DNA of 64,000 nucleotides, from contig CAXXYH010000003.1 of assembly GCA_963677925.2 (NCBI GenBank), positions 64,001-128,000 on the forward strand, written 5' to 3'. Positions 1 through 64,000 of the stretch are shown one piece after another. Each line of letters opens with the position of its first letter. Within the stretch, counting starts at the first letter, position 1. The stretch comes from Spirochaetia bacterium. Its GTDB lineage: Bacteria; Spirochaetota; Spirochaetia; UBA9216. A model generated the notes under the pieces. The model worked only from the letters and a program-made list of their open reading frames with translations, was not told where the DNA came from and did no database searches. Both the position numbers and the translations under genes were made by a program.

Positions 1-133
1 CTCTTGTTTCCACATGGCAAAACCCTTTTTTACACATAAATATTAGTAAAAGTATTCTAACAATTCCGGCCCGATTTCACAAGAAAGTAACTGTTGCAAA
101 ATAAGCGCAATATACAACAAGAAAACTTAAAAA

Positions 134-199
134 GTAGGGTAAACCCTACCCTGCCAGTTGCGTTAAAAGCGGTAGATTGAAATACAGTCTATCGCTTTT
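134..199. promoter_or_regulatory. Palindrome gtagggt-aa-accctac (134-149) and hairpin aaaagcggtagattg...cagtctatcgctttt (165-199) upstream of the excisionase-like gene
   Basis: Inverted repeats read directly; GGAGG SD at ~208-212 precedes ATG 220. Confidence 0.45.
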
Positions 200-219
200 T
201 ATTTTCGAGGAGGTTTGAG

Positions 220-471
220 ATGAAGGCATTATTGACTATTGAAGAAGCATCGGAACTTACGAAGCTGAGTATTAAAACCCTGTATAAATACGCGGAACGG
301 GAAACTATCCCGCATATAAAACTCGGGCGCCGGGTTCTGTTCGACGAAGATGCTATTGAGGGATGGGTAAACAGCTATAGGGTTGCACCCGTGAGTGAGG
401 CTGCGACGAAGCCTACCGCTGCGGTTGAAGCCAAGGAAGAGGCGTTGCAAGAAGCGGGAGAGCCGGTCTGA
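220..471 (+). CDS. Excisionase-like helix-turn-helix DNA-binding protein (HTH_17 type)
   Basis: LLTIEEASELTKLSIKTLY...IPHIKLGRRVLFD pattern; SD present. Confidence 0.85.
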   Translation: MKALLTIEEASELTKLSIKTLYKYAERETIPHIKLGRRVLFDEDAIEGWVNSYRVAPVSEAATKPTAAVEAKEEALQEAGEPV

Positions 472-791
472 TGAAGAAGAAATATCTTACCGTAGAAAAC
501 ATTCGCGGTGCGCTGAAGTTCTTAAAGGCGCGACGGGAGCATGCTAAGACCACCGGCAATAGAAAATGTATTAAATCATGCAAGATCTCTATATGGGCTC
601 TTTTCAGGGACTATATCCTATATTTATTTCTGCTGTTGAATCATTTTAAAGCAAGATCTGTTCAAAAGATAATTAACGTCATTATCAGGGAATCTCAATC
701 TCACAACCTTCCAGGAATACAAAAGAATCAACCTGACGGTGCCAGCCGCCAGGTTAAAACGACTTACTTTGCCGTACTGGACAGGTGCTGA
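471..791 (+). CDS. Hypothetical protein, translationally coupled to the HTH gene; 3' part overlaps the opposite-strand ORF
   Basis: TGATG overlap at 469-473. Confidence 0.35.
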   Translation: MKKKYLTVENIRGALKFLKARREHAKTTGNRKCIKSCKISIWALFRDYILYLFLLLNHFKARSVQKIINVIIRESQSHNLPGIQKNQPDGASRQVKTTYFAVLDRC

Positions 792-1025
792 ATCTGCAAC
801 ACCGGCAATAACATTTGTAAGCGGACAAAGAGCACACCGCCGGTCTCTGCAATTGCTGCAGATGTTATTGCATTTCTTCATGGAGACAAAAGCTGCAACA
901 GCGATATTCAGTGTCTGCGTCATTGGTTTGTTCAAGGCCCATGCGAGCCGCCTGAGAATGAAAGCCGTTTCGGAACTGATTTGGGGAGTATAAACTCTTT
1001 GTTTTGGTTGTTGATTCTGATACAT
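624..1025 (-). CDS. Hypothetical mobile-element protein with Cys cluster (CSNC...CALC)
   Basis: ORF with GGAGG SD (acctcc at ~1031 on +) and Zn-binding-like Cys motifs. Confidence 0.7.
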   Translation of the reverse strand: MYQNQQPKQRVYTPQISSETAFILRRLAWALNKPMTQTLNIAVAAFVSMKKCNNICSNCRDRRCALCPLTNVIAGVADSAPVQYGKVSRFNLAAGTVRLILLYSWKVVRLRFPDNDVNYLLNRSCFKMIQQQK

Positions 1026-1232
1026 AATGTACCTCCGTTTAGTGATTTGCTTTACGGACGAACAAAGGATTTACCTCCCTTGCTTGCCGCGCTTAACCGT
1101 TCTCGACCAGCCTTCATCAGGCCATGTCAAGGCCGACCGCAGGGAGCCCGCAGGGCCGAAGGGCCTTTACCTGGACAGATAAGGCGGTACAATGAGAGAC
1201 GTGCGGAAACATTTCTTTTTAAAGGATTGTGT

Positions 1233-3632
1233 TTATATTATTTCTTGTTCAACTGAATAGCCTAATGCCTCATAGCCTTTCAGTCTTTTTGCATGCATTC
1301 TTGATAATACCGGGACATTTAGATCGGCGTAATCGTAAATCACAACATCGTCCTTGCCGTGATAATCTCTGTGCAATCTGCCGGCATATTGAGAGAGGGT
1401 TCCCCTCCATGAAACAGGAAAAGTCAATAATAAAGTATCCAGAAACGGCATATCAATTCCCTCACCGAGATATTTACCGGTAGAGAGGATTATTCTTGAG
1501 GTACCATCTTCTACCTGATTTATTTCATCAAATATCTTCTTCAGCTGTTTCTTACCTAACCCGCCTTTTAGAAGAAATAAATTATAATTCATCGGTTCGA
1601 GAAGATCATAGAGGGTATTGAGGTGTTCAATCCTTTCACTCAGTATAAGTATTTGCCTGCCAGTAGAAACAAGGGTTTTAACGTCTGAAATGATTTGATT
1701 GTTTCTAATTTCATCCGCACAAACAACCTTAAAGAGTTCCTGAATGCTGTAGTCAGCGTTCTTATTAATAGTAAACTTAGTCACACACACAATTATCCGG
1801 TGATCAAAATCCCGTTCCAAAGCCTGCTTTCTGGCATTTACCGAATATCTGATTTTACCAAGGTTCATAAATATGATCGGATGCTGGCCATCCTTCCGAT
1901 ATACCGTTGCAGATAACCCCATCTTATAAAAAGCATTGCTTTGCCTAATTGCCTGTTCAAATGAAAAAGCTGATATGTGATGGCATTCATCCACTATCAC
2001 CTGACCATAATGCTGAATCCAATCCGGAGTGATTCCGTTTCGTGAGACACTTTGAATAACGGCTATATCCAGTTTTCCATTTCTTTTCTTTTTGCCGCCA
2101 CCGAATTGTCCTACTTCTTTGGCGGGAATGTCGAAAAACTGACTAATTCGCTCCACCCATTGCTCCATCAGCTGTTTTCTGTGAACCAGAATCAGAGTAT
2201 TTACTTTTCTCTGAGCAATTAACCATAAGGCAATAACTGTTTTCCCGAATGCTGTCGTAGCAGACAGAACACCGGTTTCATTCTTTAATAACCCTTCAGC
2301 AGCTTTTATCTGTTCATCTTTAAGTTTCCCGGCAAATTTTACATCTATAGGAGTCCCATGATTTCTTTCGTCATTAGTTATGGGTTTAATATTATAGTGT
2401 TTCAGCAAATCCATAAGTTCATCGAGACAGCCAATCGGAATTGCTATATACTTCGGAAACTGTTCATATAGATATAAGATTCTTGGTTTATCCCATGTCG
2501 GTAGCCGCATTCGCTGGGCTTGATAAAACTCAGGATTAGAAAAGGATGCCAATCGAAGTATTCTGTTTATAATGATTGGCGGCAAACCTGAATAATCAAT
2601 AAAGATCTGATTTGACAATGTGATATCTATCTTATCCGGAATCATTTCATTAATTTCCGGGTAACGTATATGGTTTTTAATTTTCCAGGGAAGATCTTCA
2701 TCAACCTGACTACCGAAATCAGGTCCGACCGGTAGAAGTTCTCCGTTACTCTGTGCCCTTTGAACAAAATCCTCAATAAAACCTTTTTCAATCTTTTCTA
2801 TTCCTGAAAGGAATGTCCATTGATCCGGATAAGGAGTGAAATTCCTATCTAAGAATACAGAATGGTTTTTATCGCGGGCTTTTTTCTGTAACGGTAATGC
2901 AATAAGATTTCCAAAACCGCCGCGAGGGATTGTATCCTGATTGGGAAAAAAGCGATCAAATGAATCAAGACCAATTTCGGGCCGTATGTCGAGAGTCTTG
3001 GTTATCAGCGAGGAACCCAGCTTTCTGGCAAGCGAGGCTTCTACCCTTTCTTTGAAAAATAGCCATACATGACCTCCGTTACCGGATCTGGATCTTTCAA
3101 GATAGGCAGGAACATCTTCAGCCGCACAAGTATCAAGAAAAGCGCAGGAATCAAGCTTCCATTGTTCTTTATCGAAATCCAATGCCAGAAACCAGCAAGT
3201 TTCATCTTTTAAAAGTGGATATACACCCATCACAAACGGCTTTGATTTCTTCTCACCCATCAAATGAGCTCTTATCTCTTCATCAGTTAATTCTAAATAT
3301 GCCTTGTTAGGGCAATCCCGACATTTCTTTTGGGGTTTTCCGCATAAGCCAAGTACCCATTCATTTCTACATGCCGGCTGATAACCAGTTTTACCGGTTT
3401 TTTTGCTTTCGAACCTGCGCGCAAAGACATCCTCTCTGCCGCGAAATAATGAACGAAACAGCTTTATCTTTTCTTCGGGAGATGAAGTATTTGAAATAGT
3501 AGATTGTTTCTCCGATATCTGCTCCGGAATAGTTTGCAGCAAAGCTAACTCTTCCTTTTTTAGGTTCAGCACTGCTTCAAGTTGTGAAATCTCAGACTGC
3601 AGTTTATTTATTTTATCAGCAGGATTTTCCAT
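1233..3632 (-). CDS. AEP-primase-like domain fused to an SF2 (XPB/Ssl2-like) DEAD/DEAH helicase, TOTE-like architecture
   Basis: N-terminal LALDFD, ERSRSGNGGHVW, GNLIALP; helicase ATTAFGKT, DECHH, GLSAT, QYAGRLHR. Confidence 0.85.
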   Translation of the reverse strand: MENPADKINKLQSEISQLEAVLNLKKEELALLQTIPEQISEKQSTISNTSSPEEKIKLFRSLFRGREDVFARRFESKKTGKTGYQPACRNEWVLGLCGKPQKKCRDCPNKAYLELTDEEIRAHLMGEKKSKPFVMGVYPLLKDETCWFLALDFDKEQWKLDSCAFLDTCAAEDVPAYLERSRSGNGGHVWLFFKERVEASLARKLGSSLITKTLDIRPEIGLDSFDRFFPNQDTIPRGGFGNLIALPLQKKARDKNHSVFLDRNFTPYPDQWTFLSGIEKIEKGFIEDFVQRAQSNGELLPVGPDFGSQVDEDLPWKIKNHIRYPEINEMIPDKIDITLSNQIFIDYSGLPPIIINRILRLASFSNPEFYQAQRMRLPTWDKPRILYLYEQFPKYIAIPIGCLDELMDLLKHYNIKPITNDERNHGTPIDVKFAGKLKDEQIKAAEGLLKNETGVLSATTAFGKTVIALWLIAQRKVNTLILVHRKQLMEQWVERISQFFDIPAKEVGQFGGGKKKRNGKLDIAVIQSVSRNGITPDWIQHYGQVIVDECHHISAFSFEQAIRQSNAFYKMGLSATVYRKDGQHPIIFMNLGKIRYSVNARKQALERDFDHRIIVCVTKFTINKNADYSIQELFKVVCADEIRNNQIISDVKTLVSTGRQILILSERIEHLNTLYDLLEPMNYNLFLLKGGLGKKQLKKIFDEINQVEDGTSRIILSTGKYLGEGIDMPFLDTLLLTFPVSWRGTLSQYAGRLHRDYHGKDDVVIYDYADLNVPVLSRMHAKRLKGYEALGYSVEQEII

Positions 3633-3785
3633 TGCTTTTTGATGATAACCTATAGTAGAAGTACTGTTAAGCGTCTCGCAAGAGACAATATATGATGAAA
3701 AAATCTATCAAATCAGTTATAATCCACATATGATATCTAAAAAATGTATGTATATATTCCAAGTTGAACATAAAAGGCAAAATAC

Positions 3786-6700
3786 TTGAGCATAGCCGGA
3801 GTTCATTCAAACAGGGGCGATATATACCAAACTCTGATCGCATTTGACTGGGCCATAAAAGTATTTTCTGACCCGTCCTTTCAATGGCTCGAAGTAGATT
3901 CGATATTATTCCCGGAGGTTGATGATGTAGTTATAGGAAAGACAGATGGAACATTAATCTGTTGTCAGTGTAAAAAGAATCAATCGGACTTCAAAGCCTG
4001 GTCTTTTTCTGACTTAAAAAATGAGTTGGAAAAGACAATTAATCTACTCTGCACCAATGAAATGGCTACAGCACATTTTTATTCCCGCGATTCCTTTGGC
4101 GGTATGGCCAATTTAAGAGACTACATTGATATCCAATCAGACAAGGGGAATTATTATAAAAATCTATCTCAGAAATTACAAAAAGTAGATTCTGATTTAA
4201 ACGATCTTATAACCGAACAAGGATACAACTTTTCATCATATGATTTAATAAAGCGTATAACATTTGAAACTACCTTTGGATTCGAGAAGTTGGAAGATCT
4301 TTTAAGGGAAAGATTAAATGCCATAGTCAGCAATTCTGACAACGCCTATAATGCCCTTTGGACACGTCTTGCTCACCTTGGCGGATGCATGGGCGGGGAT
4401 TTAGCATCCGGTTCAAACAACGCCCGGTTAACTAAAGAGGATCTAAACAAAATTCTTATTGAAGCAGGAGCAATAAAAGCCCCGATTGTTGATATCAAAG
4501 AAGCCAAAATGTCCTTTTTACGTGCGTCCTCAATCGGCCGGAACTGGCAGCGAGATATTGCCGGCAAAACTATACCTATGCCGATAATTGATGATTTGTT
4601 ATCCGCTATCAGTGAAAAGAAAAAATCAATTCTGCTTACAGGAGCCCCTGGCTCCGGAAAAACCTGTGTGCTTCTTTCGCTTATGGAAAAATTAGAGGGA
4701 CTTTATAAAAATAGATCTGATATTGTTCCCATATTTATCCAGTCCCGGGAATTTGCTGATTTAAAGAGCCAAATAGATCGTGAAGCTCAAGGATTTCCAA
4801 AACAATTCTTCGAAACAACTGCTCGTTTAGCTGAAGAGTCGCATGTAATAGTGATTATTGATTCCCTTGATGTCCTTTCAATTTCGAGGGAACATTCAGC
4901 TTTAACATTTTTTCTATCACAAATAGACCAACTGCTACAGATTTCAAATGTTTCTATTGTCACTGCATGTCGTAATTTTGACAGACAATATGATTATAGA
5001 ATTGCTGTAAGAAATTGGGAATATGAGCTTGAATGTCCGCCTCTGGATTGGGGCAGTCAGATTGTGCCTTTACTTGAAGCCGTGGGCATTGCTCCGGAAG
5101 AAATTGATAAAAATACACATGAGCTAATTTTAAACCCGCGAGAACTTGATTTATATGTAACGCTTGTAAAAAAGGAAGGGAATGTAAGTTCCGTTACCAG
5201 CCAGGATCTGGCGCAACGTTATCTGGAAGCCGTTATTAGTACTGATCCTCATTTAGGGAGACCTGCACTGGAGGCGGTTGAGGACATCGCAGATGAGATG
5301 TTAAAAAATCGCAGCCTCGTTGTCCCTGTTCAAAGATTTAAAGGATCGGAGTTTTTACCGAACTTGCGAAGCGCAAACATACTACGGGAAAAAGATGGGG
5401 GACTCTCGTTCGGTCATCAAACCCTGCTGGATGTATTGGTTATAAGCAGAGCCATACATAACGGCATTACCCTAAGCGAGTTTATTGAAAACCTCCCTCC
5501 TGTTCCGTTTGTTAGACCGAGCATCAGAAGCTTTGTTGCTCACCTTGCGAGTGGAAATCGAAAAACATTTAGAAAACAGATTAGGGCGGTGCTTACAAGT
5601 AGTAGTGCTTTTCATATACGGCGTCTTATTGCTGAATCAGTAGCGGAACAGATTCCGACTGACGATGATTGGCCTTTAATACGAGATCTGAAAATAAATC
5701 ATAATGAAGTTTTTCAGGTTATCTATATGAAAACACAGAAGATAGAGTGGCTTGATTTCTGGGATAGAAACCTTGTTCCAATGTTGACTACAACAAACGA
5801 TTACGAAGGGCTCGTATCTCATGCATATAAAATTTCAATTTGGGAAAATAACTCTCCTGAAAAAGTTATTAACTTCTGGATGGAACTTCTGAAAATGCAG
5901 ACTGATAACGAAGAACGTATTAGAACTCAAATTGAAATTTATCTTTCGGATATAAGAATTGAATATTCAAAATACATAGTTCCAATATTAGAAATCTTAA
6001 TAGATAAACCAAAATCGCAACATAATTTCTTAGGACGTAGTATAGCAAAGTGTGTTCACACAGGAGTTATAAATGATTCGCTACTTTGGAAATATATTTC
6101 CGGTGATGTTACTGATGAAGATGTAAGAAATAATCATTTCAATAAAAAATTATTCTGCGCTTATCATCATTTTGGAGATAAGGATAAAGACTTTCTTAGC
6201 GATAGAATGAAACATTCTGAAAATCTATTGGATCTTGCTATCACCTCAATTTTAGAATGGAATAAAATCAAATATCATGAATTTGGAAGAACCGGTTTCA
6301 ACTTTACAAATGGCTTTCTCTCCTATACTTCTTATGAAATGGTTCACACAAAACATGATACATATCCAGTTGATGACGAAACAATACTCTTCAAAGCTGT
6401 AGAGGTGGCCATATTTTATCATGCAGAGAACCATTCTGATTGGTGGAAGAATAATAGTGAATCCATTGCGTTCTGTAATGAAACGGCTTTACGCTATTTT
6501 ATTATTATTGCATGTACTCGTTTCCCTGAATTCAATATGGAATTAATTGGACGAATTCTAACTGATAAAGAATTGCTGGAATCAGAATTATCATATGAAT
6601 TAGGCTGCTTGATAAAAAAATCCTTTGTTTATCTCACCTCTGATATTCAACATGAAATTATTGAAATAGTTTCAAATATTCATAGTGACTATCTGTCTGA

Positions 6701-8339
6701 TGAAGAAAATAAACAGTGGGTCGAACGGAATCGAGCAGAAATGTTTAAAACTATCCCCTGTCATTTGCGCTCACCTGAAGCTCAAAGGCTATTAGATAGT
6801 TTTGAGAATATGAACGGTACATTGCATATTCAACCCCGGTTACATGCATGGGGAGGATTAGTTTCTGCTCCTTTTTCATATACCGCATTCCTTACTCTAT
6901 CTGATGATGCAATTGTTTGTATATTAAAACACTATACAGAATATAAAAGAGATCTTCATGATTATCCTCGTGGAGGGAGTACTGAGGTCAGTAGCCAATT
7001 ACGCGAAGCTGCATCAAGATCCCCGTCAAAATTCTTAAATATTTTGAAAAAATATCGTAATATAATTGGTAAAGCTTTTTGTGAAAACATTATTGATGGA
7101 ATATCGAATTATCTGGCCTACCAGTATGGTAATCTGACACCAAACAAGAACTGGGAACCTCTTGAACAAACTGATTCTGCTATTCTTGTTCACGATATTC
7201 TTACTGAACTTGAAACACAATCGGGCTCCTGGAATAAAGACCATTCGGCATCAAATGCCTTGCAAGCCTGTGCTCATGTTGTAGATAATAAAGAAGATGG
7301 AGAACGGATAGTTTTCTTAAGCTTGGGATTTAAATTTATACAAGAATATCATGATTCGAAAGATGATTATAGCGACCTTATTAATGTTGGCATCAATATG
7401 AGCAGAGGTCATGTTGCAGAAGCTTTAATAATCATTGCAAATAGATTCACTGAAAAAGGCATTCTACTACCCGAATTGCTTGTTCCTGCCCTATTCCATT
7501 TTTCTAATGATGATCATCCGGCAGTACGGGCAGTTATATTGCGCAGGCTACCTTATCTTTTATATTACAGACCTGATCTTGGCTGGGATTTACTAGAATC
7601 TTTACTACAGGCTTCAGAAGGCTTATGGCCGTTAGCTGAATCATGTCTATATCAAATGTACCATAAAAATTTCGATAAGGTCGGTCCATTGCTGGACAGA
7701 ATTCTGAAAGAGGGAAAGGAAAAAGATTTTGAAACCTGGGGAAGGATTTCTGCGCTTGCTGCAATAGGTAATTTCATAGACATAAATGACTTTATCAGAA
7801 ACCTGGAAAAACTGAACAGTTCCGAAGCATGGGATGGAGCACTAATGGTTTGGACACATTCCGGCAATTTCAAACAGAAAAAAGAGAGTTGCCTTTTAGG
7901 AATACGTGCAGGATTTACTTCAAATATGTCAATAATTACTACACAGAATGTTACTAAGATGTTCCTTAATAAGGATTTCGTATTTATACCTATGGACATC
8001 ATTGAAGCATGCCTTACAGTTGCCGCTGAGAATGATAAAGAACAAAACATGATCCATGGGTTGGAAGAATGGCTGAATACCCTATCACAATATTATCCGG
8101 AGCAGGCGTTAGATGGTATTGAGGCTTATGTTAAATATGCAAAACAGGCGTTTCCGTACATGCTTGACTATAAGAATAACCTTACCCAGCTGATGACCAG
8201 ACTCTTTGCAGAGGCGGAGGAAAAAGAAGAATCTGATAATGGAGATATGCTTCTTAGAGTTGTATCTGTACAGGACAGATTATTATCACTAGGAATTAAC
8301 GGCATCCAGGAATGGCTCGAGGCTGCTGAACGGCCATAA
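3786..8339 (+). CDS. STAND/NACHT-like ATPase with N-terminal PD-(D/E)XK-like nuclease and long helical C-terminus (Avs/AVAST-like defence protein)
   Basis: VDDVVIG...CQCK nuclease-like motif; Walker A GAPGSGKT; Walker B IIDSLD; FGHQTLLD; TTG start. Confidence 0.75.
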   Translation: MSIAGVHSNRGDIYQTLIAFDWAIKVFSDPSFQWLEVDSILFPEVDDVVIGKTDGTLICCQCKKNQSDFKAWSFSDLKNELEKTINLLCTNEMATAHFYSRDSFGGMANLRDYIDIQSDKGNYYKNLSQKLQKVDSDLNDLITEQGYNFSSYDLIKRITFETTFGFEKLEDLLRERLNAIVSNSDNAYNALWTRLAHLGGCMGGDLASGSNNARLTKEDLNKILIEAGAIKAPIVDIKEAKMSFLRASSIGRNWQRDIAGKTIPMPIIDDLLSAISEKKKSILLTGAPGSGKTCVLLSLMEKLEGLYKNRSDIVPIFIQSREFADLKSQIDREAQGFPKQFFETTARLAEESHVIVIIDSLDVLSISREHSALTFFLSQIDQLLQISNVSIVTACRNFDRQYDYRIAVRNWEYELECPPLDWGSQIVPLLEAVGIAPEEIDKNTHELILNPRELDLYVTLVKKEGNVSSVTSQDLAQRYLEAVISTDPHLGRPALEAVEDIADEMLKNRSLVVPVQRFKGSEFLPNLRSANILREKDGGLSFGHQTLLDVLVISRAIHNGITLSEFIENLPPVPFVRPSIRSFVAHLASGNRKTFRKQIRAVLTSSSAFHIRRLIAESVAEQIPTDDDWPLIRDLKINHNEVFQVIYMKTQKIEWLDFWDRNLVPMLTTTNDYEGLVSHAYKISIWENNSPEKVINFWMELLKMQTDNEERIRTQIEIYLSDIRIEYSKYIVPILEILIDKPKSQHNFLGRSIAKCVHTGVINDSLLWKYISGDVTDEDVRNNHFNKKLFCAYHHFGDKDKDFLSDRMKHSENLLDLAITSILEWNKIKYHEFGRTGFNFTNGFLSYTSYEMVHTKHDTYPVDDETILFKAVEVAIFYHAENHSDWWKNNSESIAFCNETALRYFIIIACTRFPEFNMELIGRILTDKELLESELSYELGCLIKKSFVYLTSDIQHEIIEIVSNIHSDYLSDEENKQWVERNRAEMFKTIPCHLRSPEAQRLLDSFENMNGTLHIQPRLHAWGGLVSAPFSYTAFLTLSDDAIVCILKHYTEYKRDLHDYPRGGSTEVSSQLREAASRSPSKFLNILKKYRNIIGKAFCENIIDGISNYLAYQYGNLTPNKNWEPLEQTDSAILVHDILTELETQSGSWNKDHSASNALQACAHVVDNKEDGERIVFLSLGFKFIQEYHDSKDDYSDLINVGINMSRGHVAEALIIIANRFTEKGILLPELLVPALFHFSNDDHPAVRAVILRRLPYLLYYRPDLGWDLLESLLQASEGLWPLAESCLYQMYHKNFDKVGPLLDRILKEGKEKDFETWGRISALAAIGNFIDINDFIRNLEKLNSSEAWDGALMVWTHSGNFKQKKESCLLGIRAGFTSNMSIITTQNVTKMFLNKDFVFIPMDIIEACLTVAAENDKEQNMIHGLEEWLNTLSQYYPEQALDGIEAYVKYAKQAFPYMLDYKNNLTQLMTRLFAEAEEKEESDNGDMLLRVVSVQDRLLSLGINGIQEWLEAAERP

Positions 8340-8412
8340 CTAAATTGCCGGCGCTCATATTTTCACCGACGACTTAGAAAAATCTGATTAAGGCATCTGT
8401 CTTTCAATAAAA

Positions 8413-11322
8413 TCAAGCGCAGTCATCAATGGTAACTTGAATTACAGTATGCGACATGATATCAAAAATAGAGCCTGGATCTATGTATTTCTCATCCGTT
8501 AAACACTCATATAAAGAACGTTCCATGTAGCTGCTTTCAATAGACTTCCTGACATCTCTTTTATAGATATTATCAAGATAATCCATATCATCAATATGGA
8601 CCGTTATAATATGATTAATCGATTGATCATGGATTTTCTCTTCACAAACATCCTTTATGACGAGAGCCTCTGCTTCAGATATTTTATATTTTTCGCGAAT
8701 ACTTTCAATAACATCACTAACTGTTACTTTTTGCGGCTTAGTATTACCGCCTGCGCCGCCAGTATTCTTTTTAGAATATTTCCCTTCAAGCTTTTTTTCT
8801 CCGGCATAGGACACTGCTGCCTTTGTTACATAGATCCCGCGCATTATTTTTTTTAACTCAGACTCGGAACCTTCTTTCAGTAATTGAGGATAGATAAAAG
8901 CAGTAAAAACAGCAAAGATCAAAAAATCTTCTTCTATTTCGAAAAAGTTGCTAAGGAAAACAAAGGTCGAATGGTATTTTGACAAGAGATTTATGTACTC
9001 TTTCTGGTGCTCTACATCTTTTATTTTCCCCAAGAAAAGGGTTTTCAATCTTATAACAAGCGTCTGTTGATTAGCATCTAAACCGGACTTAATTATTTCT
9101 ATATTATCCCTGGCGGTTGCCATATTAAAAACATTCCAGGATATTATTTCATCATAAAGACTTTTTAGTTTCTTTATGTTCGGTTCTACCGGTTCAAATG
9201 GTGTTCCTTCCCGATACTTCTTGAATGCCTTGATTATCTCATCAGCATTATTGGTGAAGTCGACAACAACTACATGGTCTTTATTGTCATGACAGCGGTT
9301 TAAACGGGATACTGTTTGAACTGCGTTTCGATCACTGACAGGCTTATCGAGAAACATTCCAGCTAACAGAGGTTGATCAAAACCTGTCTGGAACTTATTG
9401 GCGACAACAAGAAGGCGGTATTTATCAGTATCAAATAAATCTTCTATCAATTCACCATTGCTTAAGGCGTTTATCTGCTGTTCTGTAATATCTTTTCCCG
9501 TTTCAGGATTGGTAAAATCGGAAAAAGCATAGATGACGTCATACCCATATTTTTCAGGATCCGCTTTTCTTTTTTCTTTTAATTTTTCTTTAAGGACTTT
9601 GTAGTATTCCAAACCGGCAATTCTTGATGTTGCCACAATCATTGCCTTTGCTTTACCGTCTATAAGGTCGTAAATATTTTCTTCAAATATTCTCAGCATA
9701 AGCTCTGCTTTGTACTGAATAAGGCCCTTATCCTGATACGCAATATTCTTCAGCATCTTGCTGATAATTCCGGGCGGAAATGTTTTCTCATCCTTAAAAG
9801 GAATAATCCGGCTCTCAAGATTATAGAGCGTTTTATACGAGATAATGCTTGAAGCGACATCAACAATATAGCCTTCCTGAATAGCCTCAGCTTCAGAATA
9901 GGTATCAAAAGGTTTACCGAATAACTGAACAGTTGATTGGCTTGGAGTTGCTGTAAAGGCAACCGTCATCATATTGGGAAATTCAGCCTTTTTAAGCTCA
10001 GTATTGATTTCATCCTCTTCATCAGGAGCTTCCTCTACAACAAAAGATCCGTCATCCTTAAACAAGTTACGGATATTTGTTCCGGCTTTCCCTCCCTGAG
10101 ACCGATGAGCTTCATCTATCAGGAGGGCTACATTTAATGTTTTTATCTCAGAATCACTTTTCAGTTTCTCAATAATCCAGGTAATCTTTTGCTGTGTTGT
10201 AACAATAATCTGCTCACGATTTTTGATGTACTTAGGCAAGTCATCCGCTTTCCTGGCAAATTTCATTTTATTATTCAGATGAGTAAAGTTGCCGAGTTCA
10301 TCACAAACATTTTTATCCAGAACCTTTCTATCCGTCAGGATAAATACTATATCTATTATTTTCTTATTTGTTCCCGGAACATAGAGGCTGTTAAGACGGT
10401 CTGCCAACCAGGATATAGTAAGGGTTTTCCCGGATCCGGCTGAATGGTTAATCAGATAGCGGTTTCCACAGTTACCATGCTCATGGTAATAATCAAGTAT
10501 ATCATCCGCCAATGCAGAAACAACACGGGACTGGTGATATCGGGGGAAAATACTAAAAGCCTCTTTCTCCGGGATGCCATCTGCCGCAGAAACTTTAGGA
10601 ACATAGATGAGATAGAAACTTAAAATCTCCAATATCGATTCCCGGCTCAATACATGTCGATACAAATATTCGATCGGATACTCATCACTATTCTCCGGTT
10701 GATTAACAAGACCGGTATTATACCAGCGGAAGTTCTCTTCCTTCGACGGATTGGCAGCAGCCTTTACTTCGGTGGTATCCGAGGCAATATAAAGAAAAGG
10801 CAATCTAAAAATCTTATCCAGATGATTTCTTCGTACAAATTGGGTAACGGCATCATGTACATTCTGATTTTTTTCGTGCTTTAGCTCTATAACAATTATC
10901 GGAAGACCATTAAGAAACAGAACGATGTCGGGACGTTTCTCTTCTCCTATCTCAAGCTGCGGGATAAAACCGATAATATTATTTGAAGGATTCTCTGACG
11001 ATTCCAGGGAACGAGGAATACGGTCAAACAAATTGAAATGGATTCCTCTGACGGTTAATCCATTACGAAAGATCATCCACAGAGGTCTATGATTCGTCTC
11101 TTCTTTTAACGCTCTGATAATTTCATCATTAGTATCGCTTCCATAATTCTGCTCCAGTTTTACATAAGTATAGAGCTGAGTCTTACGAATATAGGCAATT
11201 AAATCATCTTCGATAAGATACCATTCTTTATCAGACAGATTCTGATTTGAATATTTCTCATATTCATGGATTTCAACTAATGCTTTCTCAAAATGCCTTT
11301 GAAAATCAAGTTCCGTTCCCAT
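8413..11322 (-). CDS. hsdR: Type I restriction enzyme subunit R
   Basis: RPDIVLFLNGLPIIVIELK, HSAGSGKT, DEAHRSQ, FTATP, QTGFDQP, QTVSRLNR. Confidence 0.93.
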   Translation of the reverse strand: MGTELDFQRHFEKALVEIHEYEKYSNQNLSDKEWYLIEDDLIAYIRKTQLYTYVKLEQNYGSDTNDEIIRALKEETNHRPLWMIFRNGLTVRGIHFNLFDRIPRSLESSENPSNNIIGFIPQLEIGEEKRPDIVLFLNGLPIIVIELKHEKNQNVHDAVTQFVRRNHLDKIFRLPFLYIASDTTEVKAAANPSKEENFRWYNTGLVNQPENSDEYPIEYLYRHVLSRESILEILSFYLIYVPKVSAADGIPEKEAFSIFPRYHQSRVVSALADDILDYYHEHGNCGNRYLINHSAGSGKTLTISWLADRLNSLYVPGTNKKIIDIVFILTDRKVLDKNVCDELGNFTHLNNKMKFARKADDLPKYIKNREQIIVTTQQKITWIIEKLKSDSEIKTLNVALLIDEAHRSQGGKAGTNIRNLFKDDGSFVVEEAPDEEDEINTELKKAEFPNMMTVAFTATPSQSTVQLFGKPFDTYSEAEAIQEGYIVDVASSIISYKTLYNLESRIIPFKDEKTFPPGIISKMLKNIAYQDKGLIQYKAELMLRIFEENIYDLIDGKAKAMIVATSRIAGLEYYKVLKEKLKEKRKADPEKYGYDVIYAFSDFTNPETGKDITEQQINALSNGELIEDLFDTDKYRLLVVANKFQTGFDQPLLAGMFLDKPVSDRNAVQTVSRLNRCHDNKDHVVVVDFTNNADEIIKAFKKYREGTPFEPVEPNIKKLKSLYDEIISWNVFNMATARDNIEIIKSGLDANQQTLVIRLKTLFLGKIKDVEHQKEYINLLSKYHSTFVFLSNFFEIEEDFLIFAVFTAFIYPQLLKEGSESELKKIMRGIYVTKAAVSYAGEKKLEGKYSKKNTGGAGGNTKPQKVTVSDVIESIREKYKISEAEALVIKDVCEEKIHDQSINHIITVHIDDMDYLDNIYKRDVRKSIESSYMERSLYECLTDEKYIDPGSIFDIMSHTVIQVTIDDCA

Positions 11323-11325
11323 TTT

Positions 11326-11763
11326 TTACCTGCTTATTGCTTCATATATCCTTAATTTTATTACTTCATCATCTATATCATCGTTAATTACCGCTTCAAT
11401 AATATCATGCAGAAGCTCTTTATCAATCTTACCGGCAGCCAGATGAAAACTTATATTCTCCATCTCTTTAATAAAACGCGGAACAGCAAAAACATAACCG
11501 TTTATAAGAAGGAACTGAGCTCCCAGTGATATTGCAATACGCTTATTTCCATCCTGAAAGCAATGGAATTTATTCGAGCAGTAAAAGAGGTGGGTCAATT
11601 TCTCGACAAAGTCGGGATAATAATCATCGTTCTGGATATGAGCTAAGACACTTTCCAACTGCCCTAAATTCAAGACACCGTCAGAACCGCCGCCGCTGAC
11701 CTCTATAGTCTTATGATATACCTCGAGAGCATTTTCAATGGTGATATAAACGGTGCGGCTCAA
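11326..11763 (-). CDS. Doc/Fic family protein
   Basis: HCFQDGNKR Fic/Doc motif. Confidence 0.9.
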   Translation of the reverse strand: MSRTVYITIENALEVYHKTIEVSGGGSDGVLNLGQLESVLAHIQNDDYYPDFVEKLTHLFYCSNKFHCFQDGNKRIAISLGAQFLLINGYVFAVPRFIKEMENISFHLAAGKIDKELLHDIIEAVINDDIDDEVIKLRIYEAISR

Positions 11764-12785
11764 TCCCTCTCCTTCAGACGCTTGAACACATCCTTGGCCT
11801 CTTCCAGACGATCCGCCAATTCTTTGCTCTTTTCCCCAATAAACCGCTCAAATTCATCAGCCTGTACCGGAGAAATGTAATCCTTAAGCTGCAAGTGCAG
11901 AGCATCGCGAAAGGCCAAATCACGGCTTGCCATCTTGTTTCTTGCACGTTCGACAAGGGGTACCCAATGGGGCTGCCTTTCGAATTCGGAGAATAAGACA
12001 TCAGCTTCAAAGGATGTCAGCATTGCCCCTTTCTTCTTGAAGGCTTCTTCAAGTGTTTTAGCAAATCCGTATTCATATGCAGCAATAAGGTCGAGGATCT
12101 CGGAATAGAAGGTATCCCGGACCTTATCCTTCTCCTGAAGTTTCAGGATTTTCCTATATTCTTTCGAATTCTCCCTGAAAATGCTTACATATATCTTATC
12201 GGTATAAAGAGGGTACTTGTATTTCCCCATATCAAGATAGTTCTTAAGGGCATCGGTAAACTCTTTTCGATAGTTTTCTTCCTGAAAATAGGCGATTATA
12301 AAGTCTTCATCACGCTGATTCACATATTTTGTAGCACCGCCGGTACACTTGTTGATAGTATCGATGACGATATCCAGAATCACCTGACGGAGGATTTTAG
12401 CCTTTTCGCTTTCCGTAATCAGCATTCCCAGGTTCAAAAATGAACGAAAATCAAAAACACCAAGGCTTGGAGCCTTCTTGATGTTAACGAAATACATTTC
12501 GTCGACATCAGCTTCGGAAATGGCTAATTTCAACTCCTGCAAGGCTTTACCCCGTAAAACCTCGTAACCGTTATGTTTAAGCTCATCTTCGTTCTGAGAC
12601 AGATAATTATCGATAGTCCGGGGGCTTACCTCAAAAAAATCAGCAACCTGCTCTTTTGTTAGAACGGCCTTATCCATGTAGCTGATGGTGTGGATTCCGA
12701 CATTGCTTTTAATTTCTTCCAGAGCATATGGATTATTGAGGATATTCTGCCGTTCTACCCCGGATACGGTGAGATCTTTAGGCAT
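11760..12785 (-). CDS. Putative DNA-binding protein coupled to the Doc/Fic gene (start likely MPKDLT at 12785)
   Basis: HTH-like TKEQVADFFEVSPRTIDNY; overlaps the hsdS stop and the Fic start. Confidence 0.7.
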   Translation of the reverse strand: MPKDLTVSGVERQNILNNPYALEEIKSNVGIHTISYMDKAVLTKEQVADFFEVSPRTIDNYLSQNEDELKHNGYEVLRGKALQELKLAISEADVDEMYFVNIKKAPSLGVFDFRSFLNLGMLITESEKAKILRQVILDIVIDTINKCTGGATKYVNQRDEDFIIAYFQEENYRKEFTDALKNYLDMGKYKYPLYTDKIYVSIFRENSKEYRKILKLQEKDKVRDTFYSEILDLIAAYEYGFAKTLEEAFKKKGAMLTSFEADVLFSEFERQPHWVPLVERARNKMASRDLAFRDALHLQLKDYISPVQADEFERFIGEKSKELADRLEEAKDVFKRLKERD

Positions 12786-14061
12786 AAACAGCCTCCTGTA
12801 CATCTGCTTCGGTAATTCGCCGTTTACCGGTAACACATTCATGAATCAACGATTTCTTATACTCTTCCAGCTTCTCAATCTGGAGGGTTATTTTCTCGAG
12901 AACGGTATCTATTTCAGATGTTTTTTGGTCGAGGTAAGCTGCAATATTTAATTGTTCTTTATAGCCTGGAACAGGAATATATAATCTTTTTATTGTATCA
13001 ACTGAAATCCCAGGCTGTGCTGCGGCATTTGAATATTGATTAAGATTCATAATGATTAATAATGCCTCTAACCAACGAATTGCATATCGCCTTATTGGAT
13101 AGCAAACTATTGCATGCTCTGTTGCCCAAAACTTTCCGCTAATATAATTTATATTCCCACAAAGAGCGCCTTGTCGTCCAATTAATAGATACTCACCATC
13201 ATTATTGTATTCTGGAAAATATCCACGTAAACCATTGCCGCCCAATACAGGGAATGAGCCTTCATTTTGTATCTGCTCTGATGTAAGGTTCTCACCACTT
13301 TGAAGTTTAAAATTATCTTTAATTCTTTTAACCTTCCAGCCTTTCGGTATTTTTCCAATCCATTCAATTCCGGAATCTTTCATCTCTACTGAATCATCCA
13401 GCCCCTTGGTAACAGCTTTATAGATAATGGATTTCTTGAGTTCTTCAAGATTCTCAAGCTGTTTCCTTTTTACAGCAACGGCCTTATCTATGGTAGCAGT
13501 TGTTCTATCCAGATAGGCTGAGATAAGCTTTTGCTCCGGAAGAGGTGGAAGAGGCAGTATTCCATTTTTGATATGCCTTCTTGAAATAGCCCATCGAGTA
13601 ATTCCTGTTGCTTCCCGATGAAATTGAGATGCAATAGATAAATCTTTAAAACACCAAAAAATAAAAGCCCCATACAAGCGATTTTTATAATTTCGTAATA
13701 TTGCTAAATGATAACCACATAATAGATTTTCAATTTTATCCTTAACAATAGCAGGTACTGCAATATCGAAAGGGTCCTCAGAGTCTTTTGTAATAATTAC
13801 ATCGCTTTCTTCAAGCTGGAACTTAATAACTTCATTTTCATTTGCAGTTGCTTCCATGAAATTGATATCTTGTTTTATGAAATCGTTATAATAGACATCA
13901 ACATAATTACATAGTTTAACTGGTTGCTCATTATCCTCAGTCTTTTTATCCACATTACTAGGAATTACATAGCAACTCCCCTTAATCTTTGTAGAACGCC
14001 ATTCCCTCTGGATCATACCGATCCATTCGGTACCTGACTCAATCAAATCTGACACAATCAT
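12778..14061 (-). CDS. hsdS: Type I RM specificity subunit
   Basis: Two TRDs, PPLPEQ and KDSGIEWIG conserved spacers. Confidence 0.92.
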   Translation of the reverse strand: MIVSDLIESGTEWIGMIQREWRSTKIKGSCYVIPSNVDKKTEDNEQPVKLCNYVDVYYNDFIKQDINFMEATANENEVIKFQLEESDVIITKDSEDPFDIAVPAIVKDKIENLLCGYHLAILRNYKNRLYGAFIFWCFKDLSIASQFHREATGITRWAISRRHIKNGILPLPPLPEQKLISAYLDRTTATIDKAVAVKRKQLENLEELKKSIIYKAVTKGLDDSVEMKDSGIEWIGKIPKGWKVKRIKDNFKLQSGENLTSEQIQNEGSFPVLGGNGLRGYFPEYNNDGEYLLIGRQGALCGNINYISGKFWATEHAIVCYPIRRYAIRWLEALLIIMNLNQYSNAAAQPGISVDTIKRLYIPVPGYKEQLNIAAYLDQKTSEIDTVLEKITLQIEKLEEYKKSLIHECVTGKRRITEADVQEAVYA

Positions 14062-16079
14062 TTCAGCCCCTTCAGAATTACTTCCGCTTCTGATTCCAGC
14101 TGCCAGAACTCTTCCAGTATTTTATCCGCAGGCTTTGGAGGTTCGTATTTATAAAAATACTTGTTCGGCAGGATTTCATAACCAAGCTGCGGCCGGTCTT
14201 CCCATTTGATAATGGGCTTGGAAATCTCCCTTTCAAGAAAAGCCTCTATATCTTCACCATAGGGAATGTATTCATCATCCTGAATGTAATGCTTATGTGT
14301 ATATTTTGCAGAAAGATCCCAATCCTTTATTGCCTTAAAAATCTTCGCGGCTGTTTTATGTACTTCAAGCTCGGGGAAATCAGTCCTGGCTAAATCTGAT
14401 AGCTGGGCTTCAAAAGATTTTGATTCTTTGGTTTGAAGTACAGAATATTCTTTTTCAATACCATCAGGGGTAATAAGCTTTACAGTAAAATCAAGATCAC
14501 CATAGAGATCAAATTTCTTTTTCACATTCGTATTGGAAAGCTGGACATCGAAATTTTCGGTAACCATCATCGGCTCATCATTTTCATCAGTCTGCCAGAA
14601 AGTAACGGCAACCTTATGATATGCAAAATCACTGTTCTGAAATATCTTTACATTTTCATTATCATAACCGGACTTCCTTCCAAGATTATACTGTTCTTTA
14701 ATCCAGGCTCTATGTTCATTCGTCATTCGATTACGCTTGTTGCCGAAGGATTTAGGTTCTTTTTCAAACTGCTGTCTGGCATCAATAATCATCACCTTGC
14801 CTTTATGTTCTACAGGCCTATTGTTTGAAAGCAGCCAGATATAGGTATAGATGCCGGTATTATAGAACATCTGATCCGGCAGCATAACAATTGCATCAAG
14901 CCAGTTATTTTCAATGATCCATCGGCGGATTTCACTCTCTCCGGATCCGCAGTCACCGTTACTCAATGGTGAACCATTAAAGATTATTGCAATTTTGCTG
15001 CCGCCGTCATCTACAGGCTTCATCTTAGTCAGCATTGTCTGTAAAAATAGTAATGCACCGTCATTGGTTCTGGGCATTCCGGCTTTGTAGCGGGTGCTTC
15101 CCAGCTTGCGGGCTTCTTTTTCATAACCGTCTTCACCGCCCCAGGTTACGCCGAAAGGAGGATTTGAAAGCATGTAATCAAATTGATCGTGTTCTCCGGA
15201 AAGCTGGTCCCCGGGATCATCGCTTTCCGGATCATGAGGAATAAGTGAATTTCCGTAATAAATAAAGGCGTTGGAATCGTTCTTAATGAGCATATCAGCC
15301 TTACAGATAGCATAGTTCTGGGGCTGAATTTCATGGCCATGGAGGGTAATCAGGGTTTCGGTTCTGGACTTTTCATCTGAATCATGTATTCTGTCCACAA
15401 CATGGGCTTTTGCAACGGAAAGCATTCCGCCGGTTCCGCAAGCAGGATCGTAGATGGAAACATGCTTATCTTTAACGGAGATATCAAGAAGTTCTACCAT
15501 TAGACGAATGACTTCTCTTGGCGTAAAATGTTCTCCGGCTTCTTCCCCGCTCTGCTCTGAGAATCGTCTTAACAATTCTTCATAGATATATCCCATCTCA
15601 AGGTTACTGATTTTCTCAGGGCTCAGATCTTCATTTCGATACTGGTTAATGATTGGAGCAAGGCGGCCGTTCTTTTTCATCTGGCCGATGATAGCTCTGT
15701 AATTGAAATGATCTATGATCTCCTGGATATTCTCGGAAAAACCGTTGATATAATCCCGGAAGTTCTTTTCCATTATGGTATGATCTTCCTGATAGATTGA
15801 ATCCAGGGTCCAGTTTGTTGAATTTGAGAAATTGTAGGTGGATAATTCCATCTTTTTGACCATCTCATCAAGGTTCCTGGAAGCAAGATCAGGACGTTTT
15901 GAGTGTATTTCTGCTTTTGTTGCTTCTCTCATTTCAATAAGAACACATTCAATGCGCCTGATTACTATAATAGGGAGAATAACGTTTTGATATTCGTATG
16001 CTTTGAACTTTCCCCGAAGGCGTTCAGCTGATTTCCATATTTCATTCGCTAAATTATTAAGTATTTCCTGTGTTGCCAC
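14058..16079 (-). CDS. hsdM: Type I RM N6-adenine methyltransferase
   Basis: GEHFTPREV, YDPACGTGGML, NPPFG. Confidence 0.95.
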   Translation of the reverse strand: MATQEILNNLANEIWKSAERLRGKFKAYEYQNVILPIIVIRRIECVLIEMREATKAEIHSKRPDLASRNLDEMVKKMELSTYNFSNSTNWTLDSIYQEDHTIMEKNFRDYINGFSENIQEIIDHFNYRAIIGQMKKNGRLAPIINQYRNEDLSPEKISNLEMGYIYEELLRRFSEQSGEEAGEHFTPREVIRLMVELLDISVKDKHVSIYDPACGTGGMLSVAKAHVVDRIHDSDEKSRTETLITLHGHEIQPQNYAICKADMLIKNDSNAFIYYGNSLIPHDPESDDPGDQLSGEHDQFDYMLSNPPFGVTWGGEDGYEKEARKLGSTRYKAGMPRTNDGALLFLQTMLTKMKPVDDGGSKIAIIFNGSPLSNGDCGSGESEIRRWIIENNWLDAIVMLPDQMFYNTGIYTYIWLLSNNRPVEHKGKVMIIDARQQFEKEPKSFGNKRNRMTNEHRAWIKEQYNLGRKSGYDNENVKIFQNSDFAYHKVAVTFWQTDENDEPMMVTENFDVQLSNTNVKKKFDLYGDLDFTVKLITPDGIEKEYSVLQTKESKSFEAQLSDLARTDFPELEVHKTAAKIFKAIKDWDLSAKYTHKHYIQDDEYIPYGEDIEAFLEREISKPIIKWEDRPQLGYEILPNKYFYKYEPPKPADKILEEFWQLESEAEVILKGLK

Positions 16080-16469
16080 GATATTCCTCTTTTGTATTGC
16101 CCAGCAGAGGGGCCTATGATAATAGTTTCTCTTTATCTGATTATTATTTATATCATATTTTGATATATTTTAGGGTTAAATTATATTGGATATAGATTGA
16201 ACTTGTGAACCTTAATGAACTTTTTTTGAAAAGAAAAATATAAAATATAGAAGTGTATAGTATAAGTAAAAGAAGTGAACTCATTCTTGGCAAAGGCCTC
16301 CCCCCTACTGTGGGCATAAATCATTGTAATTACTTTATATGTAGCAGATTGCATAAGATAGTGTTACTCCATTTTTTCACAAAAATATATAAATTTTTGT
16401 GAAATTTCTCGGGTATCAATTGTTACAAGCACCAAAATTTTCACCGACGTTTTCCCGGCAATTGCGGTA

Positions 16470-17285
16470 TCATCTTATAAACCGCTCCACAGACATTGTC
16501 TCAGTATCTATCACTACAAATACCAGTGCTCCGGTTTGACCTGGTTGTATCACAATCGTGTTGCCTACTTCGTGCTTCCATTTCCCGCTGACATCGGGTG
16601 ATTCATGAATATGGCCATGTAATGAAAATAAAGGTTGTCTTTGCTTTATGAAATTATATATGGAATCGGAGCCAACACGTCTTCCATCCATACAGACATC
16701 CAGACCAAGCTTTGAAGGCGGCATGTGAATAATATAAACAACCTTTTCATTACCGGATTTCGGCAAATTCTCGAGTTCATCATGTATAGTAGGTAGTTTT
16801 TTTACATATCCGGACCAATCGACAATTTCAGTCCATCCGTCCTCAGTCGAAAGCAGCGCAGTTCCGTTTTGTATTTGAGGAAGGTAATTGTCATTATCCA
16901 TCCGGCATCTATCTTTTAATCTGAACGGGTAATCGACAACCCAGTTCATTCCAATAAAATCAAAATCATTAATCGTTATTATTTTTTGAGCGATATCATG
17001 GATATAATCAAATCGACTGCATTCTTCCTGAAAAAGTTCGTCAAAAATCTTTAGATCATCATTTCCCGGGTAACTTAGATAATGGATTCCAAGCTGCTCG
17101 AATCTTTCAAAATGCTTATGCAGTTTATCCTTTATAAAAGCATCCTGTTTGTGCAGATCAATATTCTTAGGAAACATATCTCCACCATTAATCACAACGT
17201 CAGGATGTAATTCATCAGCAACATTCACTAATGCATCATATTTTCGATTATCACCGTGAAGATCTGTAATGTATATTATTTTCAT
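16470..17285 (-). CDS. Metallophosphoesterase (Icc/calcineurin-like)
   Basis: TDLHG, GGD, PGNDD, HGHIHE motifs. Confidence 0.9.
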   Translation of the reverse strand: MKIIYITDLHGDNRKYDALVNVADELHPDVVINGGDMFPKNIDLHKQDAFIKDKLHKHFERFEQLGIHYLSYPGNDDLKIFDELFQEECSRFDYIHDIAQKIITINDFDFIGMNWVVDYPFRLKDRCRMDNDNYLPQIQNGTALLSTEDGWTEIVDWSGYVKKLPTIHDELENLPKSGNEKVVYIIHMPPSKLGLDVCMDGRRVGSDSIYNFIKQRQPLFSLHGHIHESPDVSGKWKHEVGNTIVIQPGQTGALVFVVIDTETMSVERFIR

Positions 17286-17294
17286 CGTTTCCTT

Positions 17295-17864
17295 TTAATC
17301 GCCAAATATTCCGCCGTTAGCGCCTCTATCCTGAAACTTATGTTTTTCTACTAAAGCGCCAAGAGGGTCCTCGACTTCCAATATTTCACTTTTTGAAAGA
17401 AGATTGAATGTATTTAATAAAAAAGCTTCTTTATCTTCTGCCTTTTCATATTCACTGAGAATTGAAATCTCCTGATACAAACTGCTGAAGCGTCTATGCC
17501 ATAGATCCCGTTCCGTTTGGGCCTTGTCCAGCCATTCAATGAGATCGAGCCTATCAATTGAGTTCAACCTTTCTTCTGCTTCATCTTCTGAATTGAAAAT
17601 ACCGATATATATTGAATGCCAGACAGCGATATAAACAAGACCGTTATTTACATCTTTTGGCCAACGACATTTATCACAATACAGTGTCTCAGTAATAATT
17701 CCCGTTCTTATCCTGCATCCTCTTGTTATATCTCCCGGCTCATATGTATCCATAAAGTTTTCAAAAACTTTGGTCTGAACAGAATTGATTTCATTACCGC
17801 AATCAGGACATTTTATCGAATCCCCCAGTATTAATGTGTCGAATAATCCCATATTATGCCCCAA
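17295..17864 (-). CDS. Hypothetical zinc-ribbon protein
   Basis: MGLFD...CPDC...QTK...CDKC. Confidence 0.7.
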   Translation of the reverse strand: MGHNMGLFDTLILGDSIKCPDCGNEINSVQTKVFENFMDTYEPGDITRGCRIRTGIITETLYCDKCRWPKDVNNGLVYIAVWHSIYIGIFNSEDEAEERLNSIDRLDLIEWLDKAQTERDLWHRRFSSLYQEISILSEYEKAEDKEAFLLNTFNLLSKSEILEVEDPLGALVEKHKFQDRGANGGIFGD

Positions 17865-18830
17865 AAAAGTATAGTTTTACGCAGTTTTATACGTTACTAA
17901 CGTATATCTCATTATAACCTGAATCTAATAAAAATAATTCCGGTGTTTTGCATTTTAATACCGGGGTGACAATTAGCAAGTTTATTTTAAATATCTCATG
18001 ACTCATCTATAAAGCCATCTACTAAAACATATTGTAATACAAGAATCAGTAAATATCAAACATTCATAAAGTTGGCCGTCACATCAACCTTAACAATTAC
18101 AGATATTGGTATAGTATTGGTGGCATGGATGATGTAAAGAGGGCCGCGGTGTGAAACACGGCGGTGCGCGGGCCTTTTTACGGCTGGAAGCCAGACGCTC
18201 CCCCCCAGCGGGGGGGACGGGAGGGGGGGGAGAATACAATAACTTACCTTTCGGCGCCGGTCCGGGAGGAAGCCGTAAAAAGCCGACCCGAAGATAGCAG
18301 CTATTCAATAGCCTTATTTACCGCTCATGAGGGTTACTATAAAAATGAGGTTCCAATGCCTATTACGTTATGATTCTATTGAATGGCTGTTTGATGAGGG
18401 CCGGAAAAGTTCCAGGTAACAACCCAGGCACACAACCGCGCAGGGACGCGCGGGACCTGCAGGTACAGCCCTGGACTAAATGGCATGCCCGGAAAAGGGA
18501 GCGCGGAAGCGCGGTTTCCGGGTGTTGAAACAAAGAGTGTCAGAGCAAAAACGGGAGCGTGAAAATGCAAAGCATTTTACGCGGGTTTTTGCAGCGGCTA
18601 CGGATTAAAAGCCCGCCGGTCTGCGTGAGCAGTCCGGGAGTATTGTCTTTTTTTCTTGTAATAAGGAATTTATCACGGGCGGAGCCGGTGATAAATATTG
18701 GTATTACTAAACAACTATCTGAACAATATTCGGCTAACACCATAGCTTTTAAAATAATATTATTTACTATACGCTCATACTGTATCATAATATGCATATA
18801 ATTTAATTCGTTATTAAGAGGTGAATGTAG

Positions 18831-19313
18831 ATGGCAAAAATACAGTGTCCTTATTGTCGAAAACCCATCGATGAAAATATAGAATATTGTTCTTTTTGTG
18901 GTAAATCTTTAGATGTAGATACAATCAAACTCAGTAAAGAGAAGCAGAAGAAAAGAAATAAACGGATTTGGATATTTGTTGCTATTTCTATTGCTTTTTT
19001 TACGATTGTCATGTTCATTCCATCGGATGGGTCGTCATCAAGTAGTAGTACAGCACAAACTAAAGAAGTTGTCACAAATAGTTCTTTAGATTCCTCTGTA
19101 TCTCAAGTAAAAGTGTGGATGAGAAGTAATTTAAAAGATCCAGATTCATTGGAATATTTAGAATGGTCAGCTGTACAAAAGACAAACACCGGAGATTATA
19201 GAGTTCGTGTTAAATATAGAGCAAAGAATTCTTTCAATGCAGTGGTTATTGAAAACAAGTTATTCACGTTGGATTCTAATGGTGTTGTTATAGATGTGGT
19301 GGATTATCATTAA
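18831..19313 (+). CDS. Zinc-ribbon, single-TM membrane protein
   Basis: CPYC/CSFC, hydrophobic segment, LKDPDS...AKNSF C-terminal domain; GAGG SD. Confidence 0.8.
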   Translation: MAKIQCPYCRKPIDENIEYCSFCGKSLDVDTIKLSKEKQKKRNKRIWIFVAISIAFFTIVMFIPSDGSSSSSSTAQTKEVVTNSSLDSSVSQVKVWMRSNLKDPDSLEYLEWSAVQKTNTGDYRVRVKYRAKNSFNAVVIENKLFTLDSNGVVIDVVDYH

Positions 19314-19470
19314 ATATAAATTATTCTTTGTCAGCAAATATGATAGCATTTAGCTTACGGAATTGGTAGAAATAGGCAAGAATTAAGAACATTACAAGGC
19401 AATCATATTTGACTAATTCCTTATATAGTAGTAATATAGAGAAATAGATAGTAATCTACGGAATTGAGCG

Positions 19471-19609
19471 GTTTAACGACGATTTGAGTAGCGAAACCGG
19501 CCGAGTCTTCGAGGCTTGGCGCAGTTCTGGAACGTAGCGCAATCAGCGCGGAGTGTCTTTAGCCAGAACTGTGACAAAGGTTTTGACTACTCCAAATCTC
19601 TTGTTATAT
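19471..19609 (-). repeat. attC family A (distal end of array)
   Basis: gtttaac gacgatttgagtagc...gactactccaaatctctt gttatat. Confidence 0.9.
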
Positions 19610-19610
19610 G

Positions 19611-20693
19611 TCATTCTAAATTTCTTACAATATCTTCAACATCCTTTCTCTTAGATGCTACAATACAATTGTATTTATTATCATATGATAATTTCCCATT
19701 AATAATCATAGAATTTAATGGTTTTTCTGTAAAAAAGTAATCACAATAAGGCAAAGCAAATGAGGCATGTATAAAATCCATTGTATCATTCTTATGATGC
19801 GGTTTATTTTTATCCCATCTTACAGCTGCAAATAAACCGGAAGGAATATCAATAGATGGAAATTCATCTTTAATTTTTCCTAATCTAATCAAATTATAAA
19901 TAGCATAAATAACATTACTTTCATTCCCAAAACTCTCTAAATATTCTTTTTCATCATTTGTAAAATAATAAAATAAATCTTTCATTGCTTCTTCTATTAT
20001 ATTCCTATGGGATTCAAGCCCTCCAGCGAGTTCTGCCAAATATAATTTTTTAAATGTATTATGCTCTGATATATGCTCAATTTTCTTTTTATTCAAATAT
20101 TCAGTATTATCAAAATGTTTAAAAACATCATTTCCCATATATTCATCAATTTCTAAGAATTTCATGCCCCACAAACGATCAATAAATTGTCTATTAATAT
20201 ATTTAGTATCTTCAATTTTCTCAAATTTATAAGGTGGAATTAAAGTACCAAAAATAAAAGGTAATTTTGTCCAAACAAGTTCTTCATTTTTATATAAATT
20301 AATTGGTAATGATTTCCCGAAATACGTCATCACCTCTAAGGTTATCCTTTCATAAAGACTAATTGAAGTTATTCCTTCAGAAAGTAAATCAATTAGTTTG
20401 ATTGTTTCAATCCTTGTATTTTTGTCTGATTGCTTTATAACTTCTAAATATGTTACATCACTGATTGGGAAAATATATTTCCCAGAATCATGAAGTTGTA
20501 AGATTTTTTTAAGAAATACATTATCAGATGATATTTTTTTCAAATCTCTTAAAATAATCCAATAATTAACATCGAGATATATCTTTACTTTATCTTTTAC
20601 TTTTTCTTCATATAGAGCAATTTTCTTCTTTTTTACATAAGCATTGTAATCATCATTAATTTGAAATTCTTCACTTTTCATAATGCTAATCAC
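19611..20693 (-). CDS. Cassette: PIN-like domain protein
   Basis: IYLDVNYWI, TYLEV, DTMDFIHA...DYFFTE acidic pattern. Confidence 0.6.
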   Translation of the reverse strand: MISIMKSEEFQINDDYNAYVKKKKIALYEEKVKDKVKIYLDVNYWIILRDLKKISSDNVFLKKILQLHDSGKYIFPISDVTYLEVIKQSDKNTRIETIKLIDLLSEGITSISLYERITLEVMTYFGKSLPINLYKNEELVWTKLPFIFGTLIPPYKFEKIEDTKYINRQFIDRLWGMKFLEIDEYMGNDVFKHFDNTEYLNKKKIEHISEHNTFKKLYLAELAGGLESHRNIIEEAMKDLFYYFTNDEKEYLESFGNESNVIYAIYNLIRLGKIKDEFPSIDIPSGLFAAVRWDKNKPHHKNDTMDFIHASFALPYCDYFFTEKPLNSMIINGKLSYDNKYNCIVASKRKDVEDIVRNLE

Positions 20694-20736
20694 CTTATAA
20701 TCAATTAAGATTATTTAATCTTTATTATTTATGTAC

Positions 20737-20854
20737 ATATAACGCCCGCATCAGCTGCAATTTTGCCCCGAAGGGTTGGCGTAGTTTTTGAAATGAGCGA
20801 AGTGACTTCAAAAACTATGACAAAAAAATTGTCAGTTGCATGCGATTGTTATGC
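20737..20854 (-). repeat. attC (divergent family A)
   Basis: atataac...cgcatcagctgcaatttt/aaaattgtcagttgcatgcg...gttatgc. Confidence 0.88.
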
Positions 20855-20911
20855 ATCTCCTTTTTCTAAATTGAATTACTAATCTGTAATATTTATCTTC
20901 ATTTACTTCCA

Positions 20912-23302
20912 TTATAATCTCGACTCTATAAGACTTAATGTATCTTGAATTAAATTATCTAACTCTGAAACTGTTATTGTATTTGGGTTCATTCCAAGTG
21001 TTGTATAATCTGGATTAGGGTCACCATGATGAGGTTTCCAAGAAACCCCATTGATTAAGTTTAATTTCAAAATAATATCAGATCTATTTGCATTGTCTCT
21101 AAATGTTACTGGATAATTATTTAAGAAAGAAATAAGCCTTCCAAAAGTCTGCTGACTCGACATAGAGCGAATTTCTTTATAAAATTTAAACCGTAAATGA
21201 GACTCTAGTACATTTCTTAACCAACCTAGAACAGAATCTTTTAAATTAATGTCTGGGTTCCTTCTAAATTCTTCTAATTTTTCGATATGTTTAAAGTAAT
21301 CAATTTTGACTAATTCATTTAAATCACATAGCTCAATTCTTGAAGCTTTTGCAACAAAATCTTCAGTAATACGTAGGGTACATTTATTTGAAGCATTGAT
21401 ATCTTTACCAATTTCATGAAGAAAATACTCATTGTGACTTAAAACAACGATTTGTTTTAAATCATTAAAAAGAGCCCTAATTAGCCCAATGGTATATGTT
21501 CTTCTGTTTGTATCCAAACTTGACAATGGATCGTCAAAAATCAGTATTTTATTTTGCCTATTTGAATCTATATCAAGTTTTGACAAAAAGAACGAAAGAG
21601 CAATTGTACTTTTATCTCCCTCACTTAAGCATTCTTTTGCATTAAATGGTTCGTTGGGTATAAATGAAATATCTTGTCCATCAATTGTTAGCTTATAACT
21701 TATTTTACTTTGAGTAGCTCTACCCCTGGGTGCAATATGGTTTACATCTTCAATTTTAAATGGTGTTCTAAATACATTCTCCAAGTAATGGTTTATTCTT
21801 ATTTGATAATTACTGAAGAATGTAGAAGCCGCTTGCTCTTGTTGCTGAGATAATTGTGTATAAATAGTTTCAAGATCTCTAAGTTTCTGCCTTTCAGTAC
21901 TAAGTTGATCACAAAGAGTATTAATCGGAACTTCAAATCTCTTTTTTATCCTTTTTAGACTATCAAGTTCACTTTGTGCATTTTGCACAGACTTTATACT
22001 CGAACGAAAGGTAGATATTTCCGAATTATATTTGATAACAGTTTGATTATATTCATTTATTTTTGAAGATATAATTTGAAATTTCTCCCTAATATCATCA
22101 ATTGTGGATATATCAATAGCAACTGTGGGATTTTGGATTTTACTCTGAACTAAATCAATTGCGGTTTGAAATTCAGATTTTAAATTTTCTTCATCTTCAA
22201 TAAAACTAAATTCTGGGATCTGGACAGTCTCTGGCAAATGTAATGACCAAGTTTCTATTAAACTCAAATTCAGCGTATGGATATTAATTATTGATTGTAT
22301 TTTGGCTTCAATATTAAAACTCTGAAGTTTTTCTTTATATTCATTTAATCTTCTAATCAGATCATTAAAGGCTGTATCAAATTTACTTGTATAGGCATTT
22401 ATTATATCTGAATTAAAATCAAGAGATTGCCTACAAAAAGGACATAGCTGATTAAGCTCATTATTTGCTTGCTTTTTTTTCACATAAGAATAGCCTTTCT
22501 GTAGCCAGTTTTCAGATCCATCAAGATTGTTATTCGTTAATTCTTCACAATGTTGATTGTACAAAGCTTCTAGTGCAGCATTTTGAATTGTTTTCGATGT
22601 AATTTGTAAGTCAGAAGTTATAGGATTTAAATCTAATCTCGAAATTTCATCAGTAATTTTGGAAAGGGTTTGAAAACTCTGAATAAAAGCATTTGCATTT
22701 GCACTTGCTAGTGCAGCTTCTGCATTAGAAATTTGTTGATCTATATCATTTTTTTGGGAGGGAGGAATATTTAGAAAACGATTAATTAAGTCATCTGTTA
22801 AATTATTTCCAACTTGTTGAATTAATTCTGATTTTAAGCTTGTTTGAACTTGTCTTGAGTTGGTCTTTGCTGCTTTATTTTGTTCAATCTGATTCTGGAC
22901 AGCAACGCCTTGAGCTCCAATAACAAAATTATGAAGTTGCTTTCTTTGTTCATCATTGAAATCAAATCCTGAGTATATATTTTCATTAATAAAATGAATA
23001 TCAAAGACTTCTATATCCGAAAAAGGAATTGACCAACCAGATGTTCCAAATGTATGGAAAATATTAGGAGATCCAACTTCACTAATTTGTGCAGACTGTG
23101 GATCGGAATGATTTGTAGAAATTCTATTTCTAATTATTTCTGGATCATTATTGGATACTGAACGAAATATCGATGACAAAGTTGTTTTACCTCCGCCATT
23201 ATCACCATAAATCAAAGTCAATTTCTTAAAATTTACTGGACCTGATGCTTGATAATTGCGATATTTTCCAATGGAGATGATTTTTTCTATTTTATTAATC
23301 AT
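20912..23302 (-). CDS. Cassette: AAA_13/RloC-like ABC ATPase with zinc hook (putative anticodon nuclease)
   Basis: GDNGGGKT, CPFC hook, LSEGDK, FDDPLSSLD, VLSHN, RNVLE. Confidence 0.75.
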   Translation of the reverse strand: MINKIEKIISIGKYRNYQASGPVNFKKLTLIYGDNGGGKTTLSSIFRSVSNNDPEIIRNRISTNHSDPQSAQISEVGSPNIFHTFGTSGWSIPFSDIEVFDIHFINENIYSGFDFNDEQRKQLHNFVIGAQGVAVQNQIEQNKAAKTNSRQVQTSLKSELIQQVGNNLTDDLINRFLNIPPSQKNDIDQQISNAEAALASANANAFIQSFQTLSKITDEISRLDLNPITSDLQITSKTIQNAALEALYNQHCEELTNNNLDGSENWLQKGYSYVKKKQANNELNQLCPFCRQSLDFNSDIINAYTSKFDTAFNDLIRRLNEYKEKLQSFNIEAKIQSIINIHTLNLSLIETWSLHLPETVQIPEFSFIEDEENLKSEFQTAIDLVQSKIQNPTVAIDISTIDDIREKFQIISSKINEYNQTVIKYNSEISTFRSSIKSVQNAQSELDSLKRIKKRFEVPINTLCDQLSTERQKLRDLETIYTQLSQQQEQAASTFFSNYQIRINHYLENVFRTPFKIEDVNHIAPRGRATQSKISYKLTIDGQDISFIPNEPFNAKECLSEGDKSTIALSFFLSKLDIDSNRQNKILIFDDPLSSLDTNRRTYTIGLIRALFNDLKQIVVLSHNEYFLHEIGKDINASNKCTLRITEDFVAKASRIELCDLNELVKIDYFKHIEKLEEFRRNPDINLKDSVLGWLRNVLESHLRFKFYKEIRSMSSQQTFGRLISFLNNYPVTFRDNANRSDIILKLNLINGVSWKPHHGDPNPDYTTLGMNPNTITVSELDNLIQDTLSLIESRL

Positions 23303-23356
23303 TCATCTATCCTGTTATTGTATTCTTTTGTATTTAACATACTCATACTTCTGTAT

Positions 23357-23494
23357 GCATAACGACGATTTGAGTAGCGAAACCGGCCGAGTCTTCGAGG
23401 CTTGGCGCAGTTCTGGAACGTAGCGCGATCAGCGCGGAGTGTCTCTGCCAGAACTGTGACAAAGGTTTTGACTACTCCAAATCTCTTGTTCTAC
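23357..23494 (-). repeat. attC family A
   Basis: gcataac...gttctac. Confidence 0.9.
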
Positions 23495-24765
23495 AGATTT
23501 TTCTCTAAATTCTCAATCTTCATATTAATCATATCATTTTTATTATCTCTAACAACCTTAAATAATACCTCATTTTTATCACATAATATTTTCTTAACTA
23601 ATTCAACTTCTTCTTTTGTTGTATTAATTCCAAATATAATTTCCTTAATTTCAGGCGCTTCAATTTTATCTTTTTTCATATTATAACTAATCATTCTATA
23701 TTCATTTTCATAACACCATTCATTATTCTTGATCAAAAATGAATCTTCTAGTAGCCCTTCATATTCTTCAGGATTCTTATTAATAAATTCATGTTTTTTG
23801 TATTTAACTTTTTCAAAAATTACATTATTTTCTTTACAATATTTATCATCTATTATGTATCCAATACATATTCCTTTATGTGAATCAGCATAATGGCTCC
23901 ACATAAGTATCGAATTTTCATATGATGAAAAACATGTAACTCGTATTTTATCTAAAACGTTTGAAAGTGATTTATGATTTCGATAGTTATCTCCTCTATA
24001 TATAGGACAATCAAAAGGATCATTAAACTGTTTAGGGTCATTAAAAAACAAATTTTCATTAATCAAATCAACAATTGTATATTTATCTAATTTGATATAT
24101 TTATAAAACATTTTATTAAAATTATACTTTTGTAATTTCTGATCCATTAGAATTGTAATTGATTTTTCGTAATAATTTTCTGCTTGCTCAATATTTCCTA
24201 AATTATTATATACTAACGCTAAATGTGTATAAGTAACATAATCCTGGTCATCAATATCTAAAGCCTTTTCAAGATTATCTTTTGCCATTTCTAATAGCTC
24301 ATTTTTTTCTTTTATATCTATCTTTTTTTCTGAAACAGCGGCTTGTATTCTTCCCAGCTCTTGTAATGCTATTATTAGAGGTAAATTATTACTAATATTT
24401 GAATTATTTTCATACGTATTAATTATCTCACCGTATATATCAACAGCTTTTTGTAAATTTGATATATTCTTATATGAATTCGCCATAATCATTTTAGTAG
24501 AATTTAGTATATATAATAATTCTCCTTTAGCTATCCCCAAGTCCGTATTATTTAACTTTTCAATAATCTTATTACCACAATCAATATTTTTTTCATAATC
24601 GTTTTTTGAATTATAGCGGCCAAACAACTCTATATATATTGGTAAGCTTTGAGTTTTATTATTATGTAATTCTTTTAAGAGGTTGTCTAATTCAATTATT
24701 GCTTTCTCATCATCTTCAATTTGTTCAATCTCATTTAGTTTCTTTTCATACTCGTAATTGTTCAT
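23491..24765 (-). CDS. Cassette: TPR + DUF2971-like protein
   Basis: TPR helices; FNDPFD, MWSHYADSHKGICI, WCYENEYR. Confidence 0.8.
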   Translation of the reverse strand: MNNYEYEKKLNEIEQIEDDEKAIIELDNLLKELHNNKTQSLPIYIELFGRYNSKNDYEKNIDCGNKIIEKLNNTDLGIAKGELLYILNSTKMIMANSYKNISNLQKAVDIYGEIINTYENNSNISNNLPLIIALQELGRIQAAVSEKKIDIKEKNELLEMAKDNLEKALDIDDQDYVTYTHLALVYNNLGNIEQAENYYEKSITILMDQKLQKYNFNKMFYKYIKLDKYTIVDLINENLFFNDPKQFNDPFDCPIYRGDNYRNHKSLSNVLDKIRVTCFSSYENSILMWSHYADSHKGICIGYIIDDKYCKENNVIFEKVKYKKHEFINKNPEEYEGLLEDSFLIKNNEWCYENEYRMISYNMKKDKIEAPEIKEIIFGINTTKEEVELVKKILCDKNEVLFKVVRDNKNDMINMKIENLEKNL

Positions 24766-24812
24766 AATACTATTTTACCTTTTTAAAAACATTAATACCA
24801 ATTCTGAATTCT

Positions 24813-24949
24813 GTAGAACGACCAAATAAGTAGCGAAACCGGCCGAGGGCTTCCGAGGCTTGGCGCGGTTTCTGAGCGAGGAGTATTCGACGAGCGTCTC
24901 CGCAGAAACCGTGCCAAAGGTTTTGACTACTTCATTTGATGTGTTAAAT
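24813..24949 (-). repeat. attC family A
   Basis: gtagaac...gttaaat. Confidence 0.88.
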
Positions 24950-24987
24950 ACCGATCAAACCATAGTACACGGATGTACTATGGTTTT

Positions 24988-25788
24988 TTATCTTAAATTC
25001 TCTAAAATTTGCTCTCTAAAATAATTAATTGACTTTTCCAAACCTTCTATTGTCTTTGTTTCTAAAATTATTGATTTTACATCTGTTCGCGTTGATTCTA
25101 ATATTTTCATAATATCTATTTCTCCAGTTCCTAATGGAAGGTGATTATTTTTCCCAATCGCATCATGTAGATGAAGATGAATTATCTTTTCAATATTCTT
25201 CAAATAACAATTCTTATCTTTTTCTCCACTGGAAAAATCATGCCCGACATCCCAGGTAAGCCTAAAACTGTCATATTCTATTAATAAATCTACTGCTTCT
25301 TTAATAAACTTTTTATCCAAAACTCCGGTATTTTCTATACATATTTTTATATTAGTATTTCTTAATTTCTTATTTATCTTTTCTCCAAATTCTTTGCTTA
25401 AATCAAGATATCTTTCTTTATTTTCTTCAAATATAAATCTTTTTTCATCTGGTAAAGTGAAATATATTCCTTCATTCATATGCATATTCAGTATTTCTAT
25501 ATTTTTAATCAGAGATACTTCTATCAATTCATCGATTGTCTCTAAATAAGTATTTTTTATCTTTCCATTATAATCCCATATATTAAATTCTTCTGGAAGA
25601 TGAATTGAAAACCTAATGTTTTTATTTACATCTATTTTCTTTATATTTTCTATTTGTAGATAGGGTAAATTCATGTTTAGTTCTATTAAAGATAGTCCAA
25701 GCCTTTTACATAATTCTATATTTTCTTCAAAAGAGTACAGTTCAATAAGTGTAGGCATTCCTAAAAGGACGTTTTCATTTAATGACAT
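24988..25788 (-). CDS. Cassette: sugar-phosphate isomerase/epimerase (xylose-isomerase-like TIM barrel)
   Basis: IENT, WDVGHD, HLHLHD, HLPLGTG; start moved to MSLNE because the upstream frame runs through a hairpin. Confidence 0.8.
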   Translation of the reverse strand: MSLNENVLLGMPTLIELYSFEENIELCKRLGLSLIELNMNLPYLQIENIKKIDVNKNIRFSIHLPEEFNIWDYNGKIKNTYLETIDELIEVSLIKNIEILNMHMNEGIYFTLPDEKRFIFEENKERYLDLSKEFGEKINKKLRNTNIKICIENTGVLDKKFIKEAVDLLIEYDSFRLTWDVGHDFSSGEKDKNCYLKNIEKIIHLHLHDAIGKNNHLPLGTGEIDIMKILESTRTDVKSIILETKTIEGLEKSINYFREQILENLR

Positions 25789-25889
25789 ATTTTCTATTCT
25801 TCTCTTTGCCATGGACGGCAAAGAGTCTTCTTTCCCCCACAAAAAAATCTATTACTTTTAAAATATCCCAAATCTGAGAAACTTCGTGT

Positions 25890-26036
25890 ATTTAACGACG
25901 AAATAAGTTGCGCCCTCGATCCTGGAGCGAAGCGGAAGGAATTGGCGTGATTCTGGAGTGGAGCGCGATCAGCGCGGAACGTCTTTAGCCAGAATCATGA
26001 CAATAGACGGCGACAACTTCATTTCATTTGTTATGC
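25890..26036 (-). repeat. attC family A
   Basis: atttaac...gttatgc. Confidence 0.9.
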
Positions 26037-26047
26037 AGCTATTTCGA

Positions 26048-27067
26048 TTATGAAATTTTAGCTCCATTTCTATTTTTCTTTCCTAAGAAGTAACCGTAGA
26101 TTAAGTTAATTACTATTGCAACAGAAAACACTAATACTAACATTTTCAAGGAATATGAATTTCCTGAGCGCAGATTTAAAAATAAGATGCCAATAAAGAA
26201 GAGTATCGCACTTTCAATAGTAACAGCTAATTGTAACCAACTATGTGCAGAAAATGGCCATGGTAGACCTTGCTCCTTTCTACTCAAATTTTGATGAATT
26301 CTAAAACGAAATAATGCATACCCAAAAATTTGCAATATTAAACCTAATATTATATAGAGAATTCCTATTGCAAGTAGCATACTAATTCCATTTTCATTAG
26401 GCCAATTCATATTTTTCACTGTAATTGATCCAATGAAAGAGATTGCTAGTGTAAATATAGCTGTAGCCCAAGCAGGAACTTGCCATATTAAGTTATCGAA
26501 GTGCTTATATTCAGTACTATATGAAGGTGGATTCTCTTTTGTGTAGTGATTAAAAACTGAAAAATAATTTCTTAGTGACGTTCGTTTTAATTCATCTTTT
26601 TTCTTATCTTTATTTTGTTTTAAATTATATTTAGATTCTAATTCAGTCTTAAATTCTTCAAAGGTTATCGATGTATCTTCATGCCAATCAGACATAGATA
26701 CATCACCATGTTTAACTGTATGCATAATTGTGTCAGGAAATGTATAGATATTATGAGGGACATTTGGTTCTGTTGTAAAAATACCATTTTCATTTATTAT
26801 TTCTTCATACCATTTATTTTCTTTATTGAAAGCATAGATAACTTTTCCTGATTGAATTATATATGTTTCTCCAAAATATTTATGATAGTGAGGTTTTTGC
26901 CAAACACCTTCATCTTTAGATATAGTCATAATATATCCATATTTGCCTTTCTGATTTAAATAAAAACGTACTTCTCCATTTTTCATTTTCTGATTATAAG
27001 TCTTAATCCCAAACTTCAATTTTCTTATTGTTCTACTAATAATTCCTACCATTTTTTTCACCTTCAA
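26048..27067 (-). CDS. Cassette: cupin domain fused to a 4-TM domain
   Basis: HYH...ETYII.SG...PNVPHN cupin motif; four hydrophobic segments. Confidence 0.7.
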   Translation of the reverse strand: MKVKKMVGIISRTIRKLKFGIKTYNQKMKNGEVRFYLNQKGKYGYIMTISKDEGVWQKPHYHKYFGETYIIQSGKVIYAFNKENKWYEEIINENGIFTTEPNVPHNIYTFPDTIMHTVKHGDVSMSDWHEDTSITFEEFKTELESKYNLKQNKDKKKDELKRTSLRNYFSVFNHYTKENPPSYSTEYKHFDNLIWQVPAWATAIFTLAISFIGSITVKNMNWPNENGISMLLAIGILYIILGLILQIFGYALFRFRIHQNLSRKEQGLPWPFSAHSWLQLAVTIESAILFFIGILFLNLRSGNSYSLKMLVLVFSVAIVINLIYGYFLGKKNRNGAKIS

Positions 27068-27525
27068 CCTATTATTTACAAAATAGGTATAGAGATATTG
27101 CCTTTATTGAATATTATCATAATTACTGCAATTTTATTATTTTATTCTTGCTTGCTTCTTATCCTTTGTATATTTGTTCGTTTGTTAAGACCGAGCTTTG
27201 TATACAAATTTCTAATAACCACATGTACAAATTTTCTTGCATTTCTATCATTTTAAGGCTGTTTTCAGCCCCTGGGAACTATATTTTATAAATAATTCTA
27301 TCAAGCTTAGCTTGAAATAGACAATTATTAGTTAAGTCCTTGGACAGTTAAGACTTATTGATTTGTAATGTAATGAAAAATCAATAAGTCCCTTAATTTT
27401 TAAAACTCTTTTCGGTGTATTATCTTAATCAGGAGCTAATCTCATCTCTTTTTCTTAATAAATCATAGCTGTACACTAATCTATTAGAATTGTGTTGACC
27501 AAGCTACCGGCGTTACCTGTTGTCT

Positions 27526-27667
27526 GCATAACGACCAAATAAGTTGCGCCCTCGATCCTGAGCGAAGCGAAGGAATTGGCACTGTTTCTGAGTGAGGGCC
27601 ATTGCCCGAACGTCTTTAGCAGAAACCGTGACAATAGACGGCGACAACTTCATTTCATTTGTTATAT
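27526..27667 (-). repeat. attC family A
   Basis: gcataac...gttatat. Confidence 0.9.
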
Positions 27668-27695
27668 GCCGTTAATACCAGACCGCACGACGGAG

Positions 27696-28319
27696 TCAAG
27701 GGCTGGTTTCTAATTCTTGATTTTCCAACCTCTCTTTAATTTTATTATAAACTTCATATTTATCTAAATCAGGATTTAAAACAATTTCTATCAAATAATC
27801 ATATTCTATCATTCTCATTGACATAATTTTATCCAGATCAACAGTATTCCATTTTTCTTCAGTCATATCTGGTTCAGTTGGTAATTCAACCTCGATTATC
27901 CACCACTTATCAATCTTAGCGATCAATCTTTTTATTTCAAACAAATATTTCGTATTTATCTCTTTTTCAGAATCTGATAAATATTTAAATAATTCATGAG
28001 CGACTTCATTTCTATGAATTGTTATTTCTTCAATTATTTTCACTTCATTATCATTTATTATTTTACGATTTTGCAACCATTTTATTGAACTTTGAAATTT
28101 TCTTTTTTTAGGATCTAATTCTAATACATTCAGGATGTATCTATCACTATATGTTGTTTTATTATTTTTATATCCGTTAATATAGAAAGATTTCAAATTC
28201 TCCACTATTGATTCTTTTAAAAGTTCATATCCGGTTAAAAACAAAGAAGCAGTTATAAAATTAGCAAATAAACTATCAGGATTTAGAAATTTTAGCCAAT
28301 CGTTATCAGATTTGGTCAT
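27696..28319 (-). CDS. Cassette: hypothetical protein, HEPN-like RxxxxH
   Basis: RNEVAH motif. Confidence 0.6.
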   Translation of the reverse strand: MTKSDNDWLKFLNPDSLFANFITASLFLTGYELLKESIVENLKSFYINGYKNNKTTYSDRYILNVLELDPKKRKFQSSIKWLQNRKIINDNEVKIIEEITIHRNEVAHELFKYLSDSEKEINTKYLFEIKRLIAKIDKWWIIEVELPTEPDMTEEKWNTVDLDKIMSMRMIEYDYLIEIVLNPDLDKYEVYNKIKERLENQELETSP

Positions 28320-28945
28320 AGTTTCTCTTCATCTTTTATCTTCTCTACAATCAAGTCGAAATCTTCTTGCGTATTACTAAGTAATAATTTAGCAATTTCA
28401 GTATTTTTCATTTCCAAATATTCTTGCACTTCATTAAACTGCTGAGAATTATTCCCCATAGACCAGGCCGCAGAAACACGAGTGTAAAATAAATTCTTCT
28501 CAAAATCTTTTAAAGAAGAACCATCAATAATTTTATATAATATTTTTAAATATTTAACATCACCATATGCAAAATATGATGCCCAAATCATATCATTCAA
28601 CTCTGGGCTGTAATTTTCTTTAACATAATAATCGTCTATATTAGTTCTTGAAATTGTATTAAAATAGCCTTTTACTTTTTCATTTGCTTTTTCATCAATT
28701 ACAGCCATAATATCTTTCTTAATATTGTCATCTTCGAATAAAGTTGAATAAAAAGCCAAATATATATTTGTTAATTCTGGGCTTAACTCATCCACATCTT
28801 GAAAATAATCTATTGTGATATCAACAATTTCATTTGTTCTATTTTGAAAAAAGTGCATTATATATATCGTAAAATCTTCTGAACTAATTGAAAATAGATT
28901 AGAAGCTGTTAGTAACAATGTAATTATTAATAATATCTTTTTCAC
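28316..28945 (-). CDS. Cassette: secreted hypothetical protein
   Basis: N-terminal signal peptide; overlaps next gene (ATGA). Confidence 0.7.
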   Translation of the reverse strand: MKKILLIITLLLTASNLFSISSEDFTIYIMHFFQNRTNEIVDITIDYFQDVDELSPELTNIYLAFYSTLFEDDNIKKDIMAVIDEKANEKVKGYFNTISRTNIDDYYVKENYSPELNDMIWASYFAYGDVKYLKILYKIIDGSSLKDFEKNLFYTRVSAAWSMGNNSQQFNEVQEYLEMKNTEIAKLLLSNTQEDFDLIVEKIKDEEKL

Positions 28946-29081
28946 CTTTCATCTACTCCTTGACTCATTTTTTTTAAATCTTCATAGCCCGTCGGCCGGA
29001 GGTCCGGGCTATTTCTTTGGTCTTATTTTACACCCACCTGCGAATATATTCTAATACTTTTAGCTATATCTAAATTCGTGC

Positions 29082-29220
29082 ATATAACGACGATTTGAGT
29101 AGCGAAACCGGCCGAGTCTTCGAGGCTTGGCGCAGTTCTGGAACGTAGCGCGATCAGCGCGGAGTGTCTTTAGCCAGAACTGTGACAAAGGTTTTGACTA
29201 CTCCAAATCTCTTGTTATAA
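29082..29220 (-). repeat. attC family A
   Basis: atataac...gttataa. Confidence 0.9.
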
Positions 29221-29228
29221 AGCAATCT

Positions 29229-30290
29229 TCATATTTCTAAATATTTTAAAATAATCTCACATCTTTGTAGTATAGATAGCGCATCATTAGTGCCTTGTTG
29301 TGTCATATTAAAATAATCATATAATTCATAATTAGCTTTATCGAATTCATTTTCTGCAATTTCTCTATTATCCTGAACTTTATCAACAAATTCTTCAAAA
29401 TGCTTTCTACTTATTTTTGTAACCAAATTCCTTTTAATTAACTCATCAAATACTAGATAGAAAACAACCATATTACCTTGTGCTGATAACAATTTATCAT
29501 TATCAATAAAAATATTAGTCATTACATCTAATTTTCGAATTACTTCTTTTGTCAATTCATTAACAAATTTTTTATTTCCACTTTTATATCTTTTAGTTAT
29601 ATCGTCTAAGAAAACTTTCTTTGTATCAATCAATTTTTCATTTTTACTCAATTTCTCTTGAGTTAATAATAATCTACAAGCGATTTCTCTATGTTGATAT
29701 CTTTTGTTAGTAAATTTAACTTTTTCTTTAAAAAACTTATGATTAGCTACTTTTCTTATTGATACAACAAAATCTCCACCTAAGGCGTTTCGTTTCTCAG
29801 CTGAATTTAGTGGAGCAGCTTCATTTAGCCTAGAAAACATTTCTTCTATTAAATCTATCTCATCTGTTCTTACTAAAACAATAGGTAAAACAAATGAATC
29901 GAATATAATTTTTATCTTTGGATATTTTTTTGAAATATCATTATAACTCATTCCACTTAAATTTATTTCCTTATTTTTTAAGTATTCGAAATTTTTATCC
30001 AAGGTAAATTTATTTTCAATAAAATCCCAAATTGTTTCTAATCTTTGTTTGCCATCTATTACAGAGTAAGAAAACCCAGATTTCAATTTTTCATCTTGTT
30101 CATAAACATGAAAATATAGTTTAGGTATATCATATTCATTAATTATTGAATCAATTAACAATTTCTTTTTATCTTCTGTCCAAATCTGACTATTTCTTTG
30201 ATAGTCAGGATCTAACACAAGTTCATCTTTTTCTGAATAAATTCGTAAAATTGCGCTATTTGTTAACTCATAAGTATCAATGAAACTCAT
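29229..30290 (-). CDS. Cassette: DUF262 (ParB/GmrS-like) protein
   Basis: PDYQR...W, VIDGKQRL, FSRLN. Confidence 0.85.
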   Translation of the reverse strand: MSFIDTYELTNSAILRIYSEKDELVLDPDYQRNSQIWTEDKKKLLIDSIINEYDIPKLYFHVYEQDEKLKSGFSYSVIDGKQRLETIWDFIENKFTLDKNFEYLKNKEINLSGMSYNDISKKYPKIKIIFDSFVLPIVLVRTDEIDLIEEMFSRLNEAAPLNSAEKRNALGGDFVVSIRKVANHKFFKEKVKFTNKRYQHREIACRLLLTQEKLSKNEKLIDTKKVFLDDITKRYKSGNKKFVNELTKEVIRKLDVMTNIFIDNDKLLSAQGNMVVFYLVFDELIKRNLVTKISRKHFEEFVDKVQDNREIAENEFDKANYELYDYFNMTQQGTNDALSILQRCEIILKYLEI

Positions 30291-31015
30291 TTCAAATCCC
30301 CTTTGATTATTTCGCCAATACTTGACAATTCCGGAAATAATTGGAATTTTGTAATTCCAAGATATCTTAATTCTTCAATTAAATCGTTCTTAGTATTTGA
30401 TGCTATTATATACTTTTTAATATGACTTTTATCACCTATCTCTTCAATTGGTGTTTTATTACGATGACTTATTGTGAAAACACCTAATTGAGCTTGAATC
30501 CTATCATTATTCCTTGTAGCTATTGAAGCCATTGGTAATAATTTACTCGTCGTTTCTTGTTGAAGACTTTCAACTGAATAATTCTTTAGATAATCCGATT
30601 CAAATGATGGTATAAAATTCTTCTCTTTTGAGTCTATTCCGGCATTAATATTTAATTGTGTTGGTTTCAATACCCATAAAGCAGCATCCTTTTTCTTATG
30701 CTTTGATTCATTAATAGCAAAATATAATGCTACTAAAGCACTTTCCGACCAATCTAGTAAACGAGTAGGAACACCATAATGCTGCATTAAAAACAGCCAA
30801 TCGAAACTTTCCTTTGGTTTGTCTGATAATAACATCATGGCATTTTGTTTAAACCGCACAAGTAAACTATTTTCTGAAGGAGCTTTTGACAACCTCAAAT
30901 AATTTGGTAATAGTGGCCAAGTTTCATTTGCTTGTCCCCTAAACCATAATGGACCATTGTAATCAATATAATCTCTCTTTAATGTACTAACGAGATCTCC
31001 AATACTGTTTATCAT
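30287..31015 (-). CDS. Cassette: FRG-domain protein
   Basis: WFRGQ, MQHYGVPTRLLDWS, RIQAQLGVF. Confidence 0.9.
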   Translation of the reverse strand: MINSIGDLVSTLKRDYIDYNGPLWFRGQANETWPLLPNYLRLSKAPSENSLLVRFKQNAMMLLSDKPKESFDWLFLMQHYGVPTRLLDWSESALVALYFAINESKHKKKDAALWVLKPTQLNINAGIDSKEKNFIPSFESDYLKNYSVESLQQETTSKLLPMASIATRNNDRIQAQLGVFTISHRNKTPIEEIGDKSHIKKYIIASNTKNDLIEELRYLGITKFQLFPELSSIGEIIKGDLK

Positions 31016-31096
31016 TCATTTCTCCATCAATAGAGCATTTTTATTATTAAACCACCAAAACTATATTATAACAATTATTTATTCATTTTTTTGTCT

Positions 31097-31235
31097 TTAT
31101 AACGACGATTTGAGTAGCAAAACCGGCCGAGTCTTCGAGGCTTGGCGCAGTTCTGGAACGCAGCGCGATCAGCGCGGAGTGTCTTTAGCCAGAACTGTGA
31201 CAAAGGTTTTGACTACTCCAAATCTCTTGTTATGT
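31097..31235 (-). repeat. attC family A
   Basis: ttataac...gttatgt. Confidence 0.9.
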
Positions 31236-31239
31236 ACAT

Positions 31240-32241
31240 TTAATCTATGAATATACTTGTTACAAAATGGTTTAAGCTACTCATAATATCAAAGTAATTT
31301 ACTAAATTGATTTTTTTCTCTTTTTGACTTTTATAATAATCTCTCTTAATATCTCCAGTTCCTTGTTCATCATGCATTTTATTAGATAATATTGTTAATT
31401 CAGTATCATAGAATTCATGTGTATGCGGACCGTATTCTAAGAAATGTATATTGGTCTCATCAAACACCTCGAAAAGTGGTTCCCCTTTTAGTACCGATTT
31501 AGGTAATTGATATATCAAATTTGAAGATTTTCCAAATTTCTCACAATGCTTAACATGATAATAATAAATTAAACCATCGCTAATTTGTTTAGAACCAATT
31601 GTATTTACATGTAATAATTTACTTTTATCATATTTTGATATTCTGACTTCGTCATTGAAAGTTAATTCTTTTCTATCATTTTCTTCATTTGTATTAGGTA
31701 TTAATACTGCTCCGTTAAAAGGATATGAACTTACATCAAAGCTATATAATTCTTTTGGATGTTCAATGTATTTATCCCTAAAAAAAAGAGCATTTTCAAT
31801 AATTTTTGAAAAATTTAATATCTTATTTAATATTTCATCATTATATTCACTTTTCTTTATTGATTCATAGAAACTATGAAAACTCTTAAATCTTAAATTA
31901 TTTTTATTCATATATATCTTTGAAAAATATATTGTTATTTCATTTAGAAATGTTTTAAAATTTGATAGAAAAATTAATATAGCATCAATAAATAGTTCCT
32001 TATTATTATGATACTTTTCATGTTCACAAAGTGAAATAGAATCAATCGTACAGTGTTCTTCAATTAAGATTTGTCTATCCTTATCATAATTTAAACATTG
32101 CATAAAACATGTATATACTTTTTTATAACTTTTCGACAACGTCATATTATTTTTCTTCAAATATTCGTAAAGTATTGAATACTCACTATTAAAATCTTTT
32201 TTTATTTTTGAATATTCTTTATTAAGATATGATTTTTCCAT
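31240..32241 (-). CDS. Cassette: hypothetical protein (possible HEPN-like RDKYIEH)
   Basis: ORF fills the cassette. Confidence 0.6.
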   Translation of the reverse strand: MEKSYLNKEYSKIKKDFNSEYSILYEYLKKNNMTLSKSYKKVYTCFMQCLNYDKDRQILIEEHCTIDSISLCEHEKYHNNKELFIDAILIFLSNFKTFLNEITIYFSKIYMNKNNLRFKSFHSFYESIKKSEYNDEILNKILNFSKIIENALFFRDKYIEHPKELYSFDVSSYPFNGAVLIPNTNEENDRKELTFNDEVRISKYDKSKLLHVNTIGSKQISDGLIYYYHVKHCEKFGKSSNLIYQLPKSVLKGEPLFEVFDETNIHFLEYGPHTHEFYDTELTILSNKMHDEQGTGDIKRDYYKSQKEKKINLVNYFDIMSSLNHFVTSIFID

Positions 32242-32327
32242 CTATCTATTATACACCCTCTTTTATAATAATTATTACTTTTTCATCCTTATATAGTCTT
32301 TAATGCATATAGCATCTCTCTTATTGT

Positions 32328-32465
32328 ACATAACGACGATTTGAGTAGCGAAACCGGCCGAGTCTTCGAGGCTTGGCGCAGTTCTGGAACGCAGCGCGAT
32401 CAGCGCGGAGTGTCTCCGCCAGAACTGTGACAAAGGTTTTGACTACTCCAAATCTCTTGTTATGA
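32328..32465 (-). repeat. attC family A
   Basis: acataac...gttatga. Confidence 0.9.
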
Positions 32466-32471
32466 AGTATT

Positions 32472-33635
32472 TTATAAATAATAATCAGTCAGATTCTCCA
32501 ATTCTTTATTAAATTCTTCTATTGTGTTCTCTTCTATATTAAGCACGACAGTTATATCTAATTTAATATCCTCTTCACCCTTTTCTATTTTATCATATAA
32601 CCTATTTACATCTTCATGAAATTTCTGTGGAAATCTCCATAAAGTATTTATTGAATCATCAAACATTCCACCAAGAATCTTTATTATCTTTACCATTTCA
32701 TCATTTACGCTAACACTTTTGATTTCTAAAGAGCATTTTATCATTTCTTCTAATAATCTTGTCATTGCAACAGCAACAAGGAATAAGCCATTTAAATCTG
32801 CCGGTTCACCAGGGGCACCAATACTTTGATTTAATTTATTATTAAATAAATTAGTAAATGAAGTTGAAATATTTTCCATTGTTCTAAAATGGCTTCTACT
32901 CCAATCAGCAAATATTTGTGGTTCACTTATATGTAGATTGCTTTTAGTAAGAATATTATAATCAAAATAATCTTTTAATAATTCTATTTTATTATACTCA
33001 TCAAATAACACTTGATTAAAAAACTCAAATTCAAATAATTCATTTTTCAAAATTAAGATTCGTCTAGCTTCTGGAGATATTTTATCAAATAATTTTCTAT
33101 CCTTAATATTCATTTCGATTTTTCTTTTATCTAGCATTTTTTTAAATAAAAATGAAAACTGTTCCTTTAAACATTCAATAATATCTCCAGCATATTCAAA
33201 TTCGAAACACCAATTTTCTCCAGAATCTCTTAATTTTTCAATAAATTTAAATATTTCAATGTCATCAACAATTCCTTCGAAATTACCACTTTTATTTCTT
33301 TTCCAAACCTCATATGTAGGTAAGATTTTCTTATTAATAAAAATATAGATCGGAACATTTTTTTCTTTTGCAGTTAAGTATTCTAAATTTGTTATAGATT
33401 TACCGCTTTCATTCTTAGAACCATACCTATTCCCTATTAATAAAATAAAAAGATCTGCATTTTCACGAACAGTTTCTATACAATTTGTATACGTATCGTT
33501 TTCTGGATTAATTGGAAAACTTTTATGCTCTGATAGAATAGGTATAAATCCGATATTGTTTAAATATGTAGATATTTCTTGCCTAATCTGTGATAGATCA
33601 TAGCAAGTTGAACTAACAAATACTTTTGGTTTCAT
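32472..33635 (-). CDS. Cassette: DUF4062 domain protein
   Basis: KVFVSSTCYDL..R, GNRYGS, SITNLEY. Confidence 0.85.
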   Translation of the reverse strand: MKPKVFVSSTCYDLSQIRQEISTYLNNIGFIPILSEHKSFPINPENDTYTNCIETVRENADLFILLIGNRYGSKNESGKSITNLEYLTAKEKNVPIYIFINKKILPTYEVWKRNKSGNFEGIVDDIEIFKFIEKLRDSGENWCFEFEYAGDIIECLKEQFSFLFKKMLDKRKIEMNIKDRKLFDKISPEARRILILKNELFEFEFFNQVLFDEYNKIELLKDYFDYNILTKSNLHISEPQIFADWSRSHFRTMENISTSFTNLFNNKLNQSIGAPGEPADLNGLFLVAVAMTRLLEEMIKCSLEIKSVSVNDEMVKIIKILGGMFDDSINTLWRFPQKFHEDVNRLYDKIEKGEEDIKLDITVVLNIEENTIEEFNKELENLTDYYL

Positions 33636-33748
33636 TTTATCCTTCTTTATTGATACTTTTTACTATATTTTATCACCAAACTTAATAATCTTAAATTTAT
33701 TTCTATAGAGATTTTTTATAAGACACTATTGCGATAAATCCTATATCT

Positions 33749-33886
33749 TCATAACGACCAGTTCAGCAGCTTAGCGGCGTGTGTTTTCACACGCATTGGC
33801 GAGGTTCTGGAGTGTAGCGCATCAGCGCGTAACGTCTCAGCCAGAACCTTGACAATAGCTAAGACTGTTGCAACTGCTTGTTATAT
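33749..33886 (-). repeat. attC family A variant
   Basis: tcataac...cagttcagcagcttagc/gctaagactgttgcaactg...gttatat. Confidence 0.85.
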
Positions 33887-34227
33887 TTCGATATGCCCAA
33901 GTTAAAAAAATTAGGAAACCCATGAGCTTTCTCCAGTTCAAAAAGCTTCTTAATTCGTAGATTCCCAGGCAAATTCGGATACCTTAACCCTACTTGCCTG
34001 CTTTAAGAAAGCTCATTCGGTTCAGGCAAATTCACATATATTTTTGCTATCTTGGCCTGCACAGATTAATTCAATGAACCTTTAATTTACGCAGACCATC
34101 AGGTCTGATTTATTTTAAACCCAAATATGAAATTTACCTAACCAATTATTGGCCAGGAGTTAAGCTTTTATTGTAAAAAACAAGTTTAAAGAATAGACAA
34201 AGTTTACTGATATAGTCGTAAATATAA
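33887..34227. other. Gene-less cassette with inverted repeats
   Basis: No ORF >=60 aa; complementary cores gttatattt/aaatataac. Confidence 0.75.
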
Positions 34228-34417
34228 CGACCAAATTGAGTTGCGCCCTCGATCCTGGACACTGGAATAAGTTAAATGCTGCTGTTTAGTCGGAAAAGTA
34301 ACGGTTTTAGTAATGTGTGTCCAGGAATTGGCGTGGTTCCAGAGTGGAGCGATTAGCGGAACGTCTCCGCTGGAACCATGACAATAGACGGCGTCAACTC
34401 CAATTTATTTGTTATGT
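34222..34417 (-). repeat. attC family A, long-loop variant
   Basis: Side arm tcctggacac...gtgtccagga with ~55-nt loop. Confidence 0.85.
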
Positions 34418-34438
34418 TCATTTTTTTAATTATAATTA

Positions 34439-35476
34439 TTATTTGTCAAAAGTAATATTTTTAATATTTCTCCAATCAGTTTCCATGATAATATCAATTT
34501 TTATTTCATTTTCAGTATCTATTAATTCTATATTTTCATTTTCGAAGCTTAACAATTTTATATGCATTTTGCTAATGGAAATACCAATATTTTTCTCTAT
34601 TTCACTTCTTTTTTCATTAATTATTTCAATTATTTTTTTTTGGATTTGTTCCCAAATAATGGCAGATTGAATATAATTCATTGTTGCCTTTGTACTACGT
34701 CCGGCAGTATTAATACCTCCGCCTGGAGAAAAATAGAGATCACCATCGATTGAGGTTGATGTCGAACCACCAGCTTTTCTAATAGAAATCCTTTCACTTT
34801 CAGTTATATTTTGTTCGGGATTATGTATGTTTTCAAATTTTGAGTTTTCCAAAATCTCTGGAAAATCATTTTTGATTATTTTTAGTAAATCCAAATCTGC
34901 CCATTTACCATGGTTATCAATACAAAGGAAGAATGCAATATCTTTGTAAAAAGTTAAATATAAAATTTCTGCTGTAGTCTCAACTAAATAAGGCTTATCT
35001 TTATGAGGTTCTATTCCGAGATGTAAATGATATATTCCCCAATCAAATAGCATTCCATCTTGCATAGTAGAAGCCTGTATTCCACGGCTGACATGTGGAT
35101 ATAAAGACTCTCCATTTTTTATCTTTTTTTCTAAGTTATCTAAACCTTTTCTTAAATATGTAGGACACTTAAAATCTCTAGAATATTTTACTTTTCTTGG
35201 GATAGATTCAGGAATTTTATATAATAGATTATGATAAGTTATTATTAATTCAGATTTAAATTTATTTTTTAAAGATTTTTCTTCAAGTAGTTTTTCAACA
35301 TTAGCAAAGTTTTTTTTCTCTTTTTTTAAAGTATTAATTCTATTTTTGTAGTCAACAATTTTTTGAGCTTTCCAATCATCATATTCAATAAAAGTAAAAC
35401 CAATAGTTTTTAATTCATTAATCTTCAATAAAATCTTATTTTTCCAATCGTTTATTAAATTTATCGTGATTTCCAT
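34439..35476 (-). CDS. Cassette: hypothetical protein
   Basis: ORF; DWGIYHLHLG motif. Confidence 0.7.
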   Translation of the reverse strand: MEITINLINDWKNKILLKINELKTIGFTFIEYDDWKAQKIVDYKNRINTLKKEKKNFANVEKLLEEKSLKNKFKSELIITYHNLLYKIPESIPRKVKYSRDFKCPTYLRKGLDNLEKKIKNGESLYPHVSRGIQASTMQDGMLFDWGIYHLHLGIEPHKDKPYLVETTAEILYLTFYKDIAFFLCIDNHGKWADLDLLKIIKNDFPEILENSKFENIHNPEQNITESERISIRKAGGSTSTSIDGDLYFSPGGGINTAGRSTKATMNYIQSAIIWEQIQKKIIEIINEKRSEIEKNIGISISKMHIKLLSFENENIELIDTENEIKIDIIMETDWRNIKNITFDK

Positions 35477-35619
35477 TTTTTACCTCTTATTGAGATAATT
35501 TTTATAATTTTAAGTATAATACCAAATTTTAATAAAAAAAATATTGTATTTGGTATCGAATAAACATTATGGTAAATTAACTAAAATTTAAAAATTATAT
35601 TTTAGTTAATTGTAAATGA

Positions 35620-35816
35620 ACATAACGACCTTTTGAGCTGCGCCCTCGTTCCTGGCCAGAAGAGTTATATTGTTCTTGCGGTTTGTGAGTAAAATGGGTC
35701 AGATTTATTGAAGGTCTGGCAAGGAATTGGCGCGGTTTTTGAGTGAGCGATTAGCGAACGGCTGAAAGCAAAAACCGTGACAATAGACGGCGTCTGCTCC
35801 AAAAGACTTGTTATGT
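35620..35816 (-). repeat. attC family A, long-loop variant
   Basis: acataac...gttatgt. Confidence 0.85.
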
Positions 35817-35828
35817 CGATTTTGTCTA

Positions 35829-36431
35829 TTATTTTCTAAATATCTTTAAAACAGGTGTTAATAAACTTTTATTGATTGCCTCACTATCTTTCAAGCTATA
35901 TAGCTTTCTTTCTAAATATTCACCTTTTAATGTCATATAAGAATCTGAATAATTAATTGTTTTTGGTTCAGTAAAAATCTTCTTGTAGGAATATTCAATT
36001 TGGCCAATTATATTTTCATATTTTTTTATCCACTTAACGTTTTCTTTTCTTGCGATTTCATTAAAAATCCCTGCTAAAATTATTGGCTCTGAATCTAATG
36101 AATCAAAAAGTGAAAATCGAAAGAAGATAACTTTTAAATCAGGTGAAAAATTTGTTATTGTTTGGCCTTTTTCTAGTTTGGTGAAAATTTCAGGAATAAA
36201 TGTTACGGAAAAATTCTTTAATAACCAATATGGTACATTATTTGATTCTAAGCCAGTTGAACTTCTTGCCGAAATACTATAGCCAGACGGTCTGGCGATT
36301 AAAAAATTCTCTTCTTCATTACTTAGTATGCCTTCAATTTCTTTTATGAGATAAGAAATTTCAAAAAAAAGTTTTTCAATAAAATTAAAAGCGTTATTAG
36401 ATTGAATAATTAAATTTTTGCCATCATCCAT
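35829..36431 (-). CDS. Cassette: hypothetical protein
   Basis: Coupled to the upstream nuclease-like gene. Confidence 0.7.
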   Translation of the reverse strand: MDDGKNLIIQSNNAFNFIEKLFFEISYLIKEIEGILSNEEENFLIARPSGYSISARSSTGLESNNVPYWLLKNFSVTFIPEIFTKLEKGQTITNFSPDLKVIFFRFSLFDSLDSEPIILAGIFNEIARKENVKWIKKYENIIGQIEYSYKKIFTEPKTINYSDSYMTLKGEYLERKLYSLKDSEAINKSLLTPVLKIFRK

Positions 36432-37257
36432 AAAATTCTCCTGAAAAAAATATATTGTTGGTAAAATTTCTTATTACTCCAATATCTTCCAATGAAGAAA
36501 AATGTTTCTTAATGGAGTTGAAGAAAATGGTTTTATCATTAGTTATTTTGTTTATGGTATTTGTATCATTTAAACTGTTTATAAAACCGATAAAATGTCC
36601 TCTAAATTTAGATTTTTTAAAATTAAAGAAAATTTCGTTGCGATCTTCTATCTGAGAATTGAATTGATTCAAATTTTTCAAATCAAATTTTATTAGTTTT
36701 TTCTTTTCAAGAAGTAAATATAAATCAAGAGCAAAATATAAATTTTGCTGCATTTTATCAATAAATAGTTTTTGATAAAGAAATGTAGAAATGGATTGCC
36801 AATTTGTCCAAATATGATATTTTTTCTGGGTTGAATTAATAATATTAAACTTTTCTTTTTTGTAAAAATAATCAGCTGTAACTGTTAAATAGATAAAGTT
36901 AAGATTTTGGTTTGATGCTTCTTGTAATCCCATTTCGATTTCTCTGTTAATTTGAGAATCAATTTTGTTTGTTGCATCTGAAAAATTTGAGAAATATTTT
37001 GCTTCAACTAAAATATAATAAATTCCTGCAATAATAACTAAATCAGGTTCAGTTCCATCAATGAATTTAGGCCAGAAAATGAATTGTGCATTATTTACAT
37101 CATTTACAGTAACTTCAAGATTAAGATTTAATAAATAATTAAATAAATAGATTGAACGATCTGAATACTTAAAAAAAGAGAAAACGTTTGAAGTTAATAT
37201 ATCCTCTAAATTGTCTAATTTTGAAGATATTTTTCCATTTAATTCCGCTTGGTACAT
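36424..37257 (-). CDS. Cassette: PD-(D/E)XK nuclease-like protein
   Basis: EDILTS, TEPDLVI...ILVEAKY. Confidence 0.7.
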   Translation of the reverse strand: MYQAELNGKISSKLDNLEDILTSNVFSFFKYSDRSIYLFNYLLNLNLEVTVNDVNNAQFIFWPKFIDGTEPDLVIIAGIYYILVEAKYFSNFSDATNKIDSQINREIEMGLQEASNQNLNFIYLTVTADYFYKKEKFNIINSTQKKYHIWTNWQSISTFLYQKLFIDKMQQNLYFALDLYLLLEKKKLIKFDLKNLNQFNSQIEDRNEIFFNFKKSKFRGHFIGFINSLNDTNTINKITNDKTIFFNSIKKHFSSLEDIGVIRNFTNNIFFSGEFYG

Positions 37258-37312
37258 TTATTTTAATATTATAATTGAAAAAATTAAAATGTAAACAATT
37301 ATTTGTAAAGCG

Positions 37313-37514
37313 ACATAACGGCCCAATTGAGCTGCGCCCTCGATCCTGGACATCCGAATGAGCTAGTTCTTCCTGTTTTTGGTTTAAAAGGGTGGGTTGT
37401 AGAAATGGTGTGGCCAGGAATTGGCGCGGTTCCAGAGCGGAGGGCGATAAGCCCGCAGCGTCTCTGCTGGAACCGTGACAATAGACGGCGTCAGCTCCAA
37501 TTGATATGTTAACT
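37313..37514 (-). repeat. attC family A, long-loop variant
   Basis: acataac...gttaact. Confidence 0.85.
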
Positions 37515-37934
37515 TCCAGTATCGAGGGTTAGATGTTTCCTCTTTTAATAATCACAACCGAAAAGCAAATATTTATTCAGTAAAGAAATGGGTTGTAAGT
37601 GCGATTCTTTATCTTTCCAGTAATGAAATATTTATCAATTTGGATTAAAAATGGTAGCCGAAGAGCAGTAAAAGAAAGCAAGCATGCCTTAAAAATGCCA
37701 TGAGGACTATTTATAGCCTAAAAGATAAGTACAAAACCGAAAAACATGAATGGGGTGCGCGGGATGAGCGAGGCCCAGCGTGGAGAACAGGCGAATATGC
37801 GTGGGATTTCTCTTGAGCGCGGAAGCCTGTTCAATAAGGGCTCGAACCGTGAATATAGTGAAAAATGCTCATGCTTGAGGCCCTTATCCAGAAAGGCAAA
37901 AATATTATAAAGCCCTCCCCGGAGGGGAAGTTAA
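37515..37934. other. Gene-less structured cassette (ncRNA candidate)
   Basis: No ORF >=60 aa; cores gttaacttcc/ggaagttaac; nested inverted repeats. Confidence 0.7.
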
Positions 37935-38125
37935 CGACCCAATTGAGCTGTTCCCTCGATCCTGGACAAAGATTTATTTATTTCTTATGGTTTTGGGGGT
38001 GAAAAAGTAGGTTTTAGTGATGGTTTGGCCAGGAATTGGCGCGGTTCCAGAGTGGAGCGAAGAGCGGAACGTCTATGCTGGAACCGTGACAATAGACGGA
38101 ATCTGCTCCAATTGACTTGTTATCT
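37929..38125 (-). repeat. attC family A, long-loop variant
   Basis: agttaac...gttatct. Confidence 0.85.
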
Positions 38126-38133
38126 TCATACTT

Positions 38134-38991
38134 TTAATATTTGTTAATTTCTCCGTATAACATTTCATATTGTAATTCTTGAAATGTTTTAGGAAGTTGT
38201 TTTTCAATTTTTTTAATATCCGGAATCAAATCAAAAATTGTGTTATATAATCCCATTTGTCCCAATATCCAAATACAATAGCATAGTTCTCCGATTGATT
38301 TAACACTATAAAAAATTTCCTTTATATTACTTAAAAAATTTTTATTATTTGCATGATAAGAAGCTGACATAAAAGATACCAAATCTAATTCTTTTATTTT
38401 TGGTAATATATCCTTATTATATTTTCCTAATTTATTAATAATATCATGCTTTAGCTTTATATTTATTTCAGTATTATTCCATAATTCTTTAAAATTATTA
38501 TAAATATAGTCATAATCATCTTTTGCAATAAATATATAAATTACCTCAATATCATGATACTTTTCCCAATTATCAATTAAATCTTTTTTAATATTATTTC
38601 TATTATATAATGAATAAGCTTGCTCATATCCTTTTTTCCTAATAGATGGCATATTAGATTTAATTGATAATTTATATATTTTTTCTCGTTGAAAAGTATT
38701 TAATTTTTCATCTAATACAGTAAATATTTTTCCAATAATTCTTTTTATTTTTCCATTTGCATTTTCATATTTTTCAATTAAGAAAGATATTAGTTCTTCA
38801 CAGTTCTGTTTTACATATCTTTTTTCTAATTGTTTTAAGAGTTTATCTCTTATTTCAACATTCAAATAATTTTCTTTTAAATACTTTATTATTTCTTCAT
38901 ATTTTAAGGTTGAGTATAAAGCATATTTAATTGTGTATTCAGATCTTAATGATTCTTCTGAAATTCTTTCAATTTTACTTATTTTACTCAT
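38134..38991 (-). CDS. Cassette: helical-repeat hypothetical protein
   Basis: ORF fills the cassette. Confidence 0.65.
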   Translation of the reverse strand: MSKISKIERISEESLRSEYTIKYALYSTLKYEEIIKYLKENYLNVEIRDKLLKQLEKRYVKQNCEELISFLIEKYENANGKIKRIIGKIFTVLDEKLNTFQREKIYKLSIKSNMPSIRKKGYEQAYSLYNRNNIKKDLIDNWEKYHDIEVIYIFIAKDDYDYIYNNFKELWNNTEINIKLKHDIINKLGKYNKDILPKIKELDLVSFMSASYHANNKNFLSNIKEIFYSVKSIGELCYCIWILGQMGLYNTIFDLIPDIKKIEKQLPKTFQELQYEMLYGEINKY

Positions 38992-39111
38992 AATATATTA
39001 GCTTACTCTTATATTACAACGAATTTGAGAAATTGCAATCATTTCTCTATTTACCATTATATAAATATTATTAAAAAAATAAATTTAAATTTTGAATTTC
39101 CCAATTATTGA

Positions 39112-39250
39112 AGATAACGACGTTTTGAGTAGCAAAATCGTTCGGCGTCTTCGCCGAATTGGCGCGATTCTGGAGTGAGGGCCATTGCCCGAACGTCTTT
39201 AGCCAGAATCGTGACAATAGATTTTGACTACTCCAAAACTCTTGTTAAAT
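39112..39250 (-). repeat. attC family A
   Basis: agataac...gttaaat. Confidence 0.9.
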
Positions 39251-39296
39251 GCCGTTTCTTACCAGACCGCACGGTAGAGCCAAGGTCTGGTTAATT

Positions 39297-40016
39297 CTAA
39301 TATGACTTTCTGAAATGTTCTAATATTTCTTTTGCAATATTCAGATTTTTATCATATTCAGTATCAAGCAAATTACTGATCAATTCACATGATTTTACCA
39401 ATACCCCCATCATGCTATCAACATAAGGTAATATCTTTGATTCATCAATCTTCTTAAATATCTCAACCCCGAGAGTATCTTCATTAAAATGTCTACTAGA
39501 TAAACTTATCACATTATTATGAGTTTCTTGGCAGAGCAAATTATAAATAGATAAATATAAATCTTCAGATTCAGCTTTCTCAAATTTTTCTATTATTGTT
39601 AAGACTTTGGCACCATCATTTATTAAATCATCAAATTCGTCTTTTGATTCTTGGTATTTTTTACAAATATCCTCTATATTTTTTAATTCTTCAATAAATC
39701 TATTTTCTTTTTTATCACATGCAGATTTCAGAATTTTATTTCGTTCTTTTAAATAAGATACCGCCATATCTTTATAATAATTTTCATCCTGAATAATATT
39801 AATCAAGTCGATATGGGCTTCTAAGATATTTCTAAATAATACAGTAACTGCTGTATACATATTTTTCTTCAATAAAATCATACTTGACGTACAATTCTCA
39901 TAAATTGTGCACAGTAAGGTCATCATAAAAAATTGCTGTGGGATTGTATTATCAAAAACATAGTTTTTTATTGTAGATTCTAATAATGTAATTACATTTT
40001 CTAAATATTTAATCAT
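39297..40016 (-). CDS. Cassette: DUF5677-like (HEPN-related) protein
   Basis: FRNILE...YNLLCQETH pattern. Confidence 0.65.
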   Translation of the reverse strand: MIKYLENVITLLESTIKNYVFDNTIPQQFFMMTLLCTIYENCTSSMILLKKNMYTAVTVLFRNILEAHIDLINIIQDENYYKDMAVSYLKERNKILKSACDKKENRFIEELKNIEDICKKYQESKDEFDDLINDGAKVLTIIEKFEKAESEDLYLSIYNLLCQETHNNVISLSSRHFNEDTLGVEIFKKIDESKILPYVDSMMGVLVKSCELISNLLDTEYDKNLNIAKEILEHFRKSY

Positions 40017-40034
40017 CTCTTAAATCTTCATTTT

Positions 40035-40496
40035 TTATTGTTTTTTAATTTCTTTTACTATACGAATAATGCCTTTTGCAACTTCAAAACTTGCTTCATC
40101 CATATTATCCCAAGTTGTTATCGGCTTCCCATCAGCTGGTAATGCTTGTAATTTACCAAATGGAGAATCTTGCCAAGCACATGGTCTTAAAATAATAGGT
40201 ATTACAACAGCTTCTTGAGCTTCATGTCTTTTTAAAGCTTCCTGCCCCTCAATTTCATAACAATATTTTGATTCTATAAAACTTGGACTCATAAATAGTA
40301 ATATTATAGCAGCCCGTTTTATTCGATTATCAATTTGGGTCTTCCATTCTGAGCCAGCAGGTATTTTCCTATCATGCCATTTCCGAATATAATTTTCTCG
40401 TTCATAAACAATCAATTGACGTCTCACTTCATCCATCAGAACTTCATCTTCATGTGCGTATGAAAAGAAAACTTCTATCATTATTATATTCTCCAA
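40035..40496 (-). CDS. Cassette: TIR-domain protein
   Basis: VFFSYAHED, WHDRKI..G, SPSFIESKYCYEIE, VIPIILRPC. Confidence 0.9.
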   Translation of the reverse strand: MENIIMIEVFFSYAHEDEVLMDEVRRQLIVYERENYIRKWHDRKIPAGSEWKTQIDNRIKRAAIILLFMSPSFIESKYCYEIEGQEALKRHEAQEAVVIPIILRPCAWQDSPFGKLQALPADGKPITTWDNMDEASFEVAKGIIRIVKEIKKQ

Positions 40497-40607
40497 CAGT
40501 TCATATTTCTAATAGCCCGTCGGCCGGAGGTCCGGGCTATTTCTTCCCTCATTTTACACCCAGAAACGAGAAACTCCTAAGATTTTTAGTATTCCTCCGC
40601 TTCATGC

Positions 40608-40745
40608 ATTTAACGACGATTTGAGTAGCAAAATCGGCCGAGTCTTCGAGGCTTGGCGCAGTTCTGGAGTGAAGCGCGATCAGCGCTGAACGTCTCCGCC
40701 AGAACTGTGACAAAGATTTTGACTACTCCAAATCTCTTGTTAAAT
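40608..40745 (-). repeat. attC family A
   Basis: atttaac...gttaaat. Confidence 0.9.
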
Positions 40746-40793
40746 ACCTTTCTTAACCAGACCGTACGGCGGAGCCAGGTCTGGTTTATCTTC

Positions 40794-41381
40794 TTATTTT
40801 AAGATATCTATTACTTTTATTTCTCCATTAAAAATTATTTCATTATTTCTCTTAATATTCGTACTTTCTCCTGACCAATATTTGACAGCATTATTATAAT
40901 ATTCATTGTACCCTACAATCTCGCTATCAAGAAAATCTTGATTACCTTTATGAAAATTTCCTTCACACTCAAATTCATAAATTTTATAATCAAAACCATC
41001 CTGCTTTATCCACTTCAACCAAAATTCTATATTTTCTTCTTCTGTTAGCCAAATACAATTCCTACGAGAAGGCGAATTATTATAATCTTGCTTTCTTACT
41101 TCTTCAAATATCAATTCTCGAATAAGCATTCCACTTTCATATAATGCATCAGAAAGATATTTTAAACCAATTGGATGTATTTCATTTTTCTCTACACAAG
41201 ATAATGCGTATCTTGCAGGTTTTATATATCGTTTATCATCGAAAGTAATATATGGAGAATATGTTTTATAAAATTCCCAAAAATTATTACTATCAAAAGT
41301 ATTATATATTTTTCCTAATTCAAAAAACGGTTTATTTTTACATTCAAATTTATGTATGTGAAATAATCTTTTAATATTCAT
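40794..41381 (-). CDS. Cassette: DUF2441-like (ADP-ribosyltransferase-fold) protein
   Basis: RELIFEEVR..PSRRNCIW...YWSG...EIIF.G. Confidence 0.6.
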   Translation of the reverse strand: MNIKRLFHIHKFECKNKPFFELGKIYNTFDSNNFWEFYKTYSPYITFDDKRYIKPARYALSCVEKNEIHPIGLKYLSDALYESGMLIRELIFEEVRKQDYNNSPSRRNCIWLTEEENIEFWLKWIKQDGFDYKIYEFECEGNFHKGNQDFLDSEIVGYNEYYNNAVKYWSGESTNIKRNNEIIFNGEIKVIDILK

Positions 41382-42147
41382 TATTTTTTACATCTTCATC
41401 TGATAAAAACAATTCAAATTTTTCAATTCCATTTTCTTTTGCTATTCTTGTTATTTCTTGTTTTCCTTGTATGACTATAACATTTGACTCTCTTGCTTCA
41501 CGATATTGTTCACTTGATAATCTTCCGGTTGTAATAAATATTGCATTATCTACCCTTCTTGCAAAACATCCTGATAAGAATTTCAACCATTCCATTTGCG
41601 TTGGTGAATTCTTTTCTTTATGAAACTTAGCTTGAACACCTATAGATCGTATTTCACTAAATTTTTCACCCAATTTATCTCCAATAAAATCCAATCCTCT
41701 TTCAGAAGCTTTATATCGACCTTGATGATGCCATACAAAATTTGGATATAATGCTTTTAGCAATTCTAATGTATATAGCTCAAAAGCTTGCCCACGCGCT
41801 GAATTAGAGATAGATAATTCTTCTTGATCAGTATCAGTATTTACTGTAATTTCATTTTCTAATTCATTTTTTATATATTCTTTTCCAGACGGTGTAACTT
41901 GCCATCCTGGATCTTCTTTATTATAAGGATATATAAAACCAGCTTTCACAGCTACCTTATTTATAAAAAACCTTAGGCTTGCTTTCCCTTGAGTTGATAA
42001 CTTCTTTCCTGGCATTTCATTTTCAATAGCTTTATATAAATCTTTAATATCAGCTTTTCCACCTAAATCTAAAATCGCTTTTATTGCAATTTTAATTTGA
42101 GCTTCACCATTTAAACCAATATCATTTCCAGTACATTCATTATCCAA
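41371..42147 (-). CDS. Cassette: Mrr-like restriction endonuclease
   Basis: N-terminal wHTH; AFE...ERGLD...VQAK...FITTG. Confidence 0.8.
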   Translation of the reverse strand: MDNECTGNDIGLNGEAQIKIAIKAILDLGGKADIKDLYKAIENEMPGKKLSTQGKASLRFFINKVAVKAGFIYPYNKEDPGWQVTPSGKEYIKNELENEITVNTDTDQEELSISNSARGQAFELYTLELLKALYPNFVWHHQGRYKASERGLDFIGDKLGEKFSEIRSIGVQAKFHKEKNSPTQMEWLKFLSGCFARRVDNAIFITTGRLSSEQYREARESNVIVIQGKQEITRIAKENGIEKFELFLSDEDVKNNEY

Positions 42148-42267
42148 TTTTAACCTCTTACATTTCTTTATAGCTCGTCGGCCGGAGGTCCGGGCTATTA
42201 CTTCTCATATTTTACACCCAACCAGCGAATTCTTCTAATATTTTTATTGCTTCAAATTCTAATGTGT

Positions 42268-42409
42268 ATTTAACGACGTTTTGAGTTGCAAAATCGTTCG
42301 GTGTCCACGCCGAATTGGCGCGATTCTGGAGTGCAGCGCGATCAGCGCGGAACGTCTTTAGCCAGAATCGTGACAATAGATTTTGACTACTCCAAAACTT
42401 TTGTTAAAT
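42268..42409 (-). repeat. attC family A
   Basis: atttaac...gttaaat. Confidence 0.9.
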
Positions 42410-42496
42410 GCTTATACCCAACTTACCCTGCACATAAAATAAAAATGTGGCAAAGCCTGGAGCCCGAATGGGCGGAACATATAACCCCTGTTATAT
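42410..42496 (-). repeat. Right half of split family-B att site
   Basis: aaaataaaaatgtggc...catataacccct gttatat matches the right half of 61740-61830. Confidence 0.8.
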
Positions 42497-43057
42497 AAAG
42501 TACTTGGGCCACCTAATTAAAAACCCTAAATACATGGATGTATTTAGGGCAGTATTGATTTTGGTTTTATATTTCAATATCTGTAATACGAATAAATAAA
42601 TTACTAATTCTATCAATAATTTTTCAAACACTTCATGATTATCAATTACTTCTATCATAGTCTTTAAACCAGTTTTGTTTTTATCTTTCATTCTTAAATA
42701 TTTGATATAACTTCCATGGTATTCAACTATCTCATAATATGAATGAACATATTTATTTCTATCTTCTTCAACTCTTTTTAATTCTTTCTTCAGTTCTGAA
42801 AATTCGTCAATCACAATACTTTTAACATTATTCTGATACATTATTGATTCAATAATATTTATGATTTTATAGAAACTAATCTCGGAGGCTATAATTCTTG
42901 CATATTCAACATTCCCCAATAATTGCCCCAACAATTCAACAAGTGCATGTTCCAATTCTTGAAAGGAAAAAATAATTAATCCTAATGTACTTGTCGGATC
43001 ATTCATGAATAAATTATTATTTGCATTTTCCATCCAATCGGGTATTTTTGAATCCAT
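42491..43057 (-). CDS. Cassette: hypothetical protein, HEPN-like RNKYVH
   Basis: FQELE...RNKYVH; stop lies in the family-B core. Confidence 0.6.
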   Translation of the reverse strand: MDSKIPDWMENANNNLFMNDPTSTLGLIIFSFQELEHALVELLGQLLGNVEYARIIASEISFYKIINIIESIMYQNNVKSIVIDEFSELKKELKRVEEDRNKYVHSYYEIVEYHGSYIKYLRMKDKNKTGLKTMIEVIDNHEVFEKLLIELVIYLFVLQILKYKTKINTALNTSMYLGFLIRWPKYFI

Positions 43058-43091
43058 TTCATCCTCTATCTAAGATTTAAGTTTTAACTTG

Positions 43092-43445
43092 TCAAACAAA
43101 TTGAACTAATATTATCACACCTTCTGCCCATTCATATTTCTCAATTATGCGTTGAACTATTTTTGTAACAAACTCTATATAATTGTTTTTGGCACTATAA
43201 GATATTGGATTTTCTCCATTAGCAGTAGTCAATGTAACAATTAATTTATTAACTCCTTCTTCATTTAATAGGGCAACTCTAAAAGCTATTCTAGTTGCCC
43301 ATGCATCAGTTTCAATTTTTATATTTTTAAAAGCTTCATATTCTAACCATTCTTTTCTACTGATATCATATGGTAGAGTTAAATCATAAGAGAATAATGG
43401 TATAGTTAAAGCAAAAAGCATAATACTGAAGATTAATTTTTTCAT
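43092..43445 (-). CDS. Cassette: secreted hypothetical protein
   Basis: Signal peptide; SD. Confidence 0.7.
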   Translation of the reverse strand: MKKLIFSIMLFALTIPLFSYDLTLPYDISRKEWLEYEAFKNIKIETDAWATRIAFRVALLNEEGVNKLIVTLTTANGENPISYSAKNNYIEFVTKIVQRIIEKYEWAEGVIILVQFV

Positions 43446-43530
43446 TCTTACTCCTAACTTCTAATTCAATCTTTTATGTTCAACACGAGCCAGGACGGCG
43501 AGTGCCAAATCTCCGCTGCCCAAGTATTTT

Positions 43531-43628
43531 ATATAACGTCCCGGGGTTATATGACGTTTTTATTTTTCTTAATTTTACCACCACTTACCCGTATTTACCA
43601 ATCATAAACTATTGGCCCATGTCTGTGC
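43531..43628 (-). repeat. Left half of split family-B att site plus linker
   Basis: atataac gtcccggggttatatgacgtttttatttt. Confidence 0.8.
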
Positions 43629-43772
43629 ATTTAACGACGAAATAAGTTGCGCCCTCGATCCTGAGCCGCAGGCGAAGGAATTGGCGCGGTTTCTGAGTGA
43701 GGGCCATTGCCCGAACGTCTTTAGCAGAAACCGTGACAATAGACGGCGACAACTTCATTTCATTTGTTATGT
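43629..43772 (-). repeat. attC family A
   Basis: atttaac...gttatgt. Confidence 0.9.
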
Positions 43773-43775
43773 GTT

Positions 43776-44792
43776 TCATTCCCTCATCTCAGGTGCAAAT
43801 CGATAAGAATATACTATTTCTTCTACTGAATTATTATAAAGTATTTCATTATCAACTAAATTATATAATTGTCTTAGTAATTTTTGATATTCTTCATTAT
43901 CATTTATCTGGCTCATTACAGTGTAATGTTCTAAAAAGAATGGTAAGAATGAAATAGTAGTAATTTCGTTTACTTCTTTATAAAATTCATTTGTATCAGT
44001 ATTATTATACAATCCTAAATACTTCTCAAAATTTTCATATTGAATTGTCAAATACTCTAATATTTCTATTTCTCCATTGATCAACTTATCCAAATTCATT
44101 TTACCACTGATAACCACATCTCTATCAATTCCTAAAAAATAATTTGAGAAAGAGGCTAAATAATTATCTTTATAATCTACACTTAAAAACCATTCAAATC
44201 TGGTAACCTTATATCCTTTTTCAATAAATGCATGATTAATATATCTGCTTTGAAAATAATATGAATCAAGAATATACAAATATTCTTCTAATTTGTTTGC
44301 AGAAATATATTCGAACCTTTTATTATTCATATAATCATATATAACTTTGAATTCTCGTACCACTGAAGATATTACTAATGTTAATAAGTCTTCTTTTTCA
44401 AGATAATATCTACTTAGATACAATGTTAAATTCTCATTTTCATCAGTTGATACGAGTGCGACATGGGTTATATCTTCATCTGTATTAGTCTTTATTTCAA
44501 ATACTCCATTTTCAATCATTTCTGCAATATCTTTAGCGATTGCCCCATAATCGATCATTTCATCTTCAATATTTTGCATATCATCTAAAATATGATCTAT
44601 CAATTCATATGTCCCAGGCCCTGCTTCTCGTGAATCTGTGTCAGGTAATAAATCATTTAAATCTGAATAATTAATATTCCATTCTTCTTCCATTCCGGAT
44701 ATATACCCAGTTCTTGCACTGAAATCAATTGTTTCAGCATAAATGATTACTGTACTGCAAAAAAATAGAAGTATTAGACTAATCTTTTTCAT
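43776..44792 (-). CDS. Cassette: secreted hypothetical protein
   Basis: Signal peptide. Confidence 0.7.
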   Translation of the reverse strand: MKKISLILLFFCSTVIIYAETIDFSARTGYISGMEEEWNINYSDLNDLLPDTDSREAGPGTYELIDHILDDMQNIEDEMIDYGAIAKDIAEMIENGVFEIKTNTDEDITHVALVSTDENENLTLYLSRYYLEKEDLLTLVISSVVREFKVIYDYMNNKRFEYISANKLEEYLYILDSYYFQSRYINHAFIEKGYKVTRFEWFLSVDYKDNYLASFSNYFLGIDRDVVISGKMNLDKLINGEIEILEYLTIQYENFEKYLGLYNNTDTNEFYKEVNEITTISFLPFFLEHYTVMSQINDNEEYQKLLRQLYNLVDNEILYNNSVEEIVYSYRFAPEMRE

Positions 44793-44842
44793 TAAATTTC
44801 CTCTTTAAATTATTTTATCACTAAATCGTAAATCTTAAATAC

Positions 44843-44986
44843 ACATAACGACGAAATAAGTTGCGCCCTCGATCCTGAGCGTAGCGAAGGAATTGGCGTG
44901 ATTCTGGAGTGGAGCGCGATCAGCGCGGAACGTCTCCGCCAGAATCATGACAATAGACGGCGACAACTTCATTTCATTTGTTAAAT
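44843..44986 (-). repeat. attC family A
   Basis: acataac...gttaaat. Confidence 0.9.
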
Positions 44987-45147
44987 GCCGATAATATCGA
45001 CTCATTTCAGAAAAATAAAAATGAGCTGAAGGCCAAGCTCAATTATAACAATGCTTATATTCTCCAAGAATGTACAAGTTTCTGATTACTTTTAATAATA
45101 TCGCCAAAAGTACACGGATGTACTTTTGAAACTGTATTCTAATATAT

Positions 45148-45912
45148 TTACAAATCTTCTCCAGTTTTATTTTTATATGCAGCAAACAAATAGTTACATA
45201 TAGATTTTGTAGAATCAATTGTCAGTCTTGCATGATGTTCTTTAAGTTTATAATATTTCCCCTTAGATTTTCCATGTGAATCCGAATGTTGATTTCTTAT
45301 CTCACTAATTCCTTGTACTATTGAAAAAAATCCAGATAGAATTTTCTTAAAATATTCTTCTTTATAATCTATTGGATCTAAGTGAAGAAAATTAGAAACT
45401 TTCTTATACAGTTTTATTAGATCATCATTACTACTAATTTCTATAGACTGCTTTTCAAGTATTGTTTTTAATAATGTTTCAAGTAATGTTCGAGAATTTG
45501 TTACTGCACCGTCAAAATCTTTATCCATTAATTTACGATCAATTTTTTCTATCTGTTCTATAGCGTAATCAAAGCTAATTTTCTCTATATGGTTTTCAAT
45601 TTTGATATTATCTACAGGAATTTTCATTGTTGGATCTATAAAAGATTCAATCCAACAAAGATCAATAGAATTTTCTTCAACTGGATATAAAATATGGAAA
45701 GCATCCAAGATTATTTCATTATCATCATGAGAAAGTTCTTGTAACTTTTCATAAGTTACAATATCAGAGTATAATTTTAGTCCAGTACGATATGAATTAA
45801 AGGCTCGACCAAAGCTACTTGATTCAATAAACTCATATGAACATTTTTTAAGTAAAATTGCTAAATCATTCCTTTTTTTATAAATCAAATATTCTAAAAT
45901 TCTATCTTCCAT
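45148..45912 (-). CDS. Cassette: abortive-infection C-terminal (Abi_C) family protein
   Basis: GAVTNSRTLLE...IRNQHSDSHG. Confidence 0.8.
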   Translation of the reverse strand: MEDRILEYLIYKKRNDLAILLKKCSYEFIESSSFGRAFNSYRTGLKLYSDIVTYEKLQELSHDDNEIILDAFHILYPVEENSIDLCWIESFIDPTMKIPVDNIKIENHIEKISFDYAIEQIEKIDRKLMDKDFDGAVTNSRTLLETLLKTILEKQSIEISSNDDLIKLYKKVSNFLHLDPIDYKEEYFKKILSGFFSIVQGISEIRNQHSDSHGKSKGKYYKLKEHHARLTIDSTKSICNYLFAAYKNKTGEDL

Positions 45913-46054
45913 TCTTCCTCTTTATAGCGAGCCAAGGACGGCGAGCAAAAAACCAACTAAAATCAGAAATTGTACATAGATTATGTGACGTTTTATTTTT
46001 CTTATTGTATTCTATCACACTCATCATTTTCCCAAAACTGTTATTTTTTCGTGC

Positions 46055-46194
46055 ATTTAACGACAATTTGAGCTGCCTGGCGGCGCGAGTCTTCGAGCGC
46101 ATTGGCGTGATTCTGGAACGTAGCGCGATCAGCGCGAAGTGTCTCTGCCAGAATCATGACAATAGCCAGGACTGCTCCAAATTTTTTGTTAAAT
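46055..46194 (-). repeat. attC family A
   Basis: atttaac...gttaaat. Confidence 0.9.
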
Positions 46195-47355
46195 GCCGTT
46201 TTCCATCAAGTCTAAAGTTTCATCTGCTTCTTCAATCCATCTATTTATTATCGCTTTATTCTCATTCTTTTTTTCTTGATTTTTTGTATAGGATTCATTC
46301 AAGTCTTTTTGATGTTTATAATATTCACCGAGTTTTGATATTAAATCGCGTCCTTTCTCATTAATTTTCTTATCTTTAATTATCTTGGTTAGTTCTCTTT
46401 CCATTTCTTCAACAGAATATCCTGTCGTTTTCTTAAAATCTCTTATTACCCATTGTTTTTCAAATATATTTCGTTTCAACCAGCCGTCATATTGTTCTTT
46501 ATATGTTCCATAGATCTTTTCTATTTTGTTTTCCAGTTCTTTATCTATTGCTCTTTTATTTTCTTCTTTTTCACTAATTTTTATTTTCTCATCAAGTAAT
46601 ACCTGTATTGAGCCTACTTCCTTTCCATTATATTTCTCCGGCACTAATAATGATAATGCAACCCCTAAACCTGCTTCTTCTTTGGTTAATTCATGACTTT
46701 TATTTATTTCATCAAATTCTTTTTGACTTATTCCCATATATCCTGCAATTTGTTCTGTTGATTCTTTTGTCGTCATAGTTTTTACATACCCCGGCCCAAC
46801 ACAATAAGTATTTATCTTTAATCTTTCTAATTCCATTGATAAAGTATTACATAATTCAATCTGTGCTGTTTTTAATATCTCATAACATCCCATATATGGG
46901 ACTGCACCTGATGACGGCATAAAAACTATAGTTCCACTATTCTTTTCTTTCATATATGGTAAAAATGCTTTTATTAGTAATACTGGACCCTTTAAATTTA
47001 CATTATAGCTTAAATCCCATTCTTCCGGTTCAATTTCTTCAAGTTTTCCAATCTTTACTATTGTTGCATTATTTATTATCACATCTATTCTTTTATATTT
47101 ATTAAAAATAAGTTTTTTAACTTTTTCAATTTCATTGATATCACCAATATCGCATTCTATTATCTTTAAATTTCCTAATTCCTTTTTCTCACGAGTGTAA
47201 TTTTCTATTTTATTCTTGTCATTTTCTAATATTACTACATTTGCTCCAAATTTTTCACAATTCCTCGCAATTTCCATGCCTATATCACCACAGCCTCCAG
47301 TAATTAAAATGACTTTTCCTTTTAACCTATCGTAGTCTTTAATTTCTTTTTCCAT
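46189..47355 (-). CDS. Cassette: SDR family oxidoreductase
   Basis: TGGCGDIG, IDVIINNA, YEILK. Confidence 0.85.
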   Translation of the reverse strand: MEKEIKDYDRLKGKVILITGGCGDIGMEIARNCEKFGANVVILENDKNKIENYTREKKELGNLKIIECDIGDINEIEKVKKLIFNKYKRIDVIINNATIVKIGKLEEIEPEEWDLSYNVNLKGPVLLIKAFLPYMKEKNSGTIVFMPSSGAVPYMGCYEILKTAQIELCNTLSMELERLKINTYCVGPGYVKTMTTKESTEQIAGYMGISQKEFDEINKSHELTKEEAGLGVALSLLVPEKYNGKEVGSIQVLLDEKIKISEKEENKRAIDKELENKIEKIYGTYKEQYDGWLKRNIFEKQWVIRDFKKTTGYSVEEMERELTKIIKDKKINEKGRDLISKLGEYYKHQKDLNESYTKNQEKKNENKAIINRWIEEADETLDLMENGI

Positions 47356-47414
47356 ATTCTTCTCATCATAATTGTATTATTGATAATAACAAATGTATAT
47401 CATAAATTCCGTGC

Positions 47415-47547
47415 ATTTAACGACGAAATAAGTAGCGAAACTGTCCCGAGTCTTCGAGGGTTGGAGCGGTTCTGGAACGAGCGATCAGCGAGTGTCTCCG
47501 CCAGAACCGTGTCAAAAGTTTTGACTACTTCATTTCATTTGTTAAAT
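47415..47547 (-). repeat. attC family A
   Basis: atttaac...gttaaat. Confidence 0.9.
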
Positions 47548-47587
47548 GCTTTTCTTTATCAGACCGCACGACGGAGTCAAGGTCTGA

Positions 47588-48469
47588 TTATATATTACTC
47601 TTAATAATGATTGTGGTACCAACTCCACCTTCTTTATAAATATTTCCTAAATTTTCTTTAAAATATTCTATTCCTACATCTCCAGTGCTATGCATAGGAT
47701 ATAAACATCTTAAAGGTATCTCCTGAAATTTCTTCTTTGTATATACCAATAATCTTTCATTTGCTTGATGTAATTGTAAGCCTCCAATAATAAAACTTAT
47801 ATTATTATCACTCTTTTTTATGATATGATTTATTGTATTCACTATTCCTGAATGACAACATCCACATATTACAATTTTACTATTATCTTCAAGTTCAATA
47901 ACTAATGAAATATCATCATCCAATTGATCCTGTTCTTCAATTCCATTCTCTCTTTTTATTACTTTTTTTAACATTGGATTTAAAATCTCATAATCATTTT
48001 TTCTTGGGATTTCTCCTGTTATCCAAATATTATCAGTTATTCTATATTCATCTTTTCTCTTAATTATTCTGCCACTTTGTTCAATTCTTTCTATTTCTTT
48101 AGTATCTTGTATCCCAACATTTTTTTCAGTACCATCTTCCAATATTAATATTTTTTCTATTAACGTATCAGGATGGCAAACAACTCTAACATAGTCATTT
48201 GAATTCGTAAAAGCATATGATAATCCACCGGTATGATCAAAATGTCCATGACTTAAAACTATATAATCAATATCGCTTATATCTAACTTTAATTTTTGTA
48301 GATTTATTTTCAATCTTTCATTTTCTGGGCCAGTATCAAATAGTATTTTTATAATAGTTCCATCATCTAATTCATTCTCAACTAATGCTGAAAATCCTCC
48401 AGGAGCATATTCGTCTCCAACAATTGATTTATTATCAACTATTACCGTGATTTTAACCTGTTTTACCAT
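47588..48469 (-). CDS. Cassette: MBL-fold metallo-hydrolase
   Basis: LFDTG, SHGHFDHTGG, CGCCHSG. Confidence 0.88.
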   Translation of the reverse strand: MVKQVKITVIVDNKSIVGDEYAPGGFSALVENELDDGTIIKILFDTGPENERLKINLQKLKLDISDIDYIVLSHGHFDHTGGLSYAFTNSNDYVRVVCHPDTLIEKILILEDGTEKNVGIQDTKEIERIEQSGRIIKRKDEYRITDNIWITGEIPRKNDYEILNPMLKKVIKRENGIEEQDQLDDDISLVIELEDNSKIVICGCCHSGIVNTINHIIKKSDNNISFIIGGLQLHQANERLLVYTKKKFQEIPLRCLYPMHSTGDVGIEYFKENLGNIYKEGGVGTTIIIKSNI

Positions 48470-48619
48470 TTACAATATTTCCCTTATCTATTATCGAGAG
48501 TATAAACACTGATACAATCCTATAGCCCGTCGGCCGGAGGTCCGGGCTATTTCTTCATTCTTATACTAAACCCAATATACAAAATCGACTAACATTTTTA
48601 TGATTTATACTTTAAGTGC

Positions 48620-48756
48620 ATTTAACGACCAAATAAGTAGCGAAACCGGCTGAGGTCTTCCGAAGCTTGGCGCGGTTTCTGAGCGAGGAGCATTCGACGA
48701 GCGTCTCCGCAGAAACCGTGTCAAAGGTTTTGACTACTTCATTTGATTTGTTATCA
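48620..48756 (-). repeat. attC family A
   Basis: atttaac...gttatca. Confidence 0.9.
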
Positions 48757-48783
48757 AGAGCAATTTTCTTCATTTCTCGAATT

Positions 48784-49221
48784 CTATTTTTCCCATTCCA
48801 TTATGAATTCTATTTCTCCAGTATCTTTATCTATTGAGTCTGATATTATTTCAAATTTTTTATTCCTATAGAATCTTATACTTTTCTCATTCTTTTTATA
48901 TACTCTTAATTCTATTCTTTCTCGTTTTTCTTTTACGAAGTTTAATAATTGACTACCAATCCCCATACCTTGTATTTCTGTTAGTACAAAAATTGCTGCA
49001 AGATATTCATTTATCATTGATACGAACCCCAAAAGCTTTTTATCATTTTGGGCGATATAGGTTTCTGACTTTGGGATATATTCTTCTTTCATCATTGATT
49101 TATTCCTTTCCCAATATTCATCTGAAATAAAACTATGAGTTTCTATTGATACCTTATACCAAAGTTCAACAATATCATCTATATCTTCATGACTTGCTTT
49201 CGTTATCCTTACATTTTCCAA
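48784..49221 (-). CDS. Cassette: GNAT acetyltransferase (YjaB-like)
   Basis: THSFI, QGMGIGSQLL, NEKSIRFY. Confidence 0.88.
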   Translation of the reverse strand: MENVRITKASHEDIDDIVELWYKVSIETHSFISDEYWERNKSMMKEEYIPKSETYIAQNDKKLLGFVSMINEYLAAIFVLTEIQGMGIGSQLLNFVKEKRERIELRVYKKNEKSIRFYRNKKFEIISDSIDKDTGEIEFIMEWEK

Positions 49222-49342
49222 TAATTTACCTTTTAATATCGACGCAGTCTCTATTCCCAGCCCTAATGTTCGCTTCCACTGGGGTTTTTACTTTCAGTTC
49301 CGCTTCCATTGGGATTTTTCTTAATTATCTCTTTCCTTTTCT

Positions 49343-49588
49343 TTATGATACCTTCCACTTAATATCCAATTTAAGATGTTTTCTAGCGCAATCTGCCAAA
49401 TACAAATTGATCAATTGCTGATATTTTATTCCAGATTCCTCTGACATATCCTTAAAATAATCTATTGTATCTTCATCTAAGCGGATAGTTATCTGTTTCT
49501 TTAATTTCGATACATACGGATTCTTTTTTGCATTTGAAAAATCATAATGTTCTCTCATAATTTCATCCTCCATATTCCCTTGTTTCAT
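49343..49588 (-). CDS. brnA: BrnA-like antitoxin (true start probably MREHYDF)
   Basis: KKQITIRLD...YFK...YQQLINLYL. Confidence 0.85.
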   Translation of the reverse strand: MKQGNMEDEIMREHYDFSNAKKNPYVSKLKKQITIRLDEDTIDYFKDMSEESGIKYQQLINLYLADCARKHLKLDIKWKVS

Positions 49589-49847
49589 CCTTATCAGCTT
49601 TCCTTGCTGATATAATCCTTATTATTTCGTCATTTTCCCTATAACAATGACACACCACCAATACTTTTAAAGTTTGTGATAATCCCATAATCAAGAATCT
49701 TTCTTCATCTTCAGAATGATCCGGATCATGTATTATTAAAGCAGCTGGATCATAGAACACTGTTTTTGCTTCATCAAAGCTTACCTTATGTTTCTTTTTA
49801 TTGATATTATTCTTATTTTCATCCCATTCGAACTGGATATTTTTCAT
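49563..49847 (-). CDS. brnT: BrnT family toxin
   Basis: FEWDENKN..N..KH.VSF, IRIISARKA; start placed at MKNIQ behind the promoter. Confidence 0.88.
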   Translation of the reverse strand: MKNIQFEWDENKNNINKKKHKVSFDEAKTVFYDPAALIIHDPDHSEDEERFLIMGLSQTLKVLVVCHCYRENDEIIRIISARKADKDETREYGG

Positions 49848-49853
49848 ACTTAT

Positions 49854-49882
49854 AATGTACATACATTGTAGTGTTTTGTCAA
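49854..49882 (-). promoter_or_regulatory. sigma70-like promoter of brnTA (leaderless)
   Basis: TTGACA-17-TACATT, ATG 6 nt downstream. Confidence 0.7.
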
Positions 49883-50032
49883 TTTTTATATTTCATAATA
49901 ATCCCAGCCCTAACGCTCGCTTCCACTGGGGTTCTCTCACCGTTTCGCTTCCGCTGGCAGCTGAATTTCGTTCCCATATGGGTTTAAACTACAACAATTA
50001 TTTCATCAAATTTACACTGCGTTATTGGTTCT

Positions 50033-50178
50033 TGATAACGACGAAATAAGTTGCGCCCTCGATCCTGAGCCGAAGGCGAAGGAATTGGCGTGATTCTGGA
50101 GTGGAGCGCGATCAGCGTGGAACGTCTCCGCCAGAATCATGACAATAGACGGCGACAACTTCATTTCATTTGTTATAC
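50033..50178 (-). repeat. attC family A
   Basis: tgataac...gttatac. Confidence 0.9.
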
Positions 50179-50185
50179 GGATTTT

Positions 50186-50476
50186 CTATACTTTTTCCAA
50201 TAATTTCCCAGATACATATTTATGCAATATCATTGAAACCAGGGTTTGATATGGTAATCCTTCTTCCATTGCTTTTATCTTCAAATTCTTCAAATCTCTT
50301 TCTGATATTCTTATATTCATCCTTTTATCTTTTTTCATCGTAGCTTCAGCATATTTTTTTGCTTGAAGCCTATATTCTTCATTTTCTTCTATTTCTTCCC
50401 ATTCACCTTTCTCAAGTGAATTTATTAAATCGCGTTCTTCTTCATCTATCGGAGTAAACATATTTTCCTCTTTCAT
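50186..50476 (-). CDS. Cassette: CopG/RHH-type antitoxin
   Basis: KDKRMNIRISERDL..K.KA.EEGLPYQTL. Confidence 0.85.
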   Translation of the reverse strand: MKEENMFTPIDEEERDLINSLEKGEWEEIEENEEYRLQAKKYAEATMKKDKRMNIRISERDLKNLKIKAMEEGLPYQTLVSMILHKYVSGKLLEKV

Positions 50477-50760
50477 TCCTTTCCTCCATTCTTCAATAAT
50501 TTCTTCGTATATTCCCTACTCGGGTATATTGTCTTTAGAAATATCTCTTCACCTTCTTTATTTTCAACAAAAGGCACTATATATATATAATCATTATAGT
50601 TGATTAGATAAATTTTCTGATTTCCATATTTTTCTTCATTTGGATGCCTTAAGACTTTTACAACTTTTCCTTCAGAAATACACAATATAATTTCTTCAAA
50701 TGACATGTTTCGTTGTTCCTTCAGTATTTCATTCTTTTCATCATTCCAATTATATGTCAT
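50473..50760 (-). CDS. Cassette: BrnT-like toxin
   Basis: YNWNDEKN..LK..R..SFEEI, FLKTIYPSR. Confidence 0.85.
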   Translation of the reverse strand: MTYNWNDEKNEILKEQRNMSFEEIILCISEGKVVKVLRHPNEEKYGNQKIYLINYNDYIYIVPFVENKEGEEIFLKTIYPSREYTKKLLKNGGKE

Positions 50761-50766
50761 ATTATA

Positions 50767-50795
50767 AAGATAAGCTCACGTGTGCCTTTTGTCAA
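50767..50795 (-). promoter_or_regulatory. sigma70-like promoter of the TA cassette (leaderless)
   Basis: TTGACA-17-TATCTT, ATG 6 nt downstream. Confidence 0.65.
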
Positions 50796-50896
50796 TACTT
50801 TATATTTCTTAATTTTTTACGGAGTCTCGATTTAACCACAAATGGCCCACTAAACTATGAAATCTATCAATATTATTTTATCTAATTCTTAATTCC

Positions 50897-51034
50897 GTAT
50901 AACGACGATTTGAGTAGCAAAACCGGCCGAGTCAGCGAGGCTTGGCGCAGTTCTGGAACGTAGCGCGATCAGCGCGGAGTGTCTCCGCCAGAACTGTGAC
51001 AAAGGTTTTGACTACTCCAAATCTCTTGTTATGT
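50897..51034 (-). repeat. attC family A
   Basis: gtataac...gttatgt. Confidence 0.9.
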
Positions 51035-51598
51035 TTCAGTATCTCTATCTATTAAAGCTCTAATATTCTCTCGATTCTTTAATCTATTAATTTCTTTATA
51101 AAAAAATCTTAATGATTGTTCATTGAAAATGTCATGCATATATTCAAAAGCATCCTTAATTTCAGATGTTAATTCCATTATATCGACACTATCGTATTTT
51201 CTTATCATTTTATGAGCAAGTAAATTTCTTGTTGCATTTAGTTTCTTGCTTAATATTAATATATCTTCTTTACCTTCAAATTGAAAAGAATCTTTAATAT
51301 AACTGATTATATTGCCAATAGGGATATCTAAATTATGTTCTTTTATTTTCTTTGGATATGCCTTACATTTTTCAATTAAATCTATATACAATAATACCAA
51401 TTTTAAAATTTCTTTTTGCAATTGATTATAAATAAATACTGATGCTATTCTTCCTTCAATTGTATTTTGTTCAAACATTTGTGATGCTTTTTTATTTAAT
51501 TTCACATGTGGTTCAATATTCTCTATCCAGAGACGATTAGGAGTATCAATTAAATCTAGTTTCAATATTTCTTCATATTCCATATATTCTATCTCCAA
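51029..51598 (-). CDS. Cassette: hypothetical protein, HEPN-like RNLLAH
   Basis: RxxxxH motif. Confidence 0.6.
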   Translation of the reverse strand: MEIEYMEYEEILKLDLIDTPNRLWIENIEPHVKLNKKASQMFEQNTIEGRIASVFIYNQLQKEILKLVLLYIDLIEKCKAYPKKIKEHNLDIPIGNIISYIKDSFQFEGKEDILILSKKLNATRNLLAHKMIRKYDSVDIMELTSEIKDAFEYMHDIFNEQSLRFFYKEINRLKNRENIRALIDRDTET

Positions 51599-52434
51599 AA
51601 TCTATGATCGTATCTATAAATATTTTTCATATTTTCATAGTCAAATTGAAAAAAACCTCTATCATGAAAATCATATATCTCTTTTTCTACTTTAATACTT
51701 TCTATAATCTCAATTTTATCATTTTCAAAAGATTCAAAACAGGTATAGTCATCTAAAATAATTTCCGAGTCAATTTGAATCTTAAAATATCTAGAAATTG
51801 CTTTTCTATACATATATATTTTGTCATATGACGTAACCGCTTCTATAGGGACTCTACATTTTAAAATGTATGGAACACCATTATTCCTTAAAAATCTCCT
51901 ACAAATTTCTGGATTTAAACTAGTTACAATACCTAATAGCGTTTCACTCCCATATATTAAATAATGACATGAACCATCATGGTCAAAGCAATGAATATTA
52001 GAGCAAAAATTCAAGTTCATATCATTAATTCGGTTAGTATTGTTCTCTATTGCCTTCTGTATCTCTTCATCAGCAAATCCATCAAACATGGTTTTACATA
52101 TATATTCATAATCACTTTTTCTTAATATTTTTAAACTGGTAAAACCACCTTGAAATAGTTTAGTTGCATGATATCCGTAAATATTATTTAATGAATTTTC
52201 TATTAATTCAATTTGTATATCATTATCATAGAATTTATAATCAATCAAATAGCCGTCTATAATTTCTTCAATTACTGAATAGAAATCTAATCCACTTTGG
52301 TAAGGATCTATTTTCAATATCTCTTCTCTTACATAATCAAGAAGATACTTATTTATATGTTCTTCGAGCAAATTGATATATACTTCTTTATCATCTAAAT
52401 CAATAACATCATACATATTTATTATATTTCTCAC
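51589..52434 (-). CDS. Cassette: hypothetical protein (YHAT motif, ART-like fold possible)
   Basis: GYHATK, YGSE. Confidence 0.6.
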   Translation of the reverse strand: MRNIINMYDVIDLDDKEVYINLLEEHINKYLLDYVREEILKIDPYQSGLDFYSVIEEIIDGYLIDYKFYDNDIQIELIENSLNNIYGYHATKLFQGGFTSLKILRKSDYEYICKTMFDGFADEEIQKAIENNTNRINDMNLNFCSNIHCFDHDGSCHYLIYGSETLLGIVTSLNPEICRRFLRNNGVPYILKCRVPIEAVTSYDKIYMYRKAISRYFKIQIDSEIILDDYTCFESFENDKIEIIESIKVEKEIYDFHDRGFFQFDYENMKNIYRYDHRFWR

Positions 52435-52462
52435 TCATTTTATTCCAATTTTTCTTCTGTAA

Positions 52463-52601
52463 ACATAACGACGATTTGAGTAGCGAAACCGGCCGAGTCT
52501 TCGAGGCTTGGCGTAGTTCTGGAACGTAGCGCGATCAGCGCGGAGTGTCTTTAGCCAGAACTATGACAAAGGTTTTGACTACTCCAAATCTCTTGTTATC
52601 T
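52463..52601 (-). repeat. attC family A
   Basis: acataac...gttatct. Confidence 0.9.
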
Positions 52602-53241
52602 ATATTATTTTTCTTATCAAAATTCCTCGTTCTGCAAAATATTTTTTAAATAGTTCCAATTGTATTTTGTAATTTTGTTGAGTTCTTATTTCATCTCCTG
52701 AAGGATTATTAATATAAATAGTATTGTTCAAATTATCGACACCTGATACAACAACAAGATGACCACCTTTTTCCCCATTATATGTCATATCCGGTTTACG
52801 GATTAAATAATGTACCGACACAATAAATATATTGCCATCTAATGTTGCATTAAATATCTCATCTGTGTTTAAAGGTGAAACAGAGTTTGCATCTAACTGA
52901 AAACTATCCTTTAAATATTCACAAAACGGTACATAAAATAATCCATCAATACTTTCCTTATTAACTTTAGATCCACCATATTCAGTACATTCTTTTGCTA
53001 ATTGGATTATAGGTGGTGAATCAATCTTCCAGTATTCTAAAATCATTTTCAAACATGCCATTCCGCAAATGTTTTTAGCCCATAATTCATATTCTTTAAC
53101 ATTATTTGCTCCAGAATATTCCCATAAAGGATCATTTGTTGCTTGGATTTTACCAGATATAATTTCTCCTACTATCTCACGAGACATCCATTGTGAATAA
53201 TAAGGCATTTCATTAAGTATAATTTTTTGACTATTAACCAT
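52600..53241 (-). CDS. Cassette: C39-like cysteine peptidase (copy 1)
   Basis: PYYSQ, CGMACLKM, GHLVVVSG, INNP. Confidence 0.8.
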   Translation of the reverse strand: MVNSQKIILNEMPYYSQWMSREIVGEIISGKIQATNDPLWEYSGANNVKEYELWAKNICGMACLKMILEYWKIDSPPIIQLAKECTEYGGSKVNKESIDGLFYVPFCEYLKDSFQLDANSVSPLNTDEIFNATLDGNIFIVSVHYLIRKPDMTYNGEKGGHLVVVSGVDNLNNTIYINNPSGDEIRTQQNYKIQLELFKKYFAERGILIRKII

Positions 53242-53771
53242 TTTCCCAACTTAAAATTTGATAGACAATAATATAGAGCTTTATTCCCAATTTTTTTGGG
53301 TTAATTCTATCACCTAACATAATCATTTACATTTATTCAATAGCTTAGTGCTTTTGTATATTCATATTCTTCTTATTTACCTCATAATACGGTAAAATCT
53401 ATTCAAAGACATTAGATCTATTTCCGAATGTTCAGACCGAGCCTTATATACAAATTTCTAATAACCACATGTACAGAAATTCTTGTATTTTTTCATTTTA
53501 AAGCTGTTTTCAGACTATTGGAACTATATTTTATTAATTATTCTATATTGTTCTTTTGGATATAGGCAATTGTTAAGTAAGTCTTTAGCTGATAAATACT
53601 TAATGATTTTAAATGCAATTGAAAATCATTAATTTCCTTTATTCTTATAATTCTTATAGGCTTAAGATTTTAATAACAAACTGCTTTTTTAAAGAATTCT
53701 AATTGTATTAAGCTTGTACACTAATTCATTAGAAATTTGATGACAGAGTTATCCGCCTGTACCCGAATTAT

Positions 53772-53909
53772 AGATAACGACGATTTGAGTAGCGAAACCG
53801 GCCGAGTCTTCGAGGCTTGGCGCAGTTCTGGAACGCAGCGCGATCAGCGCGGAGTGTCTCTGCCAGAACTGTGACAAAGGTTTTGACTACTCCAAATCTC
53901 TTGTTAAAT
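53772..53909 (-). repeat. attC family A
   Basis: agataac...gttaaat. Confidence 0.9.
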
Positions 53910-53988
53910 GCCTTATTATCCAGACCGTACGGCGGAGCCAGGTCTGGATTTCTTCATTATTATTTTTTTGATATTAATAAAGTTTTTA

Positions 53989-55152
53989 TTAAACCTCTTG
54001 TATTAATTCATTTTTATAGAAATTTTTTAAACTTTCTTCATATGCTAAATATGGTCTTTTTATAGATTCGGTTGATAATTTTATTAATTCTGATAACCAA
54101 ATAATTAGATCAACTAATGCATTTTCAATTCTAAATTTATCTATTTCAAAATGTAACCCTTTATTAAATAAGTCTAAAAGACGATCAGCTTCATCCCCAA
54201 GTTCAGTTAATTTATTTGTTTCTTTTATATTATTTTCTTCAATTGTTTTTTCAATATATGCCCATATTCTATTTTTAAACTTATCATTTCCAACATCTCT
54301 CCCTTTCCATTTTTCTTTTTGTGCAGGGAAAAGGTAATTTGCAATTTTTTCTAAAAATCTTCTTCCAGATATTGCAACTTGAGCAAAATCATCCTCTGTT
54401 TCAGCATTTTTAAATACTCTTGCAGCAGAAGCTAAAGTTTCAAAAATCTTTGGATGAAGCTCTTCAATAAAAAAGCTGACGTCTGATGCAATTTCATCAT
54501 TTAATCCATTTAACTTAGAAAAAATATCTTTAAATTCTTCAACTCTTTTAAAATGTTCTAAACTATCATAATTATCAAAAATTGTTCTTCTTGCGCCTAT
54601 ATCTTCATAATTAACAATAAATCCATTTTTTTCGAAACAATTCTTTATGGAGATATCGGGATCTTCATTATCATTCATATGGTAAAAGATTGAGCATTTA
54701 TTTGAAATTAATCCATATTCTTCACATAATGAATTCCTAAATAATGCCAAATGTGGGCCATAATTAAAAATAACATCCATAGCTCCAAGATAAGTTTTAT
54801 CATCTCGTAAAATTACATCAATGTTAGAAGCAATTTCATATGTCATATTTTGAAAAACCCAACAAAAAACTGTTGCAGTTGTAAATGTACTTTCCAACTC
54901 TGTTTCTTTAAGCTTATTATATTTATGAGGTCTATAAACTTTTCTACAAACTTCTTCCAGATGAGCATAAGTTCTATTCTGACTTTGAGAAACAATTCCA
55001 TAAGTTAAAACGTCTCCTATCGAAAGCCTCATATGTCTCTTTGTATTTTGTAAAATGTTAGTTCTAAGTATTTTATTCATTATCGGAATACCATAAAATC
55101 CATCATACTCTTCATGATCTGAATTAAATAGAAAAGCAATATTCATACACAT
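53989..55152 (-). CDS. Cassette: hypothetical protein with HEPN/Abi-like C-terminus
   Basis: SGRRFLE...NRIWAY...NKGLH. Confidence 0.65.
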   Translation of the reverse strand: MCMNIAFLFNSDHEEYDGFYGIPIMNKILRTNILQNTKRHMRLSIGDVLTYGIVSQSQNRTYAHLEEVCRKVYRPHKYNKLKETELESTFTTATVFCWVFQNMTYEIASNIDVILRDDKTYLGAMDVIFNYGPHLALFRNSLCEEYGLISNKCSIFYHMNDNEDPDISIKNCFEKNGFIVNYEDIGARRTIFDNYDSLEHFKRVEEFKDIFSKLNGLNDEIASDVSFFIEELHPKIFETLASAARVFKNAETEDDFAQVAISGRRFLEKIANYLFPAQKEKWKGRDVGNDKFKNRIWAYIEKTIEENNIKETNKLTELGDEADRLLDLFNKGLHFEIDKFRIENALVDLIIWLSELIKLSTESIKRPYLAYEESLKNFYKNELIQEV

Positions 55153-55294
55153 CCCTTCGTCATAATTTTTTAATAAGAGTTAATTACTCCCCACAATCGC
55201 CCGTCGGCCGGAGGTCCGGGCGATTTCTTATTCCTTATATTACCCCCTAAAACGATTATCAGCTAATATTTTTATTATTACATTCTCTAAGTGC

Positions 55295-55434
55295 ATTTAA
55301 CGACGTTTTGAGCTGCCTGGCGGCGCGAGTCTTCGCGCGCATTGGCGTGATTCTGGAGTGCAGCGCGATCAGCGCGGAACGTCTATGCCAGAATCATGAC
55401 AATAGCCAGGACTGCTCCAAAACTTTTGTTAAAT
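55295..55434 (-). repeat. attC family A
   Basis: atttaac...gttaaat. Confidence 0.9.
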
Positions 55435-55520
55435 GCTATACCCAAACAACCCAATCCATAAAATAAAAATGTGGCGCAGCCCGAAGCCCGAATGGGCTGA
55501 GCATATAGCCCCTGTTATAG
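55435..55520 (-). repeat. Right half of split family-B att site
   Basis: aaaataaaaatgtggcgcagccc...catatagcccct gttatag. Confidence 0.8.
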
Positions 55521-55619
55521 GAAGTATTTTGGCTCTTGAGTCAGACCGTACATCGGAGATAGGGCTGGCCTCTTAAACATACAACTTTCAACTTTAACAG
55601 TATCCTAAAACAAACTTTG

Positions 55620-56747
55620 TCAATTAAAAGCATACTTCACTAAAGCTATTTCATTCTCACTATCACTACCTTTTTCAAATAAAAATAAGTTATCTCCAGT
55701 TTGAAGTTTTCTTACAACTTCGATGTCTTTCAAATCCTCATCAATAGTCCCAATCCATCTTGGACTATTTAACTCTCTTATATCATAAACAAAATAATTC
55801 CCGATTAAAATATTATTAAAATCAAAATCTAAATCAAAATAACTAAACAAGTTTATTTCATCTGTTGAATTACATTTTTGTAGAAATTCATATTTTTTTT
55901 CACTATCTAATTTTATTATGCTCCAAAAATACTCTTCTGAATTTAAACCTCTTGCTCCATCACTTACTATAATATCATTATATATATTAAATCCATTGTC
56001 CTCTAAACTGATAGAATTTATATCGACCAATTCATAATTATTAGAAATATTAGTAATATCATAAACAATCATTTGATTTGTTATTGTAAAAGGATTACCA
56101 TCTTTATCAACTTTAAGCTCACTTGAAAAAGTGTATAAATAATTTGAATTTAAGTAAATTTCTTTATCAATTACTCCTTCGAAAGAATCTAAATAATGTC
56201 TTTCAATTTCTAGCATATTATCAGCATCCAAAATTAATAATAGTTTATAGTATGAAAATGAATTAGAATCTAAAATATAAATTTTATTATCCATACATCT
56301 TAAACTTAAATAATAGGTAGTGTTTAAATTATAGGTATTATTTTCACTAATAGAATATTTAAAAGATGGATTTGTTATATCCTCAATCAAATATACCAGA
56401 CAATCCGTTGACCCTAGAAGATACAAATAATTTTCATAAATATACAATTGTTTAAAATCAGGAACAATATCATTATAATAATTTGAATTATCAACCCAAG
56501 GGATGGTGGAAACTTCAATCAATCCTTCCAAATCTATCAAGTGCACCATCCCATCAGTACTATAATATACTAAAACTTTAGAAGTCTCAGATATAAACGC
56601 AGAGAATGAATCTGCTTTTTCATCTAAAATAAGTTTTGTATCTTTAGAAAATATTTGATTGAAATGGTATCCATTTTGATAATATGGAAAAAAGTTTTTA
56701 CATGAGGTTATTCCTAATAATAATAAAAATAATAAAATCCTTTTCAA
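55620..56747 (-). CDS. Cassette: lipoprotein, probable beta-propeller
   Basis: Lipobox-like LLGITSC; repeated YDI-type strands. Confidence 0.7.
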   Translation of the reverse strand: MKRILLFLLLLGITSCKNFFPYYQNGYHFNQIFSKDTKLILDEKADSFSAFISETSKVLVYYSTDGMVHLIDLEGLIEVSTIPWVDNSNYYNDIVPDFKQLYIYENYLYLLGSTDCLVYLIEDITNPSFKYSISENNTYNLNTTYYLSLRCMDNKIYILDSNSFSYYKLLLILDADNMLEIERHYLDSFEGVIDKEIYLNSNYLYTFSSELKVDKDGNPFTITNQMIVYDITNISNNYELVDINSISLEDNGFNIYNDIIVSDGARGLNSEEYFWSIIKLDSEKKYEFLQKCNSTDEINLFSYFDLDFDFNNILIGNYFVYDIRELNSPRWIGTIDEDLKDIEVVRKLQTGDNLFLFEKGSDSENEIALVKYAFN

Positions 56748-56860
56748 TACGTTTCATTCCTTATATATTGACATAATATATCAATTTTAAATTTTATTCT
56801 TTTTTTCTTATTGCCCGTCGGCCGGAGGTCCGGGCGTCTTTCTCTTAGCCAAAATATTTC

Positions 56861-56954
56861 CTATAACGTCCCGGGGTTATATGACGTTTTTATTTTTTAA
56901 TTTTACCACCAATTACCCGTATTTACCATTTCAAACTGTTTTACCATGTTGTGC
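56861..56954 (-). repeat. Left half of split family-B att site plus linker
   Basis: ctataac gtcccggggttatatgacgtttttatttt. Confidence 0.8.
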
Positions 56955-57092
56955 ATTTAACGACGATTTGAGTAGCAAAATCGGCCGAGTCTTCGAGGCT
57001 TGGCGCAGTTCTGGAACGTAGCGCGATCAGCGCGGAGTGTCTCTGCCAGAACTGTGACAAAGATTTTGACTACTCCAAATCTTTTGTTATAT
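56955..57092 (-). repeat. attC family A
   Basis: atttaac...gttatat. Confidence 0.9.
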
Positions 57093-57106
57093 GGGATTTC
57101 CATTAT

Positions 57107-57601
57107 TTATGGATAAAAATTATGTTCTGGGTCTACAAATACGACATAAAAAGTATTCTTATCAAATGCTTTTCCAGTTTTACAATGGATTTTCCCATTA
57201 TATTCATCTGGAACTACAAAACCAATAAGCCTTTTATCATATTCTAAACGGAATCTACCCCATAGTACTTGATGTGGAATATATGAAGGATGTTTTAATT
57301 TTGAATGCTTTGGAAATGCACCATAATTTACATAAATACTGTTTCGGTGCTTCCCACTTCCAATTTTCATATTTTCCCAATGCTCTAAATTTTCTCTACT
57401 ATACTCAATTAATTTCTTAAATATTTTATTACTATCATCCTTCTGCATATTCTTTATATCTTCACATAAAGACTGAGAGCTATCAAAATAGCTGAAATTA
57501 AATTTCATTCTATTGGATAGAGTATCGGTTTCAGAATCAAGACTAGCTTGTGGAAAAGAATTAATAAACGAATCTTTTTTACTATTCTGAAAATTTTTCA
57601 T
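57107..57601 (-). CDS. Cassette: hypothetical protein, partner of the ATPase (RelE-like fold possible)
   Basis: RFRL...RLIGF...FYVVFVDPEH; ATGA overlap. Confidence 0.65.
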   Translation of the reverse strand: MKNFQNSKKDSFINSFPQASLDSETDTLSNRMKFNFSYFDSSQSLCEDIKNMQKDDSNKIFKKLIEYSRENLEHWENMKIGSGKHRNSIYVNYGAFPKHSKLKHPSYIPHQVLWGRFRLEYDKRLIGFVVPDEYNGKIHCKTGKAFDKNTFYVVFVDPEHNFYP

Positions 57602-58734
57602 ATTTTAGGGACTCCCCCTAATTTACCACTAAAATAAATATTTGAAATTTGTCGATCATTCCTTACAATATCGCCAGGTAGCTCATCTAATCTATAAGCA
57701 AAACTACAATTTTTTTCTTTATTTACCAGAATTGTTTTGTATTTCCCAAGTTCGTCCATTATTTTATTATTATGTGTTGTAAAAATTAATTGAGCATCCT
57801 TTTGATTTGCTTCTTCATCAAATAACTTAATTAGTTTTGGTAAAATTAATGGATGGAGATTTATATCAAATTCATCCAGAACTAAAACTCCTCCCACATC
57901 CAAAATTGCTTTATATAAAAATAAAGTTGAATACAATGCTTTAGTTCCACTTGATTCATAATGTATTGTTAATGCTTCGACTCTATCCTCTAAATCATGA
58001 TAAAAAATAGGAAAATAACTTTTATCACCATTATCTAAATCGCGATCGAATATTTTTATATCATTAATTCCTACATCACATTTTTTTATTTGTTCAATTG
58101 CAAAAGTAAAAGCTTTTTCATTTTGTAAATATAATTCTGAGATCTTACTAATATCAGGGTTGAATCCATGATAACCAAAATTATTTACATTAGTTACAAT
58201 GTTTTTAAAAAATGAATACACATTATTGATTGATTTGAAATCATATTGATGTGCAGTACTTATAAACGAGGCATTATTTCTTAACTTCATCATTTTGATT
58301 TCATCATAATCTTTATTCGTGTATATAATTTCATTATATTTTCTTTCTACTATTTTAGTATTTCTTTTAATTTTCTTATATAAGACTTCTGAAATAACGT
58401 TTTGTTGTGTTGTCTCTAGCTCGTATCTATACTCGATATCATCAATCTTGAAAACAATATAAAAATCGGTTGGGTCCTTACTTTCAAAAAATGATTCTAA
58501 CATTATTTCATCGTCAGGTTTCATTCGAAATGAATCAATACAAAAATTCCTTATGAAATCTATAGTTTTTAATATATTTGTTTTTCCACTTGCGTTTCCA
58601 CCTTTTACACATATTACATTTGTAAATTCCTTTCCATGAGATATGCTTTCTGGACAATTATTATTCAAACGCAATGAAGCTTCAAAACCTTCTTTAAAAG
58701 AAAAGTAATTCCTAGCACCAAATTCTAATAACAT
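57598..58734 (-). CDS. Cassette: AAA_21/AbiEii-type ATPase
   Basis: GGNASGKT, ESSGT, LDEFDINLHP, QLIFTTH. Confidence 0.88.
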   Translation of the reverse strand: MLLEFGARNYFSFKEGFEASLRLNNNCPESISHGKEFTNVICVKGGNASGKTNILKTIDFIRNFCIDSFRMKPDDEIMLESFFESKDPTDFYIVFKIDDIEYRYELETTQQNVISEVLYKKIKRNTKIVERKYNEIIYTNKDYDEIKMMKLRNNASFISTAHQYDFKSINNVYSFFKNIVTNVNNFGYHGFNPDISKISELYLQNEKAFTFAIEQIKKCDVGINDIKIFDRDLDNGDKSYFPIFYHDLEDRVEALTIHYESSGTKALYSTLFLYKAILDVGGVLVLDEFDINLHPLILPKLIKLFDEEANQKDAQLIFTTHNNKIMDELGKYKTILVNKEKNCSFAYRLDELPGDIVRNDRQISNIYFSGKLGGVPKI

Positions 58735-58850
58735 ATCGATCTCCTATAGGATTCTACTAATAATATCGTCTAAATCCTTAAAAAGTCAACTCTTATTAGC
58801 TTTTTTTGTCATTTTTGACTAATTATGCCTGTTATAATCCAATATTCTCC

Positions 58851-58991
58851 ATATAACGACGATTTGAGTAGCGAAACCGTGCCGAGTCTTCGAGGCTTGG
58901 CGCGATTCTGGAGTGGAGGCACGATCAGTGCCGCAACGTCCCTGCCAGAACCGTGACAATGGTTTTGACTACTCCAAAACTTTTGTTATAC
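58851..58991 (-). repeat. attC family A
   Basis: atataac...gttatac. Confidence 0.9.
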
Positions 58992-59001
58992 ATTTTTTAT
59001 T

Positions 59002-59856
59002 TCAATCATGTTTTTCTATTTCTTTTTGTTCTTTTGAATAAATAGTTTTAGCCATTCCTTTAACCATAGTTTCAGAAATAAAAATAATTTGTCCTTTTTT
59101 ATTTTTATAATAATCAGAGGATAATCTTTTATAATAACCTCTACGAAAGTGAGGGGACACAACTTTACCAGAAGAAGAGTTATTGACAGGTTCTACTATT
59201 TTATCGGCAATTTCTAATATGAAAGATTTTTCCTTTATTTCCTCCTTAATATAAGGAGGAACTCCTTCCTTAACACATTCAGGAAATGCTTCCATATATG
59301 CAATAGTGTTAATTGCAAGTCGAAAGATTCGGCAAATTTCATTGGAATTTCGTGAATCTTCCTTTAATAATTCTTTATAATTTTTCTCTGAGCACCAGGC
59401 ACCTCCTTTGCCTATAGCCCAATATAGAATAATTTGATTCTGTTCATTATTCATTAATCCAAATGCATAACCCTTATACTTATTTTCATATGGAATATGT
59501 AATCCAAATGGAAAAATACGTAATTTTAAATTACCTTGTTCTTCAATCATTCCATTCTCATTAATATATTTTCCAATACCTTCGAGATCTGCTAATTGAA
59601 TATTTTCAAGAAAATTTCTTAAGTTTTTATCAATGAAGTATAGGTGTAACATTTTATTAATAGCATCTGTATACCATAAATCCCACGTAAACTTTTTTAA
59701 TTGCTGCTTTTGCCAAGATTGAAAAGGATTATTCATTATTTGTTGATTAATGCGTATTAAAAACTGTTCAATTGTATCTTTATTATTTTTGTAATTTTCT
59801 AAGTAGTTATCCCATTGAGTCGCTAAAGGTTTACTATACCAAGGTTTCTTTCCCAT
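59002..59856 (-). CDS. Cassette: hypothetical protein with C-terminal PHFRRGY motif
   Basis: ORF; SPHFRRGY...FISETMV. Confidence 0.7.
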   Translation of the reverse strand: MGKKPWYSKPLATQWDNYLENYKNNKDTIEQFLIRINQQIMNNPFQSWQKQQLKKFTWDLWYTDAINKMLHLYFIDKNLRNFLENIQLADLEGIGKYINENGMIEEQGNLKLRIFPFGLHIPYENKYKGYAFGLMNNEQNQIILYWAIGKGGAWCSEKNYKELLKEDSRNSNEICRIFRLAINTIAYMEAFPECVKEGVPPYIKEEIKEKSFILEIADKIVEPVNNSSSGKVVSPHFRRGYYKRLSSDYYKNKKGQIIFISETMVKGMAKTIYSKEQKEIEKHD

Positions 59857-59859
59857 ATT

Positions 59860-60246
59860 CTAAAATAGTGGCATTATAAATTGTTCATCTTTATTAAAAG
59901 ACCACTGAACTTGCCACGTTGAACCTGTAATTTGATCTAAAAGGATAAAATTCCACATATTACTAGTATAATATAGTGTAAATCTTCCATCTATCTTTTT
60001 TTTATTTTCTGCCAGATTCTTATCATTTAAAATTACTCCACCTCTTTCATTATCTTCTACAGAATATTGTAAAATCCACATTTTTCCCGTAGCAGTCTCT
60101 AGTTCAATAAATGTCCAAATATTTTGTGTTTTAAAGAGTCGATAAGGAGCATTAGGATCTTGAGTTGATTCTATAACCTGAGTTTGTGCTATTAATCCTG
60201 TAGATATAATAAAAAAGACAACTAAAAATATCATAACTTTCTTCAT
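59860..60246 (-). CDS. Cassette: secreted hypothetical protein with internal duplication
   Basis: Signal peptide MKKVMIF; repeated T.N.W.FI.L...TG..W unit; GGAGG SD. Confidence 0.75.
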   Translation of the reverse strand: MKKVMIFLVVFFIISTGLIAQTQVIESTQDPNAPYRLFKTQNIWTFIELETATGKMWILQYSVEDNERGGVILNDKNLAENKKKIDGRFTLYYTSNMWNFILLDQITGSTWQVQWSFNKDEQFIMPLF

Positions 60247-60283
60247 AATATCCTCCAAAACTATTTAACCCTTCTTAGAATAT

Positions 60284-60419
60284 GTATAACGACGATTTGA
60301 GTAGCAAAATTGATCCGCGTCTTCGCGGAATTGGCGCGATTCTGGAGTGAGCGATCAGCGAACGTCTTTAGCCAGAATCGTGACAATAAATTTTGACTAC
60401 TCCAAATCTCTTGTTAAAT
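60284..60419 (-). repeat. attC family A
   Basis: gtataac...gttaaat. Confidence 0.9.
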
Positions 60420-60508
60420 GCTTTTGCCCAACTTACCCAATTCATAAAATAAAAATGTGGCGTAGCCCAAGGAGCGCTTAGCGACGAAGCAAATAACCCC
60501 TGTTATAC
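60420..60508 (-). repeat. Right half of split family-B att site
   Basis: aaaataaaaatgtggcgtagccc...aataacccct gttatac. Confidence 0.8.
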
Positions 60509-60603
60509 GCTTTGAGCTTGACATACAGACCGTTCAACGGAGTTAGGTCTGGATTCTTTATCTAATATAGTAAAATTTTTATCGGAATAATTAATATTAT
60601 ACT

Positions 60604-61638
60604 CTAATCAACCCAAGCAGGTACTTCAGGAGCAAAATCTATTTTATTAGTTACTAACCGATATGCTAATGCCTCTCCTTCATGTTTTATATCAATAGAT
60701 GTTATTTCACATTTGAAAATATGTTGATATTTCTCAGTTAGAACTTCATACGCTTGTTGATTCAGGAGAGTATTAGAAGCTTCTGTATTTGACATTCGAC
60801 AAGCATATACTACAGGGACTCCAACAACAGTGTACTCATTATTTATGATATTCAACGAAACCTCTCCATAATCAATCCCAATGCCTAATCCTATATTATT
60901 TAAAATAACGTTAAAACATGATTTTGATTGATCATAAACTTTATTAAATTCTTCATGACATTCAATTGAACTTTTTAAAGCATAAAACAGAGCATCTTTT
61001 CCTGAATAAAAATCAGGAAAAAATGCAAGAATCCCATCGCCAGTAAATTTATCAAATATACCATAATTTTTTTGTATTATTTTAATTATTCCTTTTATTA
61101 GCTCATTTATAAATTCAGAGAATTTATCTGGGGTTCTTGACTTTAACATTAATTCTGTAGATCTTCTAATATCCAATGAAAACACAACAGCATTTGATTT
61201 TCTCACTTCCTCAAATTGCTTTCTAAATTTTTCATCATTTAGTAATTTGGTTTGAGCTGCTTCATTAATCCTATGATAAATGTATCTTAATTTATATTTA
61301 TTCTGAAGTTCTTCGAATTTATCCTTTAGCACTTTTGTTTCATCTCTTGGATTTTTATTAAAAGTACCAAGTTTTTTTGCCATATCTGCTATTTCATCAA
61401 AAGTGCTAAAATAGTTTTCAAATTTTATGGATTTTAATGTTTCGTCTAATTGATCCAACACATCAAAAGCTATTGATTTAATATTTCTATCAGAAAAATC
61501 TTTTAGAGCCTCAGCTAATTCTTTTATTTTTTCTTCTTCTAAATAACTTTTTGTTAAAATAGCATCTACTTTTGAAATATTATTTTTAGATTCTCTTAAT
61601 GCTTTTCCTGACTCTTCTTTTGCATCATCAAAATTCAA
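60604..61638 (-). CDS. Cassette: class III adenylate/guanylate-type nucleotide cyclase
   Basis: SLDIRRST, DKFTGDG, IGIDYG, GVPVVYACRM. Confidence 0.85.
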   Translation of the reverse strand: MNFDDAKEESGKALRESKNNISKVDAILTKSYLEEEKIKELAEALKDFSDRNIKSIAFDVLDQLDETLKSIKFENYFSTFDEIADMAKKLGTFNKNPRDETKVLKDKFEELQNKYKLRYIYHRINEAAQTKLLNDEKFRKQFEEVRKSNAVVFSLDIRRSTELMLKSRTPDKFSEFINELIKGIIKIIQKNYGIFDKFTGDGILAFFPDFYSGKDALFYALKSSIECHEEFNKVYDQSKSCFNVILNNIGLGIGIDYGEVSLNIINNEYTVVGVPVVYACRMSNTEASNTLLNQQAYEVLTEKYQHIFKCEITSIDIKHEGEALAYRLVTNKIDFAPEVPAWVD

Positions 61639-61739
61639 TATTACACCTCCAACTTTTTTATATCTAAAAATAAAAACTAAATATTAACTCGCCCGTCGGC
61701 CGGAGGTCCGGGCGTCTTATTCTTGTCAAGCTCATTGCG

Positions 61740-61830
61740 TAATAACGTTCCGGGGTTATGTGACGTACGGCGAAGCCGTATGTGGCGCAGCCCGAGGAGC
61801 GTAGTGACGAGCGAATAACCCTTGTTAGAC
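61740..61830 (-). repeat. Intact family-B attC-like site
   Basis: taataac gttccggggttat gtgacgtacggcGAAgccgtatgtggc...ataaccctt gttagac. Confidence 0.8.
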
Positions 61831-61879
61831 GATGTCACGAACCTTCTTCAAAGCCAAGCAACATGGATGTTGTTTGGCT

Positions 61880-62209
61880 TTAATCTATTAACATTTCCTG
61901 TAGCACATTCTTGACGAGATCTACTTCTTTTCTATTTATTTTACCAATCTTTTTAATTAATCTCTTCCTATCAACAGTTCTTAATTGATCTAAAACAATC
62001 CATCCATCTTTATTTTGAAACTTAACAGCTACACGAGTAGGATATGTATGTGATTTTGTTGTCATTGGAGCGATAATAATAGTCTGGATTGTTTCATTCA
62101 TTTCATTTGGTGAAATCACTAAACAAGGTCTTGTCTTTTTTATTTCATGGCCAACTGTTGGATCTAAGTTTATTAAATATACCTCATATTGATGAATTAC
62201 CATTCCCAT
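61880..62209 (-). CDS. mazF: PemK/MazF toxin
   Basis: NLDPTVGHEIKKTRPCLVIS, APMTT, DQLRTVD. Confidence 0.9.
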   Translation of the reverse strand: MGMVIHQYEVYLINLDPTVGHEIKKTRPCLVISPNEMNETIQTIIIAPMTTKSHTYPTRVAVKFQNKDGWIVLDQLRTVDRKRLIKKIGKINRKEVDLVKNVLQEMLID

Positions 62210-62445
62210 TCAAAATCACCCTGTTCAGTCAAATTGTCTAAAAGTAATGAATCATCCCCATTTTGATGCATCTTCATAAACTCTTCGGACCATCCTTCCC
62301 TTGGCTTTTTCTTTATTGGTCTAATCAGTATTTCTGTATTATGCACTTCTAATTCAACTTTTTCTTCAATATTTAACTGTTGCAAAATGCTCTTCGGAAT
62401 TCGTATTCCTTTTGAATTGCCTATAGGAACCACTGAAACTAACAT
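62197..62445 (-). CDS. mazE: AbrB/MazE antitoxin
   Basis: IGNSKGIRIPK; start MLVSV behind GAGG SD. Confidence 0.88.
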   Translation of the reverse strand: MLVSVVPIGNSKGIRIPKSILQQLNIEEKVELEVHNTEILIRPIKKKPREGWSEEFMKMHQNGDDSLLLDNLTEQGDFEWEW

Positions 62446-62460
62446 AATACACCTCTTTAT

Positions 62461-62493
62461 TGTAATTATATAGTAATTACATAAATTTGTCAA
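62461..62493 (-). promoter_or_regulatory. Consensus promoter with overlapping operator palindrome for mazEF
   Basis: TTGACA-17-TATAAT; tgtaattatatagtaattaca inverted repeat. Confidence 0.8.
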
Positions 62494-62546
62494 TCTTTGC
62501 TTGCCAAGGATGGCAAGCATCCTCTTTCTCTTAGGTTCGTGATTTC

Positions 62547-62642
62547 GTCTAACGCCCCGGGGTTATATGACGTTTTTATTTTTCTCAATTTTACCACCAA
62601 TTACCCGTATTTACCATTTCAAACTGTTTTACCATGTTGTGC
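62547..62642 (-). repeat. Left half of split family-B att site plus linker
   Basis: gtctaac gccccggggttatatgacgtttttatttt. Confidence 0.8.
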
Positions 62643-62781
62643 ATTTAACGACGATTTGAGTAGCGAAACCGGCCGAGTCTTCGAGGCTTGGCGTAGTTCT
62701 GGAACGTAGCGCGATCAGCGCGGAGTGTCTTTAGCCAGAACTATGACAAAGGTTTTGACTACTCCAAATCTCTTGTTATCT
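62643..62781 (-). repeat. attC family A
   Basis: atttaac...gttatct; appears identical to 52463-52601 internally. Confidence 0.9.
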
Positions 62782-62784
62782 ATA

Positions 62785-63438
62785 TTATTTTTCTTTATTT
62801 ATTAATTTTCTTATCAAAATTCCTCGTTCTGCAAAATATTTTTTAAATAGTTCCAATTGTATTTTGTAATTTTGTTGAGTTCTTATTTTATCTCCTGAAG
62901 GATTATTAATATAAATAGTATTGTTCAAATTATCGACACCTGATACAACAACAAGATGACCACCTTTTTCCCCATTATATGTCATATCCGGTTTACGGAT
63001 TAAATAATGTACCGACACAATAAATATATTGCCATCTAATGTTGCATTAAATATCTCATCTGTGTTTAAAGGTGAAACAGAGTTTGCATCTAACTGAAAT
63101 CTATCCTTTAAATATTCACAAAACGGTACATAAAATAATCCATCAATACTTTCCTTATTAACTTTATATCCACCATATTCAGTACATTCTTTTGCTAATT
63201 GGATTATAGGTGGTGAATCAATCTTCCAGTATTCTAAAATCATTTTCAAACATGCCATTCCGCAAATGTTTTTAGCCCATAATTCATATTCTTTAACATT
63301 ATTTGCTCCAGAATATTCCCATAAAGGATCATCTGTTGCTTGGATTTTACCAGATATAATTTCTCCTACTATCTCACGAGACATCCATTGTGAATAATAA
63401 GGCATTTCATTAAGTATAATTTTTTGACTATTAACCAT
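62785..63438 (-). CDS. Cassette: C39-like cysteine peptidase (copy 2)
   Basis: Near-identical to 52600-53241. Confidence 0.8.
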   Translation of the reverse strand: MVNSQKIILNEMPYYSQWMSREIVGEIISGKIQATDDPLWEYSGANNVKEYELWAKNICGMACLKMILEYWKIDSPPIIQLAKECTEYGGYKVNKESIDGLFYVPFCEYLKDRFQLDANSVSPLNTDEIFNATLDGNIFIVSVHYLIRKPDMTYNGEKGGHLVVVSGVDNLNNTIYINNPSGDKIRTQQNYKIQLELFKKYFAERGILIRKLINKEK

Positions 63439-63968
63439 TTTCCCAACTTAAAATTTGATAGACAATAATATAGAGCTTTATTCCCAATTTTTTTGGGTTA
63501 ATTCTATCACCTAACATAATCATTTACATTTATTCAATAGCTTAGTGCTTTTGTATATTCATATTCTTCTTATTTACCTCATAATACGGTAAAATCTATT
63601 CAAAGACATTAGATCTATTTCCGAATGTTCAGACCGAGCCTTATATACAAATTTCTAATAACCACATGTACAGAAATTCTTGTATTTTTTCATTTTAAAG
63701 CTGTTTTCAGACTATTGGAACTATATTTTATTAATTATTCTATATTGTTCTTTTGGATATAGGCAATTGTTAAGTAAGTCTTTAGCTGATAAATACTTAA
63801 TGATTTTAAATGCAATTGAAAATCATTAATTTCCTTTATTCTTATAATTCTTATAGGCTTAAGATTTTAATAACAAACTGCTTTTTTAAAGAATTCTAAT
63901 TGTATTAAGCTTGTACACTAATTCATTAGAAATTTGATGACAGAGTTATCCGCCTGTACCCGAATTAT

Positions 63969-64000
63969 AGATAACATATTAGATCCCAAGTTTTCTATAT
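63969..64000 (-). other. Probable attI junction (start of array)
   Basis: Core agataac is followed by atattagatccc..., not by any attC sequence seen here; truncated by window end. Confidence 0.5.

Follow-up and report, generated by a model that had tools for sequence, protein, structure and literature searches.

The predicted lipoprotein gene analysed here is carried by an integron cassette with a nested double recombination site, in which a canonical attC site (hereafter A) sits inside a site of a second family (hereafter B), an arrangement that apparently allows the cassette to be filed in two arrays with two recombinases. We found the gene in the window (the whole 64,000-nt stretch of DNA that was analysed), where it stands in an array of A cassettes, and a second time on contig C4 of the same genome, where it stands in an array of B cassettes. 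In this structure, an outer stem of B type, consisting of an R box, a one-sided bulge, and an L box, has its terminal hairpin replaced by two linkers and a canonical attC A, and the two parts of the double site fold from one and the same (bottom) strand. A cassette circle of this kind could be opened at either crossover point: Opening at the G|TT of B would place it in the C4 array with the double site intact, and opening at the G|TT of A would place it in the IntI array of the window, with B arms at its inner ends that resemble a split site. In the most likely working, IntI would recombine A and an XerA-like enzyme would recombine B, and dual-site cassettes would pass between the two platforms through the excised circle.

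The integron of the window and the parts of the lipoprotein cassette

The window holds a canonical chromosomal integron. All 31 of its A sites (out of 43 genome-wide, as located by an nhmmer profile) have the same orientation, and the integrase gene lies just past the end of the window, divergent from the cassettes. Its product scored 382.9 bits on TIGR02249 (cut-off 265; match at C3:128526-129455, ~500 nt past the window end), with the IntI-specific insertion visible in the alignment. In 30/30 cassettes, the first 9 nt showed 9/9 complementarity to the core of the attC belonging to that cassette, as opposed to 23/245 for control pairings of a cassette start with an attC core that was not its own. 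The attC A at 56949-57098 folds better on the bottom strand (−34.6 kcal/mol) than on the top strand (−26.4 kcal/mol), and its fold has a two-sided spacer as well as single-base bulges, the latter on the 3' arm only. The features that define canonical cassettes, i.e., an IntI with the insertion, the attC fold, and the complementarity between cassette start and core, were all found for the A layer. Searches against Rfam returned 0 matches for the whole window at gathering thresholds and 0 for positions 53700-57200 at E values up to 5. The array shares its IntI with insertion, divergent orientation, attI junction, and folded attC with the sedentary chromosomal integrons (Vibrio and Treponema arrays), and its cargo of toxin-antitoxin and defence genes is likewise typical of these. 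Unlike in sedentary chromosomal integrons, however, some cassettes of the window bear a second site family around attC.

Coordinates of the features, in window positions unless a contig is named
Feature	Position	Strand	Remarks
Canonical integron cassette array	19472..63975	-	31 attC A sites
attI junction	63975|63976		window array
intI	window-equivalent 64199-65458	+	outside the window, just past its right end
Intact B-site array	C4:1140787-1157969		14 arm-paired sites
attC A, lipoprotein cassette's own	55293..55436	-	nhmmer 55289-55439, E 3e-41
Short linker, attC A to B arm	55437..55468	-	ends in AAAATAAAAA
B arm with core GTTATAGG (55514-55521)	55469..55521	-	B profile positions 43-97, E 6e-7 (nhmmer)
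B-core extension, cassette-specific; left arm of 21-nt inverted repeat	55514..55534	.	repeat I1
Decayed 3'-side hairpin, family HP3	55541..55570	+	stem CCAGACC/GGTCTGG, loop with CGGAG
Cargo gene, predicted lipoprotein, 375 aa	55620..56747	-	ORF
5'-side hairpin HP5, GCCCGTCGGCCGGAGGTCCGGGC	56813..56835	+	15 genome copies
Right arm of 21-nt inverted repeat, including B core CCTATAAC (56860-56867)	56847..56867	.
Second B arm	56860..56887	-	B profile positions 3-29 at 56861-56887, E 6e-4 (nhmmer)
Long linker, B arm to upstream attC A	56888..56952	-
attC A of upstream cassette	56953..57094	-	nhmmer 56949-57098, E 7e-50
Second dual-site A cassette	60425..62636	-	contains two B cassettes
Third dual-site A cassette	42415..43623	-	split B arms 42445-42495, 43532-43557

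The lipoprotein cassette starts at the G|TT crossover within the plus-strand GCATTTAAC at 56953-56961. Its own attC A, which is 97% like the A inside the C4 composite site described below (by inspection), reads GCATTTAAC (55293-55301) and GTTAAATGC (55428-55436) on the plus strand; this site has its top strand on the minus strand, which makes the plus strand the bottom strand that folds. Next to it lies the short linker, with homologous linkers after window positions 42414 and 60424. The AAAATAAAAA of this linker pairs with the TTTTTATTTT of the long linker (inverted repeat I11, 55460-55472 / 56884-56896), a pairing of linkers that appears as a 13-bp A/T stem in the fold of the intact composite. 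Of the two B arms, the one adjoining the short linker is the 3' arm on the plus (bottom) strand, i.e., the R''-L'' half that follows the gene on the gene strand, and has an intact counterpart at C4:1149155-1149207. The other is the 5' arm on the plus (bottom) strand, i.e., the L'-R' half at the cassette start on the gene strand. The 21-nt inverted repeat that joins the two arms is the best one in the cassette. The lipoprotein itself had no family match in either Pfam or NCBIfam.

A sequence-only reading of this region had described three pairs of motifs as layers around the gene, with hairpins inside a split B site inside A ends, and all three pairs were indeed found. It correctly recognised two different site families, one of them split in this cassette (the B profile matches both halves), and the A cores that it named are present at 55428-55436 (GTTAAATGC) and 56953-56961 (GCATTTAAC). 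These A cores, which it took for an outer layer, are nevertheless part of the normal anatomy of a cassette, as they occur in 30/30. The B cores, given as 55514 and 56861, are complementary as claimed, but the second one starts at 56860 and the complementarity is longer, extending over 21 nt at 95%. Hairpins do exist where the reading had placed them (55540 and 56813), but as direct copies on one strand instead of an inverted pair. Nor do they belong to a single class: 56813-56835 is a family member (HP5), whereas 55541-55570, now decayed, groups with a second family.

Nested sites on C4 and a circular permutation

B is a structured site family distinct from A. Its sites measure ~95 nt, with compensatory changes in 22/31 base pairs, a nearly invariant R box (TAAC/GTTA), and a first helix (TAACG/TGTTA) that is paired in 96.9%. 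In the covariation alignment, which had been fitted to the model, 94.1% of the cells were paired, versus ≤50.5% in slid controls, and 0/500 shuffles matched this value. Four G.U pairs in the fold have the effect that only the bottom strand folds well. In several respects, B resembles an attC site: It has paired AAC / GTT cores at the cassette boundaries with a joint inside GGGACGTTAT, a strand-biased fold, and a variable terminal structure. It differs in having neither the two-sided central spacer nor single extrahelical bases in the L box; in the B consensus, the only bulge at this place measures 4 nt and is confined to the 5' arm, and the 11-bp L box is uninterrupted. Terminal structures of integron attC sites vary widely in size. 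The terminal hairpin of B covaries (7/9 pairs) and is elsewhere replaced by an insert of ~100 nt or by an attC A with linkers.

On C4, the latter replacement was found in 4 of the 14 B sites, which are composites of 327-331 nt with a whole attC A and linkers where the terminal hairpin stood. The C4 composite folds as a nested structure (−63.4 kcal/mol, z −5.6). The lipoprotein unit is present on C4 as a B-bounded cassette with 98.5% identity over 1452 nt. Upon permuting this 1663-nt cassette at the G|TT of A, the window cassette (56960->55301, 1660 nt) aligned to it end to end as a single HSP (1664 columns, 98.0% identity), whereas the same alignment with the unpermuted C4 cassette fell into two pieces. 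The lipoprotein cassette of the window is thus a single dual-site cassette that has been opened at A, the inner of its two sites. The window arm at 56860..56887 is the composite's own: It is identical to the 3' arm of the C4 composite over the A/T stem and the L box as far as GTTAT, after which the cassette start follows. The corresponding arm of the upstream site on C4 differs at 3 positions. The long linker of the window cassette is only 92.5% identical to the C4 composite linker, as compared to 98.5% elsewhere, and we thus regard the present C4 copy, as judged from sequence divergence, as not the direct parent of the window copy. Nested sites of this type also occur in G001 (one) and in another genus, G007 (two), where the L boxes have covaried and the linkers are different.

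These data bear directly on how the layers came about. The sequence-only reading had proposed successive wrapping of the gene, by hairpins, then by B ends, and then by A ends, such that the layers would reflect the order of acquisition. The single permuted HSP, together with an A that is already inside the C4 B site, argues that the layers were not wrapped on stepwise, and we consider such a history very improbable. The B-bounded lipoprotein copy already has an A in the loop of B, in place of the terminal hairpin, and the nesting accordingly runs opposite to the way it had been drawn, with A within B. Wrapping would also give a special role to A cores that belong to all cassettes, and no known recombination step puts half a site on each end of a cassette. 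It could account for units with fewer layers, of which there are examples in a B-bounded unit without A (MazEF on C4) and in hairpin-flanked genes with A only (e.g., window 53915-55289). The B-bounded unit that was part of the proposal is real and does occur elsewhere, as the C4 copies of the lipoprotein unit and of MazEF demonstrate. The check that the reading had proposed, a search for the same gene in fewer layers, could be answered within this genome: MazEF is B-only on C4, and the C4 copy of the lipoprotein unit is B-bounded with A inside.

A dual-site cassette opened at A also has to be weighed against artefact or decay, i.e., a mix-up in assembly of two copies with 98% identity, or homologous recombination at repeated linkers and sites without a site-specific step. 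Such an origin would find its material in the 1.45 kb that the two copies share at 98.5% and in the repeat-rich arrays, and the short-read contigs of a public run break at repeats. The recombinant joint, however, lies exactly within the core GGGACGTTAT, diverged nested sites are present in another genus, and the same genome contains three more split-B cassettes besides the lipoprotein cassette. Moreover, the genome is assembled in 4 contigs, two of them >2 Mb, and contigs of run X1, which may be the assembly's own data, bridge 55402-56791 (attC A, linker, B arm, and gene) and 56868-56980 (B arm, linker, and attC A); the joints listed from the public-run contigs are other repeat copies. We therefore hold an artefact to be highly unlikely.

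The second dual-site cassette of the window (60425..62636) consists of a B cassette with a 344-aa gene and HP5/HP3 and a B cassette with MazE/MazF, separated by an intact B site (61738-61832) and enclosed by split B arms at 60455-60509 and 62547-62573. It contains the second instance of the nesting that the earlier reading had pointed out, and the near-identical linker claimed for it was recovered (62523-62636 versus 56837-56948, 88.6% identical). The MazEF unit (window 61742-62573) recurs on C4 at 99.8% identity, where a plain B site stands on either side and both A and the hairpins are absent.

Two recombinase genes and the site classes linked to them

The B array on C4 lies downstream of a gene for an XerA-like tyrosine recombinase, and recombinase and cassettes are co-oriented. 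The best family for this protein was NF040815 (232.5 bits, cut-off 220). On TIGR02249, it reached 194 bits (cut-off 265) in two stretches, with gaps of 31 and 8 residues opposite the IntI insertion. The C4 platform thereby departs from an integron in that its recombinase is not an IntI and does not have the extra domain near patch III. The closest solved relative is XerA (4A8E), and the protein carries a HARP-like N-terminal domain, with a HARP match in 8/15 family members. When comparing G000 to G001 of the same genus, we observed that synteny between the two (94% nt) extends as far as ...TTCTGAG|TT, 66 nt past the stop codon of the recombinase, and that they hold different cassettes past this point; a related motif is present in G004 and G007. 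This comparison suggests that the C4 platform has its own attI-like entry site beside the recombinase gene.

Across genomes, the linkage of each recombinase gene to its own site class is conserved. In 7 genomes from 3 families, homologues of the XerA-like gene are followed by B sites in the same orientation, and in two genera IntI adjoins A arrays while the XerA-like gene adjoins B arrays. The 20 kb beside intI contain 13 A sites in G001 and 12 in G007, and no B site. B sites were found in 11/20 genomes with an XerA-like match, in 2/41 without one, and in 0/7 with IntI only, counts that overstate the support since the genomes compared are kin. Some loci deviate from this pattern: G032 has 2 B and 10 A sites with neither recombinase found, G016 has 1 B site and no XerA-like match, and in genus g13 the B arrays are divergent from a Xer-like gene that carries an in-frame TAG. 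Among the matches listed, without close spirochaete relatives, distant homologues from other phyla (30-41% identity) had no downstream repeat family at 4/7 loci and only weak families of 2-3 copies at the remaining 3/7. Recombinases and sites would pair as IntI with A and the XerA-like enzyme with B.

One integrase might instead serve all sites. B would then be a second attC class for IntI, the C4 array would be integrase-less with the XerA-like gene as an unrelated neighbour, and nesting would be a by-product that contributes nothing to exchange between platforms. A and B do have the TAAC/GTTA core and bottom-strand folding in common, and IntI is present in 7/9 genomes with a close XerA-like homologue. 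Yet this reading does not explain why the XerA-like gene stands directly upstream of B in the same orientation across three families, why a junction 66 nt past its stop codon is followed by different first cassettes in two congeneric genomes, or why the arrays beside intI in G001 and G007 are of A only. B furthermore is without the single extrahelical bases and the two-sided spacer, and B sites are present in 5 genomes in which no intact IntI was found. We consider a single integrase unlikely, and favor two recombinases with a dual-site cassette between them.

A broader form of this two-recombinase reading, which seems to us as easily wrong as right, is that spirochaetes of this family have two coupled platforms, a canonical one of IntI and attC and an IntI-independent, integron-like one with a recombinase of XerA type that has a HARP-like domain and with sites of another fold that is free of extrahelical bases. 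Double sites B[A] would be the adaptors between them, and HP5/HP3 would be accessory arms read by the N-terminal domain. The HARP-like domain may bind DNA where single-stranded and double-stranded stretches meet.

What defines an integron is a single enzyme family, IntI, in which a special domain reads the extrahelical bases of folded attC. If the two-recombinase reading is true, the capture of cassettes on folded single strands is not confined to IntI, whether it evolved or has persisted elsewhere, and arrays that currently count as integrase-less may possess recombinases that have gone unrecognised. Among Xer systems, dif and pdif are short double-stranded sites (~28 bp) with two binding arms, and modules of genes flanked by Xer sites have been described (pdif modules, Acinetobacter plasmids). 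The C4 recombinase is likewise of Xer type, but B, unlike dif or pdif, is a strand-specific fold of ~95 nt with covarying stems, and its sites are arranged head to tail as in an integron. Unlike Xer, the C4 protein has the extra HARP-like N-terminal domain.

In the parts of Cury et al. 2016 that concern such arrays, clusters of attC sites lacking an integrase are termed CALIN, and 29 tyrosine recombinases without the IntI domain near attC are dismissed as non-integron integrases. The C4 array would score as a CALIN in the sense of those parts of Cury et al. 2016, as it has no adjacent IntI, a PF00589 neighbour without the IntI region, and an IntI elsewhere. Unlike the dismissed neighbours, however, the C4 recombinase is kept with the array across 3 families and is accompanied by an entry junction where the first cassette varies, and the C4 sites, unlike the attC sites of CALIN, differ in architecture from canonical attC. 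The spirochaete integrases that the same parts of Cury et al. 2016 describe share with C4 a spirochaete host and the common direction of recombinase and cassettes, but they are true IntI, whereas the C4 protein has its 194 bits on TIGR02249 and no insertion.

A literature search, with supplementary files outside its scope, returned no nested attC sites and no Xer-type cassette platform. The nested site would constitute a concrete, testable route for cassettes between platforms of different specificity, and the two permuted copies in one genome would be a rare natural record of the excision of a circle and its re-entry at another crossover. Nested structure-specific sites are also possible designs for orthogonal recombination tools.

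The hairpins HP5 and HP3

The two hairpins that flank the lipoprotein gene belong to two families. HP5 occurs in near-identical copies that are all located within the two cassette arrays, and it is identical in another genus. HP3 has 12 family copies, and the decayed member in the lipoprotein cassette folds no better than shuffled sequence (z −0.16; 74/200 shuffles fold equally well). The true family members held no G.T or A.C information on the folding strand.

Two other roles for the hairpins were considered and rejected. As ends of an IS200/IS605-type element, they would be expected to be like-oriented, as they are and as subterminal hairpins of IS200/IS605 would be, but PF01797 (Y1 transposase) had 0 matches in this genome, which is 99.6% complete. 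With regard to promoter or terminator signals, the window region gave 21 promoter-like matches, versus 19 expected, and none of the hairpins was called a terminator. The spacing of HP5 and HP3 is constant relative to the recombination sites but varies relative to the genes. Because their spacing is fixed to the sites in this way, the hairpins are more plausibly seen as components of an extended site than as a first wrapping of the gene, and our guess is that they serve this extended site as accessory parts.

Canonical A sites and a second family, B

Nearly all genes of the window's cassette array lie on the minus strand, and its 31 A sites (canonical attC sites of ~145 nt each, found with a profile from 16 copies in the window) share a single orientation. 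Across the 5.04-Mb genome of four contigs we counted 43 A sites, 39 on contig C3, where the window spans positions 64001-128000, and 4 on contig C4. The integrase gene lies ~500 nt past the window's right end, divergent from the cassettes, and its product IntI is a canonical integron integrase (TIGR02249, 383 bits; cut-off 265). The A site bordering the lipoprotein cassette folds as a textbook attC with single-base bulges confined to one arm, and because its plus-strand fold is the more stable (-34.6 versus -26.4 kcal/mol on the minus strand), the plus strand is the recombining bottom strand, with the genes on the top strand. The sequence-only reading had taken the A cores around the lipoprotein gene for a separate outer layer; they are instead the rule of every cassette, as in 30/30 cassettes the 9 nt that directly follow the crossover G complement the cassette's own attC core at 9/9 positions, versus 23/245 for non-own pairings. 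Among the A sites, four variants of 201-207 nt carry ~55 nt extra in one branch (repeat families D14, D17). A C39-like peptidase cassette is duplicated at 99%, one copy being the first cassette beside attI.

The lipoprotein cassette also contains two halves, GTTATAGG and CCTATAAC, of a second family of folded sites, B (~95 nt when intact), with a conserved arm adjoining each core; the nested motifs that the sequence-only reading had described here are borne out. The B cores lengthen to a 21-nt inverted repeat (95%), the best of this cassette. Intact two-armed B sites occur once in the window and as an array on C4, and a profile of nine of them matches both halves (E 6e-7 and 6e-4) and two more pairs of halves in the window. 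On the bottom strand, the consensus fold comprises two boxes, R of 5 bp (TAACG/TGTTA) and L of 11 bp, a 4-nt bulge confined to the 5' arm, and two hairpins, one terminal (9 bp) and a small one at the side, and it includes four G.U pairs; the tip of an intact plain B site is the hairpin TACGGCGAAGCCGTA. A covariance model finds 54 copies among the loci examined, with compensatory changes in 22 of the 31 pairs in an alignment fitted to the model, which favors structure; 94.1% of alignment cells are paired, whereas sliding the partners gives no more than 50.5%, and none of 500 shuffles attains the observed values. In its cores, strand bias, and variable tip, B therefore resembles attC, but it has neither a two-sided spacer nor extrahelical bases.

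Coordinates of the features discussed
Feature	Position	Remark
Cassette array	window 19472-63975	
attI junction	between window 63975 and 63976	
IntI	C3:128199-129458	419 aa; N-terminal extension of ~105 residues, no Pfam match
A site beside lipoprotein cassette	window 56949-57098	
Enlarged A variants	window 34217-38129	
C39-like peptidase cassette	window 52603-52902; 62800-63099	
AAA_21 AbiEii-like ATPase (cargo)	window 57598-58734	
Separate A group (locus L008)	C3:51614-60518	8 sites, 23 kb left of main array, ordinary genes between
Split-B cassette of that group	arms near C3:53456 and 54121-54163	
B halves, lipoprotein cassette	window 55514; 56860	
Intact B site	window 61738-61832	
Lipoprotein cassette, stretch shared with C4 copy	window 55440-56890; C4:1149237-1147787	98.5% identity
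C4 lipoprotein gene	C4:1147931-1148824	locus L007; equivalent to window 55893
Neighboring A cassette	window 60425-62636	MazE/MazF 61880-62520
B sites of 181-183 nt	C4:1147636-1147818; L029 3004-3185, 9433-9613, 15602-15784, 17761-17942	
First cassette after XerA-like gene	C4:1139266-1140735	locus L007 1266-2732
Divergent B arrays	G018:C2:561403-571231; G054:C1:2494519-2505757	
Repeats of 43-57 nt	L057 13574-15851; L063 12050-20943	downstream of distant XerA-like homologues
HP3 copy, lipoprotein cassette	window 55541-55570	decayed
Second hairpin class	window 24963-24986; L029 8640-8665; L031	

Nested sites and one cassette in two topologies

In four B sites on C4, of 327-331 nt, the place of the tip is taken by a complete attC A, preceded by a long and followed by a short linker, yielding a composite, B[A]. 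A 337-nt composite folds at -63.4 kcal/mol (z -5.6) with the B boxes outermost, a 13-bp A/T stem formed by the linker ends, and the attC inside, and in the window the same linkers connect each B half to an attC A. Composites also occur once in a genome of the same genus (G001) and twice in one of another genus (G007), where the L box has covaried (GGGAATATAAG / CTTATATTCCC) and the linkers differ with their T-rich and A-rich ends kept. From this recurrence, the nesting is maintained and not a one-off accident. B sites of 181-183 nt, on C4 and in the G001 locus L029, have a third loop filling, a ~100-nt insert with T-rich and A-rich ends that replaces the terminal hairpin and could be yet another nested element.

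The lipoprotein cassette has a close copy on C4, where the gene is preceded by a B site and followed by a composite B[A]. When this C4 cassette (1663 nt, beginning at the TT that follows the upstream core and ending at its own composite's G) was reopened between the G and TT of A, it matched the window cassette (56960 to 55301) in one HSP of 1664 columns at 98.0%; unpermuted, the alignment splits in two. At its B core, the window copy carries the composite's arm, identical through GTTAT and followed by the cassette start, and the arm of the upstream C4 site differs from it at three positions. What the window shows here is a cassette with two sites, opened at the inner of the two: the permuted match and the composite's arm are the product expected if a cassette were to leave the B array as a circle and enter the A array through the inner site, or to travel in the reverse direction. 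Two site families and a split B site, as the sequence-only reading had it, thus stand, but its stepwise wrapping of the gene into hairpin, B, and A layers does not, as the window form is the C4 cassette permuted at A. The window copy did not descend directly from the C4 copy as it now stands: the long linkers are only 92.5% alike, and a T run of the C4 gene lacks 1 nt (ORF of 297 aa versus 375 aa in the window), possibly through a true frameshift, possibly through a homopolymer error. The neighboring A cassette holds two B cassettes with a plain B site between them; a 99.8% identical counterpart of its MazEF unit is flanked on C4 by two plain B sites.

The XerA-like recombinase beside the C4 array

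On C4, a tyrosine recombinase gene (357 aa) points in the same direction as the array, whose start lies 66 nt beyond the gene's stop codon. Its product clears the threshold of the XerA model NF040815 (232.5 bits; cut-off 220) and stays below that of TIGR02249 (194 bits; cut-off 265); among solved structures, XerA 4A8E and 5HXY come nearest to it, ahead of IntI4 2A3V. It is 30% identical to the genome's IntI, with gaps of 31 and 8 residues opposite the IntI-specific insertion, which contacts extrahelical bases. Some 80 extra N-terminal residues resemble a HARP domain (22.3 bits versus a cut-off of 25), matched in 8 of 15 members of the XerA-like family (best E 4e-8); HARP domains bind DNA where single and double strands meet. 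Synteny with G001 (94% nt) reaches the junction between ...TTCTGAG and TT, beyond which the cassettes are wholly different, and by this comparison the junction seems to behave as an attI. Which enzyme cuts which site, A or B, is something we infer. The cassette immediately downstream of the recombinase gene carries a gene for a Shedu-type protein (SduA_C, 48 bits) and is flanked by hairpins of the families HP5 and HP3, found at the 5' and 3' side of cassette genes.

Full-length homologues with 50-58% identity are spread over three families of the class, one of them this genome's own. Downstream of the XerA-like gene and co-oriented with it, the B profile matches 24 times in G001, 7 in G007, 3 in G004, and once each in G006 and G056; G012 has 1 B site so placed, and in three further genomes no more than 300 nt separate the gene from the contig end. 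Beside intI, over 20 kb toward the array, G001 has 13 A sites and G007 has 12, and neither has a B site there. Among 61 genomes searched, B sites are present in 11/20 with a XerA-like match and 2/41 without, in 0/7 with IntI but no XerA-like match, and in 5 in which no intact IntI was found, and A sites in 12/21 with IntI and 6/40 without, counts that form a pattern and not a test because the genomes are related and many are incomplete. In another genus (G018, G054), B arrays are divergent from a Xer-like gene that matches residues 83-357 only and has an in-frame TAG. Distant homologues (34-35% identity) in Flavobacteriaceae (L057, Winogradskyella, and L063) have 2-3 spaced repeats downstream, perhaps an array of this kind in a very different form.

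The available portions of Cury et al. 2016 separate IntI from other tyrosine recombinases by a ~35-residue domain and report 50 recombinases without it beside attC sites; the genomes of 29 also have IntI at another place, and such proteins were judged not to be IntI. The C4 recombinase fits that description, but differs in its conserved linkage, entry junction, and own site class. Such a combination is not described in the available portions of Ghaly et al. 2021 and Weinberg et al. 2017, and our search of the literature, exclusive of supplements, found no account of nested attC sites or a Xer-type cassette platform.

Hairpins at the cassette ends

The genome has 15 copies of HP5 and, by a strict pattern, 12 of HP3, all inside the two arrays. 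HP5 is identical across three genera (27 copies among the loci examined), and the HP3 stem is kept through compensatory variants (CCCAACC/GGTTGGG, CCAGTCC/GGACTGG, TCAAGCC/GGCTTGA). Both lie on the same strand, have a CGGAG loop motif in common, and lead, on the bottom strand, into a T/C-rich tract, and all 7 window cassettes with HP5 also have HP3. The distance from the end of HP5 to the end of the TAAC of B is 32-34 nt in 8/8 cases, and HP3 starts 8-10 nt after an A core or ~22 nt after a B core; the hairpin-site distance is thus fixed, and that to the gene varies from ~0 to 66 nt. At plain B sites, the stem is lengthened by pairing between the stretches that separate hairpin from core. Given these distances and this pairing, we read HP5 and HP3 as parts of an extended site, where they may serve as accessory arms for the recombinase, or else as RNA-end marks or insulators. 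Just after attC cores we also observed hairpins of a second class, whose loop is ACACGGATG and whose stems covary.

Follow-up and report, generated by a model that had tools for sequence, protein, structure and literature searches.

How does a single cassette of an integron come to contain two complete cassettes of a different kind? The question is raised by a 64,000-nucleotide stretch of DNA from a Spirochaetia bacterium (G000:C3:64001-128000, hereafter the window), where G000 is the source genome, C3 the contig that contains the window, and C4 the contig that carries a second array. An integron array begins at the right end of the window, with its genes on the minus strand. Plain coordinates below are counted within the window, and the features that they locate share this strand. 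The original prediction for this region was that recombination between sites of one family, B, had joined a cyclase cassette to a mazEF cassette, and that the resulting block had then moved by way of sites of another family, A.

One integron cassette made of two cassettes

The array at the A level is a canonical integron. Its integrase gene (G000:C3:128199-129458, 419 amino acids) lies just beyond the window, divergent from the cassettes and about 225 bp past the likely attI (63970..64000, crossover between 63975 and 63974). The protein scores 382.5 bits against TIGR02249 (cut-off 265) and contains the integron-specific insertion, and intI was found in all five of the relatives tested, in one of them split in two pieces. 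About 40 family-A sites follow the IntI gene in C3, and the extent to which their cores pair array-wide is reached in none of 10,000 shuffles.

Within this array, the block is an integron cassette at the A level, a whole family-A cassette of 2359 bp (60290..62648) that is identified by its paired A cores, its size, and its position as cassette 2 behind attI. It starts at the A core R' (gcatttaac, 62641..62649; crossover between 62649 and 62648) and ends in an inner family-A attC (60284..60421) whose R'' (gttaaatgc) occupies 60413-60421 and whose crossover lies between 60290 and 60289. The G of the upstream crossover is supplied by the A attC of cassette 1 (62640..62781), a C39 peptidase cassette that duplicates the cassette at 52466-53778 at 98.4%. 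The A ends of the block are complementary at 9/9 letters across the break between G and TT (G/TT). Their core recurs in the array, at the start of 8 of the 25 listed A cassettes, so that the core pair is not peculiar to the block. The bounds nevertheless hold because the neighbours on both sides carry other cores. In the circular form of the cassette, the inner A attC has a canonical predicted fold, with complementary R boxes, an unpaired spacer, and extrahelical bases on the bottom strand, whose predicted energy is -40.7 kcal/mol (z -8.0) versus -34.5 kcal/mol for the top strand.

In gene direction, the block consists of the A core, a linker, a B 3' arm, a B crossover, mazE-mazF with class 2 hairpins and a promoter match, a plain B site, a class 1 hairpin, the cyclase, a further class 1 hairpin, a B core, a B 5' arm, a second linker, and the A attC. 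It is, in other words, one IntI-type cassette composed of two family-B cassettes. This agrees with the anatomy that had been proposed, a single family-A cassette of about 2.36 kb with the plus-strand order B right half, cyclase, intact B site, mazF-mazE, B left half; besides the two A cores at 60413 and 62641, the B cores gttatacgc (60502), gcgtaataac (61737), gttagacga (61824), and tcgtctaac (62545) are all found at the positions named, and the hairpins fall into the classes assigned to them, class 1 for the cyclase and class 2 for mazEF. What had been called the two B halves are the two halves of one composite site, opened at its inner A crossover. The downstream half (62553..62640), recognised by its similarity to the composites of C4, is a linker plus B 3' arm that ends at the B crossover between 62553 and 62552; the upstream half (60422..60510) comprises the B core R'' (60502-60510), the B 5' arm, and a linker.

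The first unit in gene direction is a family-B cassette of 807 bp (61746..62552) that consists of mazEF and its own plain B site. Its class 2 leader hairpin (62498..62519) is followed by a putative sigma-70-type promoter (62465..62493), a 12/12 match with a 17-nt spacer and the only perfect one among the 17 matches in the region (21.5 expected). The mazE antitoxin gene (62197..62448, 83 amino acids; PF04014 at 37.1 bits, cut-off 24.7) overlaps by 13 bp the mazF/PemK toxin gene (61880..62209, 109 amino acids; PF02452 at 112.9 bits, cut-off 23.1). A PemK/MazF toxin encoded behind an AbrB-type MazE is the arrangement of a MazEF type II toxin-antitoxin system; the NCBIfam equivalogs for MazE and MazF score under their cut-offs. 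The class 2 trailer hairpin lies at 61850..61881, and the plain B site between mazEF and the cyclase, placed by its core positions, at 61737..61832, with the crossover between 61746 and 61745.

The second unit is flanked by class 1 leader (61690..61714) and trailer (60521..60555) hairpins and encodes a class III nucleotidyl cyclase-like protein of 344 amino acids (60604..61638; CyaB, 3r5g, E 4.8e-8). The label "cyclase" derives from this PDB match and from database names among 1377 relatives, the closest of which is 58% identical; Pfam gives no match for the protein itself, and one of 16 relatives matches PF00211. D156 and D201, which we take to be the two metal-binding aspartates of the class III cyclase catalytic core, are invariant in 16/16 aligned sequences. 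The protein shares the class III fold with the PycC cyclases of Pycsar systems, but matches the PADLOC PycC profiles weakly (best E 4e-13) and differs from them in having no effector gene: the cassette holds one ORF, no TM or TIR effector was recognised beside the cyclase, mazE and mazF have no PADLOC match, and the 132-amino-acid gene downstream has no Pfam match. The mazEF promoter could conceivably also drive the cyclase, and the toxin-antitoxin pair could stabilise the block. An Rfam scan of the whole window returned no matches.

Composite sites and the second array

The second array (C4, about 1139.2-1160.3 kb) has 21 family-B sites and starts directly after a co-oriented tyrosine recombinase of 357 amino acids. 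This recombinase scores 194.2 bits against TIGR02249, below the cut-off of 265, and is without the IntI insertion (the I2 helix), with gaps of about 31 and 9 residues relative to IntI. B sites follow the recombinase gene in five of eight orthologues with at least 50% identity, and the contigs of the other three end within about 320 bp of the gene. Seventeen of the 21 sites are plain. The remaining four are intact composites, that is, B sites in which the inner hairpin is replaced by a linker, a complete A attC, and a second linker. Composites also occur in the B arrays of relatives, at 1 of 33 sites in G001 (in the stretch read first) and 2 of 15 in G007. The downstream half in the block is identical to the four intact C4 composites at 83-85 of 98 letters.

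Split composites are a recurrent feature of the integron array. In C3, each of the five downstream halves has its upstream counterpart at the next A-level site, an outcome with a chance of roughly 1 in 600,000 by simple counting, with one of the five pairs degenerate (44841-46061). One cassette each in G007, G008, and the metagenome locus L098 also has both halves, and the split form on contig C456 of G008 stands directly behind an attI-like sequence; for two downstream halves in relatives (G001:C6:941534 and G008:C388:534), the upstream half is missing. An exact-motif scan for the downstream half in metagenome contigs gave no hits. Scanning for the upstream half gave six loci in metagenome contigs, of which L095 and L098 are real and four are chance matches, and seven in genome contigs, of which L100 and L103 are chance matches and three others are Prochlorococcus records; L101 and L105, titled Spirochaetia, were left out of the counts because they may repeat stretches already counted.

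Two other split-composite cassettes of the window, at 42270..43635 and 55297..56960, hold one B unit each, and among the split composites examined only the block has a plain B site between the halves. The unit at 55297..56960 encodes a lipoprotein and is also present in C4, the two copies being identical at 1545/1568 positions. The linker that starts its C3 copy matches the copy's own C4 linker at 86/97 letters and the linker of the block at 93/96. A unit that is near-identical behind a linker this different indicates at least one past event in which two composites crossed over A by A. By its sequence, the linker of the block may be the cyclase's own or may come from elsewhere. In the arrays that were read, plain B sites are nearly confined to B arrays, accounting for 1 of 41 sites in the A array of C3, 0 of 31 in that of G001, and 0 of 53 in that of G007. 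This segregation is not absolute: on contig C15 of G006, a plain A cassette lies inside a B cassette of a B array.

Pairing and predicted folds of family-B sites

The cores of family-B sites are AAC and GTT, and the break falls at G/TT; the B array, like an integron, is a series of co-oriented cassettes shuffled at these points. Each B cassette carries an inverted repeat of about 20 letters at its two ends. We parsed 19 cassettes of C4 and 28 of G001 and collapsed near-duplicates; pairing of a cassette's end with its own far end was best in 16/16 unique cassettes of C4, with a mean that none of 10,000 shuffles reached, and in 10/13 of G001. In the block, the 20 letters beyond the core pair with the cassette's own far end at 16/20 positions for mazEF and 15/20 for the cyclase, compared with 7 and 5 when the ends are crossed. 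The end pairing indicates that one and the same unit starts behind the plain B site and, after the cyclase, ends in the composite. The original claim that B cores pair by cassette is upheld to this extent, but the pairing of the cyclase cores is imperfect, one of them having an extra T.

In its predicted fold, a B site bulges by 4 nt on a single arm beside the core, with 5/9 spacing, and lacks extrahelical bases and a spacer left unpaired on both sides. Folded in place, the block's plain B site forms no end-to-end structure in the lowest-energy model (z -2.7); in the mazEF cassette's own circle it is predicted to fold end to end (-21.2 versus -16.3 kcal/mol, z -5.9). An RNAalifold consensus of 16 plain B sites was without an end-to-end stem, and 1 of 24 pairs was compensated. 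The B 3' arm has nine letters from ATAA to the core, compared with six in the likely attI of the B array in G000, G001, G004, and G007. An unpaired spacer and extrahelical bases are described as attC landmarks in the consulted portion of PMC2727003, and the I2 helix, in that of PMC7790495, as what enables IntI to act on folded attC sites. The B system thus appears to work like an integron but, judged by its predicted folds and protein alignment, is without the I2 helix and the attC landmarks.

The mazEF unit at two loci

The two arrays share the mazEF unit letter for letter. Between its B crossovers, the copy in the block is identical to G000:C4:1152070-1152876 (0 differences in 807 letters), and the identity ends within two letters of the G/TT point upstream and four letters downstream. 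The C3 copy has composite-type letters up to three before the crossover and mazEF letters from four after it, which places the switch in a five-letter window around G/TT, although a point mutation could account for one of the marker letters. Further copies are present in the B arrays of G001 (90%), G007 (88%), and G234 (86%), and none of 20 comparisons among the flanks of the five copies in four genomes showed similarity. In C4, the neighbours of mazEF are a two-gene cassette and a PIN-like cassette (labels from sequence reading), and in C3 a composite half and the cyclase.

The identical 807 letters, the clean ends at the cores, and the five contexts without shared neighbours argue that the B crossovers have been used, as had been predicted; and since mazEF is found beside other neighbours in C4, G001, G007, and G234, it is not always linked to the cyclase. 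Movement via A, the other half of the prediction, is borne out by the paired A cores that bound the block and by its place as cassette 2 behind attI. Use of both crossover points, A and B, is therefore a supported reading of the sequence. The presence of mazEF in the B arrays of four genomes, together with the near-absence of plain B sites from A arrays, suggests that the unit travelled from the B array to the A array. It starts behind a B arm rather than an A site; lacking an A site of its own, it would have needed that of the cyclase.

No second context of this kind was found for the cyclase. It is absent from C4, and the pair was never found together in a B array; a search for other contexts gave only relatives of 36-38% identity, in 2 of 400 class genomes and not flanked by A or B sites, and none among the genome contigs. 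The complete two-unit block was found only once in the data examined.

An identical repeat invites the suspicion that the assembly joined it to the wrong flanks. No contig of the sequencing runs examined spans the 807 bp, the contigs that cover its junctions pass the crossovers by 26-27 letters, under our 31-letter bar, and one of the runs, X1, may itself be the source of the assembly. Yet the depth of the mazEF contigs in X1 (14.4 and 12.5, versus 6.5-8.3 for unique flanks in both arrays) is what two copies would give, and the junction between mazEF and the C3-specific linker end is present, over 27 letters, in a contig that matches without a difference. Exchanging the flanks would, moreover, fuse two arrays that are separate in G001 and G007, and the mazEF-PIN order of C4 recurs in the independent run X3, where mazEF at 97% precedes the same PIN-like cassette, which shows that neighbours can persist; in run X2, mazEF is followed by other sequence than in C4. 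We consider an assembly artefact barely credible.

How the block may have formed

We think it probable that a single circle brought the block from the B array to the IntI array by means of the nested A site, and that mazEF travelled on it as a passenger. A B-type crossover, likely catalysed by the C4 recombinase, would first have set mazEF beside the cyclase cassette, which ends in a composite site where mazEF ends in a plain one. A 2359-bp circle containing the pair would then have been released, whether because two neighbouring cassettes were excised at B sites or because IntI recombined two nested A sites with each other; for the latter route, the lipoprotein unit with its foreign linker is a precedent in this genome. 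Finally, IntI would have recombined the inner A attC with attI, splitting the composite as it is now seen. A nested site would in this way act as an adapter that moves its own gene and any plain-B cassettes that share the circle. We infer both the order of events, B join and then A move, and the enzyme that cuts the B sites. The account also has a cost: either C4 would have lost the cyclase since a transfer so recent that the mazEF copies are still identical, or the pair would have formed only briefly.

That cost disappears if the cyclase cassette arrived unaccompanied and a mazEF circle was added afterwards, the B recombinase using the B crossover of the split site as its target. The result would be a pair that is A-movable but need never have moved together. 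Such an insertion requires no loss from C4, explains why only mazEF is duplicated without a difference, and yields the same end product as joint transfer. We nonetheless regard it as unlikely: the arms of a split site are about 1.2 kb apart, so that the local hairpin cannot form; as double-stranded DNA, the 3' arm has a nine-letter spacing where the likely B-array attI has six; and a passenger is present in none of the other split composites examined. The near-identity of the B arms, about 20 letters upstream of the cores, would also offer a substrate for homologous recombination or gene conversion, which could have copied mazEF into the cyclase cassette. With the switch confined to the five-letter window around G/TT, the uncertain marker letter aside, and with all five contexts breaking at cores, this seems very improbable.

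A different objection is that a second enzyme may be superfluous, if B sites are merely odd attC sites, the C4 array is an integrase-less CALIN on which IntI acts in trans, and the recombinase beside it has no connection with the array. The cores and the G/TT break of B sites are what one would expect under this proposal, as is the presence of intI, whole or in two pieces, in every relative tested, and uptake of CALIN cassettes by IntI has been proposed in the part of PMC4889954 available to us. But plain-B cassettes, which make up the majority of the C4 array (17/21 sites), should then be found behind A crossovers, and none is in the 41, 31, and 53 sites read; mazEF begins behind a B arm; the recombinase heads the B array in five relatives; and the one-arm bulge of the B fold does not resemble the two-sided spacer and extrahelical bases given for attC in the pages consulted of PMC2727003. 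We judge it quite unlikely that IntI does everything, and return to joint transfer as our preferred reading.

Relation to known systems

At the A level, the block is like any cassette of a sedentary chromosomal integron, with an IntI over the cut-off, a stronger bottom-strand hairpin, paired cores, and a place behind attI. It differs in holding two complete cassettes of another site family and in having an attC that is the inner part of a larger composite. Its toxin-antitoxin cargo is not unusual, since promoter-bearing toxin-antitoxin cassettes are ordinary in integrons according to the excerpts used of PMC8876359 and PMC8618304. The fused cassettes blaOXA-10/aadA1 and blaGES-1/aacA4 likewise place two cassettes on the second attC, but in those fusions, as far as the consulted text of PMC8876359 describes them, the first attC is lost and the fusion is permanent. 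In the block, the internal site, which belongs to the other family, B, is whole and matches its C4 copy exactly, and the fusion is likely to be reversible by the second enzyme.

The C4 array recalls two known arrangements. In CALINs served in trans by IntI, a second array supplies cassettes, as here, and the section of PMC4889954 at hand proposes capture from CALINs with neither a second enzyme nor an adapter. The source array of the block differs from these in its own conserved recombinase and its non-canonical sites, and passage out of it appears to need a nested adapter site. Integrons of Treponema have a co-oriented integrase (PMC3607928 and PMC4889954, each in the part consulted), and the C4 recombinase is co-oriented with its array as well, but it has no IntI insertion and scores below the TIGR02249 cut-off.

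DNA inserted into recombination sites has parallels too. IS1111-attC elements insert into attC sites. So do group IIC-attC introns, in which, as in the composites, foreign DNA lies inside a recombination site (PMC3001079). The insert of a composite differs from such elements in that it is itself a recombination site, has no coding part, and is the point at which the cassette opens. In the literature searched, which excluded most subscription journals and all supplements, neither an attC lying within another site nor a shuttle run by two enzymes was described.

Implications

We lean, by a little, towards a broader interpretation of these sequences. Two mechanistically different cassette systems, one run by IntI and the other by a recombinase without the I2 helix, may operate in one cell and be coupled by nested adapter sites. 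IntI would lift stretches of the other array, any B cassette could cross as a passenger and be removed again by the second enzyme, and the identical mazEF pair would represent a very recent crossing.

The block is a direct sequence record of a second site family being cut at defined points, with the same 807 letters in two arrays and clean ends in both. It appears to be the cleanest record of B crossover use, contains the only passenger cassette seen, and, as a compact natural substrate, combines three crossover points: the inner A, the composite B, and the plain B. The portion of PMC7790495 that we draw on links the capture of cassettes to IntI and its I2 helix. If the proposed transfer is true, attC finders that see only A sites would read the block as one cassette, and nested sites would give an integron a route to gain cassettes that have no attC of its own type, which would bear on the question of where integron cassettes originate.

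Cassettes of the A array

The array of IntI-type attC sites (family A) in the window carries two copies of a C39 peptidase cassette, at 52466-53778 and 62646-63975, which are 98.4% alike. Because this cassette is duplicated and one of its copies is cassette 1 at attI, we take it as a sign of recent IntI activity. Four A sites have about 60 extra letters in one arm (34221-34418, 35618-35816, 37313-37516, and 37929-38126). A stretch of about 22 kb that carries a tyrosine integrase of its own breaks the array (window 1-19470 together with positions 61500-64000 of the same contig, C3); parts of this stretch are common to the related genome G007. The cassette at window 57107-58734 has two genes, one of them for an AAA/AbiEii-type ATPase that PADLOC matches to AbiLi (E 2e-64).

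The second site family and its array

The family B array lies on another contig of the source genome (G000:C4), with its own tyrosine recombinase. Between the stop of the recombinase gene and the first B cassette, a motif (G000:C4:1139145-1139190) is kept in G000, G001, G004, and G007, and is likely to be the attachment site of the array. Further along, a lipoprotein gene (G000:C4:1147931-1148824) encodes 297 aa, compared with 375 aa for the copy in the window, and a B cassette of 400 bp that lacks a long ORF is present in two copies (G000:C4:1149473-1150349), the same cassette reaching about ten copies in G001:C9:465867-486531.

Nesting of the two families

Split composites, B sites with a whole attC in the loop that are opened at the inner A crossover, recur in several places. 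A fifth, at window 44841-46061, is degenerate, its B cores past recognition; the split-composite cassette at G000:C3:53503-54133 has a truncated inner A site, and in G001 the B array holds tandem copies of its gene in plain-B form. In G008, an attI-like sequence is followed directly by a split-composite cassette (locus L032:480-2430, contig C456). Five plain A cassettes, starting at window positions 55301, 48626, 42274, 40614, and 29088, open with a composite-type core, followed by about 70 letters and a class 1 hairpin; two have relatives in B arrays, at 76% (G007) and 73% (G001). These five may be former B cassettes.

Two further loci are in G006. Locus L031 (G006:C36:176628-178754), possibly a second multi-unit block, runs from a truncated A site through a linker, a B 3' arm, a gene, a plain B site, and a second gene to the contig end. 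At L076:9259-11106 (G006:C15), a class 1 B cassette holds an inserted plain A cassette (562 aa), and this A cassette within a B cassette is nesting in the opposite direction.
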